Origin: a virus
Lineage: Duplodnaviria > Caudoviricetes
Strand: one strand, 5' to 3'
DNA length: 58,094 nucleotides
Virus record (IMG/VR): IMGVR_UViG_3300030380_000249
Coordinates: 1-58,094 of that record
Shown here: positions 1 to 58,094 of the stretch, piece by piece
How the letters are laid out: each line of letters starts with the position of its first letter
How positions within the stretch are numbered: the first letter of the stretch is position 1
Notes under the pieces: generated by a model
Database searches by the model: none
What the model was told of the DNA's origin: nothing
Seen by the model: only the letters and a program-made list of their open reading frames with translations
Made by a program: the position numbers and the translations under genes

Positions 1-343
1 CAGGTTTCATCTGTGGGAGCCAAAGACGTTTGGCTATAGCAAGCCTATGAAGCTCGAGCAGGCGCAGAAGGAGTACGGGCCTATACTGAGACGCGCATTC
101 ACTTACAAGGCGCTCAACAGGCTTATACAAGGCTCTGCGGCGGATCAGACCAAGGTTGCTATGGCAGAGTGCTACAAGGAGGGTCTGGTGCCCCTTTTGA
201 CCGTGCATGACGAACTGTGTTTCAATGTCGAGTCCGAGAAGCAGGCCGCAAGAATCACGGAGATCATGGAGACCAGCACACCATTGAAGGTGCCGAGCAA
301 GGTCGATCAGGAACTAGGTAACAACTGGGGGGAGGTTGGCTAG
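1..343 (+). CDS. polA: DNA polymerase family A, C-terminal part (continues from 56515-58094 across the window junction)
   Basis: Frame open from position 2 (RFHLWEPKTFGYSKPMKLE...). Contains KALNRLIQGSAAD and motif C LLTVHDEL. Confidence 0.95.
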   Translation, partial: RFHLWEPKTFGYSKPMKLEQAQKEYGPILRRAFTYKALNRLIQGSAADQTKVAMAECYKEGLVPLLTVHDELCFNVESEKQAARITEIMETSTPLKVPSKVDQELGNNWGEVG

Positions 344-786
344 TCCGCCAACGCTCTCATACGCGCTACCAAACGCTTGGCGCGGTTGGTGACCTGGTCA
401 TACCAGCGGCTGTCTACCATCTCGTCAGCTGCACGATTCCAGTCCCGTGCATCGACACCAGCCTTCATACCTTTGAAAGCACTTAAACGCGGACGCCCCA
501 TGTTAAACATCATGTTTGCTATGATGAGTTGGCACTCTTCAGGCAAGTCATAGAAGTCTGGGTACAGAACCTCACACTCGTCCAACGTGACAGCAATATC
601 AAGGTTGAACACCTGACGCACGCGCTCTTCATCGACGGGCGTACCAACAGGCTGGCCGTACTCTGGATCGTCCTCCACCACGAGATGTCCAATCCCGTAT
701 GTGGGTAGGCCGAGATGGTCTAGGTAGATTTCAAACTTGCAGCCTTCATCTTCTGCAAGCTCTTCACGAAGCTGATCTTTGTTCAT
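340..786 (-). CDS. Endolysin, T4-lysozyme-like muramidase (GH24)
   Basis: DEG-x-YLDHLGLPTYGIGH gives the catalytic E/D/T pattern. MFNMG and WNRAADEMVDSRWY motifs present. Confidence 0.9.
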   Translation of the reverse strand: MNKDQLREELAEDEGCKFEIYLDHLGLPTYGIGHLVVEDDPEYGQPVGTPVDEERVRQVFNLDIAVTLDECEVLYPDFYDLPEECQLIIANMMFNMGRPRLSAFKGMKAGVDARDWNRAADEMVDSRWYDQVTNRAKRLVARMRALAD

Positions 787-3700
787 GGAGTAGTCCTTCC
801 AAGAGATTGCGCCAGAGCCTGAGTCGCAGGATCCGGCAGCAGAATTGGTGAAACTTGCCCAGCCGTGCCTGTTGCGGCGGGGGCGACCTGTGGTGCTTGA
901 GACATTGCCGCTTGAGCCGCTTGCAATGTTTGATTAACTGTTGGTGCAAGTTGTCGTCTGGCTTCTTCTGTGATGGGTCTAGCCTCTTCTGCGCCTTGCT
1001 CTACAAGCATTTTACCGCCTTGAACTGTCGCCGCAGACATAGTTTGCCAAAAGACTTGAAGACCCTGTGCAATCGGGTCATTAGACTTGAACTTACCGGA
1101 TAAGAAGTCTTTGACCTTATTCGGCTGACGAGAGGCCATCATCATTCGCAGCACCTTCGGCTGACGCAAAGCCTTTGACATCCCCGCGTATAACACCGCA
1201 GTTGGAAGCGCCGTGGTCAAATTGCCCATAAGTTGAAAGATTCCCAGACCTAACGCAATGTTAGGTGCGGCAAGACCACCCTTGCCAGCAATCGCGGCGT
1301 TAGAAGCACGCACCATGTTTTCCGCCATGGTGTTGAGACCTTCGGCAGCATTTTTGCCGAACATAGCGTTCAGTGTTTCATCTCCGTAAGAGCGGAGAAC
1401 AGATTGTAACTTATTGCCCAAACGGCCTGACTTAAATGATTCAATGAAATCATCCGTCATCCGAATCTGTCCGCCCTCATCCACCGTAGCGCCGATTTGT
1501 TTCAAGACTCTACCCATGGCGGCGTCTCGCACCAACTCCATGGTAGGCACTTCTCTGCCGTTGACGTTGGTGATTTTGTTACCAAGAAACTTTTGTGCTT
1601 CTCTAATTGAAGCGGGGTTTCTGAATACCGTTTGTGCAATAACCTCTGGGTCTGTAGTGGACTCCAAAGTCCGCATAACTACGTTGCTATCTACCGCTGC
1701 ACGTCGCGCCTCTGCCGCTTGTAGATCTTGCAAAGCCTGACCAAGCGGTTTGCTCTGCAACTGTTGAACGACACTTGGAGAAAGATTGGCCTTGCCTCGC
1801 TCAAGCACCGTCAAAATGTCGTTGACGGCTTTGAGGTCATCACCCAGCATCTTGTCCACTGTTGTGCCTTTTTGGCGAATGTTGGCAACCAACTTAATGG
1901 GGTCAATAACTTGTTGCCCCGTTGCTGGATCAATGGTCAAGGAACGCTTAACCTGTTCTTGAATGTACATCCGAGACAGACCCTGACGCACAGTCTCGGC
2001 TTGCTCGGCTCCTGTGCCACGGATTGTGGCACGTTCAGCGGCCTCCGCCTCCAGATCTCTTGCAATTTTTTCAACTCGTCTGCGAGTTAGATCATCCGGC
2101 GGTAGCTTTTGTACGTCGTTCAAGGCTTGTTCGACGGTTCTGTTGCCGATCTTACGAGTCTTTAAAATACGAGTGCCTTCATCAAGATCTACAATTCCTG
2201 TCTTTGCTCCCAACGCTCGACCAGTCGGAACGCCACGAATGGCTTTCATAAGCTGATCAAAAGCCTCTGGATTGTCCTCTTGTATGATCTTATCAAAGAT
2301 GAACCGCATGTTCATCTGGCCGCTTTGCGCTTGTTTGACAATGTCTTGAACAACGATGTTGTCAAACCGCCCGACACCATTTCGGTAGAACCTGTTGGTT
2401 CTACTTAAAAGATTTAAAGCCTCACCAAGTTCTTTGAATTCTGCCTCACCGGCGTTCATTCTGCCTCTTGTGATTGCGAGTCCAATCTCCGCCTCGTCAA
2501 AAGCCTGATTTACAGATGCTTTCAACGCACCAAGAGCGCCTACATTAACATCATTAAGGAGAGCTGGGTTGCGTGACGCATCCGTCAAACCAGTTCTAAT
2601 TCTAGAAATCTCTTGTGCAGTGGCGAAATCTCCAAGTGCCTCCACCTGTGAAGCAAATTTAGTGGCGCCAATATCTGCAATGCTCTCTTGATTCAGCCTT
2701 TTTAACTCTGCTTTTATACCAGCGGTAGGAATTATCTTTTGACCGCGTAGTTTTTCCGTCACGACGGTGTACAGACGGTCAACGTCCTCATCAAACACCG
2801 CCTTACGACGACGGATCATTTCATCCAGATCTCTGGGGATGGTCTTGCCATCCTTTAAATTACGCATGATTTGATCAATCTCGCCTTTGACGGCATCATC
2901 CATCCGCATTTGAGCGTCGGCTAATTTTTGATCTGCGCCTTTATAAAATTCATCAATGTCGCGTTTAATTATCTCGTCAAGATTGTTGATCTGTGTGTCA
3001 TCAACAATTCCAAAAGCACGCAAGTCAGCGATCACTTGATTAAGGTTGTCTGTCGCTGCTTTTTGATTTGGAAAGACGCCTTCATACACCGCTTGAAGGC
3101 GGTTAAGAATAGGACGAAAACTTTCACTTGTGGCGCCAGCAACCGTAGGACGATAGCCTTGATTGATTATTTCACGGGCTTGTGCGCGTAAGGCTTCATT
3201 GGCCTCGCCGCCTGGGCCTTTAATGATACGACCAAACAGCCTTGAAATGCCTCGACCAACACCTTCGCCCAACATACCAAACGTGCCTTCATATGCCGCA
3301 TCACTAGCAATTTGACCAACGGACTGCCTCTGCAATCCTTCGGCAGCTTCAATCCCTTCATCAAGTAATTTGCCCCCAGCCGTGGCCGCGCCTACGATCA
3401 ACATGCCTGGTATAAAACCCACACCAGAAGCGGCAATCGCGGCTCCAGTGCCGGCAATTATTGGTAGTGCAGCCGCGCCAGCAAACTCTTTGACATCGTT
3501 GAACGAGAAACCTTCTTCATCAATTGCAAGCTCACGACCCTCACCTAAACCAAGTTTAGTGCGACCTTCCTGTGTAAGAATGTGCCGCCCAAGCGCATCA
3601 ACACGATAACCGCCGTCGCCAACCACCGTGCGGAGGTAGTTGGACTTTTCTTCGCCGGTATCCATGCGGCCAAATTGGAATCGAGAGAAGCCACCGACAC

Positions 3701-3995
3701 TATCCAAGCCGGTGCGGTAGTCTACACCAGGTTCTTTGTATTTGCTTATGTATTCATCTTCAGTAAGTTGCGCCCCACTAACAGGATCAAACCCTGCAAG
3801 TCTGCGCTGGCGCGAGTAATCACGAATTTCATCTAATGATGCGGTGGCGTAATCAATTTGAGTTTGAGTAGGCTGACTTCCGCCTCCTCCACCAAACTGA
3901 TTTAAAATCGCTTGTTGTTCCTCGGCGGTAGGGGTGTCTCCGGCGATGTCAACTTGAACTTGACCCTGTGAGGTCTCAACAATAATTGAACCCAT
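783..3995 (-). CDS. Large internal virion/ejection protein (1070 aa)
   Basis: Long Ala/Gln-rich helical ORF with Gly/Ala hydrophobic stretches, located at the end of the podovirus-like structural arm. Confidence 0.6.
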   Translation of the reverse strand: MGSIIVETSQGQVQVDIAGDTPTAEEQQAILNQFGGGGGSQPTQTQIDYATASLDEIRDYSRQRRLAGFDPVSGAQLTEDEYISKYKEPGVDYRTGLDSVGGFSRFQFGRMDTGEEKSNYLRTVVGDGGYRVDALGRHILTQEGRTKLGLGEGRELAIDEEGFSFNDVKEFAGAAALPIIAGTGAAIAASGVGFIPGMLIVGAATAGGKLLDEGIEAAEGLQRQSVGQIASDAAYEGTFGMLGEGVGRGISRLFGRIIKGPGGEANEALRAQAREIINQGYRPTVAGATSESFRPILNRLQAVYEGVFPNQKAATDNLNQVIADLRAFGIVDDTQINNLDEIIKRDIDEFYKGADQKLADAQMRMDDAVKGEIDQIMRNLKDGKTIPRDLDEMIRRRKAVFDEDVDRLYTVVTEKLRGQKIIPTAGIKAELKRLNQESIADIGATKFASQVEALGDFATAQEISRIRTGLTDASRNPALLNDVNVGALGALKASVNQAFDEAEIGLAITRGRMNAGEAEFKELGEALNLLSRTNRFYRNGVGRFDNIVVQDIVKQAQSGQMNMRFIFDKIIQEDNPEAFDQLMKAIRGVPTGRALGAKTGIVDLDEGTRILKTRKIGNRTVEQALNDVQKLPPDDLTRRRVEKIARDLEAEAAERATIRGTGAEQAETVRQGLSRMYIQEQVKRSLTIDPATGQQVIDPIKLVANIRQKGTTVDKMLGDDLKAVNDILTVLERGKANLSPSVVQQLQSKPLGQALQDLQAAEARRAAVDSNVVMRTLESTTDPEVIAQTVFRNPASIREAQKFLGNKITNVNGREVPTMELVRDAAMGRVLKQIGATVDEGGQIRMTDDFIESFKSGRLGNKLQSVLRSYGDETLNAMFGKNAAEGLNTMAENMVRASNAAIAGKGGLAAPNIALGLGIFQLMGNLTTALPTAVLYAGMSKALRQPKVLRMMMASRQPNKVKDFLSGKFKSNDPIAQGLQVFWQTMSAATVQGGKMLVEQGAEEARPITEEARRQLAPTVNQTLQAAQAAMSQAPQVAPAATGTAGQVSPILLPDPATQALAQSLGRTTP

Positions 3996-4003
3996 GACGT
4001 TTC

Positions 4004-6190
4004 CTACACATTCGCAGACGGAAGTCTAAATATTGGAAGTCCTTGAGCATTCGTCTCTCCGGTGTCAACCAATCCTAAAGTGCTCCGTTGACCAACTCCA
4101 AATGGTTCCAATCGTTTCTGCGACTCAGATAAAAGAGAAAGACCAGATCCTTCACCTTGACCAGGCAATATTCTATTAGACAAACGATCCTCAATGCCCC
4201 GCATGTTGCTAGCGGCGCCAGCTTGATTTCGTCTGAACTCACTGATGACACTCTGTAATTTACCAGCCAATACATCTTCATCAATTGACGCTAAATTAAA
4301 GATGCCACCCTCTAAAATAGCTGATTCAACATAGGCGTCCGCCAAAAACTGAACATCCCTGTTTGAAATTGAGTTTGCTGCTTGCACTCCACCAAGAGAA
4401 ACAGGAATCAGCTTTTGAAATGATTGACGAACTGCCGCTTCAAACTCAGCTTTAGATTGATACTTTGCGCCAAGATCCAAGCCACCAGCGTTAGCTAGTT
4501 TGTTAGCAAGATCTTTTATGCCACCTTTAATACCTGTGATTGAACCATCGTCAGCCAAGGTTACCAAAGCCTTTTCCGTAAACTCGATTCCCACTTCAGA
4601 GTCGATGTAAACTTTTGCTTGTTTGGCATAATTTTCTTGAATGTCCGTCGCCGCTGCGTCGGTAAGAAGGAGTTCATCCCGCAACGCGTTAGTTGCGGCG
4701 GCGTTTGTTTTCAGACGATCACGAACAGCCTTCTCTCCGTCCAAATACACATCAACATCAGTGAAGCCTTTAGGTAGTTTTCCATCAGATTCCAACAGAT
4801 CTGTTGTGGAAATTCTTATTGTCTCGCCTTTTTTGTATGTCCTACCCTCATAGGTTATGTCACCAGTTGCGGCCAATCGTATGAAGTTTCTGTCATCAAG
4901 TCGTTGTTGTGCAGACAACTTCCCTGTTTCGGTCAAGCCGTACTGTAGGGCGGACAGTTTAAGTTGACGATTAAACTCATCCTTTTTGCTCTTGTCTTTG
5001 ATGAGCATGTCGGCACCACCTTCAAGAGCCGAAGCAATGTTTTGAATCGCTCGAGGACTTTTGCCTGCCGCCATGGCAAAACCAATCTTTGCAAGAACAA
5101 GACCACTGTCTAGACCCTCGTAGCCGGGAGCCTTATCCATAAACTCCTTGATGAATCCGTCTAGTGCAGACTTCTGATCTGCTTCGTTGCCTTGATTGAT
5201 TACGTTTTCAATCTCTTCTTTTGTAGACGGGACAACGCCAGTGGTGCCGGTCTCTGACGGATCACCGGATGCGTCAGTGCCGTCTGGCAGGTTTGTCTGA
5301 CTCTGTTGTCTGCGAGACTCGTCTTTAAGAATCTCTTTTGTGCGATCAGCCTCTTGATCACGCATTTGATTGGCCTGTGCTTCAGCAATGTTTTCTGGAT
5401 TACCGGGGAGAATACCAGAAGCCTTTAGTTCAGCTTCTTCGTTCGTAACCACAACGCCATCTTTAGCCATAGCTTCTCTAGCCATAGCTTCGTCCGCAAC
5501 TCGTTGTTGATTTAAACGGTCGTTTTCAAAAGGATTCTTAATTTGATCCGTTGAAGGAACCGGACGAGGACGCACCGCTGAAGGCGGGGGAAAACCACCT
5601 CGTGCACTTTGAGACTGTAAATTGGTTAGATCCTTGACCTCAATGCCCAAACTCTTCAGGTAATCTGAACTTAAATCCGGTGGACGAATTGTGTCCGCAG
5701 GCAAAGATCCATCAGAAGACCCAAATAAAGTCTTTGCAGCTGTGCTAGTTGCACCCTCTGTAAACCCGCGTATTTGACCGCCAATTTCCGCTGCTGGCCC
5801 AAGAAGAGCTTTGATGCCGGATCCTAAACGGCTTTTGCCAAAGGCTCCCATCGAGTCGCTCAAGCCTTTTCTAGACAGGAATCCTTGTTCTGCACCTCTC
5901 AAGGCGCTGAACTCACTTGCTGTTATAGGCTCACCCGCAATGTAACGACGCGCAACTTCAGCCATATTTGCTCTGGGCATCATGCTCCGAGAAAAATCAG
6001 GCGCCGAGTATGATCTCATACGCTGTCCAGCCACACCGGGAATAGTTGGTATGGCACCAGAAACTCTTTGCCTAGGAGGCAAAACGGATCCACCGGTCTG
6101 GAACTTCTGCACGCTAGGTATACCCGCCGACTGATTCAGCGCGTTACGGGCGTTACGCGGCTTAAACATTTTGCGGTTATATACGCTCAT
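4004..6190 (-). CDS. Putative internal virion protein (728 aa)
   Basis: Long ORF in the late operon, coupled to the upstream gene by a TAATG overlap. N-terminal YNRKMF and FQTGGSV motifs. Confidence 0.55.
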   Translation of the reverse strand: MSVYNRKMFKPRNARNALNQSAGIPSVQKFQTGGSVLPPRQRVSGAIPTIPGVAGQRMRSYSAPDFSRSMMPRANMAEVARRYIAGEPITASEFSALRGAEQGFLSRKGLSDSMGAFGKSRLGSGIKALLGPAAEIGGQIRGFTEGATSTAAKTLFGSSDGSLPADTIRPPDLSSDYLKSLGIEVKDLTNLQSQSARGGFPPPSAVRPRPVPSTDQIKNPFENDRLNQQRVADEAMAREAMAKDGVVVTNEEAELKASGILPGNPENIAEAQANQMRDQEADRTKEILKDESRRQQSQTNLPDGTDASGDPSETGTTGVVPSTKEEIENVINQGNEADQKSALDGFIKEFMDKAPGYEGLDSGLVLAKIGFAMAAGKSPRAIQNIASALEGGADMLIKDKSKKDEFNRQLKLSALQYGLTETGKLSAQQRLDDRNFIRLAATGDITYEGRTYKKGETIRISTTDLLESDGKLPKGFTDVDVYLDGEKAVRDRLKTNAAATNALRDELLLTDAAATDIQENYAKQAKVYIDSEVGIEFTEKALVTLADDGSITGIKGGIKDLANKLANAGGLDLGAKYQSKAEFEAAVRQSFQKLIPVSLGGVQAANSISNRDVQFLADAYVESAILEGGIFNLASIDEDVLAGKLQSVISEFRRNQAGAASNMRGIEDRLSNRILPGQGEGSGLSLLSESQKRLEPFGVGQRSTLGLVDTGETNAQGLPIFRLPSANV

Positions 6191-7083
6191 TATCTGGCAC
6201 TCCCAAAGCCAAGGAGGCTCCCTAACCCACCAAAGATGCCGCCCTCACCAAAGGCGCCAGCTTGTTGAAGCCCCGCGACACCCATGCCTATGCCACCAAG
6301 TTGTGAAACAATGCTAGGAGAAGGAGTCGTACTAGAGGTCAGCGTGCTAGTGGTGGACGGTACGCCACGGAAGATGTCAGACATGAAGCCAATGCGCTGA
6401 TACGGTTCAAACTGGCGTTCAAGAGCCGTGGCGCGTTGGGCGTCAATCTCGGCCTGTTGCTGCGCTTGTTCCTGACCACCAAGCTGTGACAGGATTCCAA
6501 TGTCGCGTGCCTGCGCCGCCTGTGCAGATTCACCCATGGCCGCTTGTTGCAGACCTAGCTTGCCAAACAGTTCAGCGCCCTGTTGCGCTCGATCCTGCGC
6601 GGACTCAAAGGCCTGTGCACGGAGCTGACCAGACTGCCTAGCAAAGGCATCCGCCGTATTGCGCTGTAGTTCTTGCTCGGCCACCGCCTGACGCGAACCG
6701 CCAAAGGCACCTGAACTGACGGCGGACGAACCAATGCGCTGACGCTCCATGTCCGCCTGCCGCTGTAGATCGGAAAGACTCTGATCCACAACCTGATCCA
6801 CATACGGGTTCATGTACTGCTGGTAAGCACCTGGCTGTAGCGCAGCTACACCCTGACCAAGAGTCGCGGCACCAGCTTCCATCATCGGCTGATAGGCACC
6901 CACACCAGAGATACCAAGCTGGATTGCCGCTTGCTGTGCCGGCGTCATGCCAGCAACCTGATAATCAGGAATCGTCGTGGGCATATTAGCTAGGGCCGAG
7001 GTACTAGCAAGCAGATCCTTGAGGAAGGTCTCCTGATACTCCGGTAATACGGTTACCGCTTCAGTGCGTACTGTGTCAGCCAT
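6190..7083 (-). CDS. Putative DNA-transfer/pilot (ejection) protein
   Basis: Gln/Ala-rich with YMNPY...GAFGGSR and a Gly-rich hydrophobic C-terminus, typical of podovirus ejection proteins. Confidence 0.6.
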   Translation of the reverse strand: MADTVRTEAVTVLPEYQETFLKDLLASTSALANMPTTIPDYQVAGMTPAQQAAIQLGISGVGAYQPMMEAGAATLGQGVAALQPGAYQQYMNPYVDQVVDQSLSDLQRQADMERQRIGSSAVSSGAFGGSRQAVAEQELQRNTADAFARQSGQLRAQAFESAQDRAQQGAELFGKLGLQQAAMGESAQAAQARDIGILSQLGGQEQAQQQAEIDAQRATALERQFEPYQRIGFMSDIFRGVPSTTSTLTSSTTPSPSIVSQLGGIGMGVAGLQQAGAFGEGGIFGGLGSLLGFGSAR

Positions 7084-7877
7084 TATGCCATCCTCTCAAA
7101 CTTGTCCATCATGGCGTACATGCGCTTGGCACCCAAGTCGGTGTTGCCGTTTCCTGCACCCTTGACGGCCTTCTTCGTCATTACAAACTCTTCGTCCGAG
7201 AGCCGTGCCTCCTGAACCTTTTTGCCATTCTGAAAAATGCCGGCCTTGACGCTGTCTGAAGTGCCCGTCCCTGGACCTTCGATTAAACCACCTTGGTTAA
7301 GCGTGACGATGCCGCCCATCGCCATATTCTGTTCTTGACGACGACGCGCCTCAACAGCGGCGTCTCTTTCTTCAGCGGTATCATACTTGATATCTGTCAC
7401 CTGATCGACAAACAACCCAGCAATCGGGGTGCCTTTATAGTCTGGGCGCGATTCCAACTGCATCTCACCGGCTTCCTCAAGCTCTTCCTCGCCTACACCG
7501 GCCAAGCCCAATAACGAACTGCCCGTCACAATGTCACCAATCGAGATGCCGGAGCCGAGAATCCCGCTCTTTGCCGCCTCTTGCGTGGCGGCTTTGGTAG
7601 CGGCTTCGGTCACTGCGGCTTCGGTTGCAGCCTTGGTAGCGGCGGCGCCGGTAGCAGATTGCGCGGCTGCTGGACCTACCCCCATGGCACCAAGACCCGC
7701 AGTAGCACCGCCACCAAGGACTGCATTCCTAATCGCGTCTTTAGCGTCACCACCGGCCACAAGTGTGCCGATTCCAGAACCAAGAGCCGCGTTTAGTGCA
7801 GCACTACCAGCAGGGCCAAATAGAGCACCGCCTATCCCACCTATAACTGGTAACAGTGATTTGAGGTTAAGACCCAA
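7083..7877 (-). CDS. Putative internal virion protein
   Basis: Gly/Ala-rich N-terminus and C-terminal GPGTGTSDS...ARLSDEEFVMT motif. Likely TTG start at 7877 after GGAGG (ORF track starts at 7892). Confidence 0.6.
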   Translation of the reverse strand: MGLNLKSLLPVIGGIGGALFGPAGSAALNAALGSGIGTLVAGGDAKDAIRNAVLGGGATAGLGAMGVGPAAAQSATGAAATKAATEAAVTEAATKAATQEAAKSGILGSGISIGDIVTGSSLLGLAGVGEEELEEAGEMQLESRPDYKGTPIAGLFVDQVTDIKYDTAEERDAAVEARRRQEQNMAMGGIVTLNQGGLIEGPGTGTSDSVKAGIFQNGKKVQEARLSDEEFVMTKKAVKGAGNGNTDLGAKRMYAMMDKFERMA

Positions 7878-8106
7878 GCGTTTTGCCTCCAAGAGACTGG
7901 GGAACAGTTACGGAGATTTTAGTGTCTCGTCTTTCTGCACCTGTCCATGGATTACCGCAATCTGGGCAGTTACCATCAGGGTGACTAGCTATTTCCTCTG
8001 GAGTGTCCACTTCATTAGGACAGCTAGCGCAATACAGTTTATCAGAACTTGTGCTCGGTGACCACCGGCTCCCGTTTGGCATCACAATCACGTTGTCATC
8101 CGACAC
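7867..8106 (-). CDS. Small zinc-ribbon protein
   Basis: Two CxxC motifs (CASC, CPDC). Tightly packed in the operon. Confidence 0.6.
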   Translation of the reverse strand: MSDDNVIVMPNGSRWSPSTSSDKLYCASCPNEVDTPEEIASHPDGNCPDCGNPWTGAERRDTKISVTVPQSLGGKTLGS

Positions 8107-8336
8107 TAGACATCTCCTTCTACTTTTATCTTCAGGTTTCCTGAGTCCTGATACACATCTCCTACTTCTAGCGAAGATAAAGCATTTTGGTCAGGTAGTC
8201 CATTTATGCCCGTCAAAGGATTGCGAACCTCGTTGATCAGAACCTCAAGCGTTCTGGCAAGCTGATTCATGTACGTTGCATCGTACTCTTCTGGGGCGAC
8301 AGGCAGAATAGGACGAATAACTTTGGTGTTGCTCAT
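8106..8336 (-). CDS. Hypothetical structural protein
   Basis: LPVAPEEYD...NQL motif. Overlapping start/stop with both neighbours. Confidence 0.6.
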   Translation of the reverse strand: MSNTKVIRPILPVAPEEYDATYMNQLARTLEVLINEVRNPLTGINGLPDQNALSSLEVGDVYQDSGNLKIKVEGDV

Positions 8337-9874
8337 CTGCGCCCATCTCCTCTTACGTCAATCCTAGGAGCACCAAGCCGCCACTTCACATCCACCGCGT
8401 CACTAGAAACCTTGAAGTTCAGGCTTCTGCCTCGTGCTCGAGTAAAGATCTGATTGGTGTATACGTCTGTACTGCTTTCGGTAACCACGCCAGAAACCGT
8501 TTCTGTAATAGCCTTACCTGGGAAGTCACGAGACTGAATTGACAGGGTAGCTGCTGGGGTCGAGGTGTCAGAATCATTGAACGTGATGTCTGGAATGACG
8601 CGCCTTAAAAGCATGAACTGTTCGCCGTCGCCTATATCAAAGTCAGACGACTGCACAAAGGCGTTGATCGCAGATCCGTCATCATTGAGTCCAAACTCAT
8701 GATTGTACAAGTAACCACCCTCCACTGCCTGTGGATAGCTACGCTGTCCCGCGCCTCGGTCATTCCATGCGGTACGAGACAACTGCCCGTAGTACCAGAC
8801 CTTTTCACCGTAGTTATAGATGACGTACCGGTTTACTTCACCTGAAGCATTGTTGGTCTGAGTGGGGTAGAACCACCAGATCTCTGTTTCTGATGCCAAG
8901 GATCCGGCGTGAATCTTAAACGCCTGATTACGATTGAGATCGCTGAAGACATAGTCTCGCACCGAGCAAGGCAACGCCTGAACACGACCATCATACACAT
9001 AGAAGTTTTCTTGCCCCATCCAGAAGACAACGTCATTGACGCTGACTGCGGCATTAGGACTAGCAATTCGTACATTATCCGCCAACAACGCGGTGCCGAA
9101 GGTGAACGGCGCACCCGTAAACTGAACAGAGTTTAGGCTTGTATCTGTCCAAACCAGAATCTCCCGCCGTGTTCTGAGAGCGGTGATGATCTCAGAGCCT
9201 TGCGATAGGCGTATGTCTCCCGCCGTGTTTGTCGCCGTGGGCGTCCAGTTGGCGGCGTCTTCTTGATTAGAGAAGCGGATCAATAGCGGGTCTTGTTCAG
9301 TTGAACCTAGTGGATTGGCACCAAAAGCTAGGACATGTCTATCTACTTCAGATACAAGAACCTTACGAGCGACAGTAGGTGTGTTGCTGGCTCCTGAAAG
9401 GTTCTCCAAGGGAATGGCTCGATTGTTCGTCAAGCCTCCTGTGGCATCCCAGTAATATATCCGTCCGTCCGCGACGTTGATAATTAGGTCTTCACCAAAG
9501 TTGTCTGCGAACCACAGGCGTAGAGTTTGACCCGCAAGATTACCTGCCGCACTGCCCCATGTAAAACGACCCCATGTGCCTGCGCCCCAACCAGCGCCAA
9601 GAACGGTGGTGTTCAAGCCGGTCTCAAGCAAGTAAAACGCCGACGCCTGACCCGCAGAAGAGTTCGTTTGATCTGCGGCAGAGGACAATGTGATCGTGTA
9701 GGTGTTGGTCGCGGCGGACTGTACTTCAAACTCAGCCGCTAATGCTGAGTTTAACGCCGACGACAGACCAGACACATCTTCAAATATTACAAAGTCTCCT
9801 GCCAAGGCACCGTGCGCTGGATCGTTAACGGTTACAGTCGTGCTTCCGCTGGTTGTAGTGAATGTTATAGCCAT
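8333..9874 (-). CDS. Tail tubular/nozzle (stabilisation) protein, main body
   Basis: Beta-rich 513 aa with GWGAGTWG, DNFGEDL, IRFSNQE, FWMG and LPCSVRDYVF motifs, ending DGRR, typical of podovirus tail nozzle proteins. Confidence 0.7.
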   Translation of the reverse strand: MAITFTTTSGSTTVTVNDPAHGALAGDFVIFEDVSGLSSALNSALAAEFEVQSAATNTYTITLSSAADQTNSSAGQASAFYLLETGLNTTVLGAGWGAGTWGRFTWGSAAGNLAGQTLRLWFADNFGEDLIINVADGRIYYWDATGGLTNNRAIPLENLSGASNTPTVARKVLVSEVDRHVLAFGANPLGSTEQDPLLIRFSNQEDAANWTPTATNTAGDIRLSQGSEIITALRTRREILVWTDTSLNSVQFTGAPFTFGTALLADNVRIASPNAAVSVNDVVFWMGQENFYVYDGRVQALPCSVRDYVFSDLNRNQAFKIHAGSLASETEIWWFYPTQTNNASGEVNRYVIYNYGEKVWYYGQLSRTAWNDRGAGQRSYPQAVEGGYLYNHEFGLNDDGSAINAFVQSSDFDIGDGEQFMLLRRVIPDITFNDSDTSTPAATLSIQSRDFPGKAITETVSGVVTESSTDVYTNQIFTRARGRSLNFKVSSDAVDVKWRLGAPRIDVRGDGRR

Positions 9875-10551
9875 CAGCCTACTCCAACAGTGACGTAGCC
9901 AGCGGCGCCGGTGGCCTCAAGACCTAACGGGAAGAACCCTGCGTCAGCGTCTGGGTCACCGCCGCTAGGTAGCGTCTTAACAGTTACACTGCCAAGACCG
10001 CTTGTGATCTGTTCTGTAACTTCAGATATGATCAATCTGTGCTCCGCAGGCTCCAGATCACCCACCTGACCAGTGGCTTCCTCACCCGTCACAAGCACAT
10101 GATGCGTGGTTTCAACGATGATGGATCCGACCAGACCGGCTACGCCCGTAGCTTCCTCACCAGTTACGGCGACATTCTGAGTCGCTACTGCACCGGTGAA
10201 GATTACGACGCTACCAACGCCCCCTGTTGCGGCAGAACCAGTGACAGCTTGAGGCAGAAGCACCGTGCGTCGAAACGGCGTGATGTCTCTGAACGTGCCG
10301 GACTCTTCTATGTATGCCTTGATGTGGGTGCCCACGAACAGTATGTTCTGAGATGAGAGCGTTACAAAATCATGCAGCTCCCGAGCTGTGCCAAGAAACG
10401 TGGTGCTGTTTACTTTTTCCCAACCACCAATTCTTTCAACATACCCATAACGAAAGCGGATGAAGTTCCCATCGAACCATCCGCCCTCATTAGAATAGTT
10501 GGTGCCCTCGCGATTGATACCAGGGCGAAACTGGAGTTTGGTAAGAGGCAT
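9874..10551 (-). CDS. Tail-nozzle N-terminal domain fused to VTG-repeat segment
   Basis: MPLTKLQFRPGINRE...IGGWEK...DITP followed by VTGxxATGxVG repeats. TGATG overlap with the next gene. Confidence 0.6.
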   Translation of the reverse strand: MPLTKLQFRPGINREGTNYSNEGGWFDGNFIRFRYGYVERIGGWEKVNSTTFLGTARELHDFVTLSSQNILFVGTHIKAYIEESGTFRDITPFRRTVLLPQAVTGSAATGGVGSVVIFTGAVATQNVAVTGEEATGVAGLVGSIIVETTHHVLVTGEEATGQVGDLEPAEHRLIISEVTEQITSGLGSVTVKTLPSGGDPDADAGFFPLGLEATGAAGYVTVGVG

Positions 10552-10554
10552 TCA

Positions 10555-10740
10555 TTACTCCGCTTCAGCAATCGTCAACGTACCAGCTTTAACCTGCCGC
10601 AAAATCTCAGCGTATTCCGTGTTTGCTGGGTCAAGAGGTACACCATATGCAGATCCATTAATGACAGCTCTAATGCCGATGTTTTCCTTTGTTTTTACAT
10701 CAGCAATATACTGTGCAGATGTGATGTTCATTTCATCCAT
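10555..10740 (-). CDS. Small tail-fibre-associated protein
   Basis: VPLDPANTEYAEIL motif, directly downstream of a fibre gene. Confidence 0.6.
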   Translation of the reverse strand: MDEMNITSAQYIADVKTKENIGIRAVINGSAYGVPLDPANTEYAEILRQVKAGTLTIAEAE

Positions 10741-10742
10741 GT

Positions 10743-11849
10743 TTACAACTCCGCACTCAGACTAAATGGATTGTAGATGTAGACACCCGCTAATCTGTTA
10801 TCAGTCAGGCCAGATAATCCAGTGAAAGCTAAAGCCAAGTTTGGCTCAAAGTCAGGCGTTCCAGTGACTGTAGGTGTAACATTATTTGCAGCGTTGTACC
10901 CACTCGGCCCTATTGCAGCGAGTTGGGATATTTGACTGACAGTAGGTTTTGCCCTCATAACAACAGGCAGCGGCATCATTACACTAACAGCCTGAGTTGA
11001 CCCATTTCCTCTGCCAACGAAGACAGTATTGGTAGCAGAGGATGTATCAGGATAATTTACAAAATATCTTTGACACTGAAGTAACTCATCGCCAAATGAC
11101 CGATGCTCAAACGCTGTGGCTTGTTCGCCGACTTCAAGCTGTGCGCCAGTTATATAGATTTCATTACTAGTGCTGTCTGCAAAATTTATCGATGAGCCTG
11201 ATACTCTTGTATTCGTATTGCCTGTAGAACTTAACCACGCTGATGTATTGAAAGTGCCACCGTTAAAATCGCTTCCTGCGGAAAACCAATATGACAAATA
11301 GAAACATGCTGAATTATCGTTGTTGATGTCTTGTGCGGTGTTTCCAACTATTGTGATTATTTTCTTTTCCCAAGTGTTAGCAGAGTCAATAGTAAAGGTA
11401 CTGCTTCTCAAAAAGAAATTTCCGCTTGTGTTTTTATGTTGTATTTCAACAGTGACAAGACCTGTTTTACTCGACTTAATCCAAAACGAAAAGGTAATAG
11501 ATTCTGCGTTAGCTGTTCCAAACTTCAACTGCTGTACGTCTTGTCCTTCCAATATTTGTTGCAATAACATAAATGAACCAGAAGACACGGAGGCTGTGGC
11601 CGTGCAGTCTAGCTTTAAGCTATTGGAAAAACCTTGATTTGCAGGAGATTCTGTAGACTTACTAATATCCCATGTACCAAGTGAACCTACATTAAATTTG
11701 AATCTATCCGGCGCATATACACCGCCACTGGTATGGTCCGTAGTATTTCCCCGCTGCGCCACCTGCATCCCGCCGTTAATTAGTAGGTTCCTGTTTGACA
11801 ACGCCGTCTGCGAACCAATCAGTGCGGCGAGTTCTGCTGCCTTACTCAT
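10743..11849 (-). CDS. Tail fibre/receptor-binding protein with carbohydrate-binding-like module
   Basis: NRNLLINGGMQVAQRG...GAQLEVG..AT.FEHRS..DELL.CQRY framework around a variable core. Confidence 0.7.
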   Translation of the reverse strand: MSKAAELAALIGSQTALSNRNLLINGGMQVAQRGNTTDHTSGGVYAPDRFKFNVGSLGTWDISKSTESPANQGFSNSLKLDCTATASVSSGSFMLLQQILEGQDVQQLKFGTANAESITFSFWIKSSKTGLVTVEIQHKNTSGNFFLRSSTFTIDSANTWEKKIITIVGNTAQDINNDNSACFYLSYWFSAGSDFNGGTFNTSAWLSSTGNTNTRVSGSSINFADSTSNEIYITGAQLEVGEQATAFEHRSFGDELLQCQRYFVNYPDTSSATNTVFVGRGNGSTQAVSVMMPLPVVMRAKPTVSQISQLAAIGPSGYNAANNVTPTVTGTPDFEPNLALAFTGLSGLTDNRLAGVYIYNPFSLSAEL

Positions 11850-12238
11850 GCGAGGTCTCCGTGAGCTACTCCAGCCGCAGCCGGTACATCGTTAGCTGTG
11901 TTGTCATATGCACAAGCGCGAATATACATGACTGAAGCACTCGTAGGTGTGCCATCCGCTGTTCTATTACTACCCGTAGATGCTTCAGTGGGGTCCATAG
12001 CAGATGCTGTTACTGCGTAGTCAGAATTAACCATGGCTGAAGTTATGCTCAACGTGAATCTGCCAGTACCAAGATCCGTGTTTATGGAACAATTAAAACT
12101 ATCGTTTATAACACCGTCGCCGCTTGCCATGTTTAAATTCACCCATGCCTTTGCACTACCTTGTGCAACAGTAGACGTAGCCACGCTGTTGTTCCCGCTG
12201 GCATCCTTCAGGGTGTTTACTCTGAGTTCACTAGCCAT
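11846..12238 (-). CDS. Small tail-fibre module (GSAKAW...HGDLA paralogue)
   Basis: Start MASELRV at 12238 (TAATG overlap). Paralogous to 12947-13324, 15400-15783 and 16598-17038. Confidence 0.65.
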   Translation of the reverse strand: MASELRVNTLKDASGNNSVATSTVAQGSAKAWVNLNMASGDGVINDSFNCSINTDLGTGRFTLSITSAMVNSDYAVTASAMDPTEASTGSNRTADGTPTSASVMYIRACAYDNTANDVPAAAGVAHGDLA

Positions 12239-12471
12239 TATGACCACTCCTCTGTAGGCACAGTGGGCCACGTTGGGCTATCGGGGTCGGTGCGCCGAAT
12301 AGTGCGAATCGCCGCACGATATGTGGCAAACGCTGTCTTGCACGAGTCCGTCAGGCCGCTGTCGCCAAGCTGCGTCCAATCGGTAGCACGAAGAATGGAA
12401 GCCGCTGTATCTGCTACACGAACAGTCATCTTCGGGGGTTCAAGAACCATGATGTTTTTATACGTTGCCAT
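12238..12471 (-). CDS. Tail fibre assembly chaperone
   Basis: L..TDWTQL.D...YR.A.R.I...WP..P pattern. Confidence 0.65.
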   Translation of the reverse strand: MATYKNIMVLEPPKMTVRVADTAASILRATDWTQLGDSGLTDSCKTAFATYRAAIRTIRRTDPDSPTWPTVPTEEWS

Positions 12472-12473
12472 CT

Positions 12474-12947
12474 CTACCCCACCAAGTATCCGTGAAAACG
12501 AGATTCAGCAGCGCCGTTATAATATTTTCCGGTTCCACCACTGTTTAGAAAAGCGCATCTAATTGTGTCTCCAACAGCGCAAGTTAAAATTCGATTGACT
12601 ACATTGCTAGCGTAATGAGTGCCATCTACATTTAACTGAAGATAGCTATATCCTTTGTTTACCCCGTTCTGTTCAAGGCGGGGAAATGCTACCTGATTGT
12701 CTCCTATTAATCGCAATATACCCATGTTGACTTCTACGAAGTAGTCTCCGGCAATAGGGATCGTATACGCATAGGTAGAGGTGTTAAATCCATTGGCGTT
12801 ATCTATCACAACCGTAGGAAATGGAATGGGAGAGGTGGCCACATACGCATCGTTATTGCCAACGACATCCCAACGGGGCTGTTTAGGCATGAGAATACCA
12901 CCAGCACTTGTGCTTTGAATCTCATCTACTTTAAGTACGCTTGCCAT
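12474..12947 (-). CDS. Tail-fibre module with C1q-like beta-sandwich head
   Basis: IPF..V.ID..NGFNTSTYAYTIPIAGDYF...GDTI...F.GYLVG matches the C1q-domain pattern. Confidence 0.6.
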   Translation of the reverse strand: MASVLKVDEIQSTSAGGILMPKQPRWDVVGNNDAYVATSPIPFPTVVIDNANGFNTSTYAYTIPIAGDYFVEVNMGILRLIGDNQVAFPRLEQNGVNKGYSYLQLNVDGTHYASNVVNRILTCAVGDTIRCAFLNSGGTGKYYNGAAESRFHGYLVG

Positions 12948-13324
12948 TATGCGAGGTCTCCGTGCGACACTACATCCACTACGTCCGTATCCTGTTCACT
13001 ACCATCATGTTGAACGCCTCTAAAACGTACAGTGCTTGCAGTTTTTGCGACGGCGTCCGTAGCAATATAAGTGAATGCCTCGTCATTTCCTACAGTAGCA
13101 CCCGTAAAAACAAAATGAAGATTTTTAAAGGCATTTATAAAAGTTACCTGGTATTGCCCTGGTCCATTATCTTCAAGTGAGGAGTTGTTGAAAGACTCAT
13201 CAACAGCCACAGTGCCTGTTCCATTAAAAACACAAAAATGTTTCGCCGCAGTCTGCTTGGTCAACCCCACCGGACCAGTGCCAGCCTTGTCAGCAATAGT
13301 ATCTACATTCAATACGCTGGTCAT
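12947..13324 (-). CDS. Small tail-fibre module (HGDLA paralogue)
   Basis: Start MTSVLNV at 13324. Ends HGDLA. Confidence 0.65.
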   Translation of the reverse strand: MTSVLNVDTIADKAGTGPVGLTKQTAAKHFCVFNGTGTVAVDESFNNSSLEDNGPGQYQVTFINAFKNLHFVFTGATVGNDEAFTYIATDAVAKTASTVRFRGVQHDGSEQDTDVVDVVSHGDLA

Positions 13325-13779
13325 ACGATGCTCCAATATCCGTTAACAGTGACGGTAGCAGACTGCGTAATCGGCCCTGCCGACGCACCGTTTTCGTCGC
13401 TGTCAATCGTAATGTCTGCACTGATCGTCTGGCCGTTCAGGCGAATAATTGAGTTGTTGCCCTTGAAAGGATATCGAGTATCTGATTCTCCCTTGGTATA
13501 GCTGTTCGCAATGGAGAATGTGTCGTATGCAACGATTTCAACTACGTCATTGAGTGACGCCCCTGTGACCAGGACAACCGTTGTGCCCGTTGTCGCCGTG
13601 TAATCCGTCCCTGGCTTTAGAAGAACACCGTTCTGGTACACATCCACATACCGCCCGTCTTGATAAGCTAGAACCAGCGAGTCAGAATCGGATCCGCTGA
13701 AGCTCGTCTGCCCAGCCGTGGCTTGATACACGAAGCGGTTACGGACGCCGAACTCTGGAGATTTACCTATGTATGGCAT
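13321..13779 (-). CDS. Tail-fibre proximal module (MPYIG type)
   Basis: ATAGQTSF...DVYQNGVLL..DYTATTGT and a C-terminal SAGPIT...TVTV motif. Paralogue of 17035-17490. Confidence 0.65.
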   Translation of the reverse strand: MPYIGKSPEFGVRNRFVYQATAGQTSFSGSDSDSLVLAYQDGRYVDVYQNGVLLKPGTDYTATTGTTVVLVTGASLNDVVEIVAYDTFSIANSYTKGESDTRYPFKGNNSIIRLNGQTISADITIDSDENGASAGPITQSATVTVNGYWSIV

Positions 13780-14546
13780 TATGCGTCCTCCAGTGCGGTC
13801 ACGCGCGCTTTAAGCGCAGTCATTTCGGTTTCGAGGGTTTCAATTTTGGTGATGGCTTCTTGCAGTGCTCCGGTCAGCAGCGGCACCAGCTTGCTCTGGT
13901 CGATGCCTTGCATGACTGCGTTGCCGTTGTCATCAACCTCGTTGTGTGTGCCGTGTACAGCTTCTGGCACGACAGCCTGCGCCTCGTGGGCAAGGAAGCC
14001 GTCAACCGTAGTGTCGGCGTCTGCAATAAAGTTGAAACGCTTTGGTGCAAGTGCCTTCACACGAGCGATTGCGCCGGTCATATCGGCCACGTTTTCTTTG
14101 ATGCGGTAATCTGACGCTGTTGCAAAGCTTGTTGAATTGGCACTGGTAAAAATTGAACCAACTTCACCATTAGGATTGTGAAATCCTAATTGTTGTATTG
14201 CGCCAGTACCATTTACACTAAGGTCTCTATTGCCAACACCACCGAACTTTATACCTCCACCACCACTAGAAAATGATGTTGCGCCAATGAGAAGACTGCC
14301 GCTACTGTTGATACGCATACGTTCTGACCCACCCGATGAAAACGCAAGAGTATCCGCACCCGGCAAAAACATGCCGCTGCTCGTGTCGTTACTAAATGCG
14401 TAAGCAGGTGCAGATGCAGAACTGTTAGGCGCACGGGTGGCCGCAGCAAATGTGACATTTTCAGACGAATCGATCGTAATAGCAGTGGCATCACTAGAAT
14501 TGGAAATGCCAGTGATACCTTCTTTACCAACCTTAGTTAATGCCAT
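13779..14546 (-). CDS. Tail fibre with peptidase S74 intramolecular chaperone
   Basis: ERMRI repeat, SDYRIKENV cleavage-site motif, GFLAHEAQ..VPEAV, and IDQSKLVPLL followed by a coiled coil. Confidence 0.85.
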   Translation of the reverse strand: MALTKVGKEGITGISNSSDATAITIDSSENVTFAAATRAPNSSASAPAYAFSNDTSSGMFLPGADTLAFSSGGSERMRINSSGSLLIGATSFSSGGGGIKFGGVGNRDLSVNGTGAIQQLGFHNPNGEVGSIFTSANSTSFATASDYRIKENVADMTGAIARVKALAPKRFNFIADADTTVDGFLAHEAQAVVPEAVHGTHNEVDDNGNAVMQGIDQSKLVPLLTGALQEAITKIETLETEMTALKARVTALEDA

Positions 14547-14558
14547 TGCCTGTTATCC

Positions 14559-14930
14559 TTATGCGTAAGGGCTGTCGCCCAACACAGATGTATCCCAAGC
14601 TGCCTTCAGCTTTGCAATCGTGTCTGCATCTGTGATTGCTTTTGCCGCTGGTGCATCACGCAGTGCCTTCTTCTTAGCTACAGAAGCAGTCTTGGCATCC
14701 GCATCGTCTGCCTCAAGTGCCTTCATGTATACTACGTCCTCTGCATCAAGCAACGGTTTACGCACTGCACGAATCTTGTCCTTAAAGATCTCCTTGGCCT
14801 TTGCCAGATCCTCACTAATGACGCTCCCGCTTAAAGACCATGCACCGCGAAAGTGACGGTCAGAAGGAACGGTGGCCTTGGAAGCATCGATCTGGTTCCC
14901 GTCCTTGTCTACGATGTATGTTGTCGGCAT
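14559..14930 (-). CDS. Tail-fibre-associated protein
   Basis: PSDRHFRGAW...KKALRDAPA motif within the fibre array. Confidence 0.55.
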   Translation of the reverse strand: MPTTYIVDKDGNQIDASKATVPSDRHFRGAWSLSGSVISEDLAKAKEIFKDKIRAVRKPLLDAEDVVYMKALEADDADAKTASVAKKKALRDAPAAKAITDADTIAKLKAAWDTSVLGDSPYA

Positions 14931-14941
14931 TTTATGTTCCT

Positions 14942-15403
14942 CTAAGCTGCCAGTTCATCAGAGATACGCCAGGCGTTTCTCCACTCGCGTGTCCCCGGAA
15001 GCTGTTGCTTCCGACAGATCACCATCTTCGGGCGATTGCCCTCGTCCCACGACTGCCATACAGACTGTGGTACGTCCTTCTGGATGAGGTACTCGATAGC
15101 CTCTTCTTCGGTCATCGGCCCCATCGGTTCTGTGTCATGCAGCAAGTAGCCGCGTGTGTGTTTCTTGAAGTCGGGCTGTGCCTCGTCCTTCTCTAACTCC
15201 CAGTATACCCAAACCGGCGGCAATATCCCACCCTGCAAAGCACAAGCCATCCAATTGGGATCAGGCACCATTATCCTAGCGCATTCGTCTACCTTGTCTT
15301 CGTAGACAACGCGATAGTCTGACTGCACACCATCAAGGTTTTCCTTTGCCCAGCAGAGCCGTTCCCATAGATGTGTGCCTTGAAACTCTGGGGTCACTGT
15401 CAT
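14942..15403 (-). CDS. Tail-fibre-associated protein
   Basis: Start MTVTPEF via ATGA overlap. MTEEEAIEYLIQKDVP...REWRNAW motif. Confidence 0.55.
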   Translation of the reverse strand: MTVTPEFQGTHLWERLCWAKENLDGVQSDYRVVYEDKVDECARIMVPDPNWMACALQGGILPPVWVYWELEKDEAQPDFKKHTRGYLLHDTEPMGPMTEEEAIEYLIQKDVPQSVWQSWDEGNRPKMVICRKQQLPGTREWRNAWRISDELAA

Positions 15404-15783
15404 GCGAGGTCTCCGTGTACCGATGTTCCAACCTCGACGCAATCATCACGAGAATTGTCATTACACAGCACTGTTACTTGTCGATGAGATGACGTTGAGG
15501 CTGTACCGCTATTAGTACATATCCTGCCAAAATTGCCATTAAAGCCGTCCTTTGCACCACCGCTATAAGCGTAGTCATCATTTGCCATATTGTTTGTTAA
15601 AACCACAGAATGTTCGCCTACCTCATGGTCTGTGATCGAACTGGAGTTTAAGCTATCACGGATAGTTGTATCAGAGTTGTAATTTGTCCACGCCTTTGCA
15701 CTACCACCCACAACATATTCTGTAGACACAGAACCTTCAGTCGAGTGCGTCAGGGTATCCGCTTTGATTATACCGAATGCCAT
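15400..15783 (-). CDS. Small tail-fibre module (GSAKAW...HGDLA paralogue)
   Basis: GSAKAW, DSLNSSSITD and terminal HGDLA. Confidence 0.65.
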   Translation of the reverse strand: MAFGIIKADTLTHSTEGSVSTEYVVGGSAKAWTNYNSDTTIRDSLNSSSITDHEVGEHSVVLTNNMANDDYAYSGGAKDGFNGNFGRICTNSGTASTSSHRQVTVLCNDNSRDDCVEVGTSVHGDLA

Positions 15784-16601
15784 TACTCACCTGCCTCCAG
15801 TGCTGCGACTTTTGTCTCGAGTGCTTCAATCTTTGCGATGGCTTCTTGCAGTGCGCCGGTAAGCAGCGGAACCAGCTTAGATTGGTCAATCCCCTGCATG
15901 ACAGCTTTGCCGTCTTCGTCCACTTTATCCTTAGTGCCGCTGATTGCTTCTGGCACGACGGTCTGCGCTTCATGCGCAAGGAAACCGTCAACGGTTCTGT
16001 CTGGGTCAATAATGAAGTTGAACCGTTTGGGTGACAGCGCCTTCACACGAGTGATTGCGCCGGTCATGTCGGCTACGTTTTCTTTGAGTCGATAGTCGGA
16101 GGATGTACCGTAATTAACCGCGCTATTACTATAATCAATGCCGCCCACATTGGAGCCGTTGTGGAAAAAATAATGTCCAGCAAAGTCGCCGCTAGCCGTT
16201 TTGTGTTGGTCAACCCGTGCTACATTAGCATCTGCGCCAGTGTTTAACTCTAAACCAGGGTCGTTTGAAGTAAGTGAGGTTTTGCCTATTAGCACGGCTC
16301 CGCTGCTGGATTCGATGCGCATACGTTCTGTGTTGTTTGTAGCAAAGGTCAGATTGTGTGAATTGGGTGTGCCAATGACTGCTTCGCTAACACTTCCCGG
16401 CGCAGCCATATGAAGTTGACGTGATGTAACACCACTGTCTTTTAGGAGGATGCCAGAACCTGTTGCATTACTATTGAAAGTATCTGTGCCGGTCATAGTA
16501 GCAGAGCCAGTTACAGCAACACGGCCCGTGCCATCAGGGTCAAGAGTAATATCGTTGTTACTCGCAAGGCTGGAGATTTTGTTTGTTTTTACCTCACTCA
16601 T
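15783..16601 (-). CDS. Tail fibre with peptidase S74 intramolecular chaperone (second copy)
   Basis: Start MSEVKTN at 16601. SDYRLKENV...IDQSKLVPLL nearly identical to 13779-14546. Confidence 0.85.
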   Translation of the reverse strand: MSEVKTNKISSLASNNDITLDPDGTGRVAVTGSATMTGTDTFNSNATGSGILLKDSGVTSRQLHMAAPGSVSEAVIGTPNSHNLTFATNNTERMRIESSSGAVLIGKTSLTSNDPGLELNTGADANVARVDQHKTASGDFAGHYFFHNGSNVGGIDYSNSAVNYGTSSDYRLKENVADMTGAITRVKALSPKRFNFIIDPDRTVDGFLAHEAQTVVPEAISGTKDKVDEDGKAVMQGIDQSKLVPLLTGALQEAIAKIEALETKVAALEAGE

Positions 16602-17038
16602 AAGAGATCTCCAATAGTCATACAATAACTTGCACTTACATCGACATTATCGCCTTGTGCATTAGCGTCTGAATTTTTTCCCGTGAAAAAATCAACTTGT
16701 CCTGTAGTTGGTGCAGTCATCGTTGAATCGCTTACAAGATGTCCTATGTTTGCATTTACTCCACACCTAGTGTCGCCAGCAAGTCTAGTCTCTCCGCCAT
16801 CAGTAGCATTCATGCAAGATGCAAAATGGCATCTGTCCGTCACCGAACTAAAATTGTTTGTAAATTTAGTGGTGAAATCGCCTGCTCCGTGGTCCTGTAG
16901 AGTGGTTTGATTTAACGAGCCATCTACTATACCATCCACTGCGTCATAGTTGACCCAGTGTTTCGCAGCCTCTTGCTTCGTCAGCGTAGCCGCACCACCG
17001 CTGGTGCTTTGGATAGTATCTGCCTTTAGTGTACTCAT
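16598..17038 (-). CDS. Small tail-fibre module (AAKHW...GDLL paralogue)
   Basis: Same framework as the HGDLA genes. Confidence 0.6.
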   Translation of the reverse strand: MSTLKADTIQSTSGGAATLTKQEAAKHWVNYDAVDGIVDGSLNQTTLQDHGAGDFTTKFTNNFSSVTDRCHFASCMNATDGGETRLAGDTRCGVNANIGHLVSDSTMTAPTTGQVDFFTGKNSDANAQGDNVDVSASYCMTIGDLL

Positions 17039-17490
17039 AGCGTCACCAATGTCCCGCCGCTTTCAACGGTCAGGGTCACGCCACTGGCTACAGTGAACGG
17101 ACCTGTCACGTTTGCGTTCTCAGTTGCAAGGATGGTTATGTTACTTGTGAGGCTCTGTGCGTTAGTGCGAAACAAACCACCGCCCTTGAAGTTGCCCTTG
17201 TTGGCCGCTGGCGGCGTCACAGAACCTCGAGTCAGTCCTAAGAAGTTAATAAAGATATTGTTTGTTCCAGAAGAAGGTGCGTTCCCTGATCCAAACTCAA
17301 GCGTAGTGGAGTTTGTTAGTGTGTAGGCGTTAGAGTCCTGAACTACGCCATCCACAGAAACCAAGATGTCCTGAACGTCCGAGACCGCGTTGTCCAACGT
17401 GAACGAAGTTGTGGAACCGTTGCCGCTCTCCCGCTGAACTACAGGGATGTTCTCAAAATGTGTGGCCGGTCTATTTCCAGTGTATGGCAC
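17035..17490 (-). CDS. Tail-fibre proximal module (MPYTG type)
   Basis: GNGSTTSFTL...VSVDGVVQ and a C-terminal GPFTVASGVTLTV. Confidence 0.65.
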   Translation of the reverse strand: MPYTGNRPATHFENIPVVQRESGNGSTTSFTLDNAVSDVQDILVSVDGVVQDSNAYTLTNSTTLEFGSGNAPSSGTNNIFINFLGLTRGSVTPPAANKGNFKGGGLFRTNAQSLTSNITILATENANVTGPFTVASGVTLTVESGGTLVTL

Positions 17491-17501
17491 AATGCGCTCC
17501 T

Positions 17502-17828
17502 TTAACTACTGATCGCATCCACTGCGGAAACCCATACATCCACAGAGTCCGCTGCACTTGACTGAACCTTCAAAGCATCTCCTGATTGCAGGACGATTTT
17601 AGCACCACCATCCAAAACCTGTAGAGCTGATGCCGCCGGTATCGGAGCATCTTTGACCAGGTAATGATCGTTTGAACTCACCGTTAAAAACACGCTTACC
17701 GTAATCTGAGAAGTGGTGGTATTAGCTAGATTGATTCCAACCAAAGTATCGTTTGAATTTGACGTATGTATCGCAACTGCTGATGTGCCCACATTTCTTG
17801 CAATATACCGTGTAAAGTCCTGTGCCAT
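17502..17828 (-). CDS. Virion structural protein
   Basis: Beta-rich, with LAN....VSV...LVKDAPIP...KIVLQSGD pattern. Confidence 0.6.
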   Translation of the reverse strand: MAQDFTRYIARNVGTSAVAIHTSNSNDTLVGINLANTTTSQITVSVFLTVSSNDHYLVKDAPIPAASALQVLDGGAKIVLQSGDALKVQSSAADSVDVWVSAVDAISS

Positions 17829-17837
17829 TACCTTCTC

Positions 17838-18524
17838 CTAAAGTGCTATCGCCATTGCAATAGCAAATCCCGCTGTCGCTCCTGTTGATCCGCTTGACGC
17901 TGATGTCACCCTTCCATCAGCCGCCACAGTTATACTTGAGTTTGTATAGCTACCAGCCGAGACCCCTGAATTTGCGATATCCGTTGCGATTGACACGTTG
18001 CCTAAGTTTGTCATTGCAGTAGCACTGGCGGTCACATCCCCAGTTAGCGTAATCGTTGGACTCTTTTCTACGGTGACGCCACTCTCAATAGTGCCGCTAG
18101 ACAACGTCAGACTAGAAAAAGCGTCTACCGCCGCTCCAGATCCATCCGTGTAGATGACCTTTGTTTCACCGTTAGGAATTGACGGGTTGGTACCGGAACT
18201 GACGATTTCAATCGTCTGACTACCAGAGGTAGCGTTCTCAATAAACCAGATTTTAGAAACTGTGCTTGGAGCAAGCGTAACTGTCCGTGTGGCTGTCAGG
18301 CTTACGCCAGAGGTAATCTTCAAGTACATCGCACGGACACCGTCCGTTGCACCGTCCGCCATTGTAATCGTGCTGTTAGCATCACTGGCTATTGCTTCTG
18401 TGCCAAAACCAAAGGCATCCGCAATAAGCTCAAGATTTGCGTTCGTCGTCTGGCCCCAGGTGCCTGACTGTTCGCCGTCAGCAATCTCTTCAAGACGAAG
18501 ATTATTTACATATGTACTCGCCAT
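17838..18524 (-). CDS. Tail fibre anchor/baseplate-like protein
   Basis: MASTY..L.LE....GEQSGTWG.TTN.NL N-terminus and C-terminal GFAIAMAIAL. Confidence 0.6.
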   Translation of the reverse strand: MASTYVNNLRLEEIADGEQSGTWGQTTNANLELIADAFGFGTEAIASDANSTITMADGATDGVRAMYLKITSGVSLTATRTVTLAPSTVSKIWFIENATSGSQTIEIVSSGTNPSIPNGETKVIYTDGSGAAVDAFSSLTLSSGTIESGVTVEKSPTITLTGDVTASATAMTNLGNVSIATDIANSGVSAGSYTNSSITVAADGRVTSASSGSTGATAGFAIAMAIAL

Positions 18525-18531
18525 TCATGCC

Positions 18532-21126
18532 TCACGCTGCTATGTCTTCCCAGTTGTCGCTAACCCCTGTGGTGATAGTGCTCCAAGATGGTGACTGACT
18601 TGGCGACACAGCACTCCAAGATGGTGACTGACTCGGAACAATCTGACTCCATACCAAGACAGACCCAACTTGGCCTGTTCCGACTATACCAGTAGCTGGC
18701 ACATTTGCCAATCCCGTGACAGTTACCGAACCTAATCCACTTTGGATGGCGTCTGAAGTAACCTGAACGTTTGCTGATGCAAGTGCAACAGCGGTTCCCT
18801 GCGATGCCGTCAGGCCAATGCCTGTAACGTCTATATTGTTGTTGGTAACTAGAGAAACTTCTCCAACAGATCCAGTGGCCTCTATTCCTGTGGCAGGGAT
18901 GTTGGCCTCGCCAACAACGGTAACTGAGTCAATCTCGCCAGTGGCCTCTGATCCCGTAACAACCACAGTTACGCCAATAACAGCTTCAGCGGTTCCTACC
19001 TGACCTGTAGCCTCTTCCCCTGTAACAGAAACGATAGCTTGAGCATCTACCGTCACAGAATCAATTTCGCCGGTTGCCTCTAGACCGGTAACATCTATGT
19101 TGTTGTTGGTTACGGGGGTAACCGAACCGACCTCAGAGGTAGCCTCCAAACCAGTCTGAGGGACATTAGCATCCGCTGTAACAGTTTCATCACCAACTTC
19201 GCCTGTGGCTTCAGAACCAGTGACCGCTACATTCGCCGCCGCCACAACAGTTTCATCACCAACGGCAGAAGTAGCTTCTAGGCCGGTAACAGCAATATTG
19301 TTATTGCTTACAGGGACAACCGAACCAACCCCGCCGGTTGCCTCCTCGCCGGTCTGTACTAGGATCTGTTGAGTGGTAACGGTTTCGTTACCAACTTCGC
19401 CTGTAGCCTCTGATCCACTGACAGCGATCACAGCGGCAGCGTCTACGGTGACAGAGCCGACGCCAGAGCTGGCCTCTAGTCCGGTCTCAGGAACAACCGC
19501 ACCAGCGTCTACGGTGACAGAGCCGACTCCACCCGTTCCTTCCACACCGGTGACGGCGACATTGAAGATTACTCTTACAGTAACCGAGCCAACTTCACCG
19601 GTGCCTTCGGATCCGGTAACAGACAAGTTCTGTGCGGTGCTTAGAGTAACAGTGCCTACAGCGGAGGTAGCTTCGGATCCAGTAACGGAAACAACCGCAG
19701 CGGCAGAAGTCTGACCGCCAAAGTTACGAACACCAAAAAGATTGGATTCTCTGTCACTACTGTCGTCTTCTACTACAGCGCCGACAGGCACCTCTGAAAC
19801 AAAGCGCATACCAGCGGTGAGCGCGTAACTCTTTTTGTTTGGAGTAAGATTGCTATCCGTAGTCGTGCTTGAGATAAGCTGGAACTTGGTCGGAAAGTCT
19901 GATCCAGTGTTGCTTGTCGCAAGCTGTATGGTGTCTACGAGTGTGCCGCTACTGTTGTAGACCTCAATGTTGCGGTCATTTGTACCCGGCGCACCGATGA
20001 AGTTAACAAATTCAGCCGCCTCTATCAGCCTAAACTCGTGAGCAAAACAGCCCTCCGGTATAAAGCTGGTTTTTTCACCGCCGTCACTGTCCGCAATGCT
20101 AAATGCCGCAGAGGCTTTAGCCGTTTGATACCTATTACTTGGCCCAGTAAAGTCTGTGCCCCCTGCAAAATTAGTGTTGGTTGTGCTTATCGTGGAACTG
20201 TTACTGGTCCCATCACTAGCAAATCTTGTGAAGGTTTGTGCCGTCCCGCCGTATCCATCCACCAAAATCGCTGCTGCACTGCCAGATGCAAAGCCATAAA
20301 GGAAGTCGGTGCTTGCAGGGAACGCTGATCTGCTATCGCCAGACAAGCTAGTAGAGCGTGTCTTAAAGACAATAATCGGCAAGTCTGAAAATACGGTGTA
20401 TTCAGGGTCAGAAGTATCGTCAGCGTAGGATTGCGTTGTGGTCGCGGTGCTACCGACACTCAAGGTTGTGGTTGATACACCGTCCTTGAATATCTCTACC
20501 GATGCCGTGCCATACAGGGCGCGCATCTGTAATACAAAACCCGTCCTTGTATTGCGGAAGCCAAACGAAGTGCCTGCCCAAGAGGTCGGCACACCAACAG
20601 TTTGGTTGTCCCCACTTTGAAGCGTAATCGGCTTGTTGGCCGATATGATCTTGTTTTCATAATCTGACGCGGAGACTGTAAGTGTGCCACCTGCCGAACT
20701 TATTGTGCCAAGAGATGACCCGTCAGCCGAGACTGTGGTGCTAGCCTCAAAGGCCATAACAGTTATGTTGGGATCATCGGTGTCTGTAGGTACGAAGTAT
20801 TCGGCGTTGAGGGCGCCGCCTAGCTCTGGGTTGCCTTGAGCCGCAAATCCAACAACGGAAACTCCTGCATTCGCAACAACCGTTACGCTACCAACCGAAC
20901 CAGTAGCTTCTAGACCGGTCTCAGAAACATTGGCAACGCCGGTTACGGTTACAGAACCTACGCCTGATGTGGCCTCTAAGCCAGTTTCTGGGACGTTAGC
21001 TTCTGCATCAACCGTTACGCTACCATTACTTGCGGTAGCCGAAACTCCAGACGCAACAACAGGTAAGGGGGAGTTCCACGCCCCTTCGGACCATGAACCC
21101 CGACCCCAACCTGTTATGTTAGCCAT
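18532..21126 (-). CDS. Long VTG-repeat virion fibre protein with inserted globular domain
   Basis: N-terminal GWGRGSW, many ~21-aa VTGxEATGxVGxV repeats, non-repetitive insert at about 19715-20815. Confidence 0.7.
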   Translation of the reverse strand: MANITGWGRGSWSEGAWNSPLPVVASGVSATASNGSVTVDAEANVPETGLEATSGVGSVTVTGVANVSETGLEATGSVGSVTVVANAGVSVVGFAAQGNPELGGALNAEYFVPTDTDDPNITVMAFEASTTVSADGSSLGTISSAGGTLTVSASDYENKIISANKPITLQSGDNQTVGVPTSWAGTSFGFRNTRTGFVLQMRALYGTASVEIFKDGVSTTTLSVGSTATTTQSYADDTSDPEYTVFSDLPIIVFKTRSTSLSGDSRSAFPASTDFLYGFASGSAAAILVDGYGGTAQTFTRFASDGTSNSSTISTTNTNFAGGTDFTGPSNRYQTAKASAAFSIADSDGGEKTSFIPEGCFAHEFRLIEAAEFVNFIGAPGTNDRNIEVYNSSGTLVDTIQLATSNTGSDFPTKFQLISSTTTDSNLTPNKKSYALTAGMRFVSEVPVGAVVEDDSSDRESNLFGVRNFGGQTSAAAVVSVTGSEATSAVGTVTLSTAQNLSVTGSEGTGEVGSVTVRVIFNVAVTGVEGTGGVGSVTVDAGAVVPETGLEASSGVGSVTVDAAAVIAVSGSEATGEVGNETVTTQQILVQTGEEATGGVGSVVPVSNNNIAVTGLEATSAVGDETVVAAANVAVTGSEATGEVGDETVTADANVPQTGLEATSEVGSVTPVTNNNIDVTGLEATGEIDSVTVDAQAIVSVTGEEATGQVGTAEAVIGVTVVVTGSEATGEIDSVTVVGEANIPATGIEATGSVGEVSLVTNNNIDVTGIGLTASQGTAVALASANVQVTSDAIQSGLGSVTVTGLANVPATGIVGTGQVGSVLVWSQIVPSQSPSWSAVSPSQSPSWSTITTGVSDNWEDIAA

Positions 21127-21142
21127 AGGAGACTCCTACAGC

Positions 21143-21592
21143 TTACGCAATACGGATGATTGCGTTACTTGCGTCAGCCGTTGGGAACTGAATCGTAAAA
21201 TCACCTGCCGTGGAGGTCTTGTCTCCACCAAAAGCAAGGATGATTACTGCATCAGATGTGCCCGATCCGCCACCACTGGTGGTGTTGTAGATCATCGCAC
21301 CGTTTGCAGTGACAGTAGCCGTGCTAAATGTCAGGTTTGAAAAAGAGGTAATAGCTGTGGTGCCACCACCTGGGATACTCGGCGTGACGTTAGTCAACGT
21401 ACCGCCACCTGCGCTATAACCAGTGCCAGACGCCTCATTTGAGGTAGAGTAGTCTGTTGTTGCTGCACCAAGAGATGCAGAACTAGTAAACAGAGCAAGT
21501 TTGAACGTATGACCGCTCGAGTTGGTAAAGTCGTGCTTACCTTGAAGCAGTTCCTGCTTGAAGGATGTGCACATCGCTTGTGAAATAGCCAT
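21143..21592 (-). CDS. Virion structural protein
   Basis: MAISQAMCTSFKQELL...FGGDKTST.GDFTIQFP..DASNAIIRIA conserved phage protein. GGAG-type spacer to the next gene. Confidence 0.7.
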   Translation of the reverse strand: MAISQAMCTSFKQELLQGKHDFTNSSGHTFKLALFTSSASLGAATTDYSTSNEASGTGYSAGGGTLTNVTPSIPGGGTTAITSFSNLTFSTATVTANGAMIYNTTSGGGSGTSDAVIILAFGGDKTSTAGDFTIQFPTADASNAIIRIA

Positions 21593-21886
21593 TTAAAGCC
21601 TCCTTATTGCTTCAGCTAACTGCGGATGACCTGCATCCCTCAACGCATTATACACGGTTGTTCTATCACTACGAATAGCCTCCCGCATATAAAAAGCCAC
21701 AACGGTTTCCATGTGCTTTTGAAACGCTCTGGCTTGATCTCGGATACCTGGATGAGCGGCATCCGAAACTGAAATTAATTGTTTTACACACCGTTCAGCA
21801 ACTTCTTCAGGGGTCCAACCACGGTATTCCGTAGTATGAACCGATACGACTGGAGTTTCTGGAACGTCTACATCTAGTTTAAACAT
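21593..21886 (-). CDS. Hypothetical protein
   Basis: Packed in the late operon. RG.TPEE.AE...AIRSDRTT motif. Confidence 0.6.
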   Translation of the reverse strand: MFKLDVDVPETPVVSVHTTEYRGWTPEEVAERCVKQLISVSDAAHPGIRDQARAFQKHMETVVAFYMREAIRSDRTTVYNALRDAGHPQLAEAIRRL

Positions 21887-22530
21887 CAGGTTTTCTCTCT
21901 AATTATCAGACCTTCTCGGTAGGCATCCGTTGTTTCTAGAGCCTCACCGAAGTTTTTCAAACGAATTAACGCCTGTTGAAACTGCTGGTTGTAGTTTTGA
22001 AGAACATCAGCTTCCCCCTTCATAAAGGTATAAGCCTCTATCAGGGAGCCATACAACAGTGTCATAGGGGCGTTTGTACTTAACCAAGTGCTTCCGCTAC
22101 CTGATTGAGCAGTCAAGCTGGCAGGACGATAGGTATAATGCAGCTCCGCTGTGAACGCCGCATTGGGAGTAGGCGACAGCATGAAATTGTTGATGTCAAA
22201 GAAAGCGTAATACTTCGGAACACCTGTAGCACCAGTGGGGTTGTACTCCTGCAAATAGTTCACGTCCTTGTACAGCAGGAACTCTTTGCTACCACCGTTT
22301 GTAATAGACAACGAATACGGCGCTAAAAAATCACTCGGACAAGTAAGAAACTGATTCGAGGATGTAGTCGTGCCCGTCTGATTCTTGCGGAAGAAAGTCA
22401 ACGCCACACTCTTCAAGATGCGCTCTTCCGCCTCAACAATGAAAGTGTCTAGGTTGTTTACAAACGTAGTCTCTTGATTCTCACTATAATCTTGAATCGT
22501 TTGTTTTAACTCGTTGAATGTAAATGCCAT
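21886..22530 (-). CDS. Head-tail adaptor/tail tubular protein A-like
   Basis: FI..AEERI, G.PKYYA, PTP..., LLYGSL.EAY.FMKGE motifs. Confidence 0.7.
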   Translation of the reverse strand: MAFTFNELKQTIQDYSENQETTFVNNLDTFIVEAEERILKSVALTFFRKNQTGTTTSSNQFLTCPSDFLAPYSLSITNGGSKEFLLYKDVNYLQEYNPTGATGVPKYYAFFDINNFMLSPTPNAAFTAELHYTYRPASLTAQSGSGSTWLSTNAPMTLLYGSLIEAYTFMKGEADVLQNYNQQFQQALIRLKNFGEALETTDAYREGLIIREKT

Positions 22531-22830
22531 TTAAACCACCACCGTGACGAATCCTACGCCGCCAATCATTTGCGCCTTATCCACTGGTGGAAAGACGTTA
22601 TTGCCAACCGGAACGAATACATGGCCCTTTCCTGTATCAGGTCTAGGGTCGCGGAGAGCTTGTGGATCAACGACTCTACGTCTCGGATCAAGCTGCGGAT
22701 GTTTCTCCTCAAATTCATCAGAACCTACCTTCAAGCCATTCCATTCTACCCGCATGTCACGAAGACGGTACCGAAACCCAGATCGATCTGAGATTCCGTA
22801 TGCATCTTTGCCTGAAGCATAATTACCCAT
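22531..22830 (-). CDS. Conserved head-completion-region protein
   Basis: YASGK.A.GISDRSGFRY...EEKHPQL...DPQALRDPRPD. Confidence 0.65.
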   Translation of the reverse strand: MGNYASGKDAYGISDRSGFRYRLRDMRVEWNGLKVGSDEFEEKHPQLDPRRRVVDPQALRDPRPDTGKGHVFVPVGNNVFPPVDKAQMIGGVGFVTVVV

Positions 22831-23495
22831 TATACCCTCAAATACTGGATATCAGGCTGTAGCTTCAAGGATACTCGATCTTCGTCTTCATCAGCGGCTC
22901 GTTGAAACTCCTCTTCATAAACATTCTTCAAAAGCTGAACACGCTCTGGCGCCTTCTTCAGGGCGATGTAATACGCCATGCCGGCAGCTGCACAGGGTAA
23001 GAACCGGAAGGGCAACTCAACATTGTTCGTCAGCGCGTCCGCATCTTCTATCCGCCGGAGATAGTAGTATACGATCTGATCCGTGCTATTTTCCGGTGTC
23101 GGCCAAAGTGTGATCTGTGGCGTGATCTGCCGATTAAAGAAGAACTGAGAAGGGCGACCTTGTGTCGTTTTGTTAGGGATCGACAGGTAATCGCCACGAC
23201 TCAGTCGAGTCAAATCAAAGTCTGTATTACTGCGCCGCAGAACAACTTCAAGAAGATCTACAACATCTGCACCTAGAGTTTCAGTCGCTTGATTGTTTGT
23301 AAGCGTTATCGTTGCTTGCCTGACCGTCCAGAGGTTTACCCCTCTGTTCGCCCAATCTGCAAACATCAGATTCATAGAACGTCGCGCTGTTCGCGCATCA
23401 TAACCAGTGCGAACCTCTAGTCCACAACGCTCATACGCCTCTTCTATGATGTCAGAAACATCAAGATCGAAATCTCTAGAGTTAGATGTCGCCAT
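22830..23495 (-). CDS. Head-tail adaptor protein
   Basis: IIEEAYERCG...ARRS.NL..ADWANRG.NLW...GRPSQ...WPTP motifs. Confidence 0.7.
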   Translation of the reverse strand: MATSNSRDFDLDVSDIIEEAYERCGLEVRTGYDARTARRSMNLMFADWANRGVNLWTVRQATITLTNNQATETLGADVVDLLEVVLRRSNTDFDLTRLSRGDYLSIPNKTTQGRPSQFFFNRQITPQITLWPTPENSTDQIVYYYLRRIEDADALTNNVELPFRFLPCAAAGMAYYIALKKAPERVQLLKNVYEEEFQRAADEDEDRVSLKLQPDIQYLRV

Positions 23496-23665
23496 TACCT
23501 AGACCTAACTTTGCCGCCCTTCTTCATCTTACGCATCTTCTTAACGGCACCGCCACCGCGCATCTTACGCATCTTCTTAACAGCGCCACCGCCGCGCATC
23601 TTCTTAACACTGCCGCCGCCCTTCATGCCGCGTCTTTTCTTCATTCTTTTCATTGCACCTGCCAT
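23495..23665 (-). CDS. 56-aa protamine-like Lys/Arg/Met/Gly repeat peptide (absent from ORF track)
   Basis: Hand translation: MAGAMKRMKKRRGMKGGGSVKKMRGGGAVKKMRKMRGGGAVKKMRKMKKGGKVRSR. AGGAG SD upstream and TAATG coupling to the next gene. Confidence 0.75.
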   Translation of the reverse strand: MAGAMKRMKKRRGMKGGGSVKKMRGGGAVKKMRKMRGGGAVKKMRKMKKGGKVRSR

Positions 23666-24201
23666 TTTAGTCTCCTGTAATACTCTTGACGTTGGTGATA
23701 TGAAGAAGCGCCCCCATAATACTCTTCACAAGTATCATAATAACCCTTCTCTCTGAGCTGATCCGAAGCCTCTTGCAATTTACTCAAACGCTGTAAGAAG
23801 ATCATGGCATAAGGCTCCTCATCAGTCATCTCTATCTCGTCATCCAACAAATCATTGTCGTCTGACTCTGGGTGAAAACCCATTAAAAACATGTCTTTCG
23901 TATTGAAAACACCATTTGATAAATCTTCATTCAGGCTGTCTAGTATTTCATAAAACTCTTCTATATCTTCATAACAATTATCAACAAGAATAACTACGTC
24001 TTTAGAATCGTCCCAATCATCTATCGCTAAATACAGAACATCCCAGTCCGCTGTATCCTTGAATACAAAATCTACTTTATTTTCTCTCCAAGCTTTTTTA
24101 GCAAAGGGACAGGCAGGCAAACCGTTATAGTTGTCACTTGTTTTTTCCAAGACGGAAGATGACCAGCGCCGTATCTCCTTAACTATCTCTTCGCGGTTCA
24201 T
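23650..24201 (-). CDS. DUF1415-like acidic protein
   Basis: L..CPFA and GFHP motifs. Confidence 0.55.
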   Translation of the reverse strand: MNREEIVKEIRRWSSSVLEKTSDNYNGLPACPFAKKAWRENKVDFVFKDTADWDVLYLAIDDWDDSKDVVILVDNCYEDIEEFYEILDSLNEDLSNGVFNTKDMFLMGFHPESDDNDLLDDEIEMTDEEPYAMIFLQRLSKLQEASDQLREKGYYDTCEEYYGGASSYHQRQEYYRRLKWQVQ

Positions 24202-24482
24202 TTTTTTGTCTTTCTTCTGCGAACAGATTTTACACGCCTAGGCCTACCAGCAGGCTGGCCCAGCCGCTTCTTTTGCGAAATACGAGACTTCTTCTCTTTG
24301 GCAGATAACTCCTTCGTTGTTTTGGGCGTCTTTGAAGAAACCCGCTTTGATGGGCGACAATAAGGGACACCACGTTTTTCTCCTTTTTGGCGCCCACATT
24401 TTTTCCCCGTGCGGACATCCTTCCAATCTTCTTTGAACCAACGCTTTAACGCGAGTCCAGATTTTGTCTTCCTAACCGCCAT
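24198..24482 (-). CDS. Small basic protein
   Basis: LKRWFKEDW.D...CGR...PYCRP..R motif. Very Lys/Arg-rich. Confidence 0.65.
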   Translation of the reverse strand: MAVRKTKSGLALKRWFKEDWKDVRTGKKCGRQKGEKRGVPYCRPSKRVSSKTPKTTKELSAKEKKSRISQKKRLGQPAGRPRRVKSVRRRKTKK

Positions 24483-24616
24483 CAGGATTGCTCCACAGCA
24501 CCCTTGGTGCGCTTACGTTTTTTTGGCAAAACGACTCCGCAGCCTCTCGCTACTGCGGTTCCTTTGATCTTCTTGCCTCGAAACTTGCGTTTCGGTCTTG
24601 TCTCTGGAACTCTCAT
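24482..24616 (-). CDS. 44-aa basic peptide (absent from ORF track)
   Basis: Hand translation: MRVPETRPKRKFRGKKIKGTAVARGCGVVLPKKRKRTKGAVEQS. TAATG and TGATG overlaps fill the gap exactly. Confidence 0.65.
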   Translation of the reverse strand: MRVPETRPKRKFRGKKIKGTAVARGCGVVLPKKRKRTKGAVEQS

Positions 24617-24849
24617 TAGAAGGTCTTAGCCTTGCGTTTAGAAGAGCCAGTCTTTCTTTTAGACTTCTTACTCTTTCCTCCAGTTCCATAGTTTTTGGCT
24701 CCCACCTTTCGGCATTTAGCAATCGCGCCCGAAGCATACGCCGATGGAAAAACCTTATATCTTGCTTTAACCTTTCGGTAACATGCATCTTTTGGCACTT
24801 TAACCCCCTTAGTCGTTTGCTTGGCGATAGAGCTGCGCGAGATCGTCAT
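24616..24849 (-). CDS. Small basic protein
   Basis: DACY.KVK.RYKVFPSAYASGAIAKCRK motif. Confidence 0.65.
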   Translation of the reverse strand: MTISRSSIAKQTTKGVKVPKDACYRKVKARYKVFPSAYASGAIAKCRKVGAKNYGTGGKSKKSKRKTGSSKRKAKTF

Positions 24850-25045
24850 TGCCCTTCTCCGCTAAAAACGCCTGCCACATGGGTTTGATCATCTCATAAT
24901 TTGAGGCGACCTTCTCTTTCACAACAGCGGTATCCGTCTTGAGTTCAACGATAGAAATACCTATCCAACCCAAGAACGCCAAAGTTGCACCGCTAATGAT
25001 TGTGCTTAGATTCTTCAACACCGCCACCTTTTCCTTGCCTGACAA
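24809..25045 (-). CDS. Small membrane protein
   Basis: One hydrophobic segment followed by a coiled-coil-like stretch. Start uncertain. Confidence 0.45.
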   Translation of the reverse strand: MSGKEKVAVLKNLSTIISGATLAFLGWIGISIVELKTDTAVVKEKVASNYEMIKPMWQAFLAEKGNDDLAQLYRQAND

Positions 25046-25299
25046 ATACGCTTCTTAGGCGTTTTGCGGCAATTGATGTTATGCATTTTCATCTGCCCCT
25101 TTGAACGGGAGCAATAAGAACTGCGGCGTTTCGCACGAGACTTGCTCGGCTTTTTCTCCGTTACAGCCGTTTGGAGCTTGCTGCCTGGATTCTTACGACG
25201 GTACGCCGCGACTCCAGCTTTAGTCATTCCCGCCCCAGACTTGGTGGAGCGGAAATTCTTTTTGTTGCGCTTGGGCATCTTTGTGGCCTTACGAGCCAT
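25015..25299 (-). CDS. Small basic protein
   Basis: Start MARKATK at 25299 (TAATG overlap). GAGMT.AGV.AYRRKNPGSKL.TAVT...RR.SYC.RS...RWRC. Confidence 0.65.
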   Translation of the reverse strand: MARKATKMPKRNKKNFRSTKSGAGMTKAGVAAYRRKNPGSKLQTAVTEKKPSKSRAKRRSSYCSRSKGQMKMHNINCRKTPKKRICQARKRWRC

Positions 25300-25571
25300 T
25301 AGCCAAAGAAACCTGTGATTGAATCTATATTGGTAAGTGTCACATGACACTCATCATTAAAGATCATCCCATGATCAGGTATGGAGATCTGATTGTCATC
25401 CGAGGTGTGAAACACCATAGATAACAAAGTAGCTCCACCACTGCCGTTTTTAAACACCACCGCTGGAGAACCACTAGAAGCTGTCTTTACATAGAAAGCC
25501 TTTAGACGAGTTCTGCCGCCTTGCAATGTTCCAGTCGCCGTGGCCGTTTTAGTAAAAATAGAAGCAGCCAT
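25299..25571 (-). CDS. Small structural protein
   Basis: AGGAG SD. Beta-rich with an IPDHG.IF motif, downstream of the capsid genes. Confidence 0.6.
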   Translation of the reverse strand: MAASIFTKTATATGTLQGGRTRLKAFYVKTASSGSPAVVFKNGSGGATLLSMVFHTSDDNQISIPDHGMIFNDECHVTLTNIDSITGFFG

Positions 25572-25583
25572 TCCGCCCTCCTA

Positions 25584-26045
25584 TTAGCCAAGGTTATTGT
25601 TTTGAGCATACAAAATAGTAACGCGAACTTCACCAGCAGTGGTTGAAGCAGAGGCCGTTACAGTCAAACGAATGTCTGCTGTTCCTGTGTCTTCCCATGC
25701 TAAAGCACCACCAGATTGAGTGGTCGGATACTTGCGGCCTGCGCTTGTTCCAATAGCAAAAGTGTTAACTAAGGTTGCTGCACCGCCAACGGTATCTCCA
25801 ACACTCAGGTTAGTTGCATCACTTGACGCGGTAATAACGTCAATCACGCAGTCAATGATCTGAGAGTTTGCAGGAATAACAACGTCAGTAACAGAAGCAG
25901 TTAAAGCGCCCCCAGAAAGATCTGCTGCAAATGTCTGAGACATAACAACTTGACCGACGTTGGAAATGTTTGAGCCTAGGGTCGTGCCTGTTGTGTTCTT
26001 GATGGTTCCGGCTTTAATAGGACCAGAGAAAGTAGAAGTAGCCAT
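25584..26045 (-). CDS. Putative capsid decoration/cement protein
   Basis: MATSTFSGPIKAG N-terminus, IPANSQI.D motif, AGGAG SD, first gene after the MCP. Confidence 0.6.
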   Translation of the reverse strand: MATSTFSGPIKAGTIKNTTGTTLGSNISNVGQVVMSQTFAADLSGGALTASVTDVVIPANSQIIDCVIDVITASSDATNLSVGDTVGGAATLVNTFAIGTSAGRKYPTTQSGGALAWEDTGTADIRLTVTASASTTAGEVRVTILYAQNNNLG

Positions 26046-26112
26046 TTAAATCTCCTGTCGTGGCTAGAGTCAGATCTATTCTAGATCTGTCAGGGTACGA
26101 ACAGGATACACG

Positions 26113-26144
26113 AAAAAAGACGGAGCCGCAAATTCTACGGCTCC
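26113..26144 (-). terminator. Intrinsic terminator after the major capsid gene
   Basis: On the minus strand, GGAGCCG-loop-CGGCTCC hairpin followed by GTCTTTTTT. Confidence 0.65.
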
Positions 26145-26233
26145 AAGTTTAGGGAGGAAACTACTGTAACAGAAGAAAGGGCGACTTGATTGCCATAAAG
26201 CCGCCCTTTCGCCTAGCTGGAGGACTAGGATTC

Positions 26234-27145
26234 TTAGGCGCCCGGCGAACCGAACACACAACGCGGATCAGAGAAACCGAAGCTGTAACGCTCACGAGCC
26301 TTGAAACGCATGTTGCCGGTGTCGAAGTCTGCTTCCATCTGAGTGGAAAGCGGTAGACGCTCAAAGTGTACAAAGCCACGAGGCGCATCGGTAAGGATGA
26401 AGAACGCATCCGTGTCCGTAAGGAAGTCGTTGACGTGGTAACCGTCAGGCAACATCCCCATGGAACGAAGTGCATTTACATCGTTATCCGCAGTACCCAC
26501 ACGCAGGTTAGAAACCATCAGACGCTCTGCAACGAACTGAAGCTGACGAGGTATGATCAGCTTCATGCCGCGAAGGGCGACTTTCAGGCCACGCTCATCA
26601 ACGAAACCAGCGATGCTGATCAGAGCGTCCTCAAGTGAGGTCTCGTTCAGATCTGCGGCTGTGCCTGGCTCGTTAGCAAACGTGCTACCGTTTGTAAGCG
26701 GGTGTGATGCGTCACAAAGTGCAACACCGTCACCGCCGGCAGACGCACCAGCCGTAAACGCATTATTGAGAATGCTAGCTGCTTTGACCTGCTTCGTGTG
26801 TGCCATTGAACGAGCAAGAGCACGAGTGTAGCGAGAGGAGAGACGATCATAGAGATTGTCTTCCACAGCTTCTTCCGTGATCGAAAATGCCAGTGCAATG
26901 GTTTCGTGGTTGTACCGAGCTGTGAATGCTTCGTTGGCATCATCAAAAGTGATGGCGGAACCTTCCGACTTAGTCGGAGCGGCGCCAAAGCCACTCAACA
27001 TCACTTCCTCCTCAAATGCTCGATCTGAGGACTCGGTAGTGTAGATTTCTGCGTGCTGGTTCTCGTACCTGTCGTACTCCATTCCAAATAGAGCATTGAG
27101 GCCTGGTTCCAGTTCTTTCGCTAGTTGTGCGCGAGAAATAGCCAT
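26234..27145 (-). CDS. Major capsid protein
   Basis: MAISRAQLAKELEPGLNALFG...HETIALAFSITEEA.ED...K.RERYSFG.SDPR. AAGGAGG SD, follows the scaffold, followed by a terminator. Confidence 0.9.
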   Translation of the reverse strand: MAISRAQLAKELEPGLNALFGMEYDRYENQHAEIYTTESSDRAFEEEVMLSGFGAAPTKSEGSAITFDDANEAFTARYNHETIALAFSITEEAVEDNLYDRLSSRYTRALARSMAHTKQVKAASILNNAFTAGASAGGDGVALCDASHPLTNGSTFANEPGTAADLNETSLEDALISIAGFVDERGLKVALRGMKLIIPRQLQFVAERLMVSNLRVGTADNDVNALRSMGMLPDGYHVNDFLTDTDAFFILTDAPRGFVHFERLPLSTQMEADFDTGNMRFKARERYSFGFSDPRCVFGSPGA

Positions 27146-27157
27146 TGATCAGCCTCC

Positions 27158-27802
27158 TTATACGCCCGTCGTAGAAACAGTACCCTGTGCAATGCTACCG
27201 TTAGGAGCATTGAAGTGGTTGTTTATACGAACGATTAATGGGATGCCAGCAGCACTAAAGTCTGAGTTTTCTGGGTCATCAAGAATACCCATAATACGCA
27301 GAGCGTCTGAGGCTGTGACGCCGACAGTATTCAGATCCGCAGTCGCAGAGGAAATACCTGTTGTGGTAGAGCCGCTGTTACCGTTTGCAAGCTGAATGTT
27401 TGAAAACACCTCTGTACGAAGTTCTGCTTCAGTATCGTTAGAACCTTGTACGTTAGACGTTGCAATCGTAAACAGCATTGCTGGATCGTCATACAAAAAG
27501 GCTTTGACGGGGTAATTCGCATCCGCGCCAGAACCAGGCCAGAAGTTAGAGAAAATTGTTTCTCCAGTGGTTGAACTGACATATTCGCATCCGTTGAACA
27601 CACCCACGATTGAAACCGTACCACCAGCGGCGGCTTGCAGGTCATCAATCACTCCAGCGGCAAGCGGTATTACAGGCATGCCTTGGAAGATTGGGTTGGA
27701 GTTGTTAGATGCAATGCGATACTCAGTTGTACCCATGGAGGCTGGGGCGGACCCTAGCATGCCGTATGGTTTTAGACCAAAGGCTCCATTTGCATTTGCC
27801 AT
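27158..27802 (-). CDS. Capsid-associated structural protein
   Basis: MAN..GAFGLKP...GVFNGCEY...DDP motif, immediately upstream of the MCP. Confidence 0.65.
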   Translation of the reverse strand: MANANGAFGLKPYGMLGSAPASMGTTEYRIASNNSNPIFQGMPVIPLAAGVIDDLQAAAGGTVSIVGVFNGCEYVSSTTGETIFSNFWPGSGADANYPVKAFLYDDPAMLFTIATSNVQGSNDTEAELRTEVFSNIQLANGNSGSTTTGISSATADLNTVGVTASDALRIMGILDDPENSDFSAAGIPLIVRINNHFNAPNGSIAQGTVSTTGV

Positions 27803-27820
27803 GAGAATAACTCCTTCTCA

Positions 27821-28285
27821 CTATGAATCAGAGTCGCCTTTGCGACCTCCGAAGGTTACACGACTTTGCCTATCATTAGTAATAGGCATCGAAGGATGCT
27901 GCTCCTTCATTAAGTCCTGATCCACAGCAGTGATTTGTTCGCGTGTCCGATCACGGTAATATTCGGTTCTTTCCTGCGCTGTCTCTTCAGGTATACGGGC
28001 TAACATCAACCCACCGTTACCAATTACACCGGCATGTGTGCCTTCATCAAGAACCGCATAATCACGGCCAGGATACTCGTCAGCTCTGACTGGTTCCCAT
28101 CCCTCACGAAGTTTCGCGTGGACGTTCATCTTGTCGTCGTCGCCTCTGAGTGCTGTCCTGATCCAACGATGGCGATACCCATCGGGCGGTGTCGGTGCAT
28201 CTAGTCGGCTGGGCGGTGCCCATGGTTTTCTGCGCGTTTGCTTTTCGCGTGTTTCTGTAGACCGTGGTTGTCTTGTATCACTCAT
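27821..28285 (-). CDS. Conserved head-module protein
   Basis: WAPPS.LDAP..PDGY.HRWIR...REGWEPVR...GGL.LARIP. Confidence 0.7.
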   Translation of the reverse strand: MSDTRQPRSTETREKQTRRKPWAPPSRLDAPTPPDGYRHRWIRTALRGDDDKMNVHAKLREGWEPVRADEYPGRDYAVLDEGTHAGVIGNGGLMLARIPEETAQERTEYYRDRTREQITAVDQDLMKEQHPSMPITNDRQSRVTFGGRKGDSDS

Positions 28286-28288
28286 AAC

Positions 28289-29182
28289 TTAGTCCTTTAC
28301 ATACTTAGCGTATTCTTCCAAAGGAACTCCAAGTTTTTTAGCCATTGCTATCTGTGATGGTGACAACTTGACAGTCCTGCGCCCCTGCTTGTTGCTGCGG
28401 GATGCGGAAGTAGAAGCCGAGGCGACCCTTGTACTTCCCCCGTTCTGTTTGGCCCCCAACTCGTTTGGAAAACGAGATTTAAGACGAGAGTCCAATTCAT
28501 TGTAGTAGTCATCGCCAGATGGGTCAAACCCTTCTTCGTTGACTAAGTTATTATGAATTACAAACGCGGCCTGTGTCATGATCTCGTCATCACCAAACCA
28601 TTCGTTTGTTTCTGCCCACTTCTGTGCTCGTGGGTCTGGCTGTGCCTGTTGTGCCTGTTGTGGCTGTGTCTCCTGCGGAACCTCAACAGGTTGTGCCTGT
28701 TGCTCTTGGCGCTGTTTAGCAAGTCTATAGCGTTCTTGCTCAATGGCGATATGCGACAGCGCCTGTTGAGAATTGAACAAGGCATCCGCGTCACCGCGCT
28801 CATGAGCGTCCGTATACGCACGCTTGGCTTGTTCTAGCTGAGAATCCAAACGAGTGCCGTACTCACTAAGGTAGCCTTGATCAAGGTTACTGAGTTTGGT
28901 CTTGAGTTGTTCATTCTCTTGCTTCAAGACATCCGCAAGTCGCGCAGCTTCTTCCTTGTCGCGCTCGGCATAGCGGTACTTCTCAGTCAGCTTCTTGATG
29001 CGCTTCTGAACACCCTTACTGTAATTGTCTAATTCATCCTCGGACGCTTCGGCAGGCTCTTCAGTTTGAACCTCAACACGCTCTTCTTCAGCGTTAACCG
29101 TCTTCTTATCGTCCTCAAGCGTTACTTCAACGCTCTCTTCTTCAATTGCTTGAGCCTCTGCCATCTCCGTCTCCTTAGACAT
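28289..29182 (-). CDS. Capsid scaffolding protein
   Basis: Acidic coiled coil, YSKGVQKRI, W...N.WFG and C-terminal L..SQ.A.AKKLGV..EEYAK. Confidence 0.75.
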   Translation of the reverse strand: MSKETEMAEAQAIEEESVEVTLEDDKKTVNAEEERVEVQTEEPAEASEDELDNYSKGVQKRIKKLTEKYRYAERDKEEAARLADVLKQENEQLKTKLSNLDQGYLSEYGTRLDSQLEQAKRAYTDAHERGDADALFNSQQALSHIAIEQERYRLAKQRQEQQAQPVEVPQETQPQQAQQAQPDPRAQKWAETNEWFGDDEIMTQAAFVIHNNLVNEEGFDPSGDDYYNELDSRLKSRFPNELGAKQNGGSTRVASASTSASRSNKQGRRTVKLSPSQIAMAKKLGVPLEEYAKYVKD

Positions 29183-29642
29183 GCTTCACATCATCGGGTT
29201 CAAGAAGGGTAGCAATCACTTCGTCATCATTTATGACGCGAACCTCTCCACCTTCGATCTTGAACCTAGACCCTGCATAACGACCAATGCACACCCACTG
29301 ACCTTCCTGACACCATGGCTCTGGGTTATCGCCAAACTTGTTGGGATCTTGGTAAGCCAACGGCCCTAGCTTCAGCACATAAGCTACTACCGTAGCTAGT
29401 GCCTCACGCTCACGGGCTTGATCAGGAATAAGAATGCCACCATCGGTCTTTGCCTTGCCTTGATACGGCATAACAAGAAGTCGCCAACCCGTAGGTTGCG
29501 GCAAGCGTTCTTTCAGGGATTTGTCGATGAGACCGGGGTCTAAGACTCGCTGGTCTGCCTCTACATAAGCAGAATCTGCGGTAACGGGATCTTTTGCTTT
29601 TGATCTGGCAACATGATCAGGAACGTATAATGTCTTCGCCAT
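29175..29642 (-). CDS. groES: GroES-like co-chaperonin
   Basis: LPQPTGWRLLV...KTDGGILIPD...V..GPLAY...GRYAG......RVINDDEVIA, the Cpn10 signature. Confidence 0.85.
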   Translation of the reverse strand: MAKTLYVPDHVARSKAKDPVTADSAYVEADQRVLDPGLIDKSLKERLPQPTGWRLLVMPYQGKAKTDGGILIPDQAREREALATVVAYVLKLGPLAYQDPNKFGDNPEPWCQEGQWVCIGRYAGSRFKIEGGEVRVINDDEVIATLLEPDDVKHV

Positions 29643-29829
29643 CGTCTAAGTTTCTCTCCAGCAGGGTTTTAATTTCTTCCTTGGCGTAGACAAGTCCCTG
29701 TACTTCTCCCACCAACCGCTGGTACTGCTCAAAGTTCTGAACACCACCAGATGTTAACATGTCAGCGATTTGCTCCTCTCGCTGACTCAACAAGCTATAA
29801 ACATATTTTGCGAAGTCTGCAACATCCAT
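29617..29829 (-). CDS. Hypothetical protein
   Basis: G...FEQY...VG...GL motif, upstream of GroES. Confidence 0.65.
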   Translation of the reverse strand: MDVADFAKYVYSLLSQREEQIADMLTSGGVQNFEQYQRLVGEVQGLVYAKEEIKTLLERNLDDGEDIIRS

Positions 29830-29836
29830 CGGACAA

Positions 29837-30190
29837 TTAATATGTACCGCTAAAGTTTTTGCCTGTTACCGCCGCACCACAACCACGAGCCATATCATCT
29901 GCTTTTACGCTCATTCCCTTACGAAATGTCTTAACAGACTTGTCCAGACGCTTGGTGTCTCGCTCTTTGAACAGATCAGATTTTGCAATTTCTGCGGCGT
30001 CGTCATCACCAAACTCTGCTAGTTCTTGTAACTCAATGATCCTCGGCTCTGTAGAAGTAACCTCGCCGCCCTCATTGAACTTAACTATGCCGCCATCGGC
30101 TTTACGAAGCTCTTGAAAGTCCTCACCGGTGATCTTATCGCGAGGCTCTGCTACACGGGCAATCTTCATCTGCTTTTTTGTCAGTGGCAT
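29837..30190 (-). CDS. Hypothetical virion-associated protein
   Basis: ADGGIV and FNEGGEV motifs, C-terminal ARGCGAA..G..FSG. GGAGG SD. Confidence 0.6.
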   Translation of the reverse strand: MPLTKKQMKIARVAEPRDKITGEDFQELRKADGGIVKFNEGGEVTSTEPRIIELQELAEFGDDDAAEIAKSDLFKERDTKRLDKSVKTFRKGMSVKADDMARGCGAAVTGKNFSGTY

Positions 30191-30199
30191 GGCGCCCTC

Positions 30200-30589
30200 C
30201 TACTTCTTTCCAAAGAACTTCGTTGCTGATCTAACGCCAAAGCTGGCCGCTACAATCACACCCAGTGTATACTGATACCAGTCCGGCATCACCTCCAAAG
30301 CTGCAAAACCCTCTGCAACAATGGTTCTGCCCCACTCACCAGCAAAGGCCAGTATTAGCGGAATCGAGAACAAGATCGTTAGCCACTCGTCCTTCCAAGA
30401 CGATTGACTGCCCTTCGCCATCAGCTTTTCCCAATCAGCCGTTGACGTAGCAGCAGATACCATCACCTTGGCTTCAGCTTCCGCCTTTGCCTTGGCAACC
30501 GCAGATTTGCCGCGTTGCTCTTCCGTTTTAGAGTCCATCCATGACCCAATTAGGCCGGATACAGGACCAATAAGTGCTTGTAACATCAA
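30200..30589 (-). CDS. Holin-like membrane protein
   Basis: SWKDEW followed by two transmembrane segments and P.WYQY...ASFG.R. Confidence 0.6.
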   Translation of the reverse strand: MMLQALIGPVSGLIGSWMDSKTEEQRGKSAVAKAKAEAEAKVMVSAATSTADWEKLMAKGSQSSWKDEWLTILFSIPLILAFAGEWGRTIVAEGFAALEVMPDWYQYTLGVIVAASFGVRSATKFFGKK

Positions 30590-30813
30590 TACACCTTTAC
30601 CTGATCTGAATTGACCTGTCTAGGAATACAGTACGCCGTAACTCGATCCTTGGGATCTAGCAGGTCTGAATGTCTATAATTTCCATACCTTTTGGAGACT
30701 TGATTCGCAAAATAGTTACATTCAGTGATTGAATAGAAATACATGTTTCCACTCTCTAGCTTGCGGAACTCTCCTGTGCCCAAGTATACCAGCAACAAAA
30801 AAGCGTCTATCAT
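30586..30813 (-). CDS. Hypothetical protein
   Basis: Hydrophobic N-terminus, F.....CN.FA...AYC.P motif, ATGA overlaps. Confidence 0.55.
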   Translation of the reverse strand: MIDAFLLLVYLGTGEFRKLESGNMYFYSITECNYFANQVSKRYGNYRHSDLLDPKDRVTAYCIPRQVNSDQVKVY

Positions 30814-31127
30814 TTACGGCTCATCCACGCTGTGGTGCCCATATACGCTCCAACGACACCGGCGCCGCTAATATAAAATAGATTGCTTATTTCACTAAGC
30901 GCCTCAATACGTTCAACAGATACCCATGGCGTAAACATGGCGGCAGTAAACACCCCCATGCCAATCAAAGTGTATCTCGCCATCCGCAGTTGAGCTAAAC
31001 TTTTTCTCAAGTCGCGCTCTGTCTCTCGTATTTCCTTGGCGTGTTCTAATTCTTCGTCAGTAATTTCACCATCGCCGTCCAGATCATACTCGGCATACTC
31101 GGTGTCCTTCTGAAACTTCTTAACCAT
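30810..31127 (-). CDS. Membrane protein with EF-hand-like loop
   Basis: DLDGDGEITDEE plus two hydrophobic helices. Start MVKKFQ at 31127. Confidence 0.6.
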   Translation of the reverse strand: MVKKFQKDTEYAEYDLDGDGEITDEELEHAKEIRETERDLRKSLAQLRMARYTLIGMGVFTAAMFTPWVSVERIEALSEISNLFYISGAGVVGAYMGTTAWMSRK

Positions 31128-31599
31128 TCTCTTTCCTTTTGACATACAGCCATGCAAGAAAGACAAGGAACGCCCCAACCGATGTCACCAAAAGTATTAT
31201 GCAGATTACTTCAACGAACTTCCGGCGCCGTTCACGTTGCCTGTATAGGGTTTCCTGTCGTTGCTTTCGGATCCGGCCTTCCATGCGAATCAGCTCTTCC
31301 CAGTGAGACCTGCCCATTGTAAGTCCGATCCAGTTTTGCAACTCCAGACGTTGTTGCTGCGCCTTCTTTTTTGCCGCAAAAACCTCGATAGCCTCTTGTT
31401 CGACACTCTTTCCGCTGAATAGCTTCTTGAATATAGGAGGGTTCTTGGCCTCTTTTTCGGCCTGGTCTAGGTCAGATAATGCACCCATCCAACGCGAAAG
31501 ATCGGATGCCATCGACTCGATGTCCCGTCCTATCGCAAAACCTTTTTTAATGGCTCCAAATGCCGCCGAAGCGGTGGCCATCGCAGTTACTGGATCCAA
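31120..31599 (-). CDS. Membrane-anchored coiled-coil protein
   Basis: MDPVTAMA.A..AF..IK N-terminus and a C-terminal TM helix. Confidence 0.6.
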   Translation of the reverse strand: MDPVTAMATASAAFGAIKKGFAIGRDIESMASDLSRWMGALSDLDQAEKEAKNPPIFKKLFSGKSVEQEAIEVFAAKKKAQQQRLELQNWIGLTMGRSHWEELIRMEGRIRKQRQETLYRQRERRRKFVEVICIILLVTSVGAFLVFLAWLYVKRKENG

Positions 31600-34077
31600 T
31601 TATCCCTTACGCATCGCCAACTCACGCTGGGTCTGGATGCGTTCCCTGTTCACATCTGCCCTATCTTCCGCGATCTCCTCTTGGAGTTCGATTCGCGCTG
31701 CGTCAGTCATGGCTCTCTGCTGGAGCTTCTGGCGTTCCAAATCAAGTTCTGCCGAGTCCTGCGCCGCTCTGCGCTGGGACTCGTTAGCCTTGATAGCAAG
31801 CTCTTGCTGCCGGATTGCTACAAGAGGATCTTGTTGCCCTTCCGGCGGTGCAAGCATCTGAATGATTTCTTGGGTGAACTGTGCTTCTAGTTTTGCAACT
31901 TCGGCTTCAACCATGTCCTCACTCATCGCAGATGCTGCTTGCATTTGTTGTTGCGCCATCATGGGGTCTACTGCCCCCATCTGAGCGGCCAATGCCATTT
32001 GCTGCGCCTGCGCCTGCTGTTCTTGGACTTGAGCCATCACAGTCAAACGTGCCTTCATGGACACATGATCCTGAAGGTGCCCCATGAATATAGCATAAAT
32101 GTTAGGCGATGTAGAGACCAACGGCAACTTCATGAACATGATGTGTGCCATAATATGAGCGTCATGGTCCTGCTGTTGGAAGGCTGTCAGGAGTTCGCCC
32201 TGCATTCCCTTGGCATTCTCAATGCTGGGACTCGTAGGCTGCGGTTCCTTCTTGGCCGGCAGAATCTCATCAATGTTCTGCACTTCTAGCGCCTGATACA
32301 TACGCTTGTATGCTTCATGGAGATTGTGGATCTGCGGATTCGACTGCGCCAACTGTAGCTGTGTCTGCGCTAGCGTTACCCGTTGTGACATCGAGAAGAT
32401 GTTGGGATCCGATACTGGAACCACATCTACGCGACCATCAAAGTCCTGTGCTTTGATCTCTGAAGGTGCTCCGGCTACCTCATAAGGATACACAGGAGGG
32501 AGATTTTCTGCGAAGATTCTAGCGAGGAGCCGGAACTCTGTCTTCTGAGCATAATGCAGGCGCTTGTGAATGGCCGACATGACCTTCATACCGCGCTCAA
32601 GCAATGCCACAGTTGTACCTACGGGCATGTCTCCACTTTGAGCGCCGTCACCAATCTGCTGATCGGCGATAGACACAAAGCGACGACCACCCTCAATCAA
32701 AGAGGCCAGCAACTGCGCTAGCGTGCCTGACGGCTCTTTGAATGGAAGCGGAATGATAGAGTTGCGGATGTCGCCACCAGGCGCATCAATGTCTCTGAAC
32801 TCACCAGGACTTAGCGGTTCGTCATCGTTACGGATGCGAATGCCCCGCGCCTTGAATCCAGACGGCAAGTTTGCCAGTGTGCCGGAATCAATCAACTGAC
32901 GAAGGATGCTGGTCGTAGCGCGACCCAGCCCACCAATCATGTGGATCAAGCCGAAGCCATAGAAACCCAGACCGGGCAGGAATTTGTAGTGTACGAAATA
33001 CTGACGCTTACGCTTCAGCGAATCTTCTTGATCATAGTTACGAGTGATCGACAGAATCTCACCTGACCCGTGGTCAATCGTAACGACATACGGCAGCTTG
33101 ATCTCGGTGGGCTGACCATCGGGACCAACGTCTTCAAAACCCTCTAGATCCAGATCGACATGCATCTCCAAAACGGTGTGAATGTCGTCCGTATACCCTT
33201 TGCTAATACCCTCAAGTTCATCAACCTTGTCGCGAACCGGATCGTCTACATTGTCATCTATCGACACCTCTACGTCCTTGTAGATGCCTGCAACCTGCAT
33301 CTTGCGAAGCTGGTTGCCATCCATACGCAGAACGTGCGTTACACGAGGTGCAGTGTTCAGATCGGTGGCGGAGTACGACACAACCAGATCTTCCGAAGGC
33401 ACAAATGCCGATACCGCACGAGCCTTGGTGGGATCAAAGTAAACCTTCTTGAAGGTAGAACCGGACAGCGGCAGATAGAACAGCATCTGATCCGTGTCAG
33501 GATCAAACTCCTCCATGACCTCAGTAACCTGATAGTTCATGAAGTTCTTCACGCGGCTGGCCTGCGCTTCTTTCTCCATGGTCTTGGAGCCAAGAACCTG
33601 CGTCTTCACAGGACCGCCGGCAGGCAGAAGTTCCTTATATGCTTGCGCTTGGAACTGCGTGACGGATTCGGCAATCAAAGGGTGTGTTACGCCAGATGCG
33701 CCCTCAAACGGCTGAGTGCGCTCCTGATACTTGATACCAAGAAGATCCAGACCCTTGGTATACGCCTGTTCCCAATCCTCGCGAGACTCCATGTCTTCTT
33801 CGTACAAACCACGAAGTTCGCTGGATATCTCACCCAAAACATCGTCATCAATGATCTCGGCGAGATTCGCCATGTGATCATATTGCTCAGTCTCTACCTC
33901 AAGACCGTCAGGCACACCGCCCATGAGAGCCTGCACAATTGCGCTACCGTCAGGCTGCTGAACAACCTCGGCGCCTCCAGCAAAGTCTGGAGCCTGCGGG
34001 ATCTCTACGTCCATACCCTGCGGCGCTTCAATGCCAGAGTCTGTCAAGCTGCCCATCGGGCGTGGAGGTAGTGCCAT
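31600..34077 (-). CDS. Portal protein
   Basis: SR.DWE..Y.KGLDLLG, PF.GASGV.HP, GSTFKKVY, PGLGFYGFGLIH. Directly after TerL. Start MALPP at 34077. Confidence 0.9.
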   Translation of the reverse strand: MALPPRPMGSLTDSGIEAPQGMDVEIPQAPDFAGGAEVVQQPDGSAIVQALMGGVPDGLEVETEQYDHMANLAEIIDDDVLGEISSELRGLYEEDMESREDWEQAYTKGLDLLGIKYQERTQPFEGASGVTHPLIAESVTQFQAQAYKELLPAGGPVKTQVLGSKTMEKEAQASRVKNFMNYQVTEVMEEFDPDTDQMLFYLPLSGSTFKKVYFDPTKARAVSAFVPSEDLVVSYSATDLNTAPRVTHVLRMDGNQLRKMQVAGIYKDVEVSIDDNVDDPVRDKVDELEGISKGYTDDIHTVLEMHVDLDLEGFEDVGPDGQPTEIKLPYVVTIDHGSGEILSITRNYDQEDSLKRKRQYFVHYKFLPGLGFYGFGLIHMIGGLGRATTSILRQLIDSGTLANLPSGFKARGIRIRNDDEPLSPGEFRDIDAPGGDIRNSIIPLPFKEPSGTLAQLLASLIEGGRRFVSIADQQIGDGAQSGDMPVGTTVALLERGMKVMSAIHKRLHYAQKTEFRLLARIFAENLPPVYPYEVAGAPSEIKAQDFDGRVDVVPVSDPNIFSMSQRVTLAQTQLQLAQSNPQIHNLHEAYKRMYQALEVQNIDEILPAKKEPQPTSPSIENAKGMQGELLTAFQQQDHDAHIMAHIMFMKLPLVSTSPNIYAIFMGHLQDHVSMKARLTVMAQVQEQQAQAQQMALAAQMGAVDPMMAQQQMQAASAMSEDMVEAEVAKLEAQFTQEIIQMLAPPEGQQDPLVAIRQQELAIKANESQRRAAQDSAELDLERQKLQQRAMTDAARIELQEEIAEDRADVNRERIQTQRELAMRKG

Positions 34078-35543
34078 TAATAATACTCCCGTTTCCTCGG
34101 ATACCAATCAGAGTTATCGTTCTCGCCCTCAAGCTCGATGAACCCACCCTGCCGGAAACGAATCAAAGCCATCGTCATGCTATCGACAAAATCGTCATGC
34201 TCCCCATGTGGGAACGCAAGACACTCTTCAATAACTTCCTCCGAGAACTTCTGTTCCGGTGCCCACACCATCCCCGCCTCAAACAGCGGAGCCACCGTGT
34301 GCATACGGGTGATCTTATCACGGCCTTTGCTTGGTGTATAGTTCATGACCGGAATGCCGGCAGCACGTAGCTCGTCCGTCAGTGGCTGGCCCGACGCCTT
34401 CGCTTCAATAATGACCATATCAGGTTCCCAATACTCGTACTCTTCTCCTGCCACCTCTTTAAGTTCAGGGAAGTTCCAACGACCACGACGAGCATCCATA
34501 AGAATGATATTATCGGCACCGGTATCTTCATTTGCAAAAACTCCCCATGTCGTAATCGCCGAGAAGTCAGCCGTCTCTTTCTTGCTGAAAGCCGTGTCAT
34601 ACGCCTGAATGATGTACTTCACAGGCGGAATCTTCTCCTTCTCCCACATCTGCCACCACTCTTTCTTGACGATGGCGCCCTCTTCGGCTGTCGGATTCTG
34701 CTGCCACTGTGCGTTCCACTTGGCTACAGGCAAAGATGCCTTGACCTTGACCAGGTCATCCTTGTTCCAGAACTCCGGCCAGAGCGGTTTGTCGGACGGA
34801 AGTATGGCTGGGAACTCCACAACCTCCCATTCGTCCGCCATCTGGTCAGAACCCTGCATCTTGAGCACCTGACCGGTCAAATCCTTCTGGCCCCAGCGCG
34901 TCATGACGATGATTATCGCCCCACCAGGCTGTAAACGCTGTCTTGGACCGGATGTGTACCAGTCAAAGGCGTGATCGAAGGCCGTGCTGGACAATGCGTC
35001 CTGCTCTGAGTGCGGATCGTCAATAATCAGCAAATCCGCGCCGCGACCCGTCATTGCTGCGCCCACTCCGGCAGCAAAATACTCGCCTCCAGCCGATGTT
35101 CCCCATCTTCCGGCGGCTTTATCGTCCGCTTTTAGGCCCGTATCGGGGAAAATGGTGTGAAAATCGGGCGTGTCGATCAAATCACGCACTTTTCTGCCGA
35201 ATCTGACCGCCAATTCGGTGTTATGGGTGGCCTGAATGATCTTTAGCTTCGGATTCCGGCCCAAAAACCACGCCGGCATCAGATATGAGGCAAATTCTGA
35301 CTTACTATGACGCGGCGGCATGTTCACAATAAGCCGTTTCAGCTCACCCCGCGCCACTCTTTCCAGCTTTTCCGCAATAATCCGGTGATGACGGCCCTCG
35401 ATGAAGCCATCATACACATGATGCACGAATGGCATGAACTGATCGCGTGCCTTTTCGCGTATACTGAGCCGGACCTGCTGGTTCTGAAGAGCATATATCT
35501 CCTTCAGAACCTCTTCTGGAACCGTATCAAACTTGTCGGCCAA
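34077..35543 (-). CDS. terL: Terminase large subunit
   Basis: Walker A NMPPRHSKS, Walker B LLIIDDPH, nuclease motifs YDTA and HDDFVDS. Probable TTG start at 35543 after AGGAG. Confidence 0.95.
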   Translation of the reverse strand: MADKFDTVPEEVLKEIYALQNQQVRLSIREKARDQFMPFVHHVYDGFIEGRHHRIIAEKLERVARGELKRLIVNMPPRHSKSEFASYLMPAWFLGRNPKLKIIQATHNTELAVRFGRKVRDLIDTPDFHTIFPDTGLKADDKAAGRWGTSAGGEYFAAGVGAAMTGRGADLLIIDDPHSEQDALSSTAFDHAFDWYTSGPRQRLQPGGAIIIVMTRWGQKDLTGQVLKMQGSDQMADEWEVVEFPAILPSDKPLWPEFWNKDDLVKVKASLPVAKWNAQWQQNPTAEEGAIVKKEWWQMWEKEKIPPVKYIIQAYDTAFSKKETADFSAITTWGVFANEDTGADNIILMDARRGRWNFPELKEVAGEEYEYWEPDMVIIEAKASGQPLTDELRAAGIPVMNYTPSKGRDKITRMHTVAPLFEAGMVWAPEQKFSEEVIEECLAFPHGEHDDFVDSMTMALIRFRQGGFIELEGENDNSDWYPRKREYY

Positions 35544-37257
35544 GAGCCGCTCCTGTCGGCGACAGACCCTGTATACCCTGCGACACGTTAGGACGGAGCA
35601 CAAACGGATTTACCTGCCCAACCTGTGTCGCTTGAGTCATAGGCGAGAAAGATGTCGGAAAACCACCGGATGGGAAGAACTGGAACCCAGAGCCGGGGGC
35701 CGCAGTCGTCACATCATCTACAGGCTGACAGACCCCATTCACCAACTGGTAACCTGGAGGACACGGATCCTGTGGCGATTTTGTAACGTCCGTGGTCATC
35801 GCCTCTTCAGGCTCTTGATATGAATCCGAACCGGATAAAGACGTTCCGGTGTACGCTCCCCTATCAAGTAAATCCTCTACGGTCTGTGGTGGTCCCATCA
35901 TCATGTTTTGAAGACCGGTTACGGCGTTTCCAAGAACACCCATCCCCGGTGTTCCTACCTGACCTATGACGTTGCCTTGATCGTCCAGTTCATAGCCATA
36001 TGCTTGAGAACCCATAAGATTAGCGGCTCTCACAGAAAGCGGTAGGTTTTCGCGTTGCGCTTCAGTCAGGCCGGCTAGGTTCCTTGTTACCGTAACACCG
36101 TCAGGTCTTGTATATGTCTCAAGGCCAATCGGAAGTCCGTCTCTGTATCCAGGGCGATTAGGGTCTGTAAGATCCCGTGCAAAAATGTCTGTCTCTGCGT
36201 CTACCATGTCTGGCAGAGGACCAGACACCGCTGGCGCAGCAGCTCCAGACACGTTCATAGGTGCCGTACCTGTTTGAAGTAGAGGATCAGTTCCCCGTGC
36301 TCTAGCTTCCTGATCCAAGGCAACTTGTTCAATTGGAGCAACGGACAAAACGCCTGGGTCAACTATGGCTGACGCAGTGGCGGCTTCGGGCAAGGATTGA
36401 ATGCCTACCGGAACAAGCGCCTGACGAGAAGGTGCCGCAAACGGATTCGGCGCATTAAGATCCACGCGTCCCGCACCAGCCAAACCAAGTTCTTCACGCG
36501 CTTCTACATCCGCTAAATCCTGACGAGCACCTTCGTCGCCTAACGTGGCGCGATTGCGAATCTCCTGTAATATGCTCTGCCGCTCCTCTTGCGGAGTGCC
36601 TTGTGCTAACATTCTGTTTGTTAGAAGTGTGTTATTCGTACCACTGTATGGCGAGGTCCGTAACGCTTCTGCAATCGCGTCACGGGGATTCGGTGACGGC
36701 AAAGACATGAGTTGCATCTCTGGACCCATGGCCGGAGGAGCACGAACCCCTGCCACCTCCGCCGCACGAAACGCCTCTGGTGACATGGTCGGCTGAGTCA
36801 CATCAATGTTTGCAAGTGCCGAACCCGCAGGAGCGCCAGCCAACCTGCCAGCCGCCGCCGCACGCTCTACTGCCGCTTGCTCCTTTCGAGCAACTTCCGC
36901 CGCTAGACTCGCCGCACTGCGAGATAAGACGCCGTCTGATATTTCTCTGCGAACAATCTCATCAGCATTAGCACCTACGACTCCTTGTAGCGCCAACTCG
37001 TTCATACGAGCAACGCGATCACGGGTCGCCTGCTCTCGCGCAAAATCCTGCTGCGCCATAGAACGCTCAAAGTCAGTGCCAGTCGTAACAACACTCTGCG
37101 TGCCATCACGGTTGGTAGATGTTACAGGACTGCCACTACTGTCAGTAACCGTGCCGGATCTTGCCGCCGCTTGCTCACGAGCACGCATTTCATTCGGATT
37201 AGAGCGATCTACGTTATCGCTGCCTGCTTCGTTACCGCTGTCTGCTGATTCACCCAT
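35527..37257 (-). CDS. Low-complexity Ala/Pro/Gly-rich protein, possibly virion-associated (576 aa)
   Basis: Long ORF between the acyltransferase and TerL, with a CPPGYQLVNGVC motif. Confidence 0.55.
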   Translation of the reverse strand: MGESADSGNEAGSDNVDRSNPNEMRAREQAAARSGTVTDSSGSPVTSTNRDGTQSVVTTGTDFERSMAQQDFAREQATRDRVARMNELALQGVVGANADEIVRREISDGVLSRSAASLAAEVARKEQAAVERAAAAGRLAGAPAGSALANIDVTQPTMSPEAFRAAEVAGVRAPPAMGPEMQLMSLPSPNPRDAIAEALRTSPYSGTNNTLLTNRMLAQGTPQEERQSILQEIRNRATLGDEGARQDLADVEAREELGLAGAGRVDLNAPNPFAAPSRQALVPVGIQSLPEAATASAIVDPGVLSVAPIEQVALDQEARARGTDPLLQTGTAPMNVSGAAAPAVSGPLPDMVDAETDIFARDLTDPNRPGYRDGLPIGLETYTRPDGVTVTRNLAGLTEAQRENLPLSVRAANLMGSQAYGYELDDQGNVIGQVGTPGMGVLGNAVTGLQNMMMGPPQTVEDLLDRGAYTGTSLSGSDSYQEPEEAMTTDVTKSPQDPCPPGYQLVNGVCQPVDDVTTAAPGSGFQFFPSGGFPTSFSPMTQATQVGQVNPFVLRPNVSQGIQGLSPTGAALGRQV

Positions 37258-37696
37258 GCTTCAATCTCCAAGCATTGCCCTGCCTGCCGTCAGGCCGTTT
37301 CCAGTGCGCCACATCATGATCCGTGACATCACTCAAGAATCGGCGCATGTCTCTCGCAATATACAATACACTATCAACCGCAACCATGTCCATGACCCAC
37401 AACTGATCGCCAGAAGTCCGCGAAAATACCTCTCGGCCACTATACTCCCGCGTCTCAGCCTCCTCAAATGTCATGTAACACCAAGTCGCAAAACCAATCA
37501 ACGAACCATCACGCATCCAATATCGAACCTTCCCATGCTCAATCGCAGGAATGAACCGAAAGCCAAGATCCCTGATCCGCTGGTCCCTGTACCACGGCGC
37601 ACTGTCCAACAACACACACAGCCGGCCAAACATCTCAAATGAATTTAGATCAGAATTTTTTTCCACGCCTAGGGACTCCTTTAGACATTCGTACAA
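37250..37696 (-). CDS. RTX-toxin-activating lysine acyltransferase-like protein (HlyC/TAAT family)
   Basis: L..SAPWYR....L.....PAI......IGFATW......E....SGDQLWVMDMVA pattern recalls HlyC. Start may be 37633. Confidence 0.6.
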   Translation of the reverse strand: MYECLKESLGVEKNSDLNSFEMFGRLCVLLDSAPWYRDQRIRDLGFRFIPAIEHGKVRYWMRDGSLIGFATWCYMTFEEAETREYSGREVFSRTSGDQLWVMDMVAVDSVLYIARDMRRFLSDVTDHDVAHWKRPDGRQGNAWRLKHG

Positions 37697-38070
37697 TTAA
37701 TTTGTGGATCTTGCAACAGGTGCCTAGGTCGAACAGAAAAACATGGGAATGAATGTACCCATCTAGGGCGGGTGGGTGGGCGCGCGCAGCGCCCCGTCTT
37801 GTCAAGGGGGTTGGGGCGTCAGTAATTTGACATGTTGCCCGATATTGTCCCAAGTAACCCTAATATTATTACGCCTGGCCTGGGCGACAGAGTAATTTTA
37901 TTACAAGGTTTTTTGTGCTGGTGTCAAATTGTTGACAAATAAAATGTATTTTATTTGTTGTTTGGTGTTGCATGTTGTCTCATTTTAGCTTAATGTCATA
38001 GGACATTAAGGGAAATCGGACGGCAATAGCCAAGCGACCCCAAAGCAACCTAGTCTATTGGAGGACTAAA
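37697..38070. promoter_or_regulatory. Divergent early/late control region, candidate physical genome end
   Basis: Non-coding gap between the minus-strand late arm and plus-strand early genes. Contains a G4 motif, palindromes TGTCAA-N4-TTGACA and AAATAAAAT-GT-ATTTTATTT, and AT-rich promoter-like sequence. Confidence 0.6.
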
Positions 38071-38364
38071 ATGACTAAATCACAATTTGCTCGTCGCCAT
38101 ACATATGACGCATTAACAGAAGCGGAACAGATTGCCTTCTGTAAAGAGATGCTGACGCTATGGCGCGAGACATTGGTAGGCCTACATGGCCTAAAAGATC
38201 AACACGATTTCGCAAAAGGCCAAGCTAAGTTTTGGAATTTGGAGCGAAAGGATGTTGAGAGACACGCCATTGAGGCGGGTCTCGCATATCACGATCCACA
38301 AGAGTTTGAATATGAGGCGAAAGCGGCATACACGCAAATTCGTCAGATGTTCAAGTGGAAGTGA
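38071..38364 (+). CDS. Early hypothetical protein
   Basis: Strong TGGAGGACTAAA-ATG leader. Confidence 0.7.
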   Translation: MTKSQFARRHTYDALTEAEQIAFCKEMLTLWRETLVGLHGLKDQHDFAKGQAKFWNLERKDVERHAIEAGLAYHDPQEFEYEAKAAYTQIRQMFKWK

Positions 38365-38372
38365 TAAACCTA

Positions 38373-38402
38373 GCCGCCGGCATCACGCCGGCGGCGCTTT
38401 TT
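38373..38402 (+). terminator. Intrinsic terminator
   Basis: GCCGCCGGC-ATCAC-GCCGGCGGC hairpin followed by GCTTTTT. Confidence 0.65.
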
Positions 38403-38415
38403 GGAGGACTACAAA

Positions 38416-38655
38416 ATGACTAGACCACTACCTTTCAAATGCCTAGTGGGTGACGATCCAGAAGAGGTCACGAACCCATTCAGTGGTGAGAGCGTCACCA
38501 TTCCAGCCGATGCCGTGGCCGTCTATGACGTTACCATGGGCATGAATTGGATGGCAGAGCAAAGCAACAACCCAAAGCACTGGGCGGTTGTTCGCAAAGG
38601 TCTTGATTGGTTCAGGCAATACGAACCAAAAGCCTACATGGTTCTTTTGGACTGA
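38416..38655 (+). CDS. Early hypothetical protein
   Basis: TGGAGGACTACAAA-ATG leader. NPFSGES...AVYD...GLDWF...P.AYMVLLD. Confidence 0.7.
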   Translation: MTRPLPFKCLVGDDPEEVTNPFSGESVTIPADAVAVYDVTMGMNWMAEQSNNPKHWAVVRKGLDWFRQYEPKAYMVLLD

Positions 38656-38843
38656 TGGCGGCTGTCAAACTTGGCATGATGCTAGCGGGATTATTCCTGC
38701 TAGCGTCTGCCCATCTAATCTTCGGGCTGGTGGAACCGCTCGATGATCTAGGCCATCAGGTCATGCGACTAGCCATGATCCTACACGCTGGCGCAGCCTT
38801 CTACTGCGCGGCACTACTACACATCATGCGGAGGCGGCGCTAG
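38655..38843 (+). CDS. Small early membrane protein
   Basis: TGATG overlap, two hydrophobic segments, ends inside a terminator hairpin. Confidence 0.5.
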   Translation: MAAVKLGMMLAGLFLLASAHLIFGLVEPLDDLGHQVMRLAMILHAGAAFYCAALLHIMRRRR

Positions 38844-38857
38844 CCGCCTCCCTTTTT
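38830..38857 (+). terminator. Intrinsic terminator
   Basis: GGAGGCGGC-GCTA-GCCGCCTCC followed by CTTTTT. Confidence 0.7.
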
Positions 38858-38934
38858 ATTTGCCTAGATTTTATATGCTATAGTCTTACGCCTATAGCAG
38901 AGGGCGGCGCCCTACTGGTGACTAAAGCCACCAG

Positions 38935-38978
38935 TCCCGAACCCGACCCGACCCGAAACATAGCGAACCCGACCCGAA
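38935..38978 (+). repeat. CCCGA pentamer cluster
   Basis: cccgaacccgacccgacccgaaacatagcgaacccgacccgaa. Similar clusters at 40396-40440 and 41603-41701. Confidence 0.8.
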
Positions 38979-38984
38979 CATTTA

Positions 38985-39048
38985 ATTTGTTTTGTGTTTG
39001 TTAATGTGTATAATGAGGATTCAACAACAGTCTATGGAGGACAACAAA
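38985..39048 (+). promoter_or_regulatory. Sigma70-like early promoter plus conserved leader
   Basis: T-rich TTG region, TATAAT at 39009-39014, then GAGGATTCAACAACAGTCTATGGAGGAC. Near-duplicate at 39381-39420. Confidence 0.7.
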
Positions 39049-39312
39049 ATGAATATCGTATTTATCACAGACCAAGGACATGGCTGGGGCATCGTTTCAA
39101 AAGAACAGCTTGCGGCTGCGCGGATGTCTGCGGCAGATTTCTCACAATGCTCATACCAAACGCCTAATGGTGAGATATACGCGCTGGAGGAAGATTGCGA
39201 TTTTCCAAAGTATCTGAACAAACTTGACAGCATGGGCACGAAATATGAGATCACAGATCGCTATGTTGACGAGGATCACAGAGACAATCCAAGATCATGG
39301 GATAGGATTTAG
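39049..39312 (+). CDS. Early hypothetical protein
   Basis: F.TD.GHGW...S..SY....YALEEDCD motif. Strong SD. Confidence 0.7.
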   Translation: MNIVFITDQGHGWGIVSKEQLAAARMSAADFSQCSYQTPNGEIYALEEDCDFPKYLNKLDSMGTKYEITDRYVDEDHRDNPRSWDRI

Positions 39313-39329
39313 TTCCTCCATAGGACGGA

Positions 39330-39356
39330 AAGAGCGGCAGAGATGCCGCTCTTTTT
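39330..39356 (+). terminator. Intrinsic terminator
   Basis: AAGAGCGGCA-GAGA-TGCCGCTCTT followed by a T-run. Confidence 0.75.
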
Positions 39357-39420
39357 GTTTGTGTTTAGTTTGTTATTCGATATAATGAGGATATCAACAA
39401 CAGTCTAATGGAGGACTAAA
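39357..39420 (+). promoter_or_regulatory. Sigma70-like early promoter plus conserved leader (second copy)
   Basis: TATAAT at 39381-39386, then GAGGATATCAACAACAGTCTAATGGAGGACTAAA-ATG. Confidence 0.7.
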
Positions 39421-39789
39421 ATGACTATGCTTAAATTTAAAAGCAAGGAGTTTACGCGAATGATTCAGCACATGCTGAAGAGCGAGCGCAAAATTCCTTA
39501 TGTGGACGAGACCACAGATGAATATGGTCTGTGGCTTGTTAAGGATGAGGGCATCTATGTGATGTCGCCATCGCCAGAGCGTGACATTGTCAGCAAGAAC
39601 AAGTGCCATGTTATCTATGCGCGCGGATATTCTCCGCGCGTCAAGGATTTATGGGAAAAGACTCATGCGGTAAGCGGAGACGATTTCGCAGAGTTTATCC
39701 CATTGTCTGAACAACAGATGAAACGAGTCGCATTGTTCGGTGAATTGGACATTCGTCTCACAGAAACGGAGGTATCAATCTATGCCTAA
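39421..39789 (+). CDS. DUF3085-like protein
   Basis: LWLVKDEGIYVM...YARG......GDDFAEFI signature. Confidence 0.7.
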   Translation: MTMLKFKSKEFTRMIQHMLKSERKIPYVDETTDEYGLWLVKDEGIYVMSPSPERDIVSKNKCHVIYARGYSPRVKDLWEKTHAVSGDDFAEFIPLSEQQMKRVALFGELDIRLTETEVSIYA

Positions 39790-40240
39790 TTGGTGTCAGA
39801 ATGTAATCTATGTGTCCCATGAGGACGAAAACAAGATGGTGGCGTTGAAAGACGCCATCATCAATGGCGAGATGTGCGACCATATCAAACCCATGCCAGA
39901 AGCATTGAAGGATACAACATCTCCTTCAGACTCTCCTAATTGGTATGATTGGGCGTGCGATAATTGGGGCACGAAATGGGATGTCTGTTCGCCATGGGAT
40001 ACAGATGAAATCTATAGCGATGAGAATGGCGAGACATATGTGTTCAAATTCGACACAGCATGGTCGCCACCAATTCCTGTATATGATGAGATGATTAAAC
40101 AGGGATTCCATCTGGTCGCGCGTTATGTGGAATATGGTTGCGGATACCATGGCGAATATTCTGTTGATGGGGATTTCTATCACAATGAAATACAGAACGG
40201 GGATGAGATAGACGAACATCTCCAATCTGAATACGCCTAA
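39782..40240 (+). CDS. DUF1281/YubB ferredoxin-like protein
   Basis: MPNWC.N...WYDW...NWGTKWD...F.TAWSPP signature. Confidence 0.75.
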   Translation: MPNWCQNVIYVSHEDENKMVALKDAIINGEMCDHIKPMPEALKDTTSPSDSPNWYDWACDNWGTKWDVCSPWDTDEIYSDENGETYVFKFDTAWSPPIPVYDEMIKQGFHLVARYVEYGCGYHGEYSVDGDFYHNEIQNGDEIDEHLQSEYA

Positions 40241-40337
40241 CAATGGGGAGCGCGGCAGGTGTCGCGCTCCTTCCTTTCCTTCACCAGTCCGCAGCGGATG
40301 GGCTGGCATCCTCGAGACTCGAGTGTTATATATTAGT

Positions 40338-40389
40338 TATGGTCCTCCAACCATAGACGGCGCCCTGGGCATGGCCCAGGGCGTTTTTT
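40338..40389 (+). ncRNA. Candidate small RNA or 3' UTR element: anti-SD hairpin plus terminator
   Basis: TATGGT-CCTCCA-ACCATA hairpin, then CGCCCTGGGC-ATG-GCCCAGGGCG-TTTTTT. Confidence 0.4.
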
Positions 40390-40505
40390 ATTAGTCCCGA
40401 ATCCCGAACCCGACTCGAGGCTGCTGAACCCGAACCCGAATCTTTTTATTTGTTTCCTGGTTGTTTTTAGCTTATATTTAACTTGTGAACTATGGAGGGT
40501 TACAC

Positions 40506-41108
40506 ATGTTAAAAATATCAAACATGACAGGGAAACTTGCCGGATTCAAAGCGTTGAATACAAACACGCTTACAAATCCGTATTGTCAAAAAATGAATGC
40601 TGTTGATGATGACAACATCATTTGCAAACATTGCTATAGCGTTGAGATGCTAAACGGATTGCGCAAAAATTGCGCTCCATCATGGCAACGGAACAGTGAC
40701 ACGTTGTCGGGCGGGTTGATTCCTCCGCATATGTTACCGACAATCCTAGACGCATTTTTCAGGTTTTCCGGTCATGGTGAATTGATCAACATGACCATGC
40801 TGGAAAACTTCCACAACATCACGTTGCACAACCCACATTGCTCTTTTGCCTTGTGGACAAAGCGCAAGAATTTCATTCGCAAGTTTTACAGCCAGAATGA
40901 AAAGCCGGCTAATCTGATTCTGATTTACAGCAACCCGCGAATTGACGCGGTAATGAATCAGCCGCCGGAGTTTTTTGATCGGACGTTCAACAATGTCCAC
41001 AAGGACAGCGACGTTGAGCAAAACTGCACCGGCCAAAAATGCAAGGATTGCTTGCTTTGCTACACGCAAGGCAATGGCGTCACCACCATCGTTGAGGCAG
41101 TAAAATGA
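40506..41108 (+). CDS. Gp88-like Cys-rich (Fe-S/radical-SAM-like) protein
   Basis: K...C...CxxCY...FRF..HGE...WTKR...C...C..C.LC pattern. GGAGG SD. Confidence 0.6.
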   Translation: MLKISNMTGKLAGFKALNTNTLTNPYCQKMNAVDDDNIICKHCYSVEMLNGLRKNCAPSWQRNSDTLSGGLIPPHMLPTILDAFFRFSGHGELINMTMLENFHNITLHNPHCSFALWTKRKNFIRKFYSQNEKPANLILIYSNPRIDAVMNQPPEFFDRTFNNVHKDSDVEQNCTGQKCKDCLLCYTQGNGVTTIVEAVK

Positions 41109-41374
41109 TTATTGAAACGCAACAGCAAAAGGACAGCATCATTGCTGTCCTTGAAAACATGATCGAAAACTATCACGACATGCGCGACGAGTTAGGCGAC
41201 GAGGGCGCCTATCCAAATGAAGAAGACTGCGAGATTGTCCTTGCCGACATACGCGCCGCGGGTTCGTTTCCAGTCAAACTATCGCTCCACACAACAGCCG
41301 AAGACATGTATCTCACAGCGTGGGAACAATACAACGAGTGCCGCGAGCACTGGCACGAGGTGATCACATGGTAA
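41105..41374 (+). CDS. Acidic hypothetical protein
   Basis: ATGA overlap with the upstream gene. Confidence 0.6.
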   Translation: MIIETQQQKDSIIAVLENMIENYHDMRDELGDEGAYPNEEDCEIVLADIRAAGSFPVKLSLHTTAEDMYLTAWEQYNECREHWHEVITW

Positions 41375-41526
41375 AACCAGCAATGACAAAAGAAGATATC
41401 ATCATGCACATAAAGCACATTGTCGTTGAGCAATGCGAAAAGGAACCAGAAGATCGGGATTGGTTCGCAGCCTTTGGCGCCCTAATCGACAAGATCGAAG
41501 ACAGCATAAAGGAGGAGGAGGCCTAG
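41368..41526 (+). CDS. Small hypothetical protein
   Basis: GAGGTG SD before MVKPAMTKED. Confidence 0.5.
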   Translation: MVKPAMTKEDIIMHIKHIVVEQCEKEPEDRDWFAAFGALIDKIEDSIKEEEA

Positions 41527-42032
41527 GCCTCCTCTACCTCGAGCCCAGGTTGCTGTGACCCTGGTACTGGCGCCCCAGTCCCTAGCTCCCCTAGAGCTGG
41601 ATCCCCGAATCCCGAATCCCGAAGTCCCGATAGCACTGACTCTAGGTACCCGACCCCCGCCTCCCGAATCGCGTCCCATAAGATCGACCCCGAACCCCGA
41701 AACTCGGCCCCAGCTGCCAGTCCCGACTTGGCTACGTCCAAGGCTCTCGCGCCCCGAAACAAAAATAGCTCGCCCGAAGAGAGGTGCTTAACCAAGATGA
41801 ATGACAAGCCGCCCGAACGAGAATAGGCGGTATTCCACGCTATTTGCTGTGGAGATATTCTGACACTGTTGTTTTTTGTTGTTTTTAATTCTAACCAAAA
41901 CACAAGCCCTGACCATGCTACATGTACGTCAGGTACGCCGCCACCATGGCGGTTTTCGATTCGGGTTGTATGACAGTTACTCGGCAGGTTCCTGCGAATG
42001 GTGTTCCAAAAGTTCGCCTCCGGTGTCGGCAT
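41523..42032 (-). CDS. PD-(D/E)xK nuclease, VRR-NUC/Holliday junction resolvase-like
   Basis: E..FW...RIEN..GGGVPDV......FWLELK......S.QQ..W. Confidence 0.75.
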   Translation of the reverse strand: MPTPEANFWNTIRRNLPSNCHTTRIENRHGGGVPDVHVAWSGLVFWLELKTTKNNSVRISPQQIAWNTAYSRSGGLSFILVKHLSSGELFLFRGARALDVAKSGLAAGAEFRGSGSILWDAIREAGVGYLESVLSGLRDSGFGDPALGELGTGAPVPGSQQPGLEVEEA

Positions 42033-42534
42033 CAACTACCTCCGTATATTCACCCTCAATGAACGCCTGCGGATACTCGCGCCGGAGCTGATTCAAACGA
42101 GAGGTGATCTCTTCACGCGACAGATCGTCTAGCTGATGAATGTTCTCTCGCCTATCCACTGTCAAGCCACCAAGTGCAGAGCGAATCTTTTCAGCATTGA
42201 TTGCAGCTGAGAATTGACCTGCCTCCTCGGCGCCAGACGATAATTCATGAAGACGTTTAAGCTGACCCATCACGGTCACGCCATAACGGCGTTCTCGTTC
42301 TTCACGAAGTTCTTGTATGTAATCGGTGAGGTGAGGAAACTTTTTGCCGGCTAACAGGTGCCCAGCAATAGAGGCTGCTGAGTTGGATGCATAGCCTGCC
42401 TTTCGGGCACATTCAGCGTTGGAATAGATGCCTTCAACATAGTGCCGAGCGAACTCACGCTGACGCTGGGTCAATTTGCGTCCAGTCTCGGCCTCAATGT
42501 CATCTGCAAGAATGTCTGTCTTCTTGTTACACAT
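41977..42534 (-). CDS. terS: Terminase small subunit
   Basis: LT.RQ..F...YV......A..AGYA..SA...G..LL HTH signature of small terminases, followed by SAAI.AE. Confidence 0.8.
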   Translation of the reverse strand: MCNKKTDILADDIEAETGRKLTQRQREFARHYVEGIYSNAECARKAGYASNSAASIAGHLLAGKKFPHLTDYIQELREERERRYGVTVMGQLKRLHELSSGAEEAGQFSAAINAEKIRSALGGLTVDRRENIHQLDDLSREEITSRLNQLRREYPQAFIEGEYTEVVDADTGGELLEHHSQEPAE

Positions 42535-42800
42535 GTCACACTACTACCCCATAAAAACGCTGTTTTGAAGCCCTTTTGAAAAAAGGCATTTTACCTGGAT
42601 TTTGAGATGTTGTCCTATAGTGTCTCCATACTGTGACAAGTGTGCCAAAAATGCTTAGAAGTGTGCCAAAGAAAACTCCTTGCTCCGCCTTGTGTTGAGA
42701 GGTTCTTGTCACACTTGTCACACTTGTCACACCCTATTCTAAAAAATTTTAAAAACTTTTTTCCAGCAAAAACACTGTACCAAACGTGACAAACGAGACA
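42535..42800. repeat. Cluster of TGTCACAC/GTGACA-like repeats in a divergent intergenic region
   Basis: Three tandem TTGTCACAC at 42706-42732, AGTGTGCCAAA twice (about 42639 and 42660), plus copies near 42535, 42632 and 42786. Confidence 0.75.
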
Positions 42801-42812
42801 CGGTTCTTATGT

Positions 42813-42872
42813 TGTTGCATGCTGTCTCGCTCTGTGTATAATAACAATTAAATATCAGTCTTGGAGGACGTT
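42813..42872 (+). promoter_or_regulatory. Sigma70-like promoter for the middle operon
   Basis: TTGCAT-N16-TATAAT (42815-42842), followed by the CAGTCTTGGAGGAC leader. Confidence 0.65.
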
Positions 42873-43052
42873 ATGGAAGTACAGCAAAGAATTGAGGTCC
42901 AAGGTTCACGGATCGAATACGTTGTATACTGTGACTGGTGCGCCGGTCATGGGTACGAGCCAACGCCTTATGGTGATGTCGTAGATTGCGACAAGTGTCA
43001 GGGCACATGTGTAAAGTTTCGTCATGTAATGGAGGAAGACAATGGGAACTAG
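42873..43052 (+). CDS. Small DnaJ-type zinc-finger protein
   Basis: CDWCAGHG...CDKCQGT. Confidence 0.6.
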   Translation: MEVQQRIEVQGSRIEYVVYCDWCAGHGYEPTPYGDVVDCDKCQGTCVKFRHVMEEDNGN

Positions 43053-43452
43053 AGCGATTTACATCTTTGAGGATGAGAATGAAGAAGTGTGGGCATACAA
43101 GCATTATGACAACTACCCACGCGGTGCGGCTGATTTCATTGAGAATGCCAAGGAGTTCGCATGGGAGTTGCCACGTTTTGAGGCTGACGAATTTGCTGCG
43201 GCGTTTGTTGCGGCGAACAAGAATCGGCGAGGCGGCGAGGTTCGTTTGGTGAATGCCTTGTTCAAGGATCGTGATGAGATGTTGGAGGCCAATCATTGGT
43301 GTGACTATCATTATGTGATCTCAAAGCATAACAGCCAAGATTTGTGGGTTGAGATTTGGCAGATGCGTGACACTTGGAATTGGGTTCTGATTGACGAGCT
43401 TACACATACTGAAATGAAGGAGAAATACGGTGAACGTGCTATCGCTATTTGA
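43042..43452 (+). CDS. Hypothetical protein
   Basis: MGTRA...Y.HYD.YP motif. GGAGG SD. Confidence 0.65.
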   Translation: MGTRAIYIFEDENEEVWAYKHYDNYPRGAADFIENAKEFAWELPRFEADEFAAAFVAANKNRRGGEVRLVNALFKDRDEMLEANHWCDYHYVISKHNSQDLWVEIWQMRDTWNWVLIDELTHTEMKEKYGERAIAI

Positions 43453-44512
43453 CGGAATGTCATGTGGGAGGCTGGCCTTGGAAAGGGCTGGCTTTCCTAT
43501 CACCAACTACTTTGCCAGCGAGATTGACAAGTATGCGATTGAGGTGGCGAGGGCCAACTATCCTGACACGGTGCATCTGGGTGATGTGACCACAGTGGGT
43601 ACAAAACATGGTCGTCTTTTTTATGAGGATGAAAACGGTGTTGGGTGTGGCGCGGACATTGATCTGCTGATTGGCGGCTCGCCTTGTCAGGGATTTTCGT
43701 TTGCTGGCAAGCAACTCAACTTTGACGACCCGCGTTCCAAGCTCTTCTTTGAGTTCGTGCGGCTGTTGAAAGCGTTGAAGCCAAAGTATTTCCTGTTGGA
43801 GAACGTCAATATGAAGAAAGAATATCAGGACGTTATATCTGACCTTCTGGGATGCAAGCCTGTGGACATCAACTCAAACCGTGTAAGCGCGCAGAATCGG
43901 CGCCGTTTGTATTGGACGAACATTCCAGTCAAGTCTTTGCCGGAGAACAAGCATGTCTATTTGAAGGACATCTTGGAGGATGGGTTCACGGATCGGGATA
44001 AGTCGCATTGCATTGACGCGAACTACTTCAAGGGCGGCAATCTGAAATCGTATTTTCAGAAGAACCGCCGCCAGCTTGTGTTTGATTTTGACGATCAGAC
44101 GGAAGACGGATTGCAGTTGGCTGGCGAGGCAGACCTAAAGGGTCACGGCTACAATCGCCGCGTCTATCATCCGGATGGCAAAGCACCAAGTTTGTGTGCG
44201 GCATCTGGTGGCAATCTGGAGCCTAAGATTCTTCAAGTTGCGAGGGGCAAGAACCAAGGCGGCATCAAGGCGGACGATGGGAAGGTTCCCACGTTGAGCG
44301 GATCGTCATGGGAGCATAACAATTTCTTGGCAGTTGACGGTATGAAGTGGCGCAAGCTCACGCCCGTTGAATGTGAGCGATTGCAGACCGTGCCGGATGG
44401 ATACACGGATCATGTGTCGAACACCCAGCGTTATCGGATGTTAGGCAACGGCTGGACCGTTGATGTGATCTGTCATTTGCTGGAGGGCATGAGGGATGTT
44501 GCCCATCAGTAG
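43430..44512 (+). CDS. DNA (cytosine-5) methyltransferase
   Basis: Motif I LFDGMSCG, IV GGSPCQGFS, VI LLENV, VIII QNRRRLYW, IX/X ECERLQT..D.Y and LGNGW. Confidence 0.93.
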   Translation: MNVLSLFDGMSCGRLALERAGFPITNYFASEIDKYAIEVARANYPDTVHLGDVTTVGTKHGRLFYEDENGVGCGADIDLLIGGSPCQGFSFAGKQLNFDDPRSKLFFEFVRLLKALKPKYFLLENVNMKKEYQDVISDLLGCKPVDINSNRVSAQNRRRLYWTNIPVKSLPENKHVYLKDILEDGFTDRDKSHCIDANYFKGGNLKSYFQKNRRQLVFDFDDQTEDGLQLAGEADLKGHGYNRRVYHPDGKAPSLCAASGGNLEPKILQVARGKNQGGIKADDGKVPTLSGSSWEHNNFLAVDGMKWRKLTPVECERLQTVPDGYTDHVSNTQRYRMLGNGWTVDVICHLLEGMRDVAHQ

Positions 44513-44601
44513 GTGCCACAAGTGTGGCGAGAAGGCTGATGCAAAGGATGGTAACGATCTGCTTTGCACAGAATGTTGGTTCAAAATCTACGGAGGTAGA
44601 A

Positions 44602-44781
44602 ATGGGAAAAGTAAAAGCATGGGTCATGAACATGGAGGAGGACGCCATCGACATGACCGTGGAAGCATGGTGCGAGAAGCATGGAGAAAGTCTGATTGAG
44701 CTTTACCATGAGACGCGGCGCAAGCATGCAGGTTTGATCAACGAAGGACCGGACGGTCCACCGGAGGATGATGATGAGTGA
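44602..44781 (+). CDS. Small hypothetical protein
   Basis: GGAGG SD before MGKVKAW. Confidence 0.6.
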   Translation: MGKVKAWVMNMEEDAIDMTVEAWCEKHGESLIELYHETRRKHAGLINEGPDGPPEDDDE

Positions 44782-45058
44782 CATGGACTGGACATTGAGC
44801 TTCCTGTCGGAGGTGGCAGGTCAGATCACAACGTCATCAGGTGAGGGCAGCACGACACGTTTGTTTGCGTGGGCATCTCCGGAGGTGGCTAATTATTGGC
44901 TGTTTTACATTGTGGATGACAACGGAAAACAGGTTGTGAGGATTGTGTCATTCATTGCTCCGCACCCGCAGTTGTATTCTGTGATTGGTTACTGCAAGTA
45001 CCATGGCATTCAATGTGAGGTGGACGAGAGTCTGCCGGAGGAGGATGACGATGAGTAG
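44768..45058 (+). CDS. Hypothetical protein
   Basis: GGAGG SD. Packed in the operon. Confidence 0.5.
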   Translation: MMMSDMDWTLSFLSEVAGQITTSSGEGSTTRLFAWASPEVANYWLFYIVDDNGKQVVRIVSFIAPHPQLYSVIGYCKYHGIQCEVDESLPEEDDDE

Positions 45059-45278
45059 AGTTCATGGGAGTCCGGCGGATCGCGGCTCGGCGGACGCATA
45101 TTATAGGCGCCGTCCTGCTCCGCATTACGATCAGGTGCAGGAAAACGGATCGATGAAGCGCATCGAGCGCGAGGATATGACGGACGAGCAGGTCCAAGAT
45201 TACCTCCGCGCCTATGAAAACGAGGATGACCGCAAGGATTGGGGCGGTCCAGAGCTGGAGGACAACTATGATAGTTAA
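45051..45278 (+). CDS. Hypothetical protein
   Basis: HGSP.DRG.ADAYY.R...PHY...KDWG motif. GGAGGAGG SD. Confidence 0.65.
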   Translation: MSRVHGSPADRGSADAYYRRRPAPHYDQVQENGSMKRIEREDMTDEQVQDYLRAYENEDDRKDWGGPELEDNYDS

Positions 45279-45471
45279 GGCAATGGCCTTGGTGTGCACG
45301 GTGTTCGCAGGCGGTGAGAGCAAATGCGAGACCGAATTTTATCATCGCACATTCGATAGCGTGCAGGCTTGTACGACGCAGCTGACTCAGTGGCGGTTTT
45401 ATGAACTGCCTCGGAACAAGAAGATTGTTCTGGATGATTGTGTGATAACAAGCTATAAACATGAAGAATGA
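45268..45471 (+). CDS. Small Cys-containing exported/membrane protein
   Basis: GGAGG SD, hydrophobic N-terminus, C...C...FDS...C...C pattern. Confidence 0.5.
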   Translation: MIVKAMALVCTVFAGGESKCETEFYHRTFDSVQACTTQLTQWRFYELPRNKKIVLDDCVITSYKHEE

Positions 45472-45997
45472 TAATAAAATCTTAGATTTCACAATCACCC
45501 TATATTCTAATAGGTTAAAGATTGTGAAGGAGGTGGTGTGCAAACCCACCGAAGTGGAGAAGGTGATTGATGAACTGGACACACAAGCCAGCATCCCCAG
45601 AAGGGGAGACGGTCACCATGGTTACTACATCGAAGTCGAAGTAAGGAGGTACAAGGATGTATTTAGGAAACCAGACTCTTCTGGTGAACGACGCTCTGAA
45701 CCTGCTGCGCGGAAAGCTAGTGCGGTTCGTTCTGGAAGACGGCGACATGAGGATGATCGCAAACCTCGTAGCAACAGCGGACGAGCTAGGTCTGGAGTAC
45801 GACAAGGAGTCGATGATCTATCGGGATCGAAAGGCCGAGGAGGCAAGACTCAAGGGTCGGGCGCAACTAGCAAAGGAACTAGAGCCAGGTCTGAACGCGC
45901 TATTCGGGACGGATTATCTGCAACACGATCCAGAAGCACAGCGTCAGGAAAGAAATCGCAAGGCGCGAGAGCGGTATCACGCAAAAAAGAAAGGTAA
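45461..45997 (+). CDS. Hypothetical protein (3' two-thirds overlaps the next gene out of frame)
   Basis: The first ~65 codons fill a gap. The Arg/Ser/Gly-rich tail overlaps 45657-46082. Confidence 0.35.
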   Translation: MKNDNKILDFTITLYSNRLKIVKEVVCKPTEVEKVIDELDTQASIPRRGDGHHGYYIEVEVRRYKDVFRKPDSSGERRSEPAARKASAVRSGRRRHEDDRKPRSNSGRARSGVRQGVDDLSGSKGRGGKTQGSGATSKGTRARSERAIRDGLSATRSRSTASGKKSQGARAVSRKKER

Positions 45998-46082
45998 GAC
46001 CAATGGCGGCAAAGCGCGGAAGACCAACAGTCGAAAAAAAGGCGGCGTTTCGCAACGTGGCCGTGCCGATGGAAATCTATGA
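45657..46082 (+). CDS. Hypothetical protein containing a copy of the major-capsid N-terminal peptide
   Basis: AAGGAGG SD before the ATG. Residues 68-84, RAQLAKELEPGLNALFG, equal MCP residues 5-21. Confidence 0.75.
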   Translation: MYLGNQTLLVNDALNLLRGKLVRFVLEDGDMRMIANLVATADELGLEYDKESMIYRDRKAEEARLKGRAQLAKELEPGLNALFGTDYLQHDPEAQRQERNRKARERYHAKKKGKTNGGKARKTNSRKKGGVSQRGRADGNL

Positions 46083-46185
46083 GATGATCCGTGAGCTGTC
46101 CAAGTCTGAAGACCGGACAATCGCAAGGCAACTAGCCGTCCTGATCAAGGACGCATACCAACAGACAAGGGAGAAGTCTGCATGA
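46003..46185 (+). CDS. Ribbon-helix-helix-like DNA-binding protein
   Basis: KRGRP, then FRNVAVPMEIYEMIRELS..EDRTI..QL..LI strand-helix-helix pattern. Confidence 0.6.
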   Translation: MAAKRGRPTVEKKAAFRNVAVPMEIYEMIRELSKSEDRTIARQLAVLIKDAYQQTREKSA

Positions 46186-46406
46186 TGAAGAGTTTTTTGA
46201 AAACATTCTTTCCGATGTTCTACACCGAGTCCGAGCCGGAGCGCGCGCGAGATGATCGAGGGCGACTGATCGGTGATGACAAGAAGACGCCCACGTTCAA
46301 TGAAGCGTGGGTCGGGGGTCAGGCTCCAGCCAAAAAGAAAGCGGCACCCAAAAAACCCGCACCGAAAAAGCGGGGCAGGCCGAAAGGTAGCAAGAACAAG
46401 AAGTAG
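46182..46406 (+). CDS. Small protein with Lys/Pro-rich AT-hook-like tail
   Basis: RARD..G....DD..TP..NEAW, then AKKKAAPKKPAPKKRGRPKGSKNKK. Confidence 0.65.
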   Translation: MMKSFLKTFFPMFYTESEPERARDDRGRLIGDDKKTPTFNEAWVGGQAPAKKKAAPKKPAPKKRGRPKGSKNKK

Positions 46407-46410
46407 GAAT

Positions 46411-46433
46411 CGGGCGGCGTGAGCCGCCCTTTT
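46411..46433. terminator. Terminator between convergent operons
   Basis: GGGCGGC-GTGA-GCCGCCC-TTTT. Confidence 0.65.
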
Positions 46434-46435
46434 CA

Positions 46436-47218
46436 TTAGAACAGACTCAGCTGCTCCGGTTCGCGCATGATCTCGTCTATGTCCTTGTGCATGATCTCGG
46501 TGAACTCAATGTCACAGAAGTTGCCGCAGTCAGGCATGATGAACTTCTGTTGGGCGCCCTCGTTAGACTCTAGTTCATCAAGGTAGACTCCGCGAATACA
46601 AGAGTTGCCGACTTGCCGCTCGGCCTCGGCCATGCGTTCAAAGTAGTCTGGGAAGTCTCGCCTGATCTTGTTCCAGTATCCCTTGCCGCCTTTGACGCAG
46701 CCGATGCAGTTGTTGTTGCCGTAGCCCAGCTTGTACATGGCAGGTCGTTCTATGCCGGCCTGTTCAAGGTAGTACAGGCACTCTGGCTTGGTCAGCTTCT
46801 TTTCAATCAATGGAAAGATCGGCTTGGCATCTGGGTATTGTTCTTGGAATCGGATGGCGCGGTTGACCTCCTTCTTGGAATACTCAAACCCAAAGACCTG
46901 TGCCTCGTACTCCATCTCCTTTTCGATTCGCTGCCGGACTCGTTTCTTGAGCACCAGCGTGCATCGAGCACCACCAGGCCCGTTGACGTACTTGTCTTTG
47001 GTGATGACATCAAACTGATTACTGTGCTTGTGGGACTTGGTCACCATGATGTCCCGACCATACCAATCCTCGCACTCCCGAATGAACCGCTCGTTGTCAC
47101 GGTGCGCTGTGTCAATGTGGAAGTAGATCGGGAGCACCCGATCCTTGCCGTACTTGTCTATCGCCAGCTTGGTCGCCACCGCACTGGTGACGCCAGCCGA
47201 CCACCACGAAATGATCAT
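46436..47218 (-). CDS. PAPS-reductase-family (adenine nucleotide alpha-hydrolase-like) protein
   Basis: ISWWSAGVTSAVA PP-loop-like motif, H.DN.RF, CT..LK, FPLI...C, MY.LGY.NNNCIGCVKG. Confidence 0.7.
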   Translation of the reverse strand: MIISWWSAGVTSAVATKLAIDKYGKDRVLPIYFHIDTAHRDNERFIRECEDWYGRDIMVTKSHKHSNQFDVITKDKYVNGPGGARCTLVLKKRVRQRIEKEMEYEAQVFGFEYSKKEVNRAIRFQEQYPDAKPIFPLIEKKLTKPECLYYLEQAGIERPAMYKLGYGNNNCIGCVKGGKGYWNKIRRDFPDYFERMAEAERQVGNSCIRGVYLDELESNEGAQQKFIMPDCGNFCDIEFTEIMHKDIDEIMREPEQLSLF

Positions 47219-47664
47219 GCTTCCCACCTAAACTTCAGCTGCCCATAGATTGGTTGCCAGTTCCGATTTCCGCCTTTGGGAGTCCACCTGTCATGCGGCT
47301 TAACCTCACCGACGATCTTCCAACCGGCGCCCCGAAGCGAGGATCCAGACTCTTCTTGCAGGGTATATGTGACCATGCGCTTGCCACCCATCTGTTGCCA
47401 GATCCGCCAACACCTCCCGTAAAGAAAACTGCACGAGTTTTTGGGTGCGTGATCCACGACACAAACTCTGGTAACCTCGGCTGTTAGGCCGTCATCTAGC
47501 GTGGCAGAGACAGGACGCCCCACGACAGCTACCCCGACAAGCTCGTTGTCATATATCGCACCTATCGCAAACTTCCCCCCTTGTGTCGGCTTGTTGTGCC
47601 GGTGGAAGTTCTCAACGAACTCGTTTGCTTCTCGCAGACTCAGTGGCGTAACTTCAAGTTTCAT
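47215..47664 (-). CDS. XF1762/Mom-like GNAT-fold protein
   Basis: PLSLREAN.FV..FHRH...VGVAVVGRPV....D....EVTR...YTL..ESG.SL.G.GW. Start MKLEV at 47664. Confidence 0.65.
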   Translation of the reverse strand: MKLEVTPLSLREANEFVENFHRHNKPTQGGKFAIGAIYDNELVGVAVVGRPVSATLDDGLTAEVTRVCVVDHAPKNSCSFLYGRCWRIWQQMGGKRMVTYTLQEESGSSLRGAGWKIVGEVKPHDRWTPKGGNRNWQPIYGQLKFRWEA

Positions 47665-48347
47665 ATCGCCAGTTCCATCTGGTGCACCGTCAGGTTTGGG
47701 TTCCAATGCAGGGGACACTGCACGCCATCAATCCGACGCGCCATCTTCTCTGGGTCAGCCGAAGAGTCTTTGTAGTTGCGTGCGACGTTGACGCTATCAG
47801 CCGAAGCGAAAGGCCACCGCTTGCCGGCTTGGGCAAGACCTCGAAGCATGTGAATCCATGGCAGGTGACGTTGGTGTTTGGCGACGGCGTTAAACGCCTC
47901 GTCAATCCGCTGCTCCCACTTGATTGTCCCGATCTTCCAATACTCCCCGCTACTACCGAAGCAGACCTTCGGGTAGTTGTCACACAGGTACAGTAGGTAA
48001 TCGGTGTGCATATGAAGATGCCAGACGGGGGCGCCGAATTCTTTTGGAAAAGGCCAAGTAGCAAGTTTCGCCCTGTTCTGCGTCTCGTCTCCACCTATCT
48101 CGTCAGGGATTACCGCCCAATGTGGGTGCCCGAGTCGTGGCTCGACCCACTCGTAGAATGCGTTGATGTCAAATGTCTTGCCTTGAGTAAATGCAGTAAA
48201 CGCGCCGTTATCCCACATGACAGACTGCCCGATATCCAGACAGACCTCGGCGTCACGCGGGTCAGCAAACGACACGCAGAAGTGCTTCCCCGCCATGCGG
48301 AGAAGCATCTCTCTTGGTGTTAGTGGTGTGCCGTGGTAGTGGATCAC
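47661..48347 (-). CDS. TGT/DpdA-like guanine transglycosylase
   Basis: DNGAF, PD.IG, PVWH, IHML and SADS motifs of the TGT/DpdA barrel, in yhhQ/queF-like context. Confidence 0.6.
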   Translation of the reverse strand: MIHYHGTPLTPREMLLRMAGKHFCVSFADPRDAEVCLDIGQSVMWDNGAFTAFTQGKTFDINAFYEWVEPRLGHPHWAVIPDEIGGDETQNRAKLATWPFPKEFGAPVWHLHMHTDYLLYLCDNYPKVCFGSSGEYWKIGTIKWEQRIDEAFNAVAKHQRHLPWIHMLRGLAQAGKRWPFASADSVNVARNYKDSSADPEKMARRIDGVQCPLHWNPNLTVHQMELAI

Positions 48348-48634
48348 GGCTTGTACTTGCTCATGCCGGCTTCTGAGATGATGCGTACACCAGAGTGCAC
48401 GCCCTCTACCTTCAGGTAACCTGCTGTTCCGTCACTCCACTTTTCCCAGAACCGACTGGTAAAATCCTCTTGAAACATTGGGATTTGAACTTGTTCCTCA
48501 ACCCACTCCATGAGGAGTTCTACCTGAACAAAATCCTCAACTATCCAAGTCACATCATACTTGATGATTTGCCCATCAATGGGACAAGGAATGCCGTCGA
48601 TGGAGAACTTGTATGTGTTCTGGTCAATAATCAT
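48344..48634 (-). CDS. QueF-like T-fold protein
   Basis: Small protein with CP.DG...Y...VE......FQE.FT......V.G.H.GV.I. Start MIIDQN at 48634. Confidence 0.5.
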   Translation of the reverse strand: MIIDQNTYKFSIDGIPCPIDGQIIKYDVTWIVEDFVQVELLMEWVEEQVQIPMFQEDFTSRFWEKWSDGTAGYLKVEGVHSGVRIISEAGMSKYKP

Positions 48635-49121
48635 TCTTAACTCCCAACCTGTACCACACGATTCCGGCGCCAATCATCTTGCTGACAACCATCACAAAGA
48701 ATCCGTACCAGCTAAAGAACCCAAGCATTAGCATGAACACGGCAGAGTCTACCGGTGTGCCGATGGCTGACGAGTACAGGATCCGATCCCGCAGCGGCTT
48801 CTTGGTGTAGGTATAGACCGCCCAGTCCACCAGCTCACTGATGGCAAACGCGACCACGCTGGCAACCGCAACGAAGGGGTTAGCCAGCAAGTAACTGAGC
48901 ACGGCTCCGATAGCCATGGCACCCAGCACGCGATGACCAACGTCACGCTGCGCCATGTCCCGCCATACGAAGATGAACCCGACAAGCAGACTCATAGGCG
49001 CGAACATCTCCCCGCCTGGTAACGGAATCATGGGGATGTATGTGAACCCAAAGTTCGCGATTACGATGCCCCCGATATAGAGCATCACTGATTTGTTCTT
49101 CAATGTATCGACCCAGCCCAT
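48624..49121 (-). CDS. yhhQ: Queuosine-precursor transporter (YhhQ/VUT family)
   Basis: Polytopic membrane protein with AN...G..FV.RD..Q...A.AS..AF.ISEL.DW.VY...S.....PVDS.VF signature. Confidence 0.8.
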   Translation of the reverse strand: MGWVDTLKNKSVMLYIGGIVIANFGFTYIPMIPLPGGEMFAPMSLLVGFIFVWRDMAQRDVGHRVLGAMAIGAVLSYLLANPFVAVASVVAFAISELVDWAVYTYTKKPLRDRILYSSAIGTPVDSAVFMLMLGFFSWYGFFVMVVSKMIGAGIVWYRLGVKNDY

Positions 49122-49285
49122 CCTGTGTCCTCCTCTTCAATTGTTTCGGGTTGTTTCCCGTTTCCAATGTGGATGCCACAACAACGACACTTACGCCCAG
49201 TTGGCACCACCTCTAGCGTGTCCGATGAACATCTTGGACACATGCCTGCGTCCAGCCGCCTTTGTATGATGTCGTCATCTTTCAT
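49100..49285 (-). CDS. Small zinc-ribbon protein
   Basis: CPRC...CRCC. Confidence 0.5.
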   Translation of the reverse strand: MKDDDIIQRRLDAGMCPRCSSDTLEVVPTGRKCRCCGIHIGNGKQPETIEEEDTGWAGSIH

Positions 49286-49457
49286 CACTTTTCGTCTCCG
49301 TCCTGACGCACACCGCTTCTTGATTCATTGGCATGTCTTTCCAAAGAATCCGACTTGCTGCCGAGTGACAACTCTCCACTGTCGGAAACCCCGACAGAAC
49401 TCTTGTCTCGATTCTGTCCATCTCCACGGCGGTCACTAGGACGAGGAGCCAGATCAT
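49275..49457 (-). CDS. Small exported/membrane protein
   Basis: MIWLLVLV N-terminus, F.T..SC...A.CV, ATGA overlap. Confidence 0.5.
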   Translation of the reverse strand: MIWLLVLVTAVEMDRIETRVLSGFPTVESCHSAASRILWKDMPMNQEAVCVRTETKSDER

Positions 49458-49672
49458 TCCGCCGCCGACTCTGACTCAAGAACTGATTTTTTTGCCGAAA
49501 GCGAAACGACATTGTCTCTACCTAGCCCCCGTAAAAACTTTTCAGCAACGTCTGGTGTCAGGCCGGTCAGCTTCCTGAACCGGTCAACGGCCTGTTCTAA
49601 TGTTAGACCACCTTTCTTGTAGTCAATCAAAACGTCTATACTACCTGCGATTTTGGGGTCAGCTTCAGCCAT
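49454..49672 (-). CDS. Hypothetical protein
   Basis: GGAGG SD and C-terminal R.NVV.L motif. Confidence 0.55.
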   Translation of the reverse strand: MAEADPKIAGSIDVLIDYKKGGLTLEQAVDRFRKLTGLTPDVAEKFLRGLGRDNVVSLSAKKSVLESESAAE

Positions 49673-51123
49673 TCTCTGGCCTCCTCTCCTAATACTCGTG
49701 CACCAATATCAATCTTATCACGAAGGGCTTTGACGATCTTCTCGTCAATCGTCCCATCTGCGATCAAGTCAATATATGTGACAGGGTTTTTCTGACCAAT
49801 ACGATGACAGCGATCCTCGGACTGGATCCGAGTTTCAAGGTTAAAGTCGTTAGCATAGTAAATCACTGTGTTGGCCTCGGTCAGCGTGAGGCCATAACCA
49901 GCCGTGGCTGGATTCGCTACGAAGAATCTTGCGTTGCCATCTTGGAATCTGTCGATGGCGATCTGCCGGTCCTGATCAGATGTGTCGCCATAGTAAGAGA
50001 CCACCGAGTCCGAACCGTACACGTTAGCCAGTTCATTACGGATGTTGACGATGTCATACCGGAACCGTGACCAGATGATGATCTTACCGGACACTTCTTC
50101 AATGCAGTCCATAAGCGCGGCCAGACGTTGGGTGGGCAACTGAAGTAGTTCACCCTCATCCGTTTTGACATGGCCCGATAGCACCTGTTGTAGGCGCAGC
50201 ATCTGCGTAATCATCTGCGGTGTACTGACGAGCTTGTCGTCTTTTAGCAGTGTGATGGCAAATTCCTGCAACTCCTTGTACATGCGGATTTGCTCCATAG
50301 TCAGGGGGACATGACGCACAGTGTAGGTCTTTTCCGGCAGGTCTAGGCAGTCTTTCTTCAAGACTCGATATGTGTGTGGGTCAATACGCATGGTCAGCTC
50401 TTCCAGATTTCTGTAGCCAAGGATTTGTTGAAAGCTGTGTGCGCCCATGGTGCGCTTTTGCAGGACAGCGAAGCGCCCTTGAAATGCATAGTAGGAGTCG
50501 TATCCCAAGATGCTGGGGTCAAGAAACTGGAACTGTGAATACAAGTCCATGGGTGACTTTGTGACAGGCGACCCTGTCAACAGTCTTCTGTACTTGAACT
50601 TCTCCGCAATCTTGAGTAAGGACTTGGTGCGCTTGGCTTTATGGTTCTTGATGGTTGTTGATTCATCAATGGCTATAAGGCCAAAGCGCCCGAACTTCTC
50701 AGCCATCCACTCTCCCGCCTTCTTGCCTTTGGCTGACGAGAATGCCTCCACATTCATGACAAATATCTTTACGCCAAGGTCGCGGCTGTTGAAGAACGCC
50801 CGAACCTTATCCTTATATGTTTTGGTTTGATTTGCCTGCCAATGGCACACGGTGTGCGCGATCTCATCTGAGAAATGCTCTGGGATCTCTTTGTTGATCC
50901 AGTTGCGGTACACGCCCTTTGGTGCAATGATAAGAGCGAACTCGACCCGATCCAGAGGGTTGATTGCCTGCGACCCAAGGTAGGCGATGGTGTCAATCAA
51001 GACCTTTGATTTACCAGTACCCATCTCCATAAAGAACCCGAAGGATTCCTTGTCAACGCTACGATCCAACGCCTCGACCTGGTGTGCATATGGTTTCGTT
51101 TTGATTTTGTAGTTGACTTCCAT
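49636..51123 (-). CDS. SNF2-family (SF2) helicase
   Basis: MEMGTGKS, IDEST, LTGSP, GYGLTL and QSEDRCHRIGQ motifs. Start MEVNYK at 51123. Confidence 0.92.
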   Translation of the reverse strand: MEVNYKIKTKPYAHQVEALDRSVDKESFGFFMEMGTGKSKVLIDTIAYLGSQAINPLDRVEFALIIAPKGVYRNWINKEIPEHFSDEIAHTVCHWQANQTKTYKDKVRAFFNSRDLGVKIFVMNVEAFSSAKGKKAGEWMAEKFGRFGLIAIDESTTIKNHKAKRTKSLLKIAEKFKYRRLLTGSPVTKSPMDLYSQFQFLDPSILGYDSYYAFQGRFAVLQKRTMGAHSFQQILGYRNLEELTMRIDPHTYRVLKKDCLDLPEKTYTVRHVPLTMEQIRMYKELQEFAITLLKDDKLVSTPQMITQMLRLQQVLSGHVKTDEGELLQLPTQRLAALMDCIEEVSGKIIIWSRFRYDIVNIRNELANVYGSDSVVSYYGDTSDQDRQIAIDRFQDGNARFFVANPATAGYGLTLTEANTVIYYANDFNLETRIQSEDRCHRIGQKNPVTYIDLIADGTIDEKIVKALRDKIDIGARVLGEEAREWLKLTPKSQVV

Positions 51124-51204
51124 CCATGTCCTCCCATATGGTCTAAACATAGGCTGTCGGTACGGTTCCGTCAAGCCATCAAACCTGAAGAGGATGTACT
51201 TGGT

Positions 51205-51783
51205 ATGAGTAACGAAATAGATATCTTCGACGAAGAAGATGAAATCTTTGACGCTAGCACGCTGGAGGGCGTGCAGGCTGAGAATGGTAAACAGTTATCC
51301 GGTTTAGTTCGCCGGCTTAACGAGAAACAAGAACAAATCGACGAGACTGAAAAGTATCTCAAAGAACTAAAAGCAGAAAAACAGCGGATCGCGTTTGAAC
51401 ACATTCCTATGCTCATGGATGAGATGGGGATGGAGCGTATTGATGTTGACGGTCTAACCGTCAAGCTCAAACCATTTGTGACGGCGTCGATCCCTGCTGA
51501 CCGGAAGCAGGATGCTTTTAATTGGCTCCGTGAACATGGTCTGGACGACATCATTAAGAATGACATCATCGTGTCGTTTGGTCGTGGGCAGGATAACAAA
51601 GCTGGGGACGTAATGTACGACCTTGAGCAGAAGGGATTCCACCCAGAACAGAAGACGCACATCCATTCGATGACCTTGAAGGCGTTTGTTCGTGAACGTG
51701 TTGAGAAGGGTCTGCCTATCGACTTGGATATGTTTGGAGCGTTTGTAGCAAGAACTGCTGAAGTGAAGAGGAACTCAAAATGA
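51205..51783 (+). CDS. Conserved replication-module protein
   Basis: Coiled coil followed by AF.WLR.HG..DIIKN...H..TLKAFVRE. Confidence 0.65.
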   Translation: MSNEIDIFDEEDEIFDASTLEGVQAENGKQLSGLVRRLNEKQEQIDETEKYLKELKAEKQRIAFEHIPMLMDEMGMERIDVDGLTVKLKPFVTASIPADRKQDAFNWLREHGLDDIIKNDIIVSFGRGQDNKAGDVMYDLEQKGFHPEQKTHIHSMTLKAFVRERVEKGLPIDLDMFGAFVARTAEVKRNSK

Positions 51784-52601
51784 GTACACAAATTGCAAAG
51801 AAGAAGGAGACCGCAGTCTCCACCGGCCTGATTGATCAGATGGTCTCTGATGAGGGCGCTGGCGTAGATTTCAACGTGAATGATATGGAGGTGCCGTTTG
51901 TTCGTTTGGCGCATCCAATGTCTGGTGCGATGCAGAAAGCAAAGCCTGAGTTTATCAAAGAGCTTCGTGCTGGTGAAATTTACAACACCATTACCAAGCA
52001 GATTTGGGATCCAGAGAAGGGCATTACTGTCATCCCAGTGCACCAAGAAACCATTTACACACACAAGGCGGAAGATAAACTCATCAAACGATACACGATG
52101 GCCGACACCGAGTTGGCTACGTTGTTGAAGCGTGTGACGCGGGACGGTGCCAAGGAGTACATCAAGGACGCCAACGGTCACATTGAGAGTGAGTTGGTCA
52201 AGTCTGACAACTTCTACTGTGTAATCATTGATGATGATGGCAGCACACAAAAAGCAGTCATCGACTTCCGCTCTACCGGTCTGAAGGTCAGTCGGCGTTG
52301 GAAGACCCAGATCTCCATGCAGAAGGTACAGGACTCGCAGGGTAACTACAGGACTCCGCCGCTGTATGGTGTGATGTGGAACTTCACAGGCGTTGATGAG
52401 TCCAATGATCGAGGGTCATGGTCCTCGTGGTCGATCTCCAAGATCGGGGTCGTAGATCGTGCAGATGTATTCGCAGAAGCAAAGAAGTTCCGCGAACAGA
52501 TTATGAAGGGTGAAGTCAAGCCCCAGCAAGAGGACGAGTCTGTACAGGACTCGGCGCCGGCTGGCAACGACATTCCGTCCGCCGACGACATCCCCTTCTA
52601 A
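51780..52601 (+). CDS. Single-stranded DNA-binding protein (putative)
   Basis: Acidic C-terminus ending DDIPF, ST.LK.SRRW motif, positioned before the primase. Confidence 0.65.
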   Translation: MSTQIAKKKETAVSTGLIDQMVSDEGAGVDFNVNDMEVPFVRLAHPMSGAMQKAKPEFIKELRAGEIYNTITKQIWDPEKGITVIPVHQETIYTHKAEDKLIKRYTMADTELATLLKRVTRDGAKEYIKDANGHIESELVKSDNFYCVIIDDDGSTQKAVIDFRSTGLKVSRRWKTQISMQKVQDSQGNYRTPPLYGVMWNFTGVDESNDRGSWSSWSISKIGVVDRADVFAEAKKFREQIMKGEVKPQQEDESVQDSAPAGNDIPSADDIPF

Positions 52602-52651
52602 TCGTTGGGGCGGCAGGTAGCACGGCCTGTCGCCCCTTTTTTGCGGAGTAA

Positions 52652-54187
52652 GTGATGACATTAGTTGACCGGTTCGCTGCGGCCTTTGAAGGCTCCAGCG
52701 TAGCACACGGTCAAACAACAGTAGGTGACGTTAGGAAGAACGGAAAGACAGAGGCAAAGAGTTTCATCGTCCGAGAGCCGTTGACCAAGCATTTGATCGA
52801 CAGCCATTTGCAGGGCGAACATGGGGTTGGTTCGATTCCGATCAATAGTCAGAACATGTGTAAGTTTGGTGCACTAGACATTGATACATATCCGGTTGAC
52901 CACCTAGCCATCTTGAAGAAGTGCCGCCGTTTTAAGCTACCACTTGTTGTTTGCCGTTCTAAATCAGGCGGGGCACATCTGTTCTTGTTCATGCAAGACT
53001 GGATTAGTGCAACAGACATGCGCGACCATCTGATGGAGTTCGCTGCCGTACTCGGCTACGGCGGATGTGAGGTGTTTCCAAAACAAAATAAGATTCTTGC
53101 CGAGCGAGGTGATGTCGGTAACTTCATTAATCTGCCGTACTTCTCGGCAGATAACACATTACGTTATGCGATAAATCAAAAGGGGGATGAGTTATCACTG
53201 GAGTCATTCCTTAAAGAGGTCGAGCGTAAAAAGGTCACGTTAGAGGATCTTCGTAAGTTAGATTTTTCGACCGACGATGATGAATTAAAAGAAATGCCAC
53301 CATGCTTGCGGATCATGTTCGCAACCTCTGTGCCAGACGGCACCAGAAACAAAGTCATGTTTCATGCGGCAGTGGCCGCGAAGATGATGAATCCAGATTC
53401 GTGGGAACGTACCCTTGAATCGTGGAATCAGAAGTATTGCAAACCATCATTGCCTGCCAATGAGATCGTCACGATCCAGAACCAGCACAAGAAAAAGGAC
53501 TATGGGTATCTCTGCAAGGACGAACCCATGGGCAGTCATTGTGATAAGACGGCCTGTCGGCAAGCCAAGTATGGCGTAGGCAAGAACGGTTCAATGCCTG
53601 GTATTACCGGACTCACAATACAAAAGTCGGAGCCGCGTCTGTACTTTCTGGATGTTGATGGCAAGCGACTGGAGTTATCCACCGAACAGTTACAAATGCC
53701 TTTGCAGTTCCAACGCGCATGTATGGAGCAGCTGGATGTCATGCCGCCGATCATGAAAGCGCACGATTGGCAGGAGTATGTAAACCGGATGCTCGAGACG
53801 GCTACTCATATTGAGGTGCCCAAAGAACTGACGATCAAAGGTCAGTTTGAAGAGCTGGTTGAGGTTTACTGTACTGGCAGGATTCGGGCGCGGTCACCGC
53901 AAGAGATGACGATTGGCAAGCCGTGGACAGAGAACGACATGACAATGTTCACGATCAAAGGACTGATGGAGTTTCTACGCAATCGTGGTTTCCGCGAACT
54001 GAAGCGTCCACAAATCCAGCAGCGACTCAAGGACATGAACAGTGGTCATGACTGTAACACTACCTACAAGTTTAAAGACGAAGATACCGGTCAATGGAAG
54101 AATCTTCGCGTCTGGTTTGTACCAGAGTTTGACAACACCGAAATCGACCTACCAACAGAGGAGATAGAAAATGACATACCCTTCTGA
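52652..54187 (+). CDS. DNA primase (AEP/primase-polymerase-like with PriCT-like domain)
   Basis: GALDID, RSKSGGAHLF, INLPY, PPC...G.RN and a Cys cluster. Ends DIPF. Confidence 0.8.
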   Translation: MMTLVDRFAAAFEGSSVAHGQTTVGDVRKNGKTEAKSFIVREPLTKHLIDSHLQGEHGVGSIPINSQNMCKFGALDIDTYPVDHLAILKKCRRFKLPLVVCRSKSGGAHLFLFMQDWISATDMRDHLMEFAAVLGYGGCEVFPKQNKILAERGDVGNFINLPYFSADNTLRYAINQKGDELSLESFLKEVERKKVTLEDLRKLDFSTDDDELKEMPPCLRIMFATSVPDGTRNKVMFHAAVAAKMMNPDSWERTLESWNQKYCKPSLPANEIVTIQNQHKKKDYGYLCKDEPMGSHCDKTACRQAKYGVGKNGSMPGITGLTIQKSEPRLYFLDVDGKRLELSTEQLQMPLQFQRACMEQLDVMPPIMKAHDWQEYVNRMLETATHIEVPKELTIKGQFEELVEVYCTGRIRARSPQEMTIGKPWTENDMTMFTIKGLMEFLRNRGFRELKRPQIQQRLKDMNSGHDCNTTYKFKDEDTGQWKNLRVWFVPEFDNTEIDLPTEEIENDIPF

Positions 54188-54389
54188 TGAACGGTATCTC
54201 AAAGTGGGCGATGTAGTCGAATGGCTTGGTGTGGCGCGTTCAACGATCTACCGGTGGGTAGACGAAGGACATTTCCCCAAACCAGTCGTGCTTGGTCCTG
54301 AGAACGAAAAGAACAGCACAACTCGCTGGCTACGGACAGAGGTAGAGCATTGGCTTGAGTCTCGTCCACGCGACAGAGAAGACGGATGA
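54171..54389 (+). CDS. AlpA-family helix-turn-helix regulator
   Basis: L....V...LGVARSTIYRW...G.FPKPV.LG.....W...EV..WL. Confidence 0.85.
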   Translation: MTYPSDERYLKVGDVVEWLGVARSTIYRWVDEGHFPKPVVLGPENEKNSTTRWLRTEVEHWLESRPRDREDG

Positions 54390-55906
54390 CTGAGGAGACA
54401 CTCATCTTCGGGCCACCAGGGTGCGGTAAAACACACACGATGATTGAGATCGTGCGTCAGGAACTTGCTAACGGCACGCCTCCTGATCGTATCGGATTCG
54501 TGTCTTTCTCTCGCAAGTCCATCCAAGAAGCGAGAGAGCGAGTAAGCACCGCATTACAGCTTACTGAGAAGGATGTGCCGTGGTTCAAGACGCTACATTC
54601 AATCGGCTTCAACTGGTTGGGCATGGACAAGTCCGAGACGATACAATCGCCTGACTTTCACAAGCTGGGTGACATCTTGGGTATGCCCTTTGACCGTAGC
54701 ACTGCACAGGTTATGGAGGAGGGACTGGTGCCGTTGTCCATGAAAGAGGGCAATCGGTATCTGGAGATCATCAACCGAGCCAAGATGCGCTGTGTGAGTC
54801 TTGAGCATGAGTACAATGATCGAGCCGACTATGACTTGCATTGGAGCATGGTCAAGCGCGTGGATCAGATCTACGCAAAGTACAAGTCTGACTTGGGCAA
54901 GTATGACTTTGCGGACATGGTGGATCTGTTTGTTAAGCAAGGCACCGGCCCTGCCTTGGAGATCCTGATTGTTGATGAGGCGCAGGATCTGACACCGCTA
55001 CAGTGGAAGCAAGTTGCCATACTCAAGGAGAGGGCGGCAAAGGTCTGGTACGCAGGGGACGACGATCAGTGCATCCACCGCTGGAACGGCGTGGATTTGC
55101 ATAGCTTCATGAACGCTTGTGACAACAAGGTTATCTTGAACAAAAGCTACCGTGTGCCAGGGGAGGTGTTTGGTCTGGCAAACGAATTGGTTAACCGTAT
55201 TCATGTCAGACAAGAGAAGAACTGGAGTCCGCGTGACGCCGAGGGTTCCGTCAACTTTCACATGAATTGGTACGATGTGAACATTGATGAAGGTTCGTGG
55301 ACAATTATGGCGCGAACCAACAAATCCTTGAATCATATTCACCAAACTTTACGGGACGACGGGTATTTGTTTGAGCGATTTGGTAATTCCATGATCTCGC
55401 TTGAACTACTTGAGGCCATGAACATCTGGGAGCGGTTAGCCAAGGGCGAGACAGCCAGTGTCGGTGAGATCAAGAAGCTCTACGGCTACATGCCAAAGCA
55501 AGGCGACAAGGCGCTGTTGAAGCGTGCAGCGACCAAGACCTTTGACGCGGTGGATCCTCAAGGTTCCCACAACTACGACAATCTGGTGGCAGAGCATGGG
55601 TTGTTGGCACCTCAAGAGATGAGGCCAGAAGTCGTGGTCAATATGTCCCGCGAAGATCGCCGGTACATGGCGGCTGTGCGACGTAGGGGCGAGGATCTAA
55701 CCAAGCCAAGGATCAGTCTGTCTACCATCCACCGCATGAAGGGCGGGGAGGATGACAACGTCCTGTTGCTGACGGACTCGTCATACCCTGCGGTCAACGC
55801 ACCGGATCAGGACGATGAGCACCGCGTCTTCTACACCGCCGTCACTAGGGCAAGGGAGAATCTGCATGTCGTGGATTCGCGGTCACAATACAGGTATTCG
55901 ATATGA
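54386..55906 (+). CDS. UvrD/Rep-like superfamily 1 helicase
   Basis: GPPGCGKT, IVDEAQDL, GDDDQ.I, SYR, STIH..KGGE, YTAVTRA. Confidence 0.92.
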   Translation: MTEETLIFGPPGCGKTHTMIEIVRQELANGTPPDRIGFVSFSRKSIQEARERVSTALQLTEKDVPWFKTLHSIGFNWLGMDKSETIQSPDFHKLGDILGMPFDRSTAQVMEEGLVPLSMKEGNRYLEIINRAKMRCVSLEHEYNDRADYDLHWSMVKRVDQIYAKYKSDLGKYDFADMVDLFVKQGTGPALEILIVDEAQDLTPLQWKQVAILKERAAKVWYAGDDDQCIHRWNGVDLHSFMNACDNKVILNKSYRVPGEVFGLANELVNRIHVRQEKNWSPRDAEGSVNFHMNWYDVNIDEGSWTIMARTNKSLNHIHQTLRDDGYLFERFGNSMISLELLEAMNIWERLAKGETASVGEIKKLYGYMPKQGDKALLKRAATKTFDAVDPQGSHNYDNLVAEHGLLAPQEMRPEVVVNMSREDRRYMAAVRRRGEDLTKPRISLSTIHRMKGGEDDNVLLLTDSSYPAVNAPDQDDEHRVFYTAVTRARENLHVVDSRSQYRYSI

Positions 55907-56265
55907 TTAAGGTTCAAGATTCAAGCATTGAGGGTGTTGGTGTTTTTGCTGATCGCAACATTCTAAAGGATGAAGTGATTGAGGCCTGCTTCTATGTCGT
56001 TATAGACAATGACGATATCAAAGAGGGCAGTCGCCTTGATGATTATCTTTTTCAAAGTCCAGACAATGATGAGGACTACTACTGCGTGCTGGGCGCTGGG
56101 ATGATCTACAACCACGGATCAGATCCAAACGCTGAATGGCAGATATCCGAAACAGATAATAGGTTTCTAGAGTTCGTCGCTTTGCGGGACATAGCCGCAG
56201 GCGAAGAGATTGTTCACCATTACGGCGAGGACTATTGGGACACTCGCGAGGAGGAACAAAAATGA
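55903..56265 (+). CDS. SET-domain protein (putative protein-lysine methyltransferase)
   Basis: S.I.G.GVFA...I...E.IE, YNH.SDPNA and ALRDI.AGEEI...YG motifs. Confidence 0.85.
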   Translation: MIKVQDSSIEGVGVFADRNILKDEVIEACFYVVIDNDDIKEGSRLDDYLFQSPDNDEDYYCVLGAGMIYNHGSDPNAEWQISETDNRFLEFVALRDIAAGEEIVHHYGEDYWDTREEEQK

Positions 56266-56531
56266 AACGTGACAAGCTACTCGACACCGCCAAGGACTTG
56301 GTCAATGGGCCGAGAGCCAGAGATTATGGCGATGCCTACGAGAACCATGAACGCGTGGCGCAACTCTGGTCTGTCATACTAGAGAAAGACGTTACGGTTT
56401 CTCAAGTTTATCAGTGTCTTACGGCGCTAAAACTTGCTAGACTAATTGTTACGCCGACGCATCAGGACTCGTGGATCGACATTGCTGGTTACGCGAGTCT
56501 CGGAGGAGAAGTAGATGGCAAAGGAAAATAG
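56262..56531 (+). CDS. DUF6378-like protein
   Basis: G.R..DYG....N..R.A.LW...K.AR......H.DSW.DIAGYA. Confidence 0.75.
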   Translation: MKRDKLLDTAKDLVNGPRARDYGDAYENHERVAQLWSVILEKDVTVSQVYQCLTALKLARLIVTPTHQDSWIDIAGYASLGGEVDGKGK

Positions 56532-58094
56532 TCAGATCACGTTCCTACATAGGCTGGATCTGGACACCATAGAGAAGGACTGGGTGCCGCCGGAGGTGTT
56601 TCCTGACCTGCGGAACAGCAAGTTCATTGCCATTGACCTTGAGACTAACGATCCGAACCTGATGTCCTTGGGACCAGGGTGGGCGCGTGGTGACGGCTTC
56701 ATCGTAGGTGTAGCGGTAGCGGCTGGTGACTTCGTAGGCTACTACCCTATCGCCCATGAGGGTGGGGGCAACATCCCACAGAACAAGGTCATGAAGTGGT
56801 TGGCTGATCAGCTTGCTACGCCTGACATCCCCAAGGTCATGCACAACGCCACCTATGATGCTGGCTGGCTCCGGTGGGCAGGGGTCAAGATCCAAGGCAC
56901 GATCATCGACACGATGGTAGCGGCGCCACTACTGAACGAGAACAGGTTCAGCTACAGCCTCAACAATCTGGCTAAAGATTATCTAGACGAGCGCAAGGAT
57001 GAGAGAACACTCCGCGCTGCGGCGGCGGACCACGGCTTTGATCCCAAGGGTGAGATGTGGCGGCTCAACTCACGATTCGTGGGGGCGTATGCCGAGAAGG
57101 ATGCAGAGCTGACGCTCAAGCTGTGGAACATGTTGCATGTCGGACTCAAAGAACAGAGTCTTATGGATGTGTTCAATCTGGAGACCTCGCTGTTACCCGT
57201 TCTGTTGGACATGCGTGAGAAGGGCGTGAAGGTAAACATCGACGGTGCCGAGGCGGCAAAGAAAAAGCTGATTGGTCTCAAGAAGGATCTGGTTGCAGAC
57301 ATTAAACATGAAACAGGCGTGAGCGTAGAACCGTGGGTAGCCAAGAGCGTGGCGTCCGTCTTCGATCACCACAATCTGTACTATGAGAGAACAGAGAACA
57401 ACGGACAGCCATCCTTTACCAAGGCATTCCTGCAAGCCTGTTCGCATCCAGTCGCGGCAAAGATACTTAGGCTTCGTGAACTAGATAAGGCCAGTAATAC
57501 ATTTATTGATAACATTCTGAAGTTTGCCCACAAGGGGCGCATTCACTGCGAGTTTCATCAGCTACGGTCTGACGATGGCGGCACTGTCACTGGGCGGTTC
57601 TCCTCAAGCAACCCCAATCTTCAACAGATTCCGGCGCGGGATCCAGAGATTAAGGCCATGATCCGTGGTCTGTTCATCCCTGACGACGACTGCAAGTGGG
57701 GCAGCTTTGACTACTCAAGCCAAGAGCCAAGGCTCCTTGTCCACTACTGTGCAAGCATGGGCGCTAAGTACAAGAGTCCAATGATCGACAGCGTCGTGGA
57801 CGAGTATCACAAGGGCGATGCCGACTTCCACCAGATGGTGGCCGACATGGCGAACATCAGTCGCAAGCAGGCCAAGACCGTAAATTTGGGCATCATGTAT
57901 GGCATGGGTGTAGGCAAGCTGTCTCACACCATGGACATATCCAAGGACGAGGCCAAGGCACTGTTGGCACAGTACCACGAGAAGGTGCCGTTTGTGAAAG
58001 GCTTGGCGGATCTGGTGTCGGCACAAGCAAGTGCTCACGGCAAGATCCGCACCATGTCAGGGCGTCTGTGCCGGTTTGACATGTGGGAGCCAAA
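56515..58094 (+). CDS. polA: DNA polymerase family A with 3'-5' exonuclease, N-terminal part (runs off the window end; absent from ORF track)
   Basis: Hand translation MAKENSQITF...IAIDLET (ExoI), HNATYD (ExoII), YAEKDA (ExoIII), TGRFSS.NPNLQQIP, DYSSQEPR (motif A), RKQAKTVNLGIMYG (motif B). GGAGG SD. Confidence 0.95.
   Translation, partial: MAKENSQITFLHRLDLDTIEKDWVPPEVFPDLRNSKFIAIDLETNDPNLMSLGPGWARGDGFIVGVAVAAGDFVGYYPIAHEGGGNIPQNKVMKWLADQLATPDIPKVMHNATYDAGWLRWAGVKIQGTIIDTMVAAPLLNENRFSYSLNNLAKDYLDERKDERTLRAAAADHGFDPKGEMWRLNSRFVGAYAEKDAELTLKLWNMLHVGLKEQSLMDVFNLETSLLPVLLDMREKGVKVNIDGAEAAKKKLIGLKKDLVADIKHETGVSVEPWVAKSVASVFDHHNLYYERTENNGQPSFTKAFLQACSHPVAAKILRLRELDKASNTFIDNILKFAHKGRIHCEFHQLRSDDGGTVTGRFSSSNPNLQQIPARDPEIKAMIRGLFIPDDDCKWGSFDYSSQEPRLLVHYCASMGAKYKSPMIDSVVDEYHKGDADFHQMVADMANISRKQAKTVNLGIMYGMGVGKLSHTMDISKDEAKALLAQYHEKVPFVKGLADLVSAQASAHGKIRTMSGRLCRFDMWEP

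Follow-up and report, generated by a model that had tools for sequence, protein, structure and literature searches.

We found that element D, a short stretch at positions 40337-40389 downstream of a two-gene early operon of an uncultured marine phage, is a real, conserved and covarying RNA module, in which a hairpin displaying an invariant anti-Shine-Dalgarno (anti-SD) loop is joined to an intrinsic terminator. The loop is complementary to an extended SD shared by five early leaders of the same genome, and in one related contig the loop and several leaders have changed their specificity reciprocally. On balance, the element probably acts as a 3'-end anti-SD riboregulator, the loop of which would pair with early leaders, occlude their ribosome-binding sites and lower their translation.

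The window, i.e. the whole stretch of DNA analysed here (58,094 nt), is a complete IMG/VR virus record, which is linear and has a CheckV completeness of 100. Minus-strand structural genes extend to about 37.7 kb, and a block of short plus-strand early genes then spans 38.0-41.5 kb; the early regulatory cassettes consist of repeated DNA. Pelagibacter phage HTVC023P and Roseobacter phage CRP-901 have capsid proteins with 72.4% and 58.7% identity, respectively, to that of the window, and the close relatives of the window phage are uncultured marine contigs. It is apparently a lytic marine phage, whose clade is related to the HTVC023P-type pelagiphages and roseophages, which are abundant. A megablast search of positions 38000-43000 against the INPHARED phages gave no match. 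Relatives of the capsid gene occur in MAG bins of many unrelated phyla, the nearest being labelled Rhodobacteraceae, and because of this spread MAG binning is an unreliable pointer to the host. The operon upstream of D (39421-40240) consists of a DUF3085 gene, which comes first, and a DUF1281_C-like gene, with the stop codon at 40238-40240. No tRNA genes were found in a search for them, and neither an RNA chaperone nor a candidate RNA-binding protein was detected among the 20 proteins scanned with Pfam (ten in the early region around D and ten further along).

Structure, conservation and covariation of element D

The following features, all on the plus strand, lie between the end of the operon and the terminator:

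40245-40272, about 40284-40306, and 40311-40323, plus strand: three further hairpins, between the stop codon and D
40326..40336, plus strand: AT-rich stretch TTATATATTAG upstream of D, a possible -10 box, RNase E site or Hfq site
40337..40356, plus strand: hairpin of element D, with a 7-bp stem (UUAUGGU / ACCAUAG) and the loop CCUCCA at 40344-40349
40342-40349, plus strand: anti-SD word GUCCUCCA, made of the loop and the closing pairs of D
40359..40389, plus strand: intrinsic terminator with a 12-bp GC-rich stem, a 3-nt loop and T6, 2 nt after hairpin D

The coordinates and sequences given for this region in a preliminary description, made from the letters of the window, were all found to be correct when re-read. 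The stem arms of D (40337-40343 and 40350-40356) comprise the core TATGGT-CCTCCA-ACCATA (40338-40355) and one additional U.G pair. The terminator stem (40359-40385) has 12 pairs, nine of them GC, and is completed by T6 at 40384-40389; it thus has the GC-rich stem and the U-tract of an intrinsic terminator, and it was the top-scoring match of the terminator scan in the region. Folding of the 71 nt from 40325 to 40395 gave the hairpin plus terminator with an MFE of -30 kcal/mol (z -3.95), and none of 200 shuffled sequences folded as well. From the stop codon at 40240 onwards, the intergenic region forms a row of five hairpins (-69.6 kcal/mol, z -4.2, for 40236-40395). Since the first of these (40245-40272) has no proper U-tract, we infer that transcripts of the upstream operon reach D.

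An AT-rich, -10-like sequence just upstream of the hairpin had also been pointed out in the preliminary description. Such a sequence is present (TTATATATT at 40326-34, within the AT-rich stretch), with TGGCAT 17 nt upstream of TTATATATTAG, but the promoter scan called no sigma-70-like site upstream of D, and the stretch is kept in the closest subgroup only and not across the relatives. By reading, the -35/-10-like pair TGGCAT-N17-TATATA (40304-40332) occurs in the window subgroup and TTGACT-N17-TATTTT occupies the same place in the contigs L004 and L005; a promoter of its own is possible for D in some subgroups. All the sequencing runs with at least half of the sampled words are DNA runs. Six RNA runs contain only 5-14% of these words, and four RNA runs yielded low-depth contigs of diverged relatives. 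Among the RNA pieces listed, some cover 39030-39389 and 39600-40177 and none covers 40240-40400; one RNA-run contig joins 40239 to 40385 with ambiguous letters between them.

Relatives of the element were fetched through the two proteins that flank it. Of the 54 homologous loci in which the upstream region was examined, 15 have the hairpin plus terminator at the orthologous position. These 15 loci all have a 200-aa neighbour that is at least 82% identical to that of the window, and no locus with an identity of 76% or less has the module. It is also present in further contigs beyond the 54 loci. The loop CCUCCA, on which the preliminary description had centred, is kept in all 22 orthologous sites, which belong to uncultured marine phage contigs, and is preceded by GU in 21 of them. 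Its length is 6-7 nt (CCUCCA or CCUCCAU) in 19 of the 22 sequences and up to 12 nt in the outliers. The stems differ between lineages and keep their complementarity, with 13 distinct hairpins among 21 sites, for example UUAUGGU/ACCAUAG, UCUAGU/ACUAGA, UACUAGU/ACUAGUA, GUUAUAGU/ACUAUAAC, UCGUAGU/ACUACGG and CUUGUUG/CAACAAG. The sole invariant part of the hairpin is the loop with its closing pairs, GUCCUCCA(U), and the spacing between hairpin and terminator is constant at 0-3 nt. A broader metagenome scan, in which 80 of 237 loci were kept, revealed new stems and no second loop variant besides that of contig L086, described below.

Alignment with MAFFT and a first covariance model (R1) put the sequences with 6-nt loops out of register. 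A second model (R2) was built from 12 sequences with 7-nt loops, and the 22 orthologs were aligned onto it (alignment A4). Standard pairs make up 98.6% of the paired cells of A4 versus 80.4 +/- 1.4% in shuffled alignments (none of 500 reaches the observed value), a comparison that favours the structure, since 12 of the 22 sequences of A4 had gone into the model to which it was fitted. Double-sided changes were detected in 10 of the 17 pairs, three of seven in helix 1 (the hairpin) and seven of ten in helix 2 (the terminator). Helix 1 is paired in 99.3% of its cells, and sliding the partners by 1-3 columns lowers the pairing in A4 to 33-51%. The same compensations are visible in the raw table of hairpins from the 21 sites. 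Hairpin D is a selected RNA structure and more than a product of chance.

With R1, no module was found in the cultured relatives HTVC023P, DSL-LC04 and CRP-901, where the best match (24.4 bits) is a palindrome plus terminator with no CCUCC in a hairpin loop. R2 did not find the module in four MAGs and in 121 genomes sampled from the family of one of these MAGs (a candidate host family); it gave only two weak matches, in G007 and G078, and the one that was read, in G007, is a terminator alone. The Rfam search of the whole window at gathering scores returned only the Mu-gpT-DE motif and no family that matches D. At E <= 10, the search of 38800-40520 gave only chance-level matches around D and around a second copy of the module (element C, see below), the best being STnc50 with 28.1 bits against a gathering score of 55.

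Early leaders and the change of loop and leaders in one lineage

The early leaders had been described as sharing the word TGGAGGAC, and the five positions named for it (38059, 38402, 39035, 39409 and 42862) proved to be the SDs of five promoter-proximal early genes, which start at 38071, 38416, 39049, 39421 and 42873. The word has 11 copies in the window versus 1.75 expected, and none of 100 shuffles reaches 11. The early leaders are usually preceded by GUCU(A). The anti-SD word GUCCUCCA of D is complementary to UGGAGGAC, the extended SD of these five leaders, which are the proposed targets (cofold ddG in kcal/mol, net of the cost of opening the hairpin):

38054..38066, plus strand: early leader GUCUAUUGGAGGAC, SD of gene 38071; ddG with D -14.0
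38402..38409, plus strand: early leader UGGAGGAC, SD of gene 38416; ddG with D -11.8
39030..39042, plus strand: early leader GUCUAUGGAGGAC, SD of the 87-aa gene that carries element C at its 3' end; ddG -11.2 with D and -12.6 with C
39404..39416, plus strand: early leader GUCUAAUGGAGGAC, SD of the DUF3085 gene, the first in the operon ending at D; ddG with D -13.8
42858..42869, plus strand: early leader GUCUUGGAGGAC, SD of gene 42873; ddG with D -10.0

For these five leaders the cofold ddG ranges from -10.0 to -14.0 kcal/mol with D and from -9.3 to -13.8 kcal/mol with C and with a third copy, element A, compared with 0 to -6.1 kcal/mol for the start regions of the capsid gene and of genes 39782, 40506 and 41105. 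The canonical 3' tail of 16S rRNA contains ..CACCUCCUU.., so that the U before GGAGG and the AC after it are expected to add no pairing with the ribosome; both flanks do pair with GUCCUCCA of D. The complementarity to early leaders that had been claimed at the outset extends beyond the GGAGG core. Late genes have mostly GGAG or AGGAG, and three late starts with GGAGG have A before the core, according to a crude list of starts. In a duplex screen of 77 start regions, four of the five leaders (38071, 39421, 38416 and 39049) were among the top seven, together with the late genes 9874 and 13779, of which 9874 (minus strand) ranked second. The duplex energies are only modestly better than those of shuffled D, with 2 of 200 shuffles reaching the observed top-5 mean, because any C-rich word pairs with SDs.

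A natural change of both partners was found in contig L086. The loop region of its element D is GCCCUCCAAU, with the loop GCCCUCC, and six of its ten GGAGG leaders on both strands are GGAGGGC, none being GGAGGAC; of the 13 other D-bearing contigs tabulated, all distinct, 10 have the latter as their commonest heptamer, alone or tied. The switched leaders include those of the 87-aa, 121-aa, 200-aa and 61-aa genes, which correspond in order and length to window genes with GGAGGAC or GGAGGGU leaders. The leader of the operon to which D itself belongs in L086 is AUUGGAGGGC, a perfect 10-nt match to the L086 element. When the elements were swapped between genomes, L086 D matched its own nine plus-strand leaders over a mean of 9.0 contiguous nt, with six of the nine at 8 nt or more, versus 5.8-6.5 nt on the leaders of other genomes, where 0-3 leaders reached at least 8 nt. 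Conversely, the D elements of other genomes reached at least 8 nt on only 0-2 of the nine L086 leaders.

Judged from these sequences, L086 represents a reciprocal change of specificity in loop and leaders, and the complementarity co-varies between the two partners in this lineage. The change is one evolutionary event in one lineage, in which several separate sites changed together. There are also exceptions to the correspondence: contig L005 has two GGAGGGC leaders but the loop GUCCUCC, some leaders in other genomes mismatch their own D, and element C of L086 keeps UCCUCCAUAGGA although the leaders of that genome changed.

Further copies of the module and comparison with known RNAs

Additional copies were sought with a scan for CCUCC in hairpin loops and with a covariance model. 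Three further elements are considered here:

39313..39357, plus strand: element C, UUCCUCCAUAGGA (39313-39325) immediately behind the 87-aa gene's stop codon and followed by a terminator at 39326-39357
26212..26229, minus strand: element A, with the hairpin CCUAGU-CCUCCA-GCUAGG located 4 nt downstream of the stop codon of the capsid gene
26107..26184, minus strand: element B, GUUUCCUCCCUAAACUU in a small hairpin plus terminator, directly after A

Elements A and C are paralogous modules of D, and the module is repeated within the genome; the hairpin/terminator motif had already been called recurrent, and the copies at 39313 (C) and at 26229-26212 on the minus strand (A) bear this out. Element C has TTCCTCCATAG at 39313-23, before its terminator (39326-57), and matches model R1 with 14.4 bits (E 0.013). 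In relatives its motif and terminator hardly vary, even if the coding sequence upstream of them is different, and an 18-mer that spans both was found without change in 17 IMG/VR contigs. Behind element A lies a GC hairpin whose U-tract is weak (about 26210-26175). Element A is kept in the records of three relatives (G002, G003 and G005), and 14 more distant relatives from MAG bins lack it downstream of their capsid gene. Within one genome A and D share an extended loop word, identical over 14-15 nt in G003 and G005. Several other model matches were set aside as false positives, namely 38416-38364 in the window and sites in the contigs L005, L067, L069 and L084, which are a reverse-complemented SD plus ATG.

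Element B matches the Rfam family RF00519 (suhB/mmgR) with 34.8 bits, below the gathering score of 41, and with an E value of 1.6e-5 over 501 nt. The core of B is kept in three relatives, whose copies gave no Rfam match at E <= 0.01. An Rfam Mu-gpT-DE motif follows B at 26095-26043. MmgR (alpha-r8) is described as an Hfq-dependent RNA carrying an anti-SD motif, and B shares with the consensus of the family the core GUUUCCUCCCUA.ACUU and the layout with a terminator. As B falls below the gathering score, and as its copies in relatives have no match, the likeness of B to suhB/mmgR is a resemblance only. D itself does not match the family.

The preliminary description had also compared D with cuckoo/CcsR-type RNAs. 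Passages of three papers (PMC7143759, PMC4615179, PMC8034643) describe the Cuckoo/CcsR/alpha-r14 (NfeR1) RNAs as having hypervariable stems and an unpaired anti-SD in their loops, and the CcsR RNAs of Rhodobacter sphaeroides as being cut by RNase E from the 3' UTR of an mRNA, with translation-initiation regions as targets. Element D is similar in its variable stem, where three of the seven pairs change on both sides, and in the loop kept in 22 of 22 sites. The cuckoo RNAs as defined in a section of PMC4615179 have 2-4 adjacent hairpins and the 9-nt motif CCUCCUCCC in loops of 9-27 nt, and they are chromosomal and often lie beside DUF1127 genes. In contrast, D has one motif hairpin plus a terminator and a loop of 6-7 nt, CCUCCA(U), it is fused to that terminator in a phage genome, and its proposed targets are the phage's own leaders. 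The Rfam models of the cuckoo family and clan gave no match at E <= 10 over 38800-40520 or at the gathering score over the whole window, and DUF1127, the neighbour of the cuckoo CIN1 subgroup, was not found among the 20 proteins scanned with Pfam. Element D is therefore not a member of the cuckoo family, from which it departs in motif, loop size and number of hairpins, and the comparison is apt as an analogy.

Other regulators that cover SDs offer partial parallels. In icaR of Staphylococcus aureus (PMC3868564), the 3' UTR contains an anti-SD that pairs with the mRNA's own SD and thereby prevents initiation. Elements C and D likewise each complement the leader of their own unit, with which they would share a transcript. 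The icaR motif is UCCCCUG, however, and motif, organism and length differ from those of D; here the word lies in a covarying loop beside a terminator and occurs at several loci, one of them after a gene with an unmatched SD. The c4 RNA of phages P1/P7 is phage-encoded, and its loops prevent the translation of a phage mRNA by pairing around the ribosome-binding site of that mRNA (PMC12197685). It differs from D in having one dedicated target (ant) and in governing immunity, whereas the word considered here is a generic early-leader word. Rfam includes a C4 model, and D has no match to any Rfam model. The C-rich loop sRNAs of Firmicutes, such as RNAIII with its UCCC loops, have conserved loops that seed pairing with ribosome-binding sites, as stated in a passage of PMC4615179; they are unrelated to D in sequence, host-encoded and much larger. 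The nearest precedents would thus be icaR for action in cis and c4 of P1/P7 for a phage regulator of a ribosome-binding site. On the best reading, D may work like the cuckoo/CcsR RNAs or the 3' UTR of icaR and belongs to neither family. No description of this module was found in the open-access text of the literature.

Proposed mode of action, alternatives and significance

On the interpretation that we favour, transcripts of the two-gene early operon (39421-40240) would have D at their 3' end, and the loop of D would pair with the 'private' extended SD UGGAGGAC of the early leaders, including that of its own operon. This pairing would block 30S binding and lower the translation of early genes. 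The idea of the preliminary description, phage sRNAs or 3'-UTR fold-backs that silence early genes or host mRNAs, is thus partly supported. Element A, after the presumably highly expressed capsid gene, and element C, after the 87-aa gene, would supply the same anti-SD word, A doing so late in infection.

The question of whether such pairing takes place in trans or in cis bears directly on this scheme. Any action in trans would be exerted either by the full mRNA or by a fragment processed from it. A purely cis fold-back of the icaR kind (PMC3868564), in which a 3'-end anti-SD has no partner but the first-cistron SD of its own mRNA, giving autoregulation and perhaps an RNase III substrate, fits the complementarity of C and D to the leaders of the units that they end: the 39030 leader pairs with C over about 12 bp and the 39404 leader with D, at the energies given above, and L086 D matches its own operon's leader perfectly. 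We consider such an exclusively cis mechanism unlikely. Element A follows the capsid gene, whose SD UAAGGAGGCU shares just the 5-nt core with it (ddG -3.6 kcal/mol), and matches three early leaders by 10 nt, which argues for action in trans; moreover, no anti-SD precedes the terminator of the first early unit (38071-38364). That the module insulates against read-through, the anti-SD pairing with the SD of the next gene (40506) on read-through RNA so that this gene is translated only from its own promoter, is suggested by the relatives, in which D complements the downstream leader by 8-10 nt and in which that leader has also switched in L086 (UGGAGGGC). It is nevertheless quite improbable, given that in the window the start region of 40506 gains nothing in the cofold with D (ddG 0.0), that A is followed by a GGAGA-type SD which it matches poorly, and that the terminator behind D is strong.

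The hairpin might instead be recognised by a protein or an RNase or stabilise the 3' end, its loop being kept for a protein partner and its likeness to the leaders resulting from the duplication of cassettes. The 3'-end position and the steady distance of 0-3 nt from the terminator would be in keeping with a stabiliser or a processing signal, and the repeated early cassettes would suit the duplication; we regard this as distinctly unlikely, however, as it leaves unexplained both why the loop changed in parallel with several leaders in L086 and why the leaders keep flanks that are not expected to pair with 16S rRNA, and as the Pfam scan of 20 proteins gave no candidate RNA-binding protein. A separate sRNA of about 50 nt, transcribed from the TGGCAT-N17-TATATA promoter-like pair and directed mainly at host mRNAs, would draw on that pair with its 17-nt spacing in the window subgroup and on its counterpart in L004 and L005. 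This seems very improbable, because the promoter scan made no call, the boxes vary across subgroups, the predicted start would fall inside the 5' stem arm, and the 121 genomes sampled from one candidate host family gave only the two weak matches already mentioned. Finally, the site might not be an RNA element but an SD used by a mini-ORF on the minus strand, a site that acts as DNA in either orientation, or a chance occurrence. TGGAGGAC on the minus strand does resemble a leader, and some other model matches do consist of a genuine SD and its ATG in reverse complement, with a terminator adjacent. This is hardly credible: an ATG, GTG or TTG 3-13 nt after the minus-strand GGAGG occurs in none of the 22 orthologs, and the arms vary yet stay complementary, which indicates a folded single strand rather than protein half-sites. 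The absence of start codons and the covariation together largely refute this reading.

The anti-SD riboregulator may be part of a wider scheme, which we put forward tentatively and regard as possible but rather doubtful. In this scheme, the flanks of the early-leader SD UGGAGGAC would be selected for the phage's anti-SD hairpins and not for the ribosome, forming a private translational code; the copy in the capsid 3' UTR would act as a timer that shuts off early translation once late transcription starts; and loop and leaders would co-evolve as lock and key, as in L086.

The phage sRNAs found in print, in a review (PMC12197685) and a literature listing, come mostly from coliphages and prophages. 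The anti-SD module described here is compact and used repeatedly, and comparison lends it support through the covariation of its structure and through a natural compensatory switch. RNA-based control in lytic marine phages is, to our knowledge, almost unexplored. If the proposed function is true, the module would add a new structured-RNA family to the databases and would provide orthogonal natural variants of regulator and leader, GUCCUCC/GGAGGAC and GCCCUCC/GGAGGGC. It would also show a phage timing or limiting its early proteins without a protein repressor.

RNA elements near the capsid gene

Comparison with Rfam models placed two RNA elements downstream of the capsid gene:

26107-26184, minus strand: suhB/mmgR-like element (34.8 bits, below the gathering threshold of 41)
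26043-26095, minus strand: Mu-gpT-DE RNA (59.6 bits)

The suhB/mmgR-like element, which lies between the Mu-gpT-DE motif and the capsid gene, contains both GUUUCCUCCCUAAACUU and a terminator; it may either be a phage-borne copy of an alphaproteobacterial sRNA with an anti-Shine-Dalgarno (anti-SD) word or resemble such an sRNA by convergence. The SD and the ATG of the gene that follows (start 26045) fall within the 3' part of the Mu-gpT-DE model, and this RNA was also found in three relatives (Rfam, 62.6-68.8 bits). Genome contigs with close relatives of the capsid gene (L149-L163) were assigned to MAGs whose phyla are unrelated (Planctomycetota, Verrucomicrobiota, Chloroflexota and one archaeon among others), a spread that probably results from mis-binned phage contigs.

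Short repeats of the early region, and genes at 41977-47664

38830-38851, plus strand: terminator with stem GGAGG...CCUCC
38930-38980, 40392-40440 and about 41560-41760: CCCGA(A)-type short-repeat arrays
40311-40323, 40414-40419 and about 41540: CTCGAG palindromes
41977-42534, minus strand: terminase-small-subunit-like gene (Pfam Terminase_2, 5e-9)
43478-44512, plus strand: C-5 cytosine DNA methylase
46436-47218, minus strand: PAPS-reductase-domain protein
47215-47664, minus strand: Mom-family protein

The GGAGG of the terminator at 38830-38851 is supplied by the coding end, so that the anti-SD word falls in the descending arm, where its presence may be a coincidence. The CCCGA(A)-type arrays are located immediately 3' of terminators and upstream of early promoters; they also occur in distant relatives (e.g. 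loci L020, L038 and L039) and may be regulator binding sites or UP-like elements. The palindrome CTCGAG is found repeatedly in hairpins between early-region genes.

The terminase-small-subunit-like gene is isolated on the minus strand within the early region, and the repeated GTGACA / TTGTCACAC words that adjoin it (42620-42800) may be operator or packaging sites. Taken together, the methylase, PAPS-reductase-domain and Mom-family genes look like a DNA-modification module.

A conserved cassette between early genes

39313-39420: boundary cassette, in the order anti-SD word, terminator, T/G-rich promoter region and leader

This cassette is nearly invariant and is also present in six loci of related phages (L005, L006, L014, L071, L077 and L086), and the coding sequences that flank it are non-homologous. 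Similar promoter-stem-loop cassettes occur in T4-type phages. The cassette looks like a mobile regulatory boundary, and it could mediate gene shuffling.

Follow-up and report, generated by a model that had tools for sequence, protein, structure and literature searches.

The five-gene cassette at positions 46436–49121 (minus strand) of the analyzed window, which is the whole 58,094-nt stretch of viral DNA, likely comprises three independent DNA-modification modules stacked in one translationally coupled operon, the first module being a 7-deazaguanine salvage trio. Judged from its sequence, this trio appears to be a variant of a known system located within a shuffling DNA-modification island of a marine phage, and its probable function is the incorporation of a modified, scavenged guanine into the phage's DNA. 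The second and third modules are a Mom-related GNAT gene and a gene for a PptA/SspD-like enzyme.

Genome Context and Gene Boundaries

The window was rated 100% complete, and its polA gene is divided between the two ends of the record; the record was therefore taken as a permuted complete phage genome. Within it, the initial annotation had described five tightly packed, mostly overlapping minus-strand genes, and the ORF list, the gene junctions and the relatives showed this arrangement to be real. The likely starts of the second, fourth and fifth genes (48634, 47664 and 47218) were chosen from the reading of the junctions and the residues matched in relatives. With these revised starts, the four junctions consist of an 11-nt overlap followed by GTGA, ATGA and ATGA. 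The five ORFs are conserved at the protein level in dozens of independent viral contigs and are therefore not chance ORFs. A nucleotide-level search of the cassette DNA against 50,697 phage records yielded no match.

The cassette fills a variable slot downstream of the phage SNF2 helicase gene, and a C5-cytosine methylase gene lies nearby. The upstream margin of the slot is occupied by a 62-aa zinc-ribbon-like ORF with the pattern CPRC...CRCC (49100..49288, minus strand), which overlaps the transporter start by 22 nt. It had tblastn matches at the same position in loci L011–L015 and L088, and no Pfam or PHROG match. At the cassette end, between converging transcription units, a GC-rich hairpin of seven G-C pairs is followed by a T-run (46412..46429, plus strand; tail TTTTCATTAG). 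Pattern matching is the sole basis of this feature, and a promoter and terminator scan of the region gave a number of such sites not above that in shuffled sequences.

Putative Importer, Transglycosylase and Precursor Supply

The first gene (48624..49121, minus strand, boundaries from the ORF list) encodes a 165-aa membrane protein. In agreement with the YhhQ/VUT identity assigned initially, it matched Pfam Vut_1 (33.1 bits, 9e-8, cut-off 27.2) and phrog_4899 (1e-35), and it is 41% identical (E 4e-39) to gp41, which belongs to the deazaguanine cluster of phage CAjan and is named 'putative preQ0 transporter'. The match to NCBIfam TIGR00697, 'queuosine precursor transporter', reached 23.4 bits, far under the cut-off of 50.95. 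We regard the protein as a putative preQ0/preQ1 importer; published descriptions assign preQ0 transport to YhhQ (PMC6884629, PMC7544227). The gene adjoins DpdA in 69 of the 80 viral loci with DpdA relatives, and the CAjan cluster likewise has a YhhQ-type transporter gene beside DpdA. This fixed position in most relatives differs from the survey of Hutinet et al. (2019), whose text on the point reports 'no correlation' of YhhQ with any of its groups (PMC6884629).

The third gene (47661..48347, minus strand, 228 aa) encodes a predicted DpdA-type DNA guanine transglycosylase of a 'DpdA-only' clade, and homology supports its assignment to the TGT superfamily, as the initial annotation had suggested. 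The protein matched phrog_887, 'queuine tRNA-ribosyltransferase' (1e-45), and is 35% identical (E 3e-38) to DpdA of Pantoea phage MED16. An hhalign comparison with the alignment of CAjan-type DpdA1 gave a probability of 87% and an E value of 4e-6 over 138 columns, with the motifs DNGAF/DSGAF, PVWH/PCFH and FASADS/YSCDSS paired. Both comparators belong to characterized systems: MED16 DpdA has a reported HHpred probability of 99.18% to the TGT structure 2ASH and MED16 DNA carries dADG (PMC8306585), while in CAjan the presence of dPreQ0 depends genetically on dpdA (PMC7544227). No Pfam TGT/DpdA match and no PDB-sequence match were obtained with the protein itself. Profiles of its clade and of CAjan-type DpdA had no match among PDB sequences, and a Pfam search with 26 clade members returned chance-level matches only.

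Two further observations concern this gene. An Atlas look-up returned feature-level leads only, to DUF6610/DpdA4 at 0.91 and Pfam DpdA at 0.90. The product of orf48 of a Nitrincola phage, which has the length of DpdA and adjoins that phage's PAPS-like gene, was considered as a relative and rejected as unrelated.

The initial annotation had recognized no folE, queD, queE or queC, and the profile searches bear this out. In a six-frame HMM search of the whole record with positive controls, QueC, PTPS/QueD, GTP cyclohydrolase I, QueF and radical-SAM proteins were each found in 0/1 records. A Pfam scan of 74 ORFs contained no preQ0-synthesis gene either. With none of these families found in a complete genome, the term "salvage-only" holds, and a precursor-scavenging DpdA cassette, as proposed initially, is the best reading of the gene identities together with the missing synthesis genes. 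Either the importer would supply a 7-deazaguanine as free base, with preQ0 the most likely one, or the system would draw on the host pool; DpdA would then exchange guanine in phage DNA for this base after replication.

The cassette shares a DpdA-family transglycosylase with known phage systems (Escherichia phages 9g and CAjan, with DpdA1; MED16, PMC8306585). It also shares the reliance on a host or external precursor that has been suggested for 76 phages classed as 'DpdA only', which Hutinet et al. (2019) placed in their group 3 (PMC6884629), and a role in restriction evasion is likely common to all. In contrast to the known systems, folE, queD, queE and queC are all missing here, and a QueF-Like protein of ~80–96 aa lies between the transporter and DpdA.

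Transglycosylases of the TGT superfamily are primarily tRNA enzymes, and the importer and the transglycosylase-like protein could accordingly be thought to serve queuosine in host or phage tRNA, tuning translation, rather than DNA. Hutinet et al. suggested that phages with precursor genes and no DpdA may boost host tRNA queuosine (PMC6884629), and some DpdA-only phages are reported to be barely modified, with none for Orion and 0.02–0.13% of G for 7-11 and MED16 (PMC6884629, PMC8306585). However, the protein groups with phage DpdA (MED16 and the CAjan type) and has no Pfam TGT match, its gene sits among DNA-modification and replication genes, and QueA, QueG and QueH did not turn up in a general Pfam scan of the genome's ORFs. 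A role in tRNA modification is thus very improbable, and DNA is the probable target of the trio.

The Mini QueF-Like Protein

The second gene (48344..48634, minus strand, within ORF 48344–48673; placed by junctions and relatives) encodes 96 aa from the ATG at 48634. The protein had no match in family libraries, and its identity comes from fold and profile. At E ≤ 1e-3, its family comprises 866 representative clusters; the members have 78–97 aa, and neither Pfam nor NCBIfam has a model for them. When the family profile was compared with PDB sequences, the best match was QueF-Like (5jyx/5k0p, E 2.7e-4), and the alignment paired the CP motifs. The AF2 model (pLDDT 90.7) has a beta-beta-alpha-alpha-beta-beta order (E6–16, E23–32, H38–48, H55–66, E72–80, E83–90), corresponding to a single-domain T-fold of ~100 residues, and the top ten Foldseek matches were all QueF-Like chains of 5jyx/5k0p (TMq 0.73–0.79). 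Recognition of this short ORF as a QueF-like T-fold, a hard call in the initial annotation, was thus supported by profile, model and fold search.

The closest described relative is the QueF-Like archaeosine synthase of Crenarchaeota (Pyrobaculum calidifontis; 5jyx, 5k0p), which has the same single-domain T-fold of ~100 residues (PMC5485725). The Cys-Pro nucleophile motif, whose Cys21 forms a thioimide in P. calidifontis, and the substrate-anchoring Glu align between the two proteins. C17-P18 corresponds to the C-P of 5jyx and is shared without exception by the 20 members aligned; in the family alignment A1, Y8, C17, P18, D20, Y26, E39, Q55, E56 and H80 are all invariant. Among 150 family representatives, CP is kept in 149 and QE is kept in 149, while none has the QueF NADPH motif in the form given by PMC10516641; QueF-Like also misses this motif and is the best match by both profile and fold (E 2.7e-4, TMq ≤ 0.79).

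The differences are considerable, beginning with an identity of a mere 15–16%. Q55-E56 aligns with the His-Glu of QueF-Like, and an additional invariant His stands in place of Tyr. The general acid/base Asp of QueF and QueF-L, which we take to be at Cys+7, also differs: Cys+7 is hydrophobic in the small family, and its conserved Asp is at Cys+3 in the profile alignment. The catalytic residue of QueF-L is named just as 'an aspartic acid' in the relevant text of PMC5485725. The setting is different as well, with a phage genome and linkage to a transglycosylase predicted to act on DNA, not tRNA.

The conserved cysteine would attack the nitrile to form a thioimide, which would be followed by an NADPH-free conversion. 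The product would most likely be the amidine (2'-deoxyarchaeosine, dG+) or, failing that, the amide (dADG). Because the catalytic positions are altered, the reaction may be neither of these.

Unimodular QueF was the second-best fold match (Foldseek rank 14, E 4.3e-3) and points to another possible course, in which the small enzyme would act on the free base before insertion, as QueF does, or would make preQ1; DpdA would insert the converted base, and the DNA would carry dPreQ1. The QueF-type proteins tested from Dp-1, a phage, and HVTV-1, a halovirus, are reported as reductases giving dPreQ1 and not dG+, the DNA of both viruses carries dPreQ1, and a DpdA2 inserts preQ1 (PMC6884629, PMC10516641); the described transport of preQ0 by YhhQ (PMC6884629, PMC7544227) would suit this course too. 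Nevertheless it is unlikely, since the small protein is half of a unimodular QueF in size and QueF-Like prevails in both sequence profile and fold. Furthermore, the QueF-Like thioimide was reported to show turnover with tRNA-bound preQ0 and no turnover with free preQ0 (PMC5485725).

According to Cui et al. (2023), none of the phage QueF proteins aligned with QueF-L; the small family may supply this missing counterpart in viruses. No family member was found beside DpdA of dADG-modified MED16 or of CAjan, even at E ≤ 10; such a neighbour would have linked the family to a product already known. The accessible text of the 2019, 2020, 2021 and 2023 DpdA papers makes no mention of a QueF-Like protein of ~80–96 aa, and the Hutinet and Cui supplements may list members.

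The distribution of the small protein follows that of DpdA. The family HMM matched 36 of the 80 viral loci with DpdA relatives, as well as four of the 80 GNAT loci and one of the 80 PAPS-like loci, all of them holding DpdA. Matches were also obtained in phage RHph_X2_30 and in two of eight bacterial or MAG loci, and there were none in the 157 loci without DpdA. The slot of the small gene holds a true QueC (PF06508, 1e-41) in locus L087 and is empty in 24 loci, as would suit a position taken by enzymes that work on the 7-substituent. Importer, mini QueF-Like protein and DpdA therefore constitute one conserved module.

Independent Assortment of the GNAT and PptA-Like Genes

The fourth gene (47215..47664, minus strand, within ORF 47215–47718; placed by junctions and relatives) encodes 149 aa from the ATG at 47664. 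It matched NCBIfam XF1762_fam (NF045478) over profile positions 2–143 of 143 (181.2 bits, 9e-54, cut-off 50), phrog_1384 (4e-42) and Pfam Mom (34.8 bits, 2.5e-8), the last over profile positions 2–99 of 202 alone. These matches uphold the XF1762/Mom-like GNAT identity given initially. No PDB-sequence match at E ≤ 1 exceeded chance level. Like phage Mu Mom, the protein belongs to a fold family of the GNAT type, its Pfam Mom score exceeding the cut-off; the family occurs in phages, often next to DNA methylases. However, it is shorter than Mom (~230 aa), matches only the first half of the Mom profile and falls into the separate family XF1762. Mu Mom performs glycyl-tRNA-dependent N6-carbamoylmethylation of adenine (PMC13219725, PMC7261163), and the HTH-like insertion reported as essential for its activity (PMC13219725) lies outside the matched region of the GNAT.

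The fifth gene (46436..47218, minus strand, within ORF 46436–47227; placed by junctions and relatives) encodes 260 aa from the start at 47218. The label "PAPS reductase-like" was appropriate in that the protein matched Pfam PAPS_reduct (27.5 bits, 3.6e-6) and phrog_424 (3e-46). Its sequence is nearer to PptA (PDB 21fy_C, E 3.4e-57, residues 5–239) and to SspD (PADLOC, 1.7e-9), which identifies it as a PptA/SspD-like sulfur-transfer enzyme. Fold matches included PAPS/APS reductases and [4Fe-4S] sulfurtransferases; 21fy was missing among them, as the fold library covers entries up to April 2026. Identity as a true PAPS reductase (CysH) was rejected: CysH structures matched at TM ≤ 0.48 only, and the translation has no ECG string, the C-terminal catalytic motif of CysH presumably being ECGLH. 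The C-terminal cysteine pattern NNNCIGC...CGNFC is instead invariant in 22 aligned homologues. The protein shares the PP-loop ATP-pyrophosphatase fold and conserved C-terminal cysteines with PptA (21fy) and with SspD/DndC of DNA phosphorothioation. It differs from them in a PP-loop reading SAGVTS and, from the SspD/DndC systems, in standing alone, since the genome lacks the partners SspA/B/C and DndA/D/E. A literature search for PptA found nothing relevant.

The initial annotation had further proposed that the GNAT and the PAPS-like enzyme might tailor the deazaguanine. In such a single pathway, one or both would further modify the base installed by DpdA to an undescribed hypermodified guanine, for example by acylation of an aminomethyl or amidine group or by sulfur addition. 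The overlap and translational coupling of all five genes in one operon are compatible with joint action, and the tailoring of dPreQ1 by DpdM and DpdN is a precedent (PMC10516641). The linkage to dpdA expected in other genomes is, however, essentially missing. DpdA was near the GNAT in four of 80 GNAT loci (missing from 76/80) and near the PAPS-like gene in two of 80 PAPS-like loci (missing from 78/80). Conversely, among 80 DpdA loci, GNAT was near in four (missing from 76/80) and the PAPS-like gene in one (missing from 79/80).

Near-identical relatives demonstrate the same separation. Loci L014 and L015 (SNF2 96–98% identical) carry Mom-PAPS with no DpdA module, and L174, where DpdA and PAPS are each 98% identical, has DpdA-PAPS and lacks Mom; each gene is thus maintained without the others. 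Locus L088 has the order VUT-small-DpdA-PAPS, seven syntenic loci have Mom only, and six have SNF2-orf72-PAPS only. On the other side, GNAT occurs near DpdA in five arrangements (the present cassette, L091/L134, L073–L076, L090/L092 and L256), which exceeds the expectation for unrelated accessory genes, and the recurrence of the Mom-like gene beside DpdA modules in several gene orders (L091/L134, L073–L076, L256) would suit a single pathway. A comparable 'island' association exists, though, for the C5 methylase (11/80 and 31/80 loci).

The gene families themselves also speak against one pathway. The PAPS-like family is a very large stand-alone phage family with 7470 homologues at E ≤ 1e-10, its solved relative was deposited with IscS (the E. 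coli IscS sequence is present in PDB entries 1p3w and 21fy), and the reported target of Mu Mom is adenine N6 (PMC13219725). A five-gene pathway is therefore quite improbable. The same low likelihood applies to a specific assembly line in which the mini QueF-Like enzyme would make a DNA-bound preQ0 amidine or amine, to be decorated by the GNAT, perhaps with an aminoacyl-tRNA as for Mom, and/or by an IscS-fed PptA-like enzyme, yielding an undescribed 7-deazaguanine hypermodification.

Tailoring by the two enzymes is thus not borne out: neither gene is tied in its distribution to DpdA or to the other, and both are separate modules, not add-ons to the DpdA trio. In the preferred reading of three stacked modules, the GNAT would act on DNA by its own route, as would the PptA/SspD-like enzyme, probably drawing sulfur from host IscS. 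Together with the nearby C5-cytosine methylase, the three modules would provide layered protection from restriction.

The 7-deazaguanines in phage DNA overcome restriction enzymes as well as some CRISPR nucleases, and new nucleic-acid chemistry can be drawn from them. In published surveys, many phages fall under "DpdA only", and whether their DNA is modified is not predictable. Our results indicate that a large clade of phages of this type carries a fixed importer-DpdA pair, about half of them with the small QueF-Like enzyme as well, and the trio offers a simple three-gene construct for finding which base enters DNA. Deazaguanine, Mom-like, sulfur-transfer and C5-methylase genes shuffle in one slot of this marine phage group, which warns against taking operon neighbours for a pathway. 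Short of the assembly line considered above, the mini QueF-Like family by itself would be a first among viruses, a relative of archaeosine synthase that acts on DNA, and the changes at its catalytic positions could indicate new nitrile chemistry.

Genome context and layout of the cassette

The record (58,094 bases) is rated 100% complete in IMG/VR. Its family-A DNA polymerase gene is interrupted by the record ends, with one part at 56515-58092 (+) and the other at 2-343 (+), matching positions 39-278 and 288-381 of the Pfam profile, respectively. Since this gene is split over both ends, the "linear" record represents a circularly permuted complete genome.

The initial annotation described five tightly packed minus-strand genes at 46436-49121, which was confirmed by the ORF listing and by reading of the gene junctions. 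Start codons were chosen from the junction sequences and from residues matched in relatives. Translation probably begins at ATG 49121 for the VUT/YhhQ transporter (165 aa), ATG 48634 for the small protein (96 aa), GTG 48347 for DpdA, the predicted DNA guanine transglycosylase (228 aa), ATG 47664 for the GNAT protein (149 aa) and ATG 47218 for the PAPS-like protein (260 aa), all on the minus strand. In this order, the genes are joined by an 11-nt overlap and by the junctions GTGA, ATGA and ATGA. An ORF for a 62-aa zinc-ribbon protein (orf62) lies upstream and shares 22 nt with the transporter gene.

A six-frame search of the whole record with models for QueC, PTPS (QueD), GTP cyclohydrolase I, QueF and radical-SAM proteins gave no match, whereas the control genomes did match. 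Pfam searches of 74 ORFs likewise found none of these families. Both searches bear out the earlier reading of a salvage-only cassette, with no folE, queD, queE or queC recognised in the genome.

Several genes outside the cassette were also recorded. The genes of a UvrD-like helicase and the DNA polymerase flank one for a SET-domain protein (55903-56265, +; Pfam SET, 4.6e-14); phage replication modules do not usually include a lysine-methyltransferase fold. Genes for proteins like gp33 and gp34 of Pam3 and, after them, for a "TOTE conflict system"-type archaeo-eukaryotic primase (PF22548, 7.5e-16) occupy 51082-54187 (+) and run divergently from the SNF2 helicase gene and the cassette operon. 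The structural and packaging block is headed by a gene for a 148-aa protein of the RTX-toxin-activating acyltransferase family (37250-37696, −; Pfam HlyC, 2.1e-11), with no toxin gene noticed nearby. Among the head genes, a Cpn10/GroES-domain protein (29175-29642, −; 1.2e-9) may be a phage co-chaperonin.

Transporter, small protein and DpdA

The transporter matched Pfam Vut_1 with 33.1 bits (cut-off 27.2) and phrog_4899 (1e-35); its score with the curated queuosine-precursor-transporter model was 23.4 bits, below the cut-off of 50.95. With gp41, labelled "putative preQ0 transporter" in the deazaguanine cluster of CAjan, it shares 41% identity (E 4e-39).

DpdA had no match in Pfam, NCBIfam or PDB sequences; it matched phrog_887, "queuine tRNA-ribosyltransferase" (1e-45), and 103 phage records by tblastn. 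Its sequence is 35% identical (E 3e-38) to DpdA of phage MED16, for which an HHpred probability of 99.18% to a TGT structure was reported (PMC8306585). A profile built from 26 members of the DpdA clade aligned with an alignment of CAjan-type DpdA1 at a probability of 87% (E 4e-6, 138 columns), with the motifs DNGAF/DSGAF, PVWH/PCFH and FASADS/YSCDSS in register. Homology thus points to a TGT fold for the window protein. The closest isolated phages by DpdA infect Rhizobium/Sinorhizobium, cyanobacteria and Caulobacter, and the bacterial contigs with this clade are mainly from Alphaproteobacteria (Microvirga, Agrobacterium, Devosia and a Rhodospirillaceae MAG).

The small protein was nameless in every family library searched (Pfam, PHROG, NCBIfam). 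Of 20 family members compared with Pfam, none matched QueF; 18 of the 20 were assigned to phrog_37496, a group without a name that the member in the window does not match. From the ORFs found between the transporter and DpdA genes of related contigs, 20 were aligned. Nine residues are invariant in this alignment: Y8, C17, P18, D20, Y26, E39, Q55, E56 and H80. When PDB sequences were searched with the family profile, archaeosine synthase QueF-Like (5jyx/5k0p) came first at E 2.7e-4, and its Cys-Pro was in register with that of the family. The AlphaFold model (pLDDT 90.7) has a beta-beta-alpha-alpha-beta-beta T-fold, and in Foldseek the first ten places all went to chains of QueF-Like (TMq 0.73-0.79, E from 1.9e-4), ahead of unimodular QueF and of GTP cyclohydrolase I. 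As profile, model and Foldseek search all lead to QueF-Like, the initial call of a QueF-like T-fold protein was right.

The family is large: 866 representative clusters pass a threshold of E<=1e-3, and 410 pass E<=1e-10. The best 150 representatives are 71-154 residues long (median 84), and none is long enough for a DpdA fusion. Cys-Pro is present in 149 of them, CPxD in 118 and Gln-Glu in 149, whereas the NADPH motif of QueF, as given in PMC10516641, occurs in none. Three positions of the profile alignment set the family apart from QueF-Like: the conserved Asp lies at Cys+3 rather than Cys+7, Gln-Glu replaces His-Glu, and the invariant His is aligned with a Tyr.

Gene neighbourhoods and the variable island

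Three sets of 80 viral loci each were fetched with relatives of DpdA (56-79% identical to the window protein), GNAT (69-92%) and the PAPS-like protein (53-98%). The neighbourhood counts are lower bounds because contig ends truncate many of the loci and some contigs are shared between sets. In the DpdA set, the transporter adjoins DpdA in 69/80 loci, 24 of them with the two genes directly together (gap <=21 nt), and the small family was detected by HMM in 36/80. Matches to this HMM were confined to DpdA-bearing loci (36, 4 and 1 in the DpdA, GNAT and PAPS-like sets), with none in the 157 loci without DpdA. It also matched Rhizobium phage RHph_X2_30, where the gene is annotated "hypothetical protein" between DUF165 and DpdA, and two of eight bacterial or MAG contigs, all with DpdA.

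Between transporter and DpdA, one related contig (L087:3456-4004, +) encodes a true QueC (182 aa; PF06508, 1e-41) and not the mini QueF-Like protein, which suggests that different enzymes working on the 7-substituent can occupy this slot.

The two remaining cassette genes are of other families. The GNAT protein scored 181 bits with NCBIfam XF1762_fam (cut-off 50) and 34 bits with Pfam Mom, covering only positions 2-99 of 202. Mom of phage Mu is reported to use glycyl-tRNA(Gly) to modify adenine N6 and to require an HTH-like insertion at residues ~175-209 (PMC13219725). Since the GNAT of the window is a smaller protein whose match is confined to the first half of the Mom profile, it is filed by sequence as a Mom-related member of the XF1762 family. 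The PAPS-like protein matched Pfam PAPS_reduct (27.5 bits), phrog_424 (3e-46), the PADLOC SspD model (1.7e-9) and PDB chain 21fy_C, "PptA" (E 3.4e-57), and its homologues number 7470 at E<=1e-10. Exactly two PDB entries, 1p3w and 21fy, contain the IscS sequence of E. coli; PptA was therefore solved together with the host cysteine desulfurase. Our literature search found no paper on PptA. The model of the PAPS-like protein (pLDDT 85) showed a loose likeness to PAPS/APS reductases and [4Fe-4S] sulfurtransferases (TM <=0.48).

Both proteins had been proposed as possible tailoring enzymes for the deazaguanine, an idea that a lack of linkage to dpdA in other genomes was to refute. In the DpdA set, GNAT occurs in 4/80 loci and the PAPS-like gene in 1/80. 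DpdA accompanies GNAT in 4/80 loci of the GNAT set (L073-L076, where the transporter is also present and the genes are ordered differently) and the PAPS-like gene in 2/80 of its set. The PAPS-like set has GNAT in 10/80 and a C5 methylase in 31/80; among its 59 loci with >=1.5 kb upstream, GNAT was found in seven and DpdA in one. A PAPS-like gene is adjacent in 11/80 GNAT loci, one of which (L017:4477-4545) has just a remnant of 23 residues after the GNAT gene. The remnant matches the beginning of the PAPS-like protein with 100% identity, the gene being otherwise absent, and resembles the scar of a recent deletion within the variable slot.

This slot was compared within the same phage group, from SNF2-orf72-orf62 at one end to the RHH gene and C5 methylase at the other. 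Every combination of modules was found across relatives: Mom-PAPS (L014 and L015, with SNF2 96-98% identical to that of the window), DpdA-PAPS with overlapping stop and start but without Mom (L174, both genes 98% identical), VUT-small-DpdA-PAPS (L088), VUT-QueC-DpdA (L087), Mom alone (L012, L013, L016, L020, L022, L028, L033) and PAPS alone (L177, L178, L182, L187, L188, L192). Among the loci compared, only the window has all five genes. The cassette sits in a shuffling DNA-modification island, and since each gene is retained intact without the others, which is the outcome that the initial annotation named as refuting, "two extra tailoring enzymes" is an improbable reading. Nevertheless, GNAT lies near DpdA in five arrangements, counting L256, L091/L134 and L073-L076, which is more than chance can fully explain. 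In L256 (2062-3870), the Rhodospirillaceae MAG contig, a Mom-related GNAT gene (47% identical) is found with DpdA and a small-family gene in another order.

The C5-cytosine DNA methyltransferase gene of the window (43430-44512, +; Pfam DNA_methylase, 1e-45) is 2 kb from the cassette. Its relatives lie <=4 kb from the PAPS-like gene in the 31 loci counted, and directly upstream in L196, L217, L225 and L243.

Proposed pathway and relation to known systems

We propose that the three-gene module would import a 7-deazaguanine base, or draw it from the host, and that DpdA would put it into DNA. The small enzyme would convert the nitrile via a Cys thioimide without using NADPH. On analogy with QueF-Like, the default product would be archaeosine (amidine), with the amide (dADG), present in MED16 DNA at ~0.13% of G (PMC8306585), as the main alternative. 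The altered catalytic positions of the small family, as aligned, count against a simple QueF-Like analogy. So does the finding that the proteins put forward as phage "QueF-L" in Dp-1 and HVTV-1 yield dPreQ1 (PMC6884629), although those proteins retain the NADPH motif (PMC10516641).

Hutinet et al. (2019) described 76 "DpdA only" phages, whose precursor may be imported or come from the host; their YhhQ homologues showed up "with no correlation" to any of the groups (PMC6884629). According to Cui et al. (2023), no phage QueF aligned with QueF-L (PMC10516641), and a Sphingomonas phage paper predicted a QueF-L-like gene inside a full pathway (PMC7472734). In the main-text literature covered by our search, neither a fixed trio of importer, mini QueF-Like protein and DpdA nor a link of DpdA to Mom-like or PAPS-like genes was found. 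The module is a variant of the known DpdA system, with an uncharacterised, widespread small enzyme between importer and DpdA.
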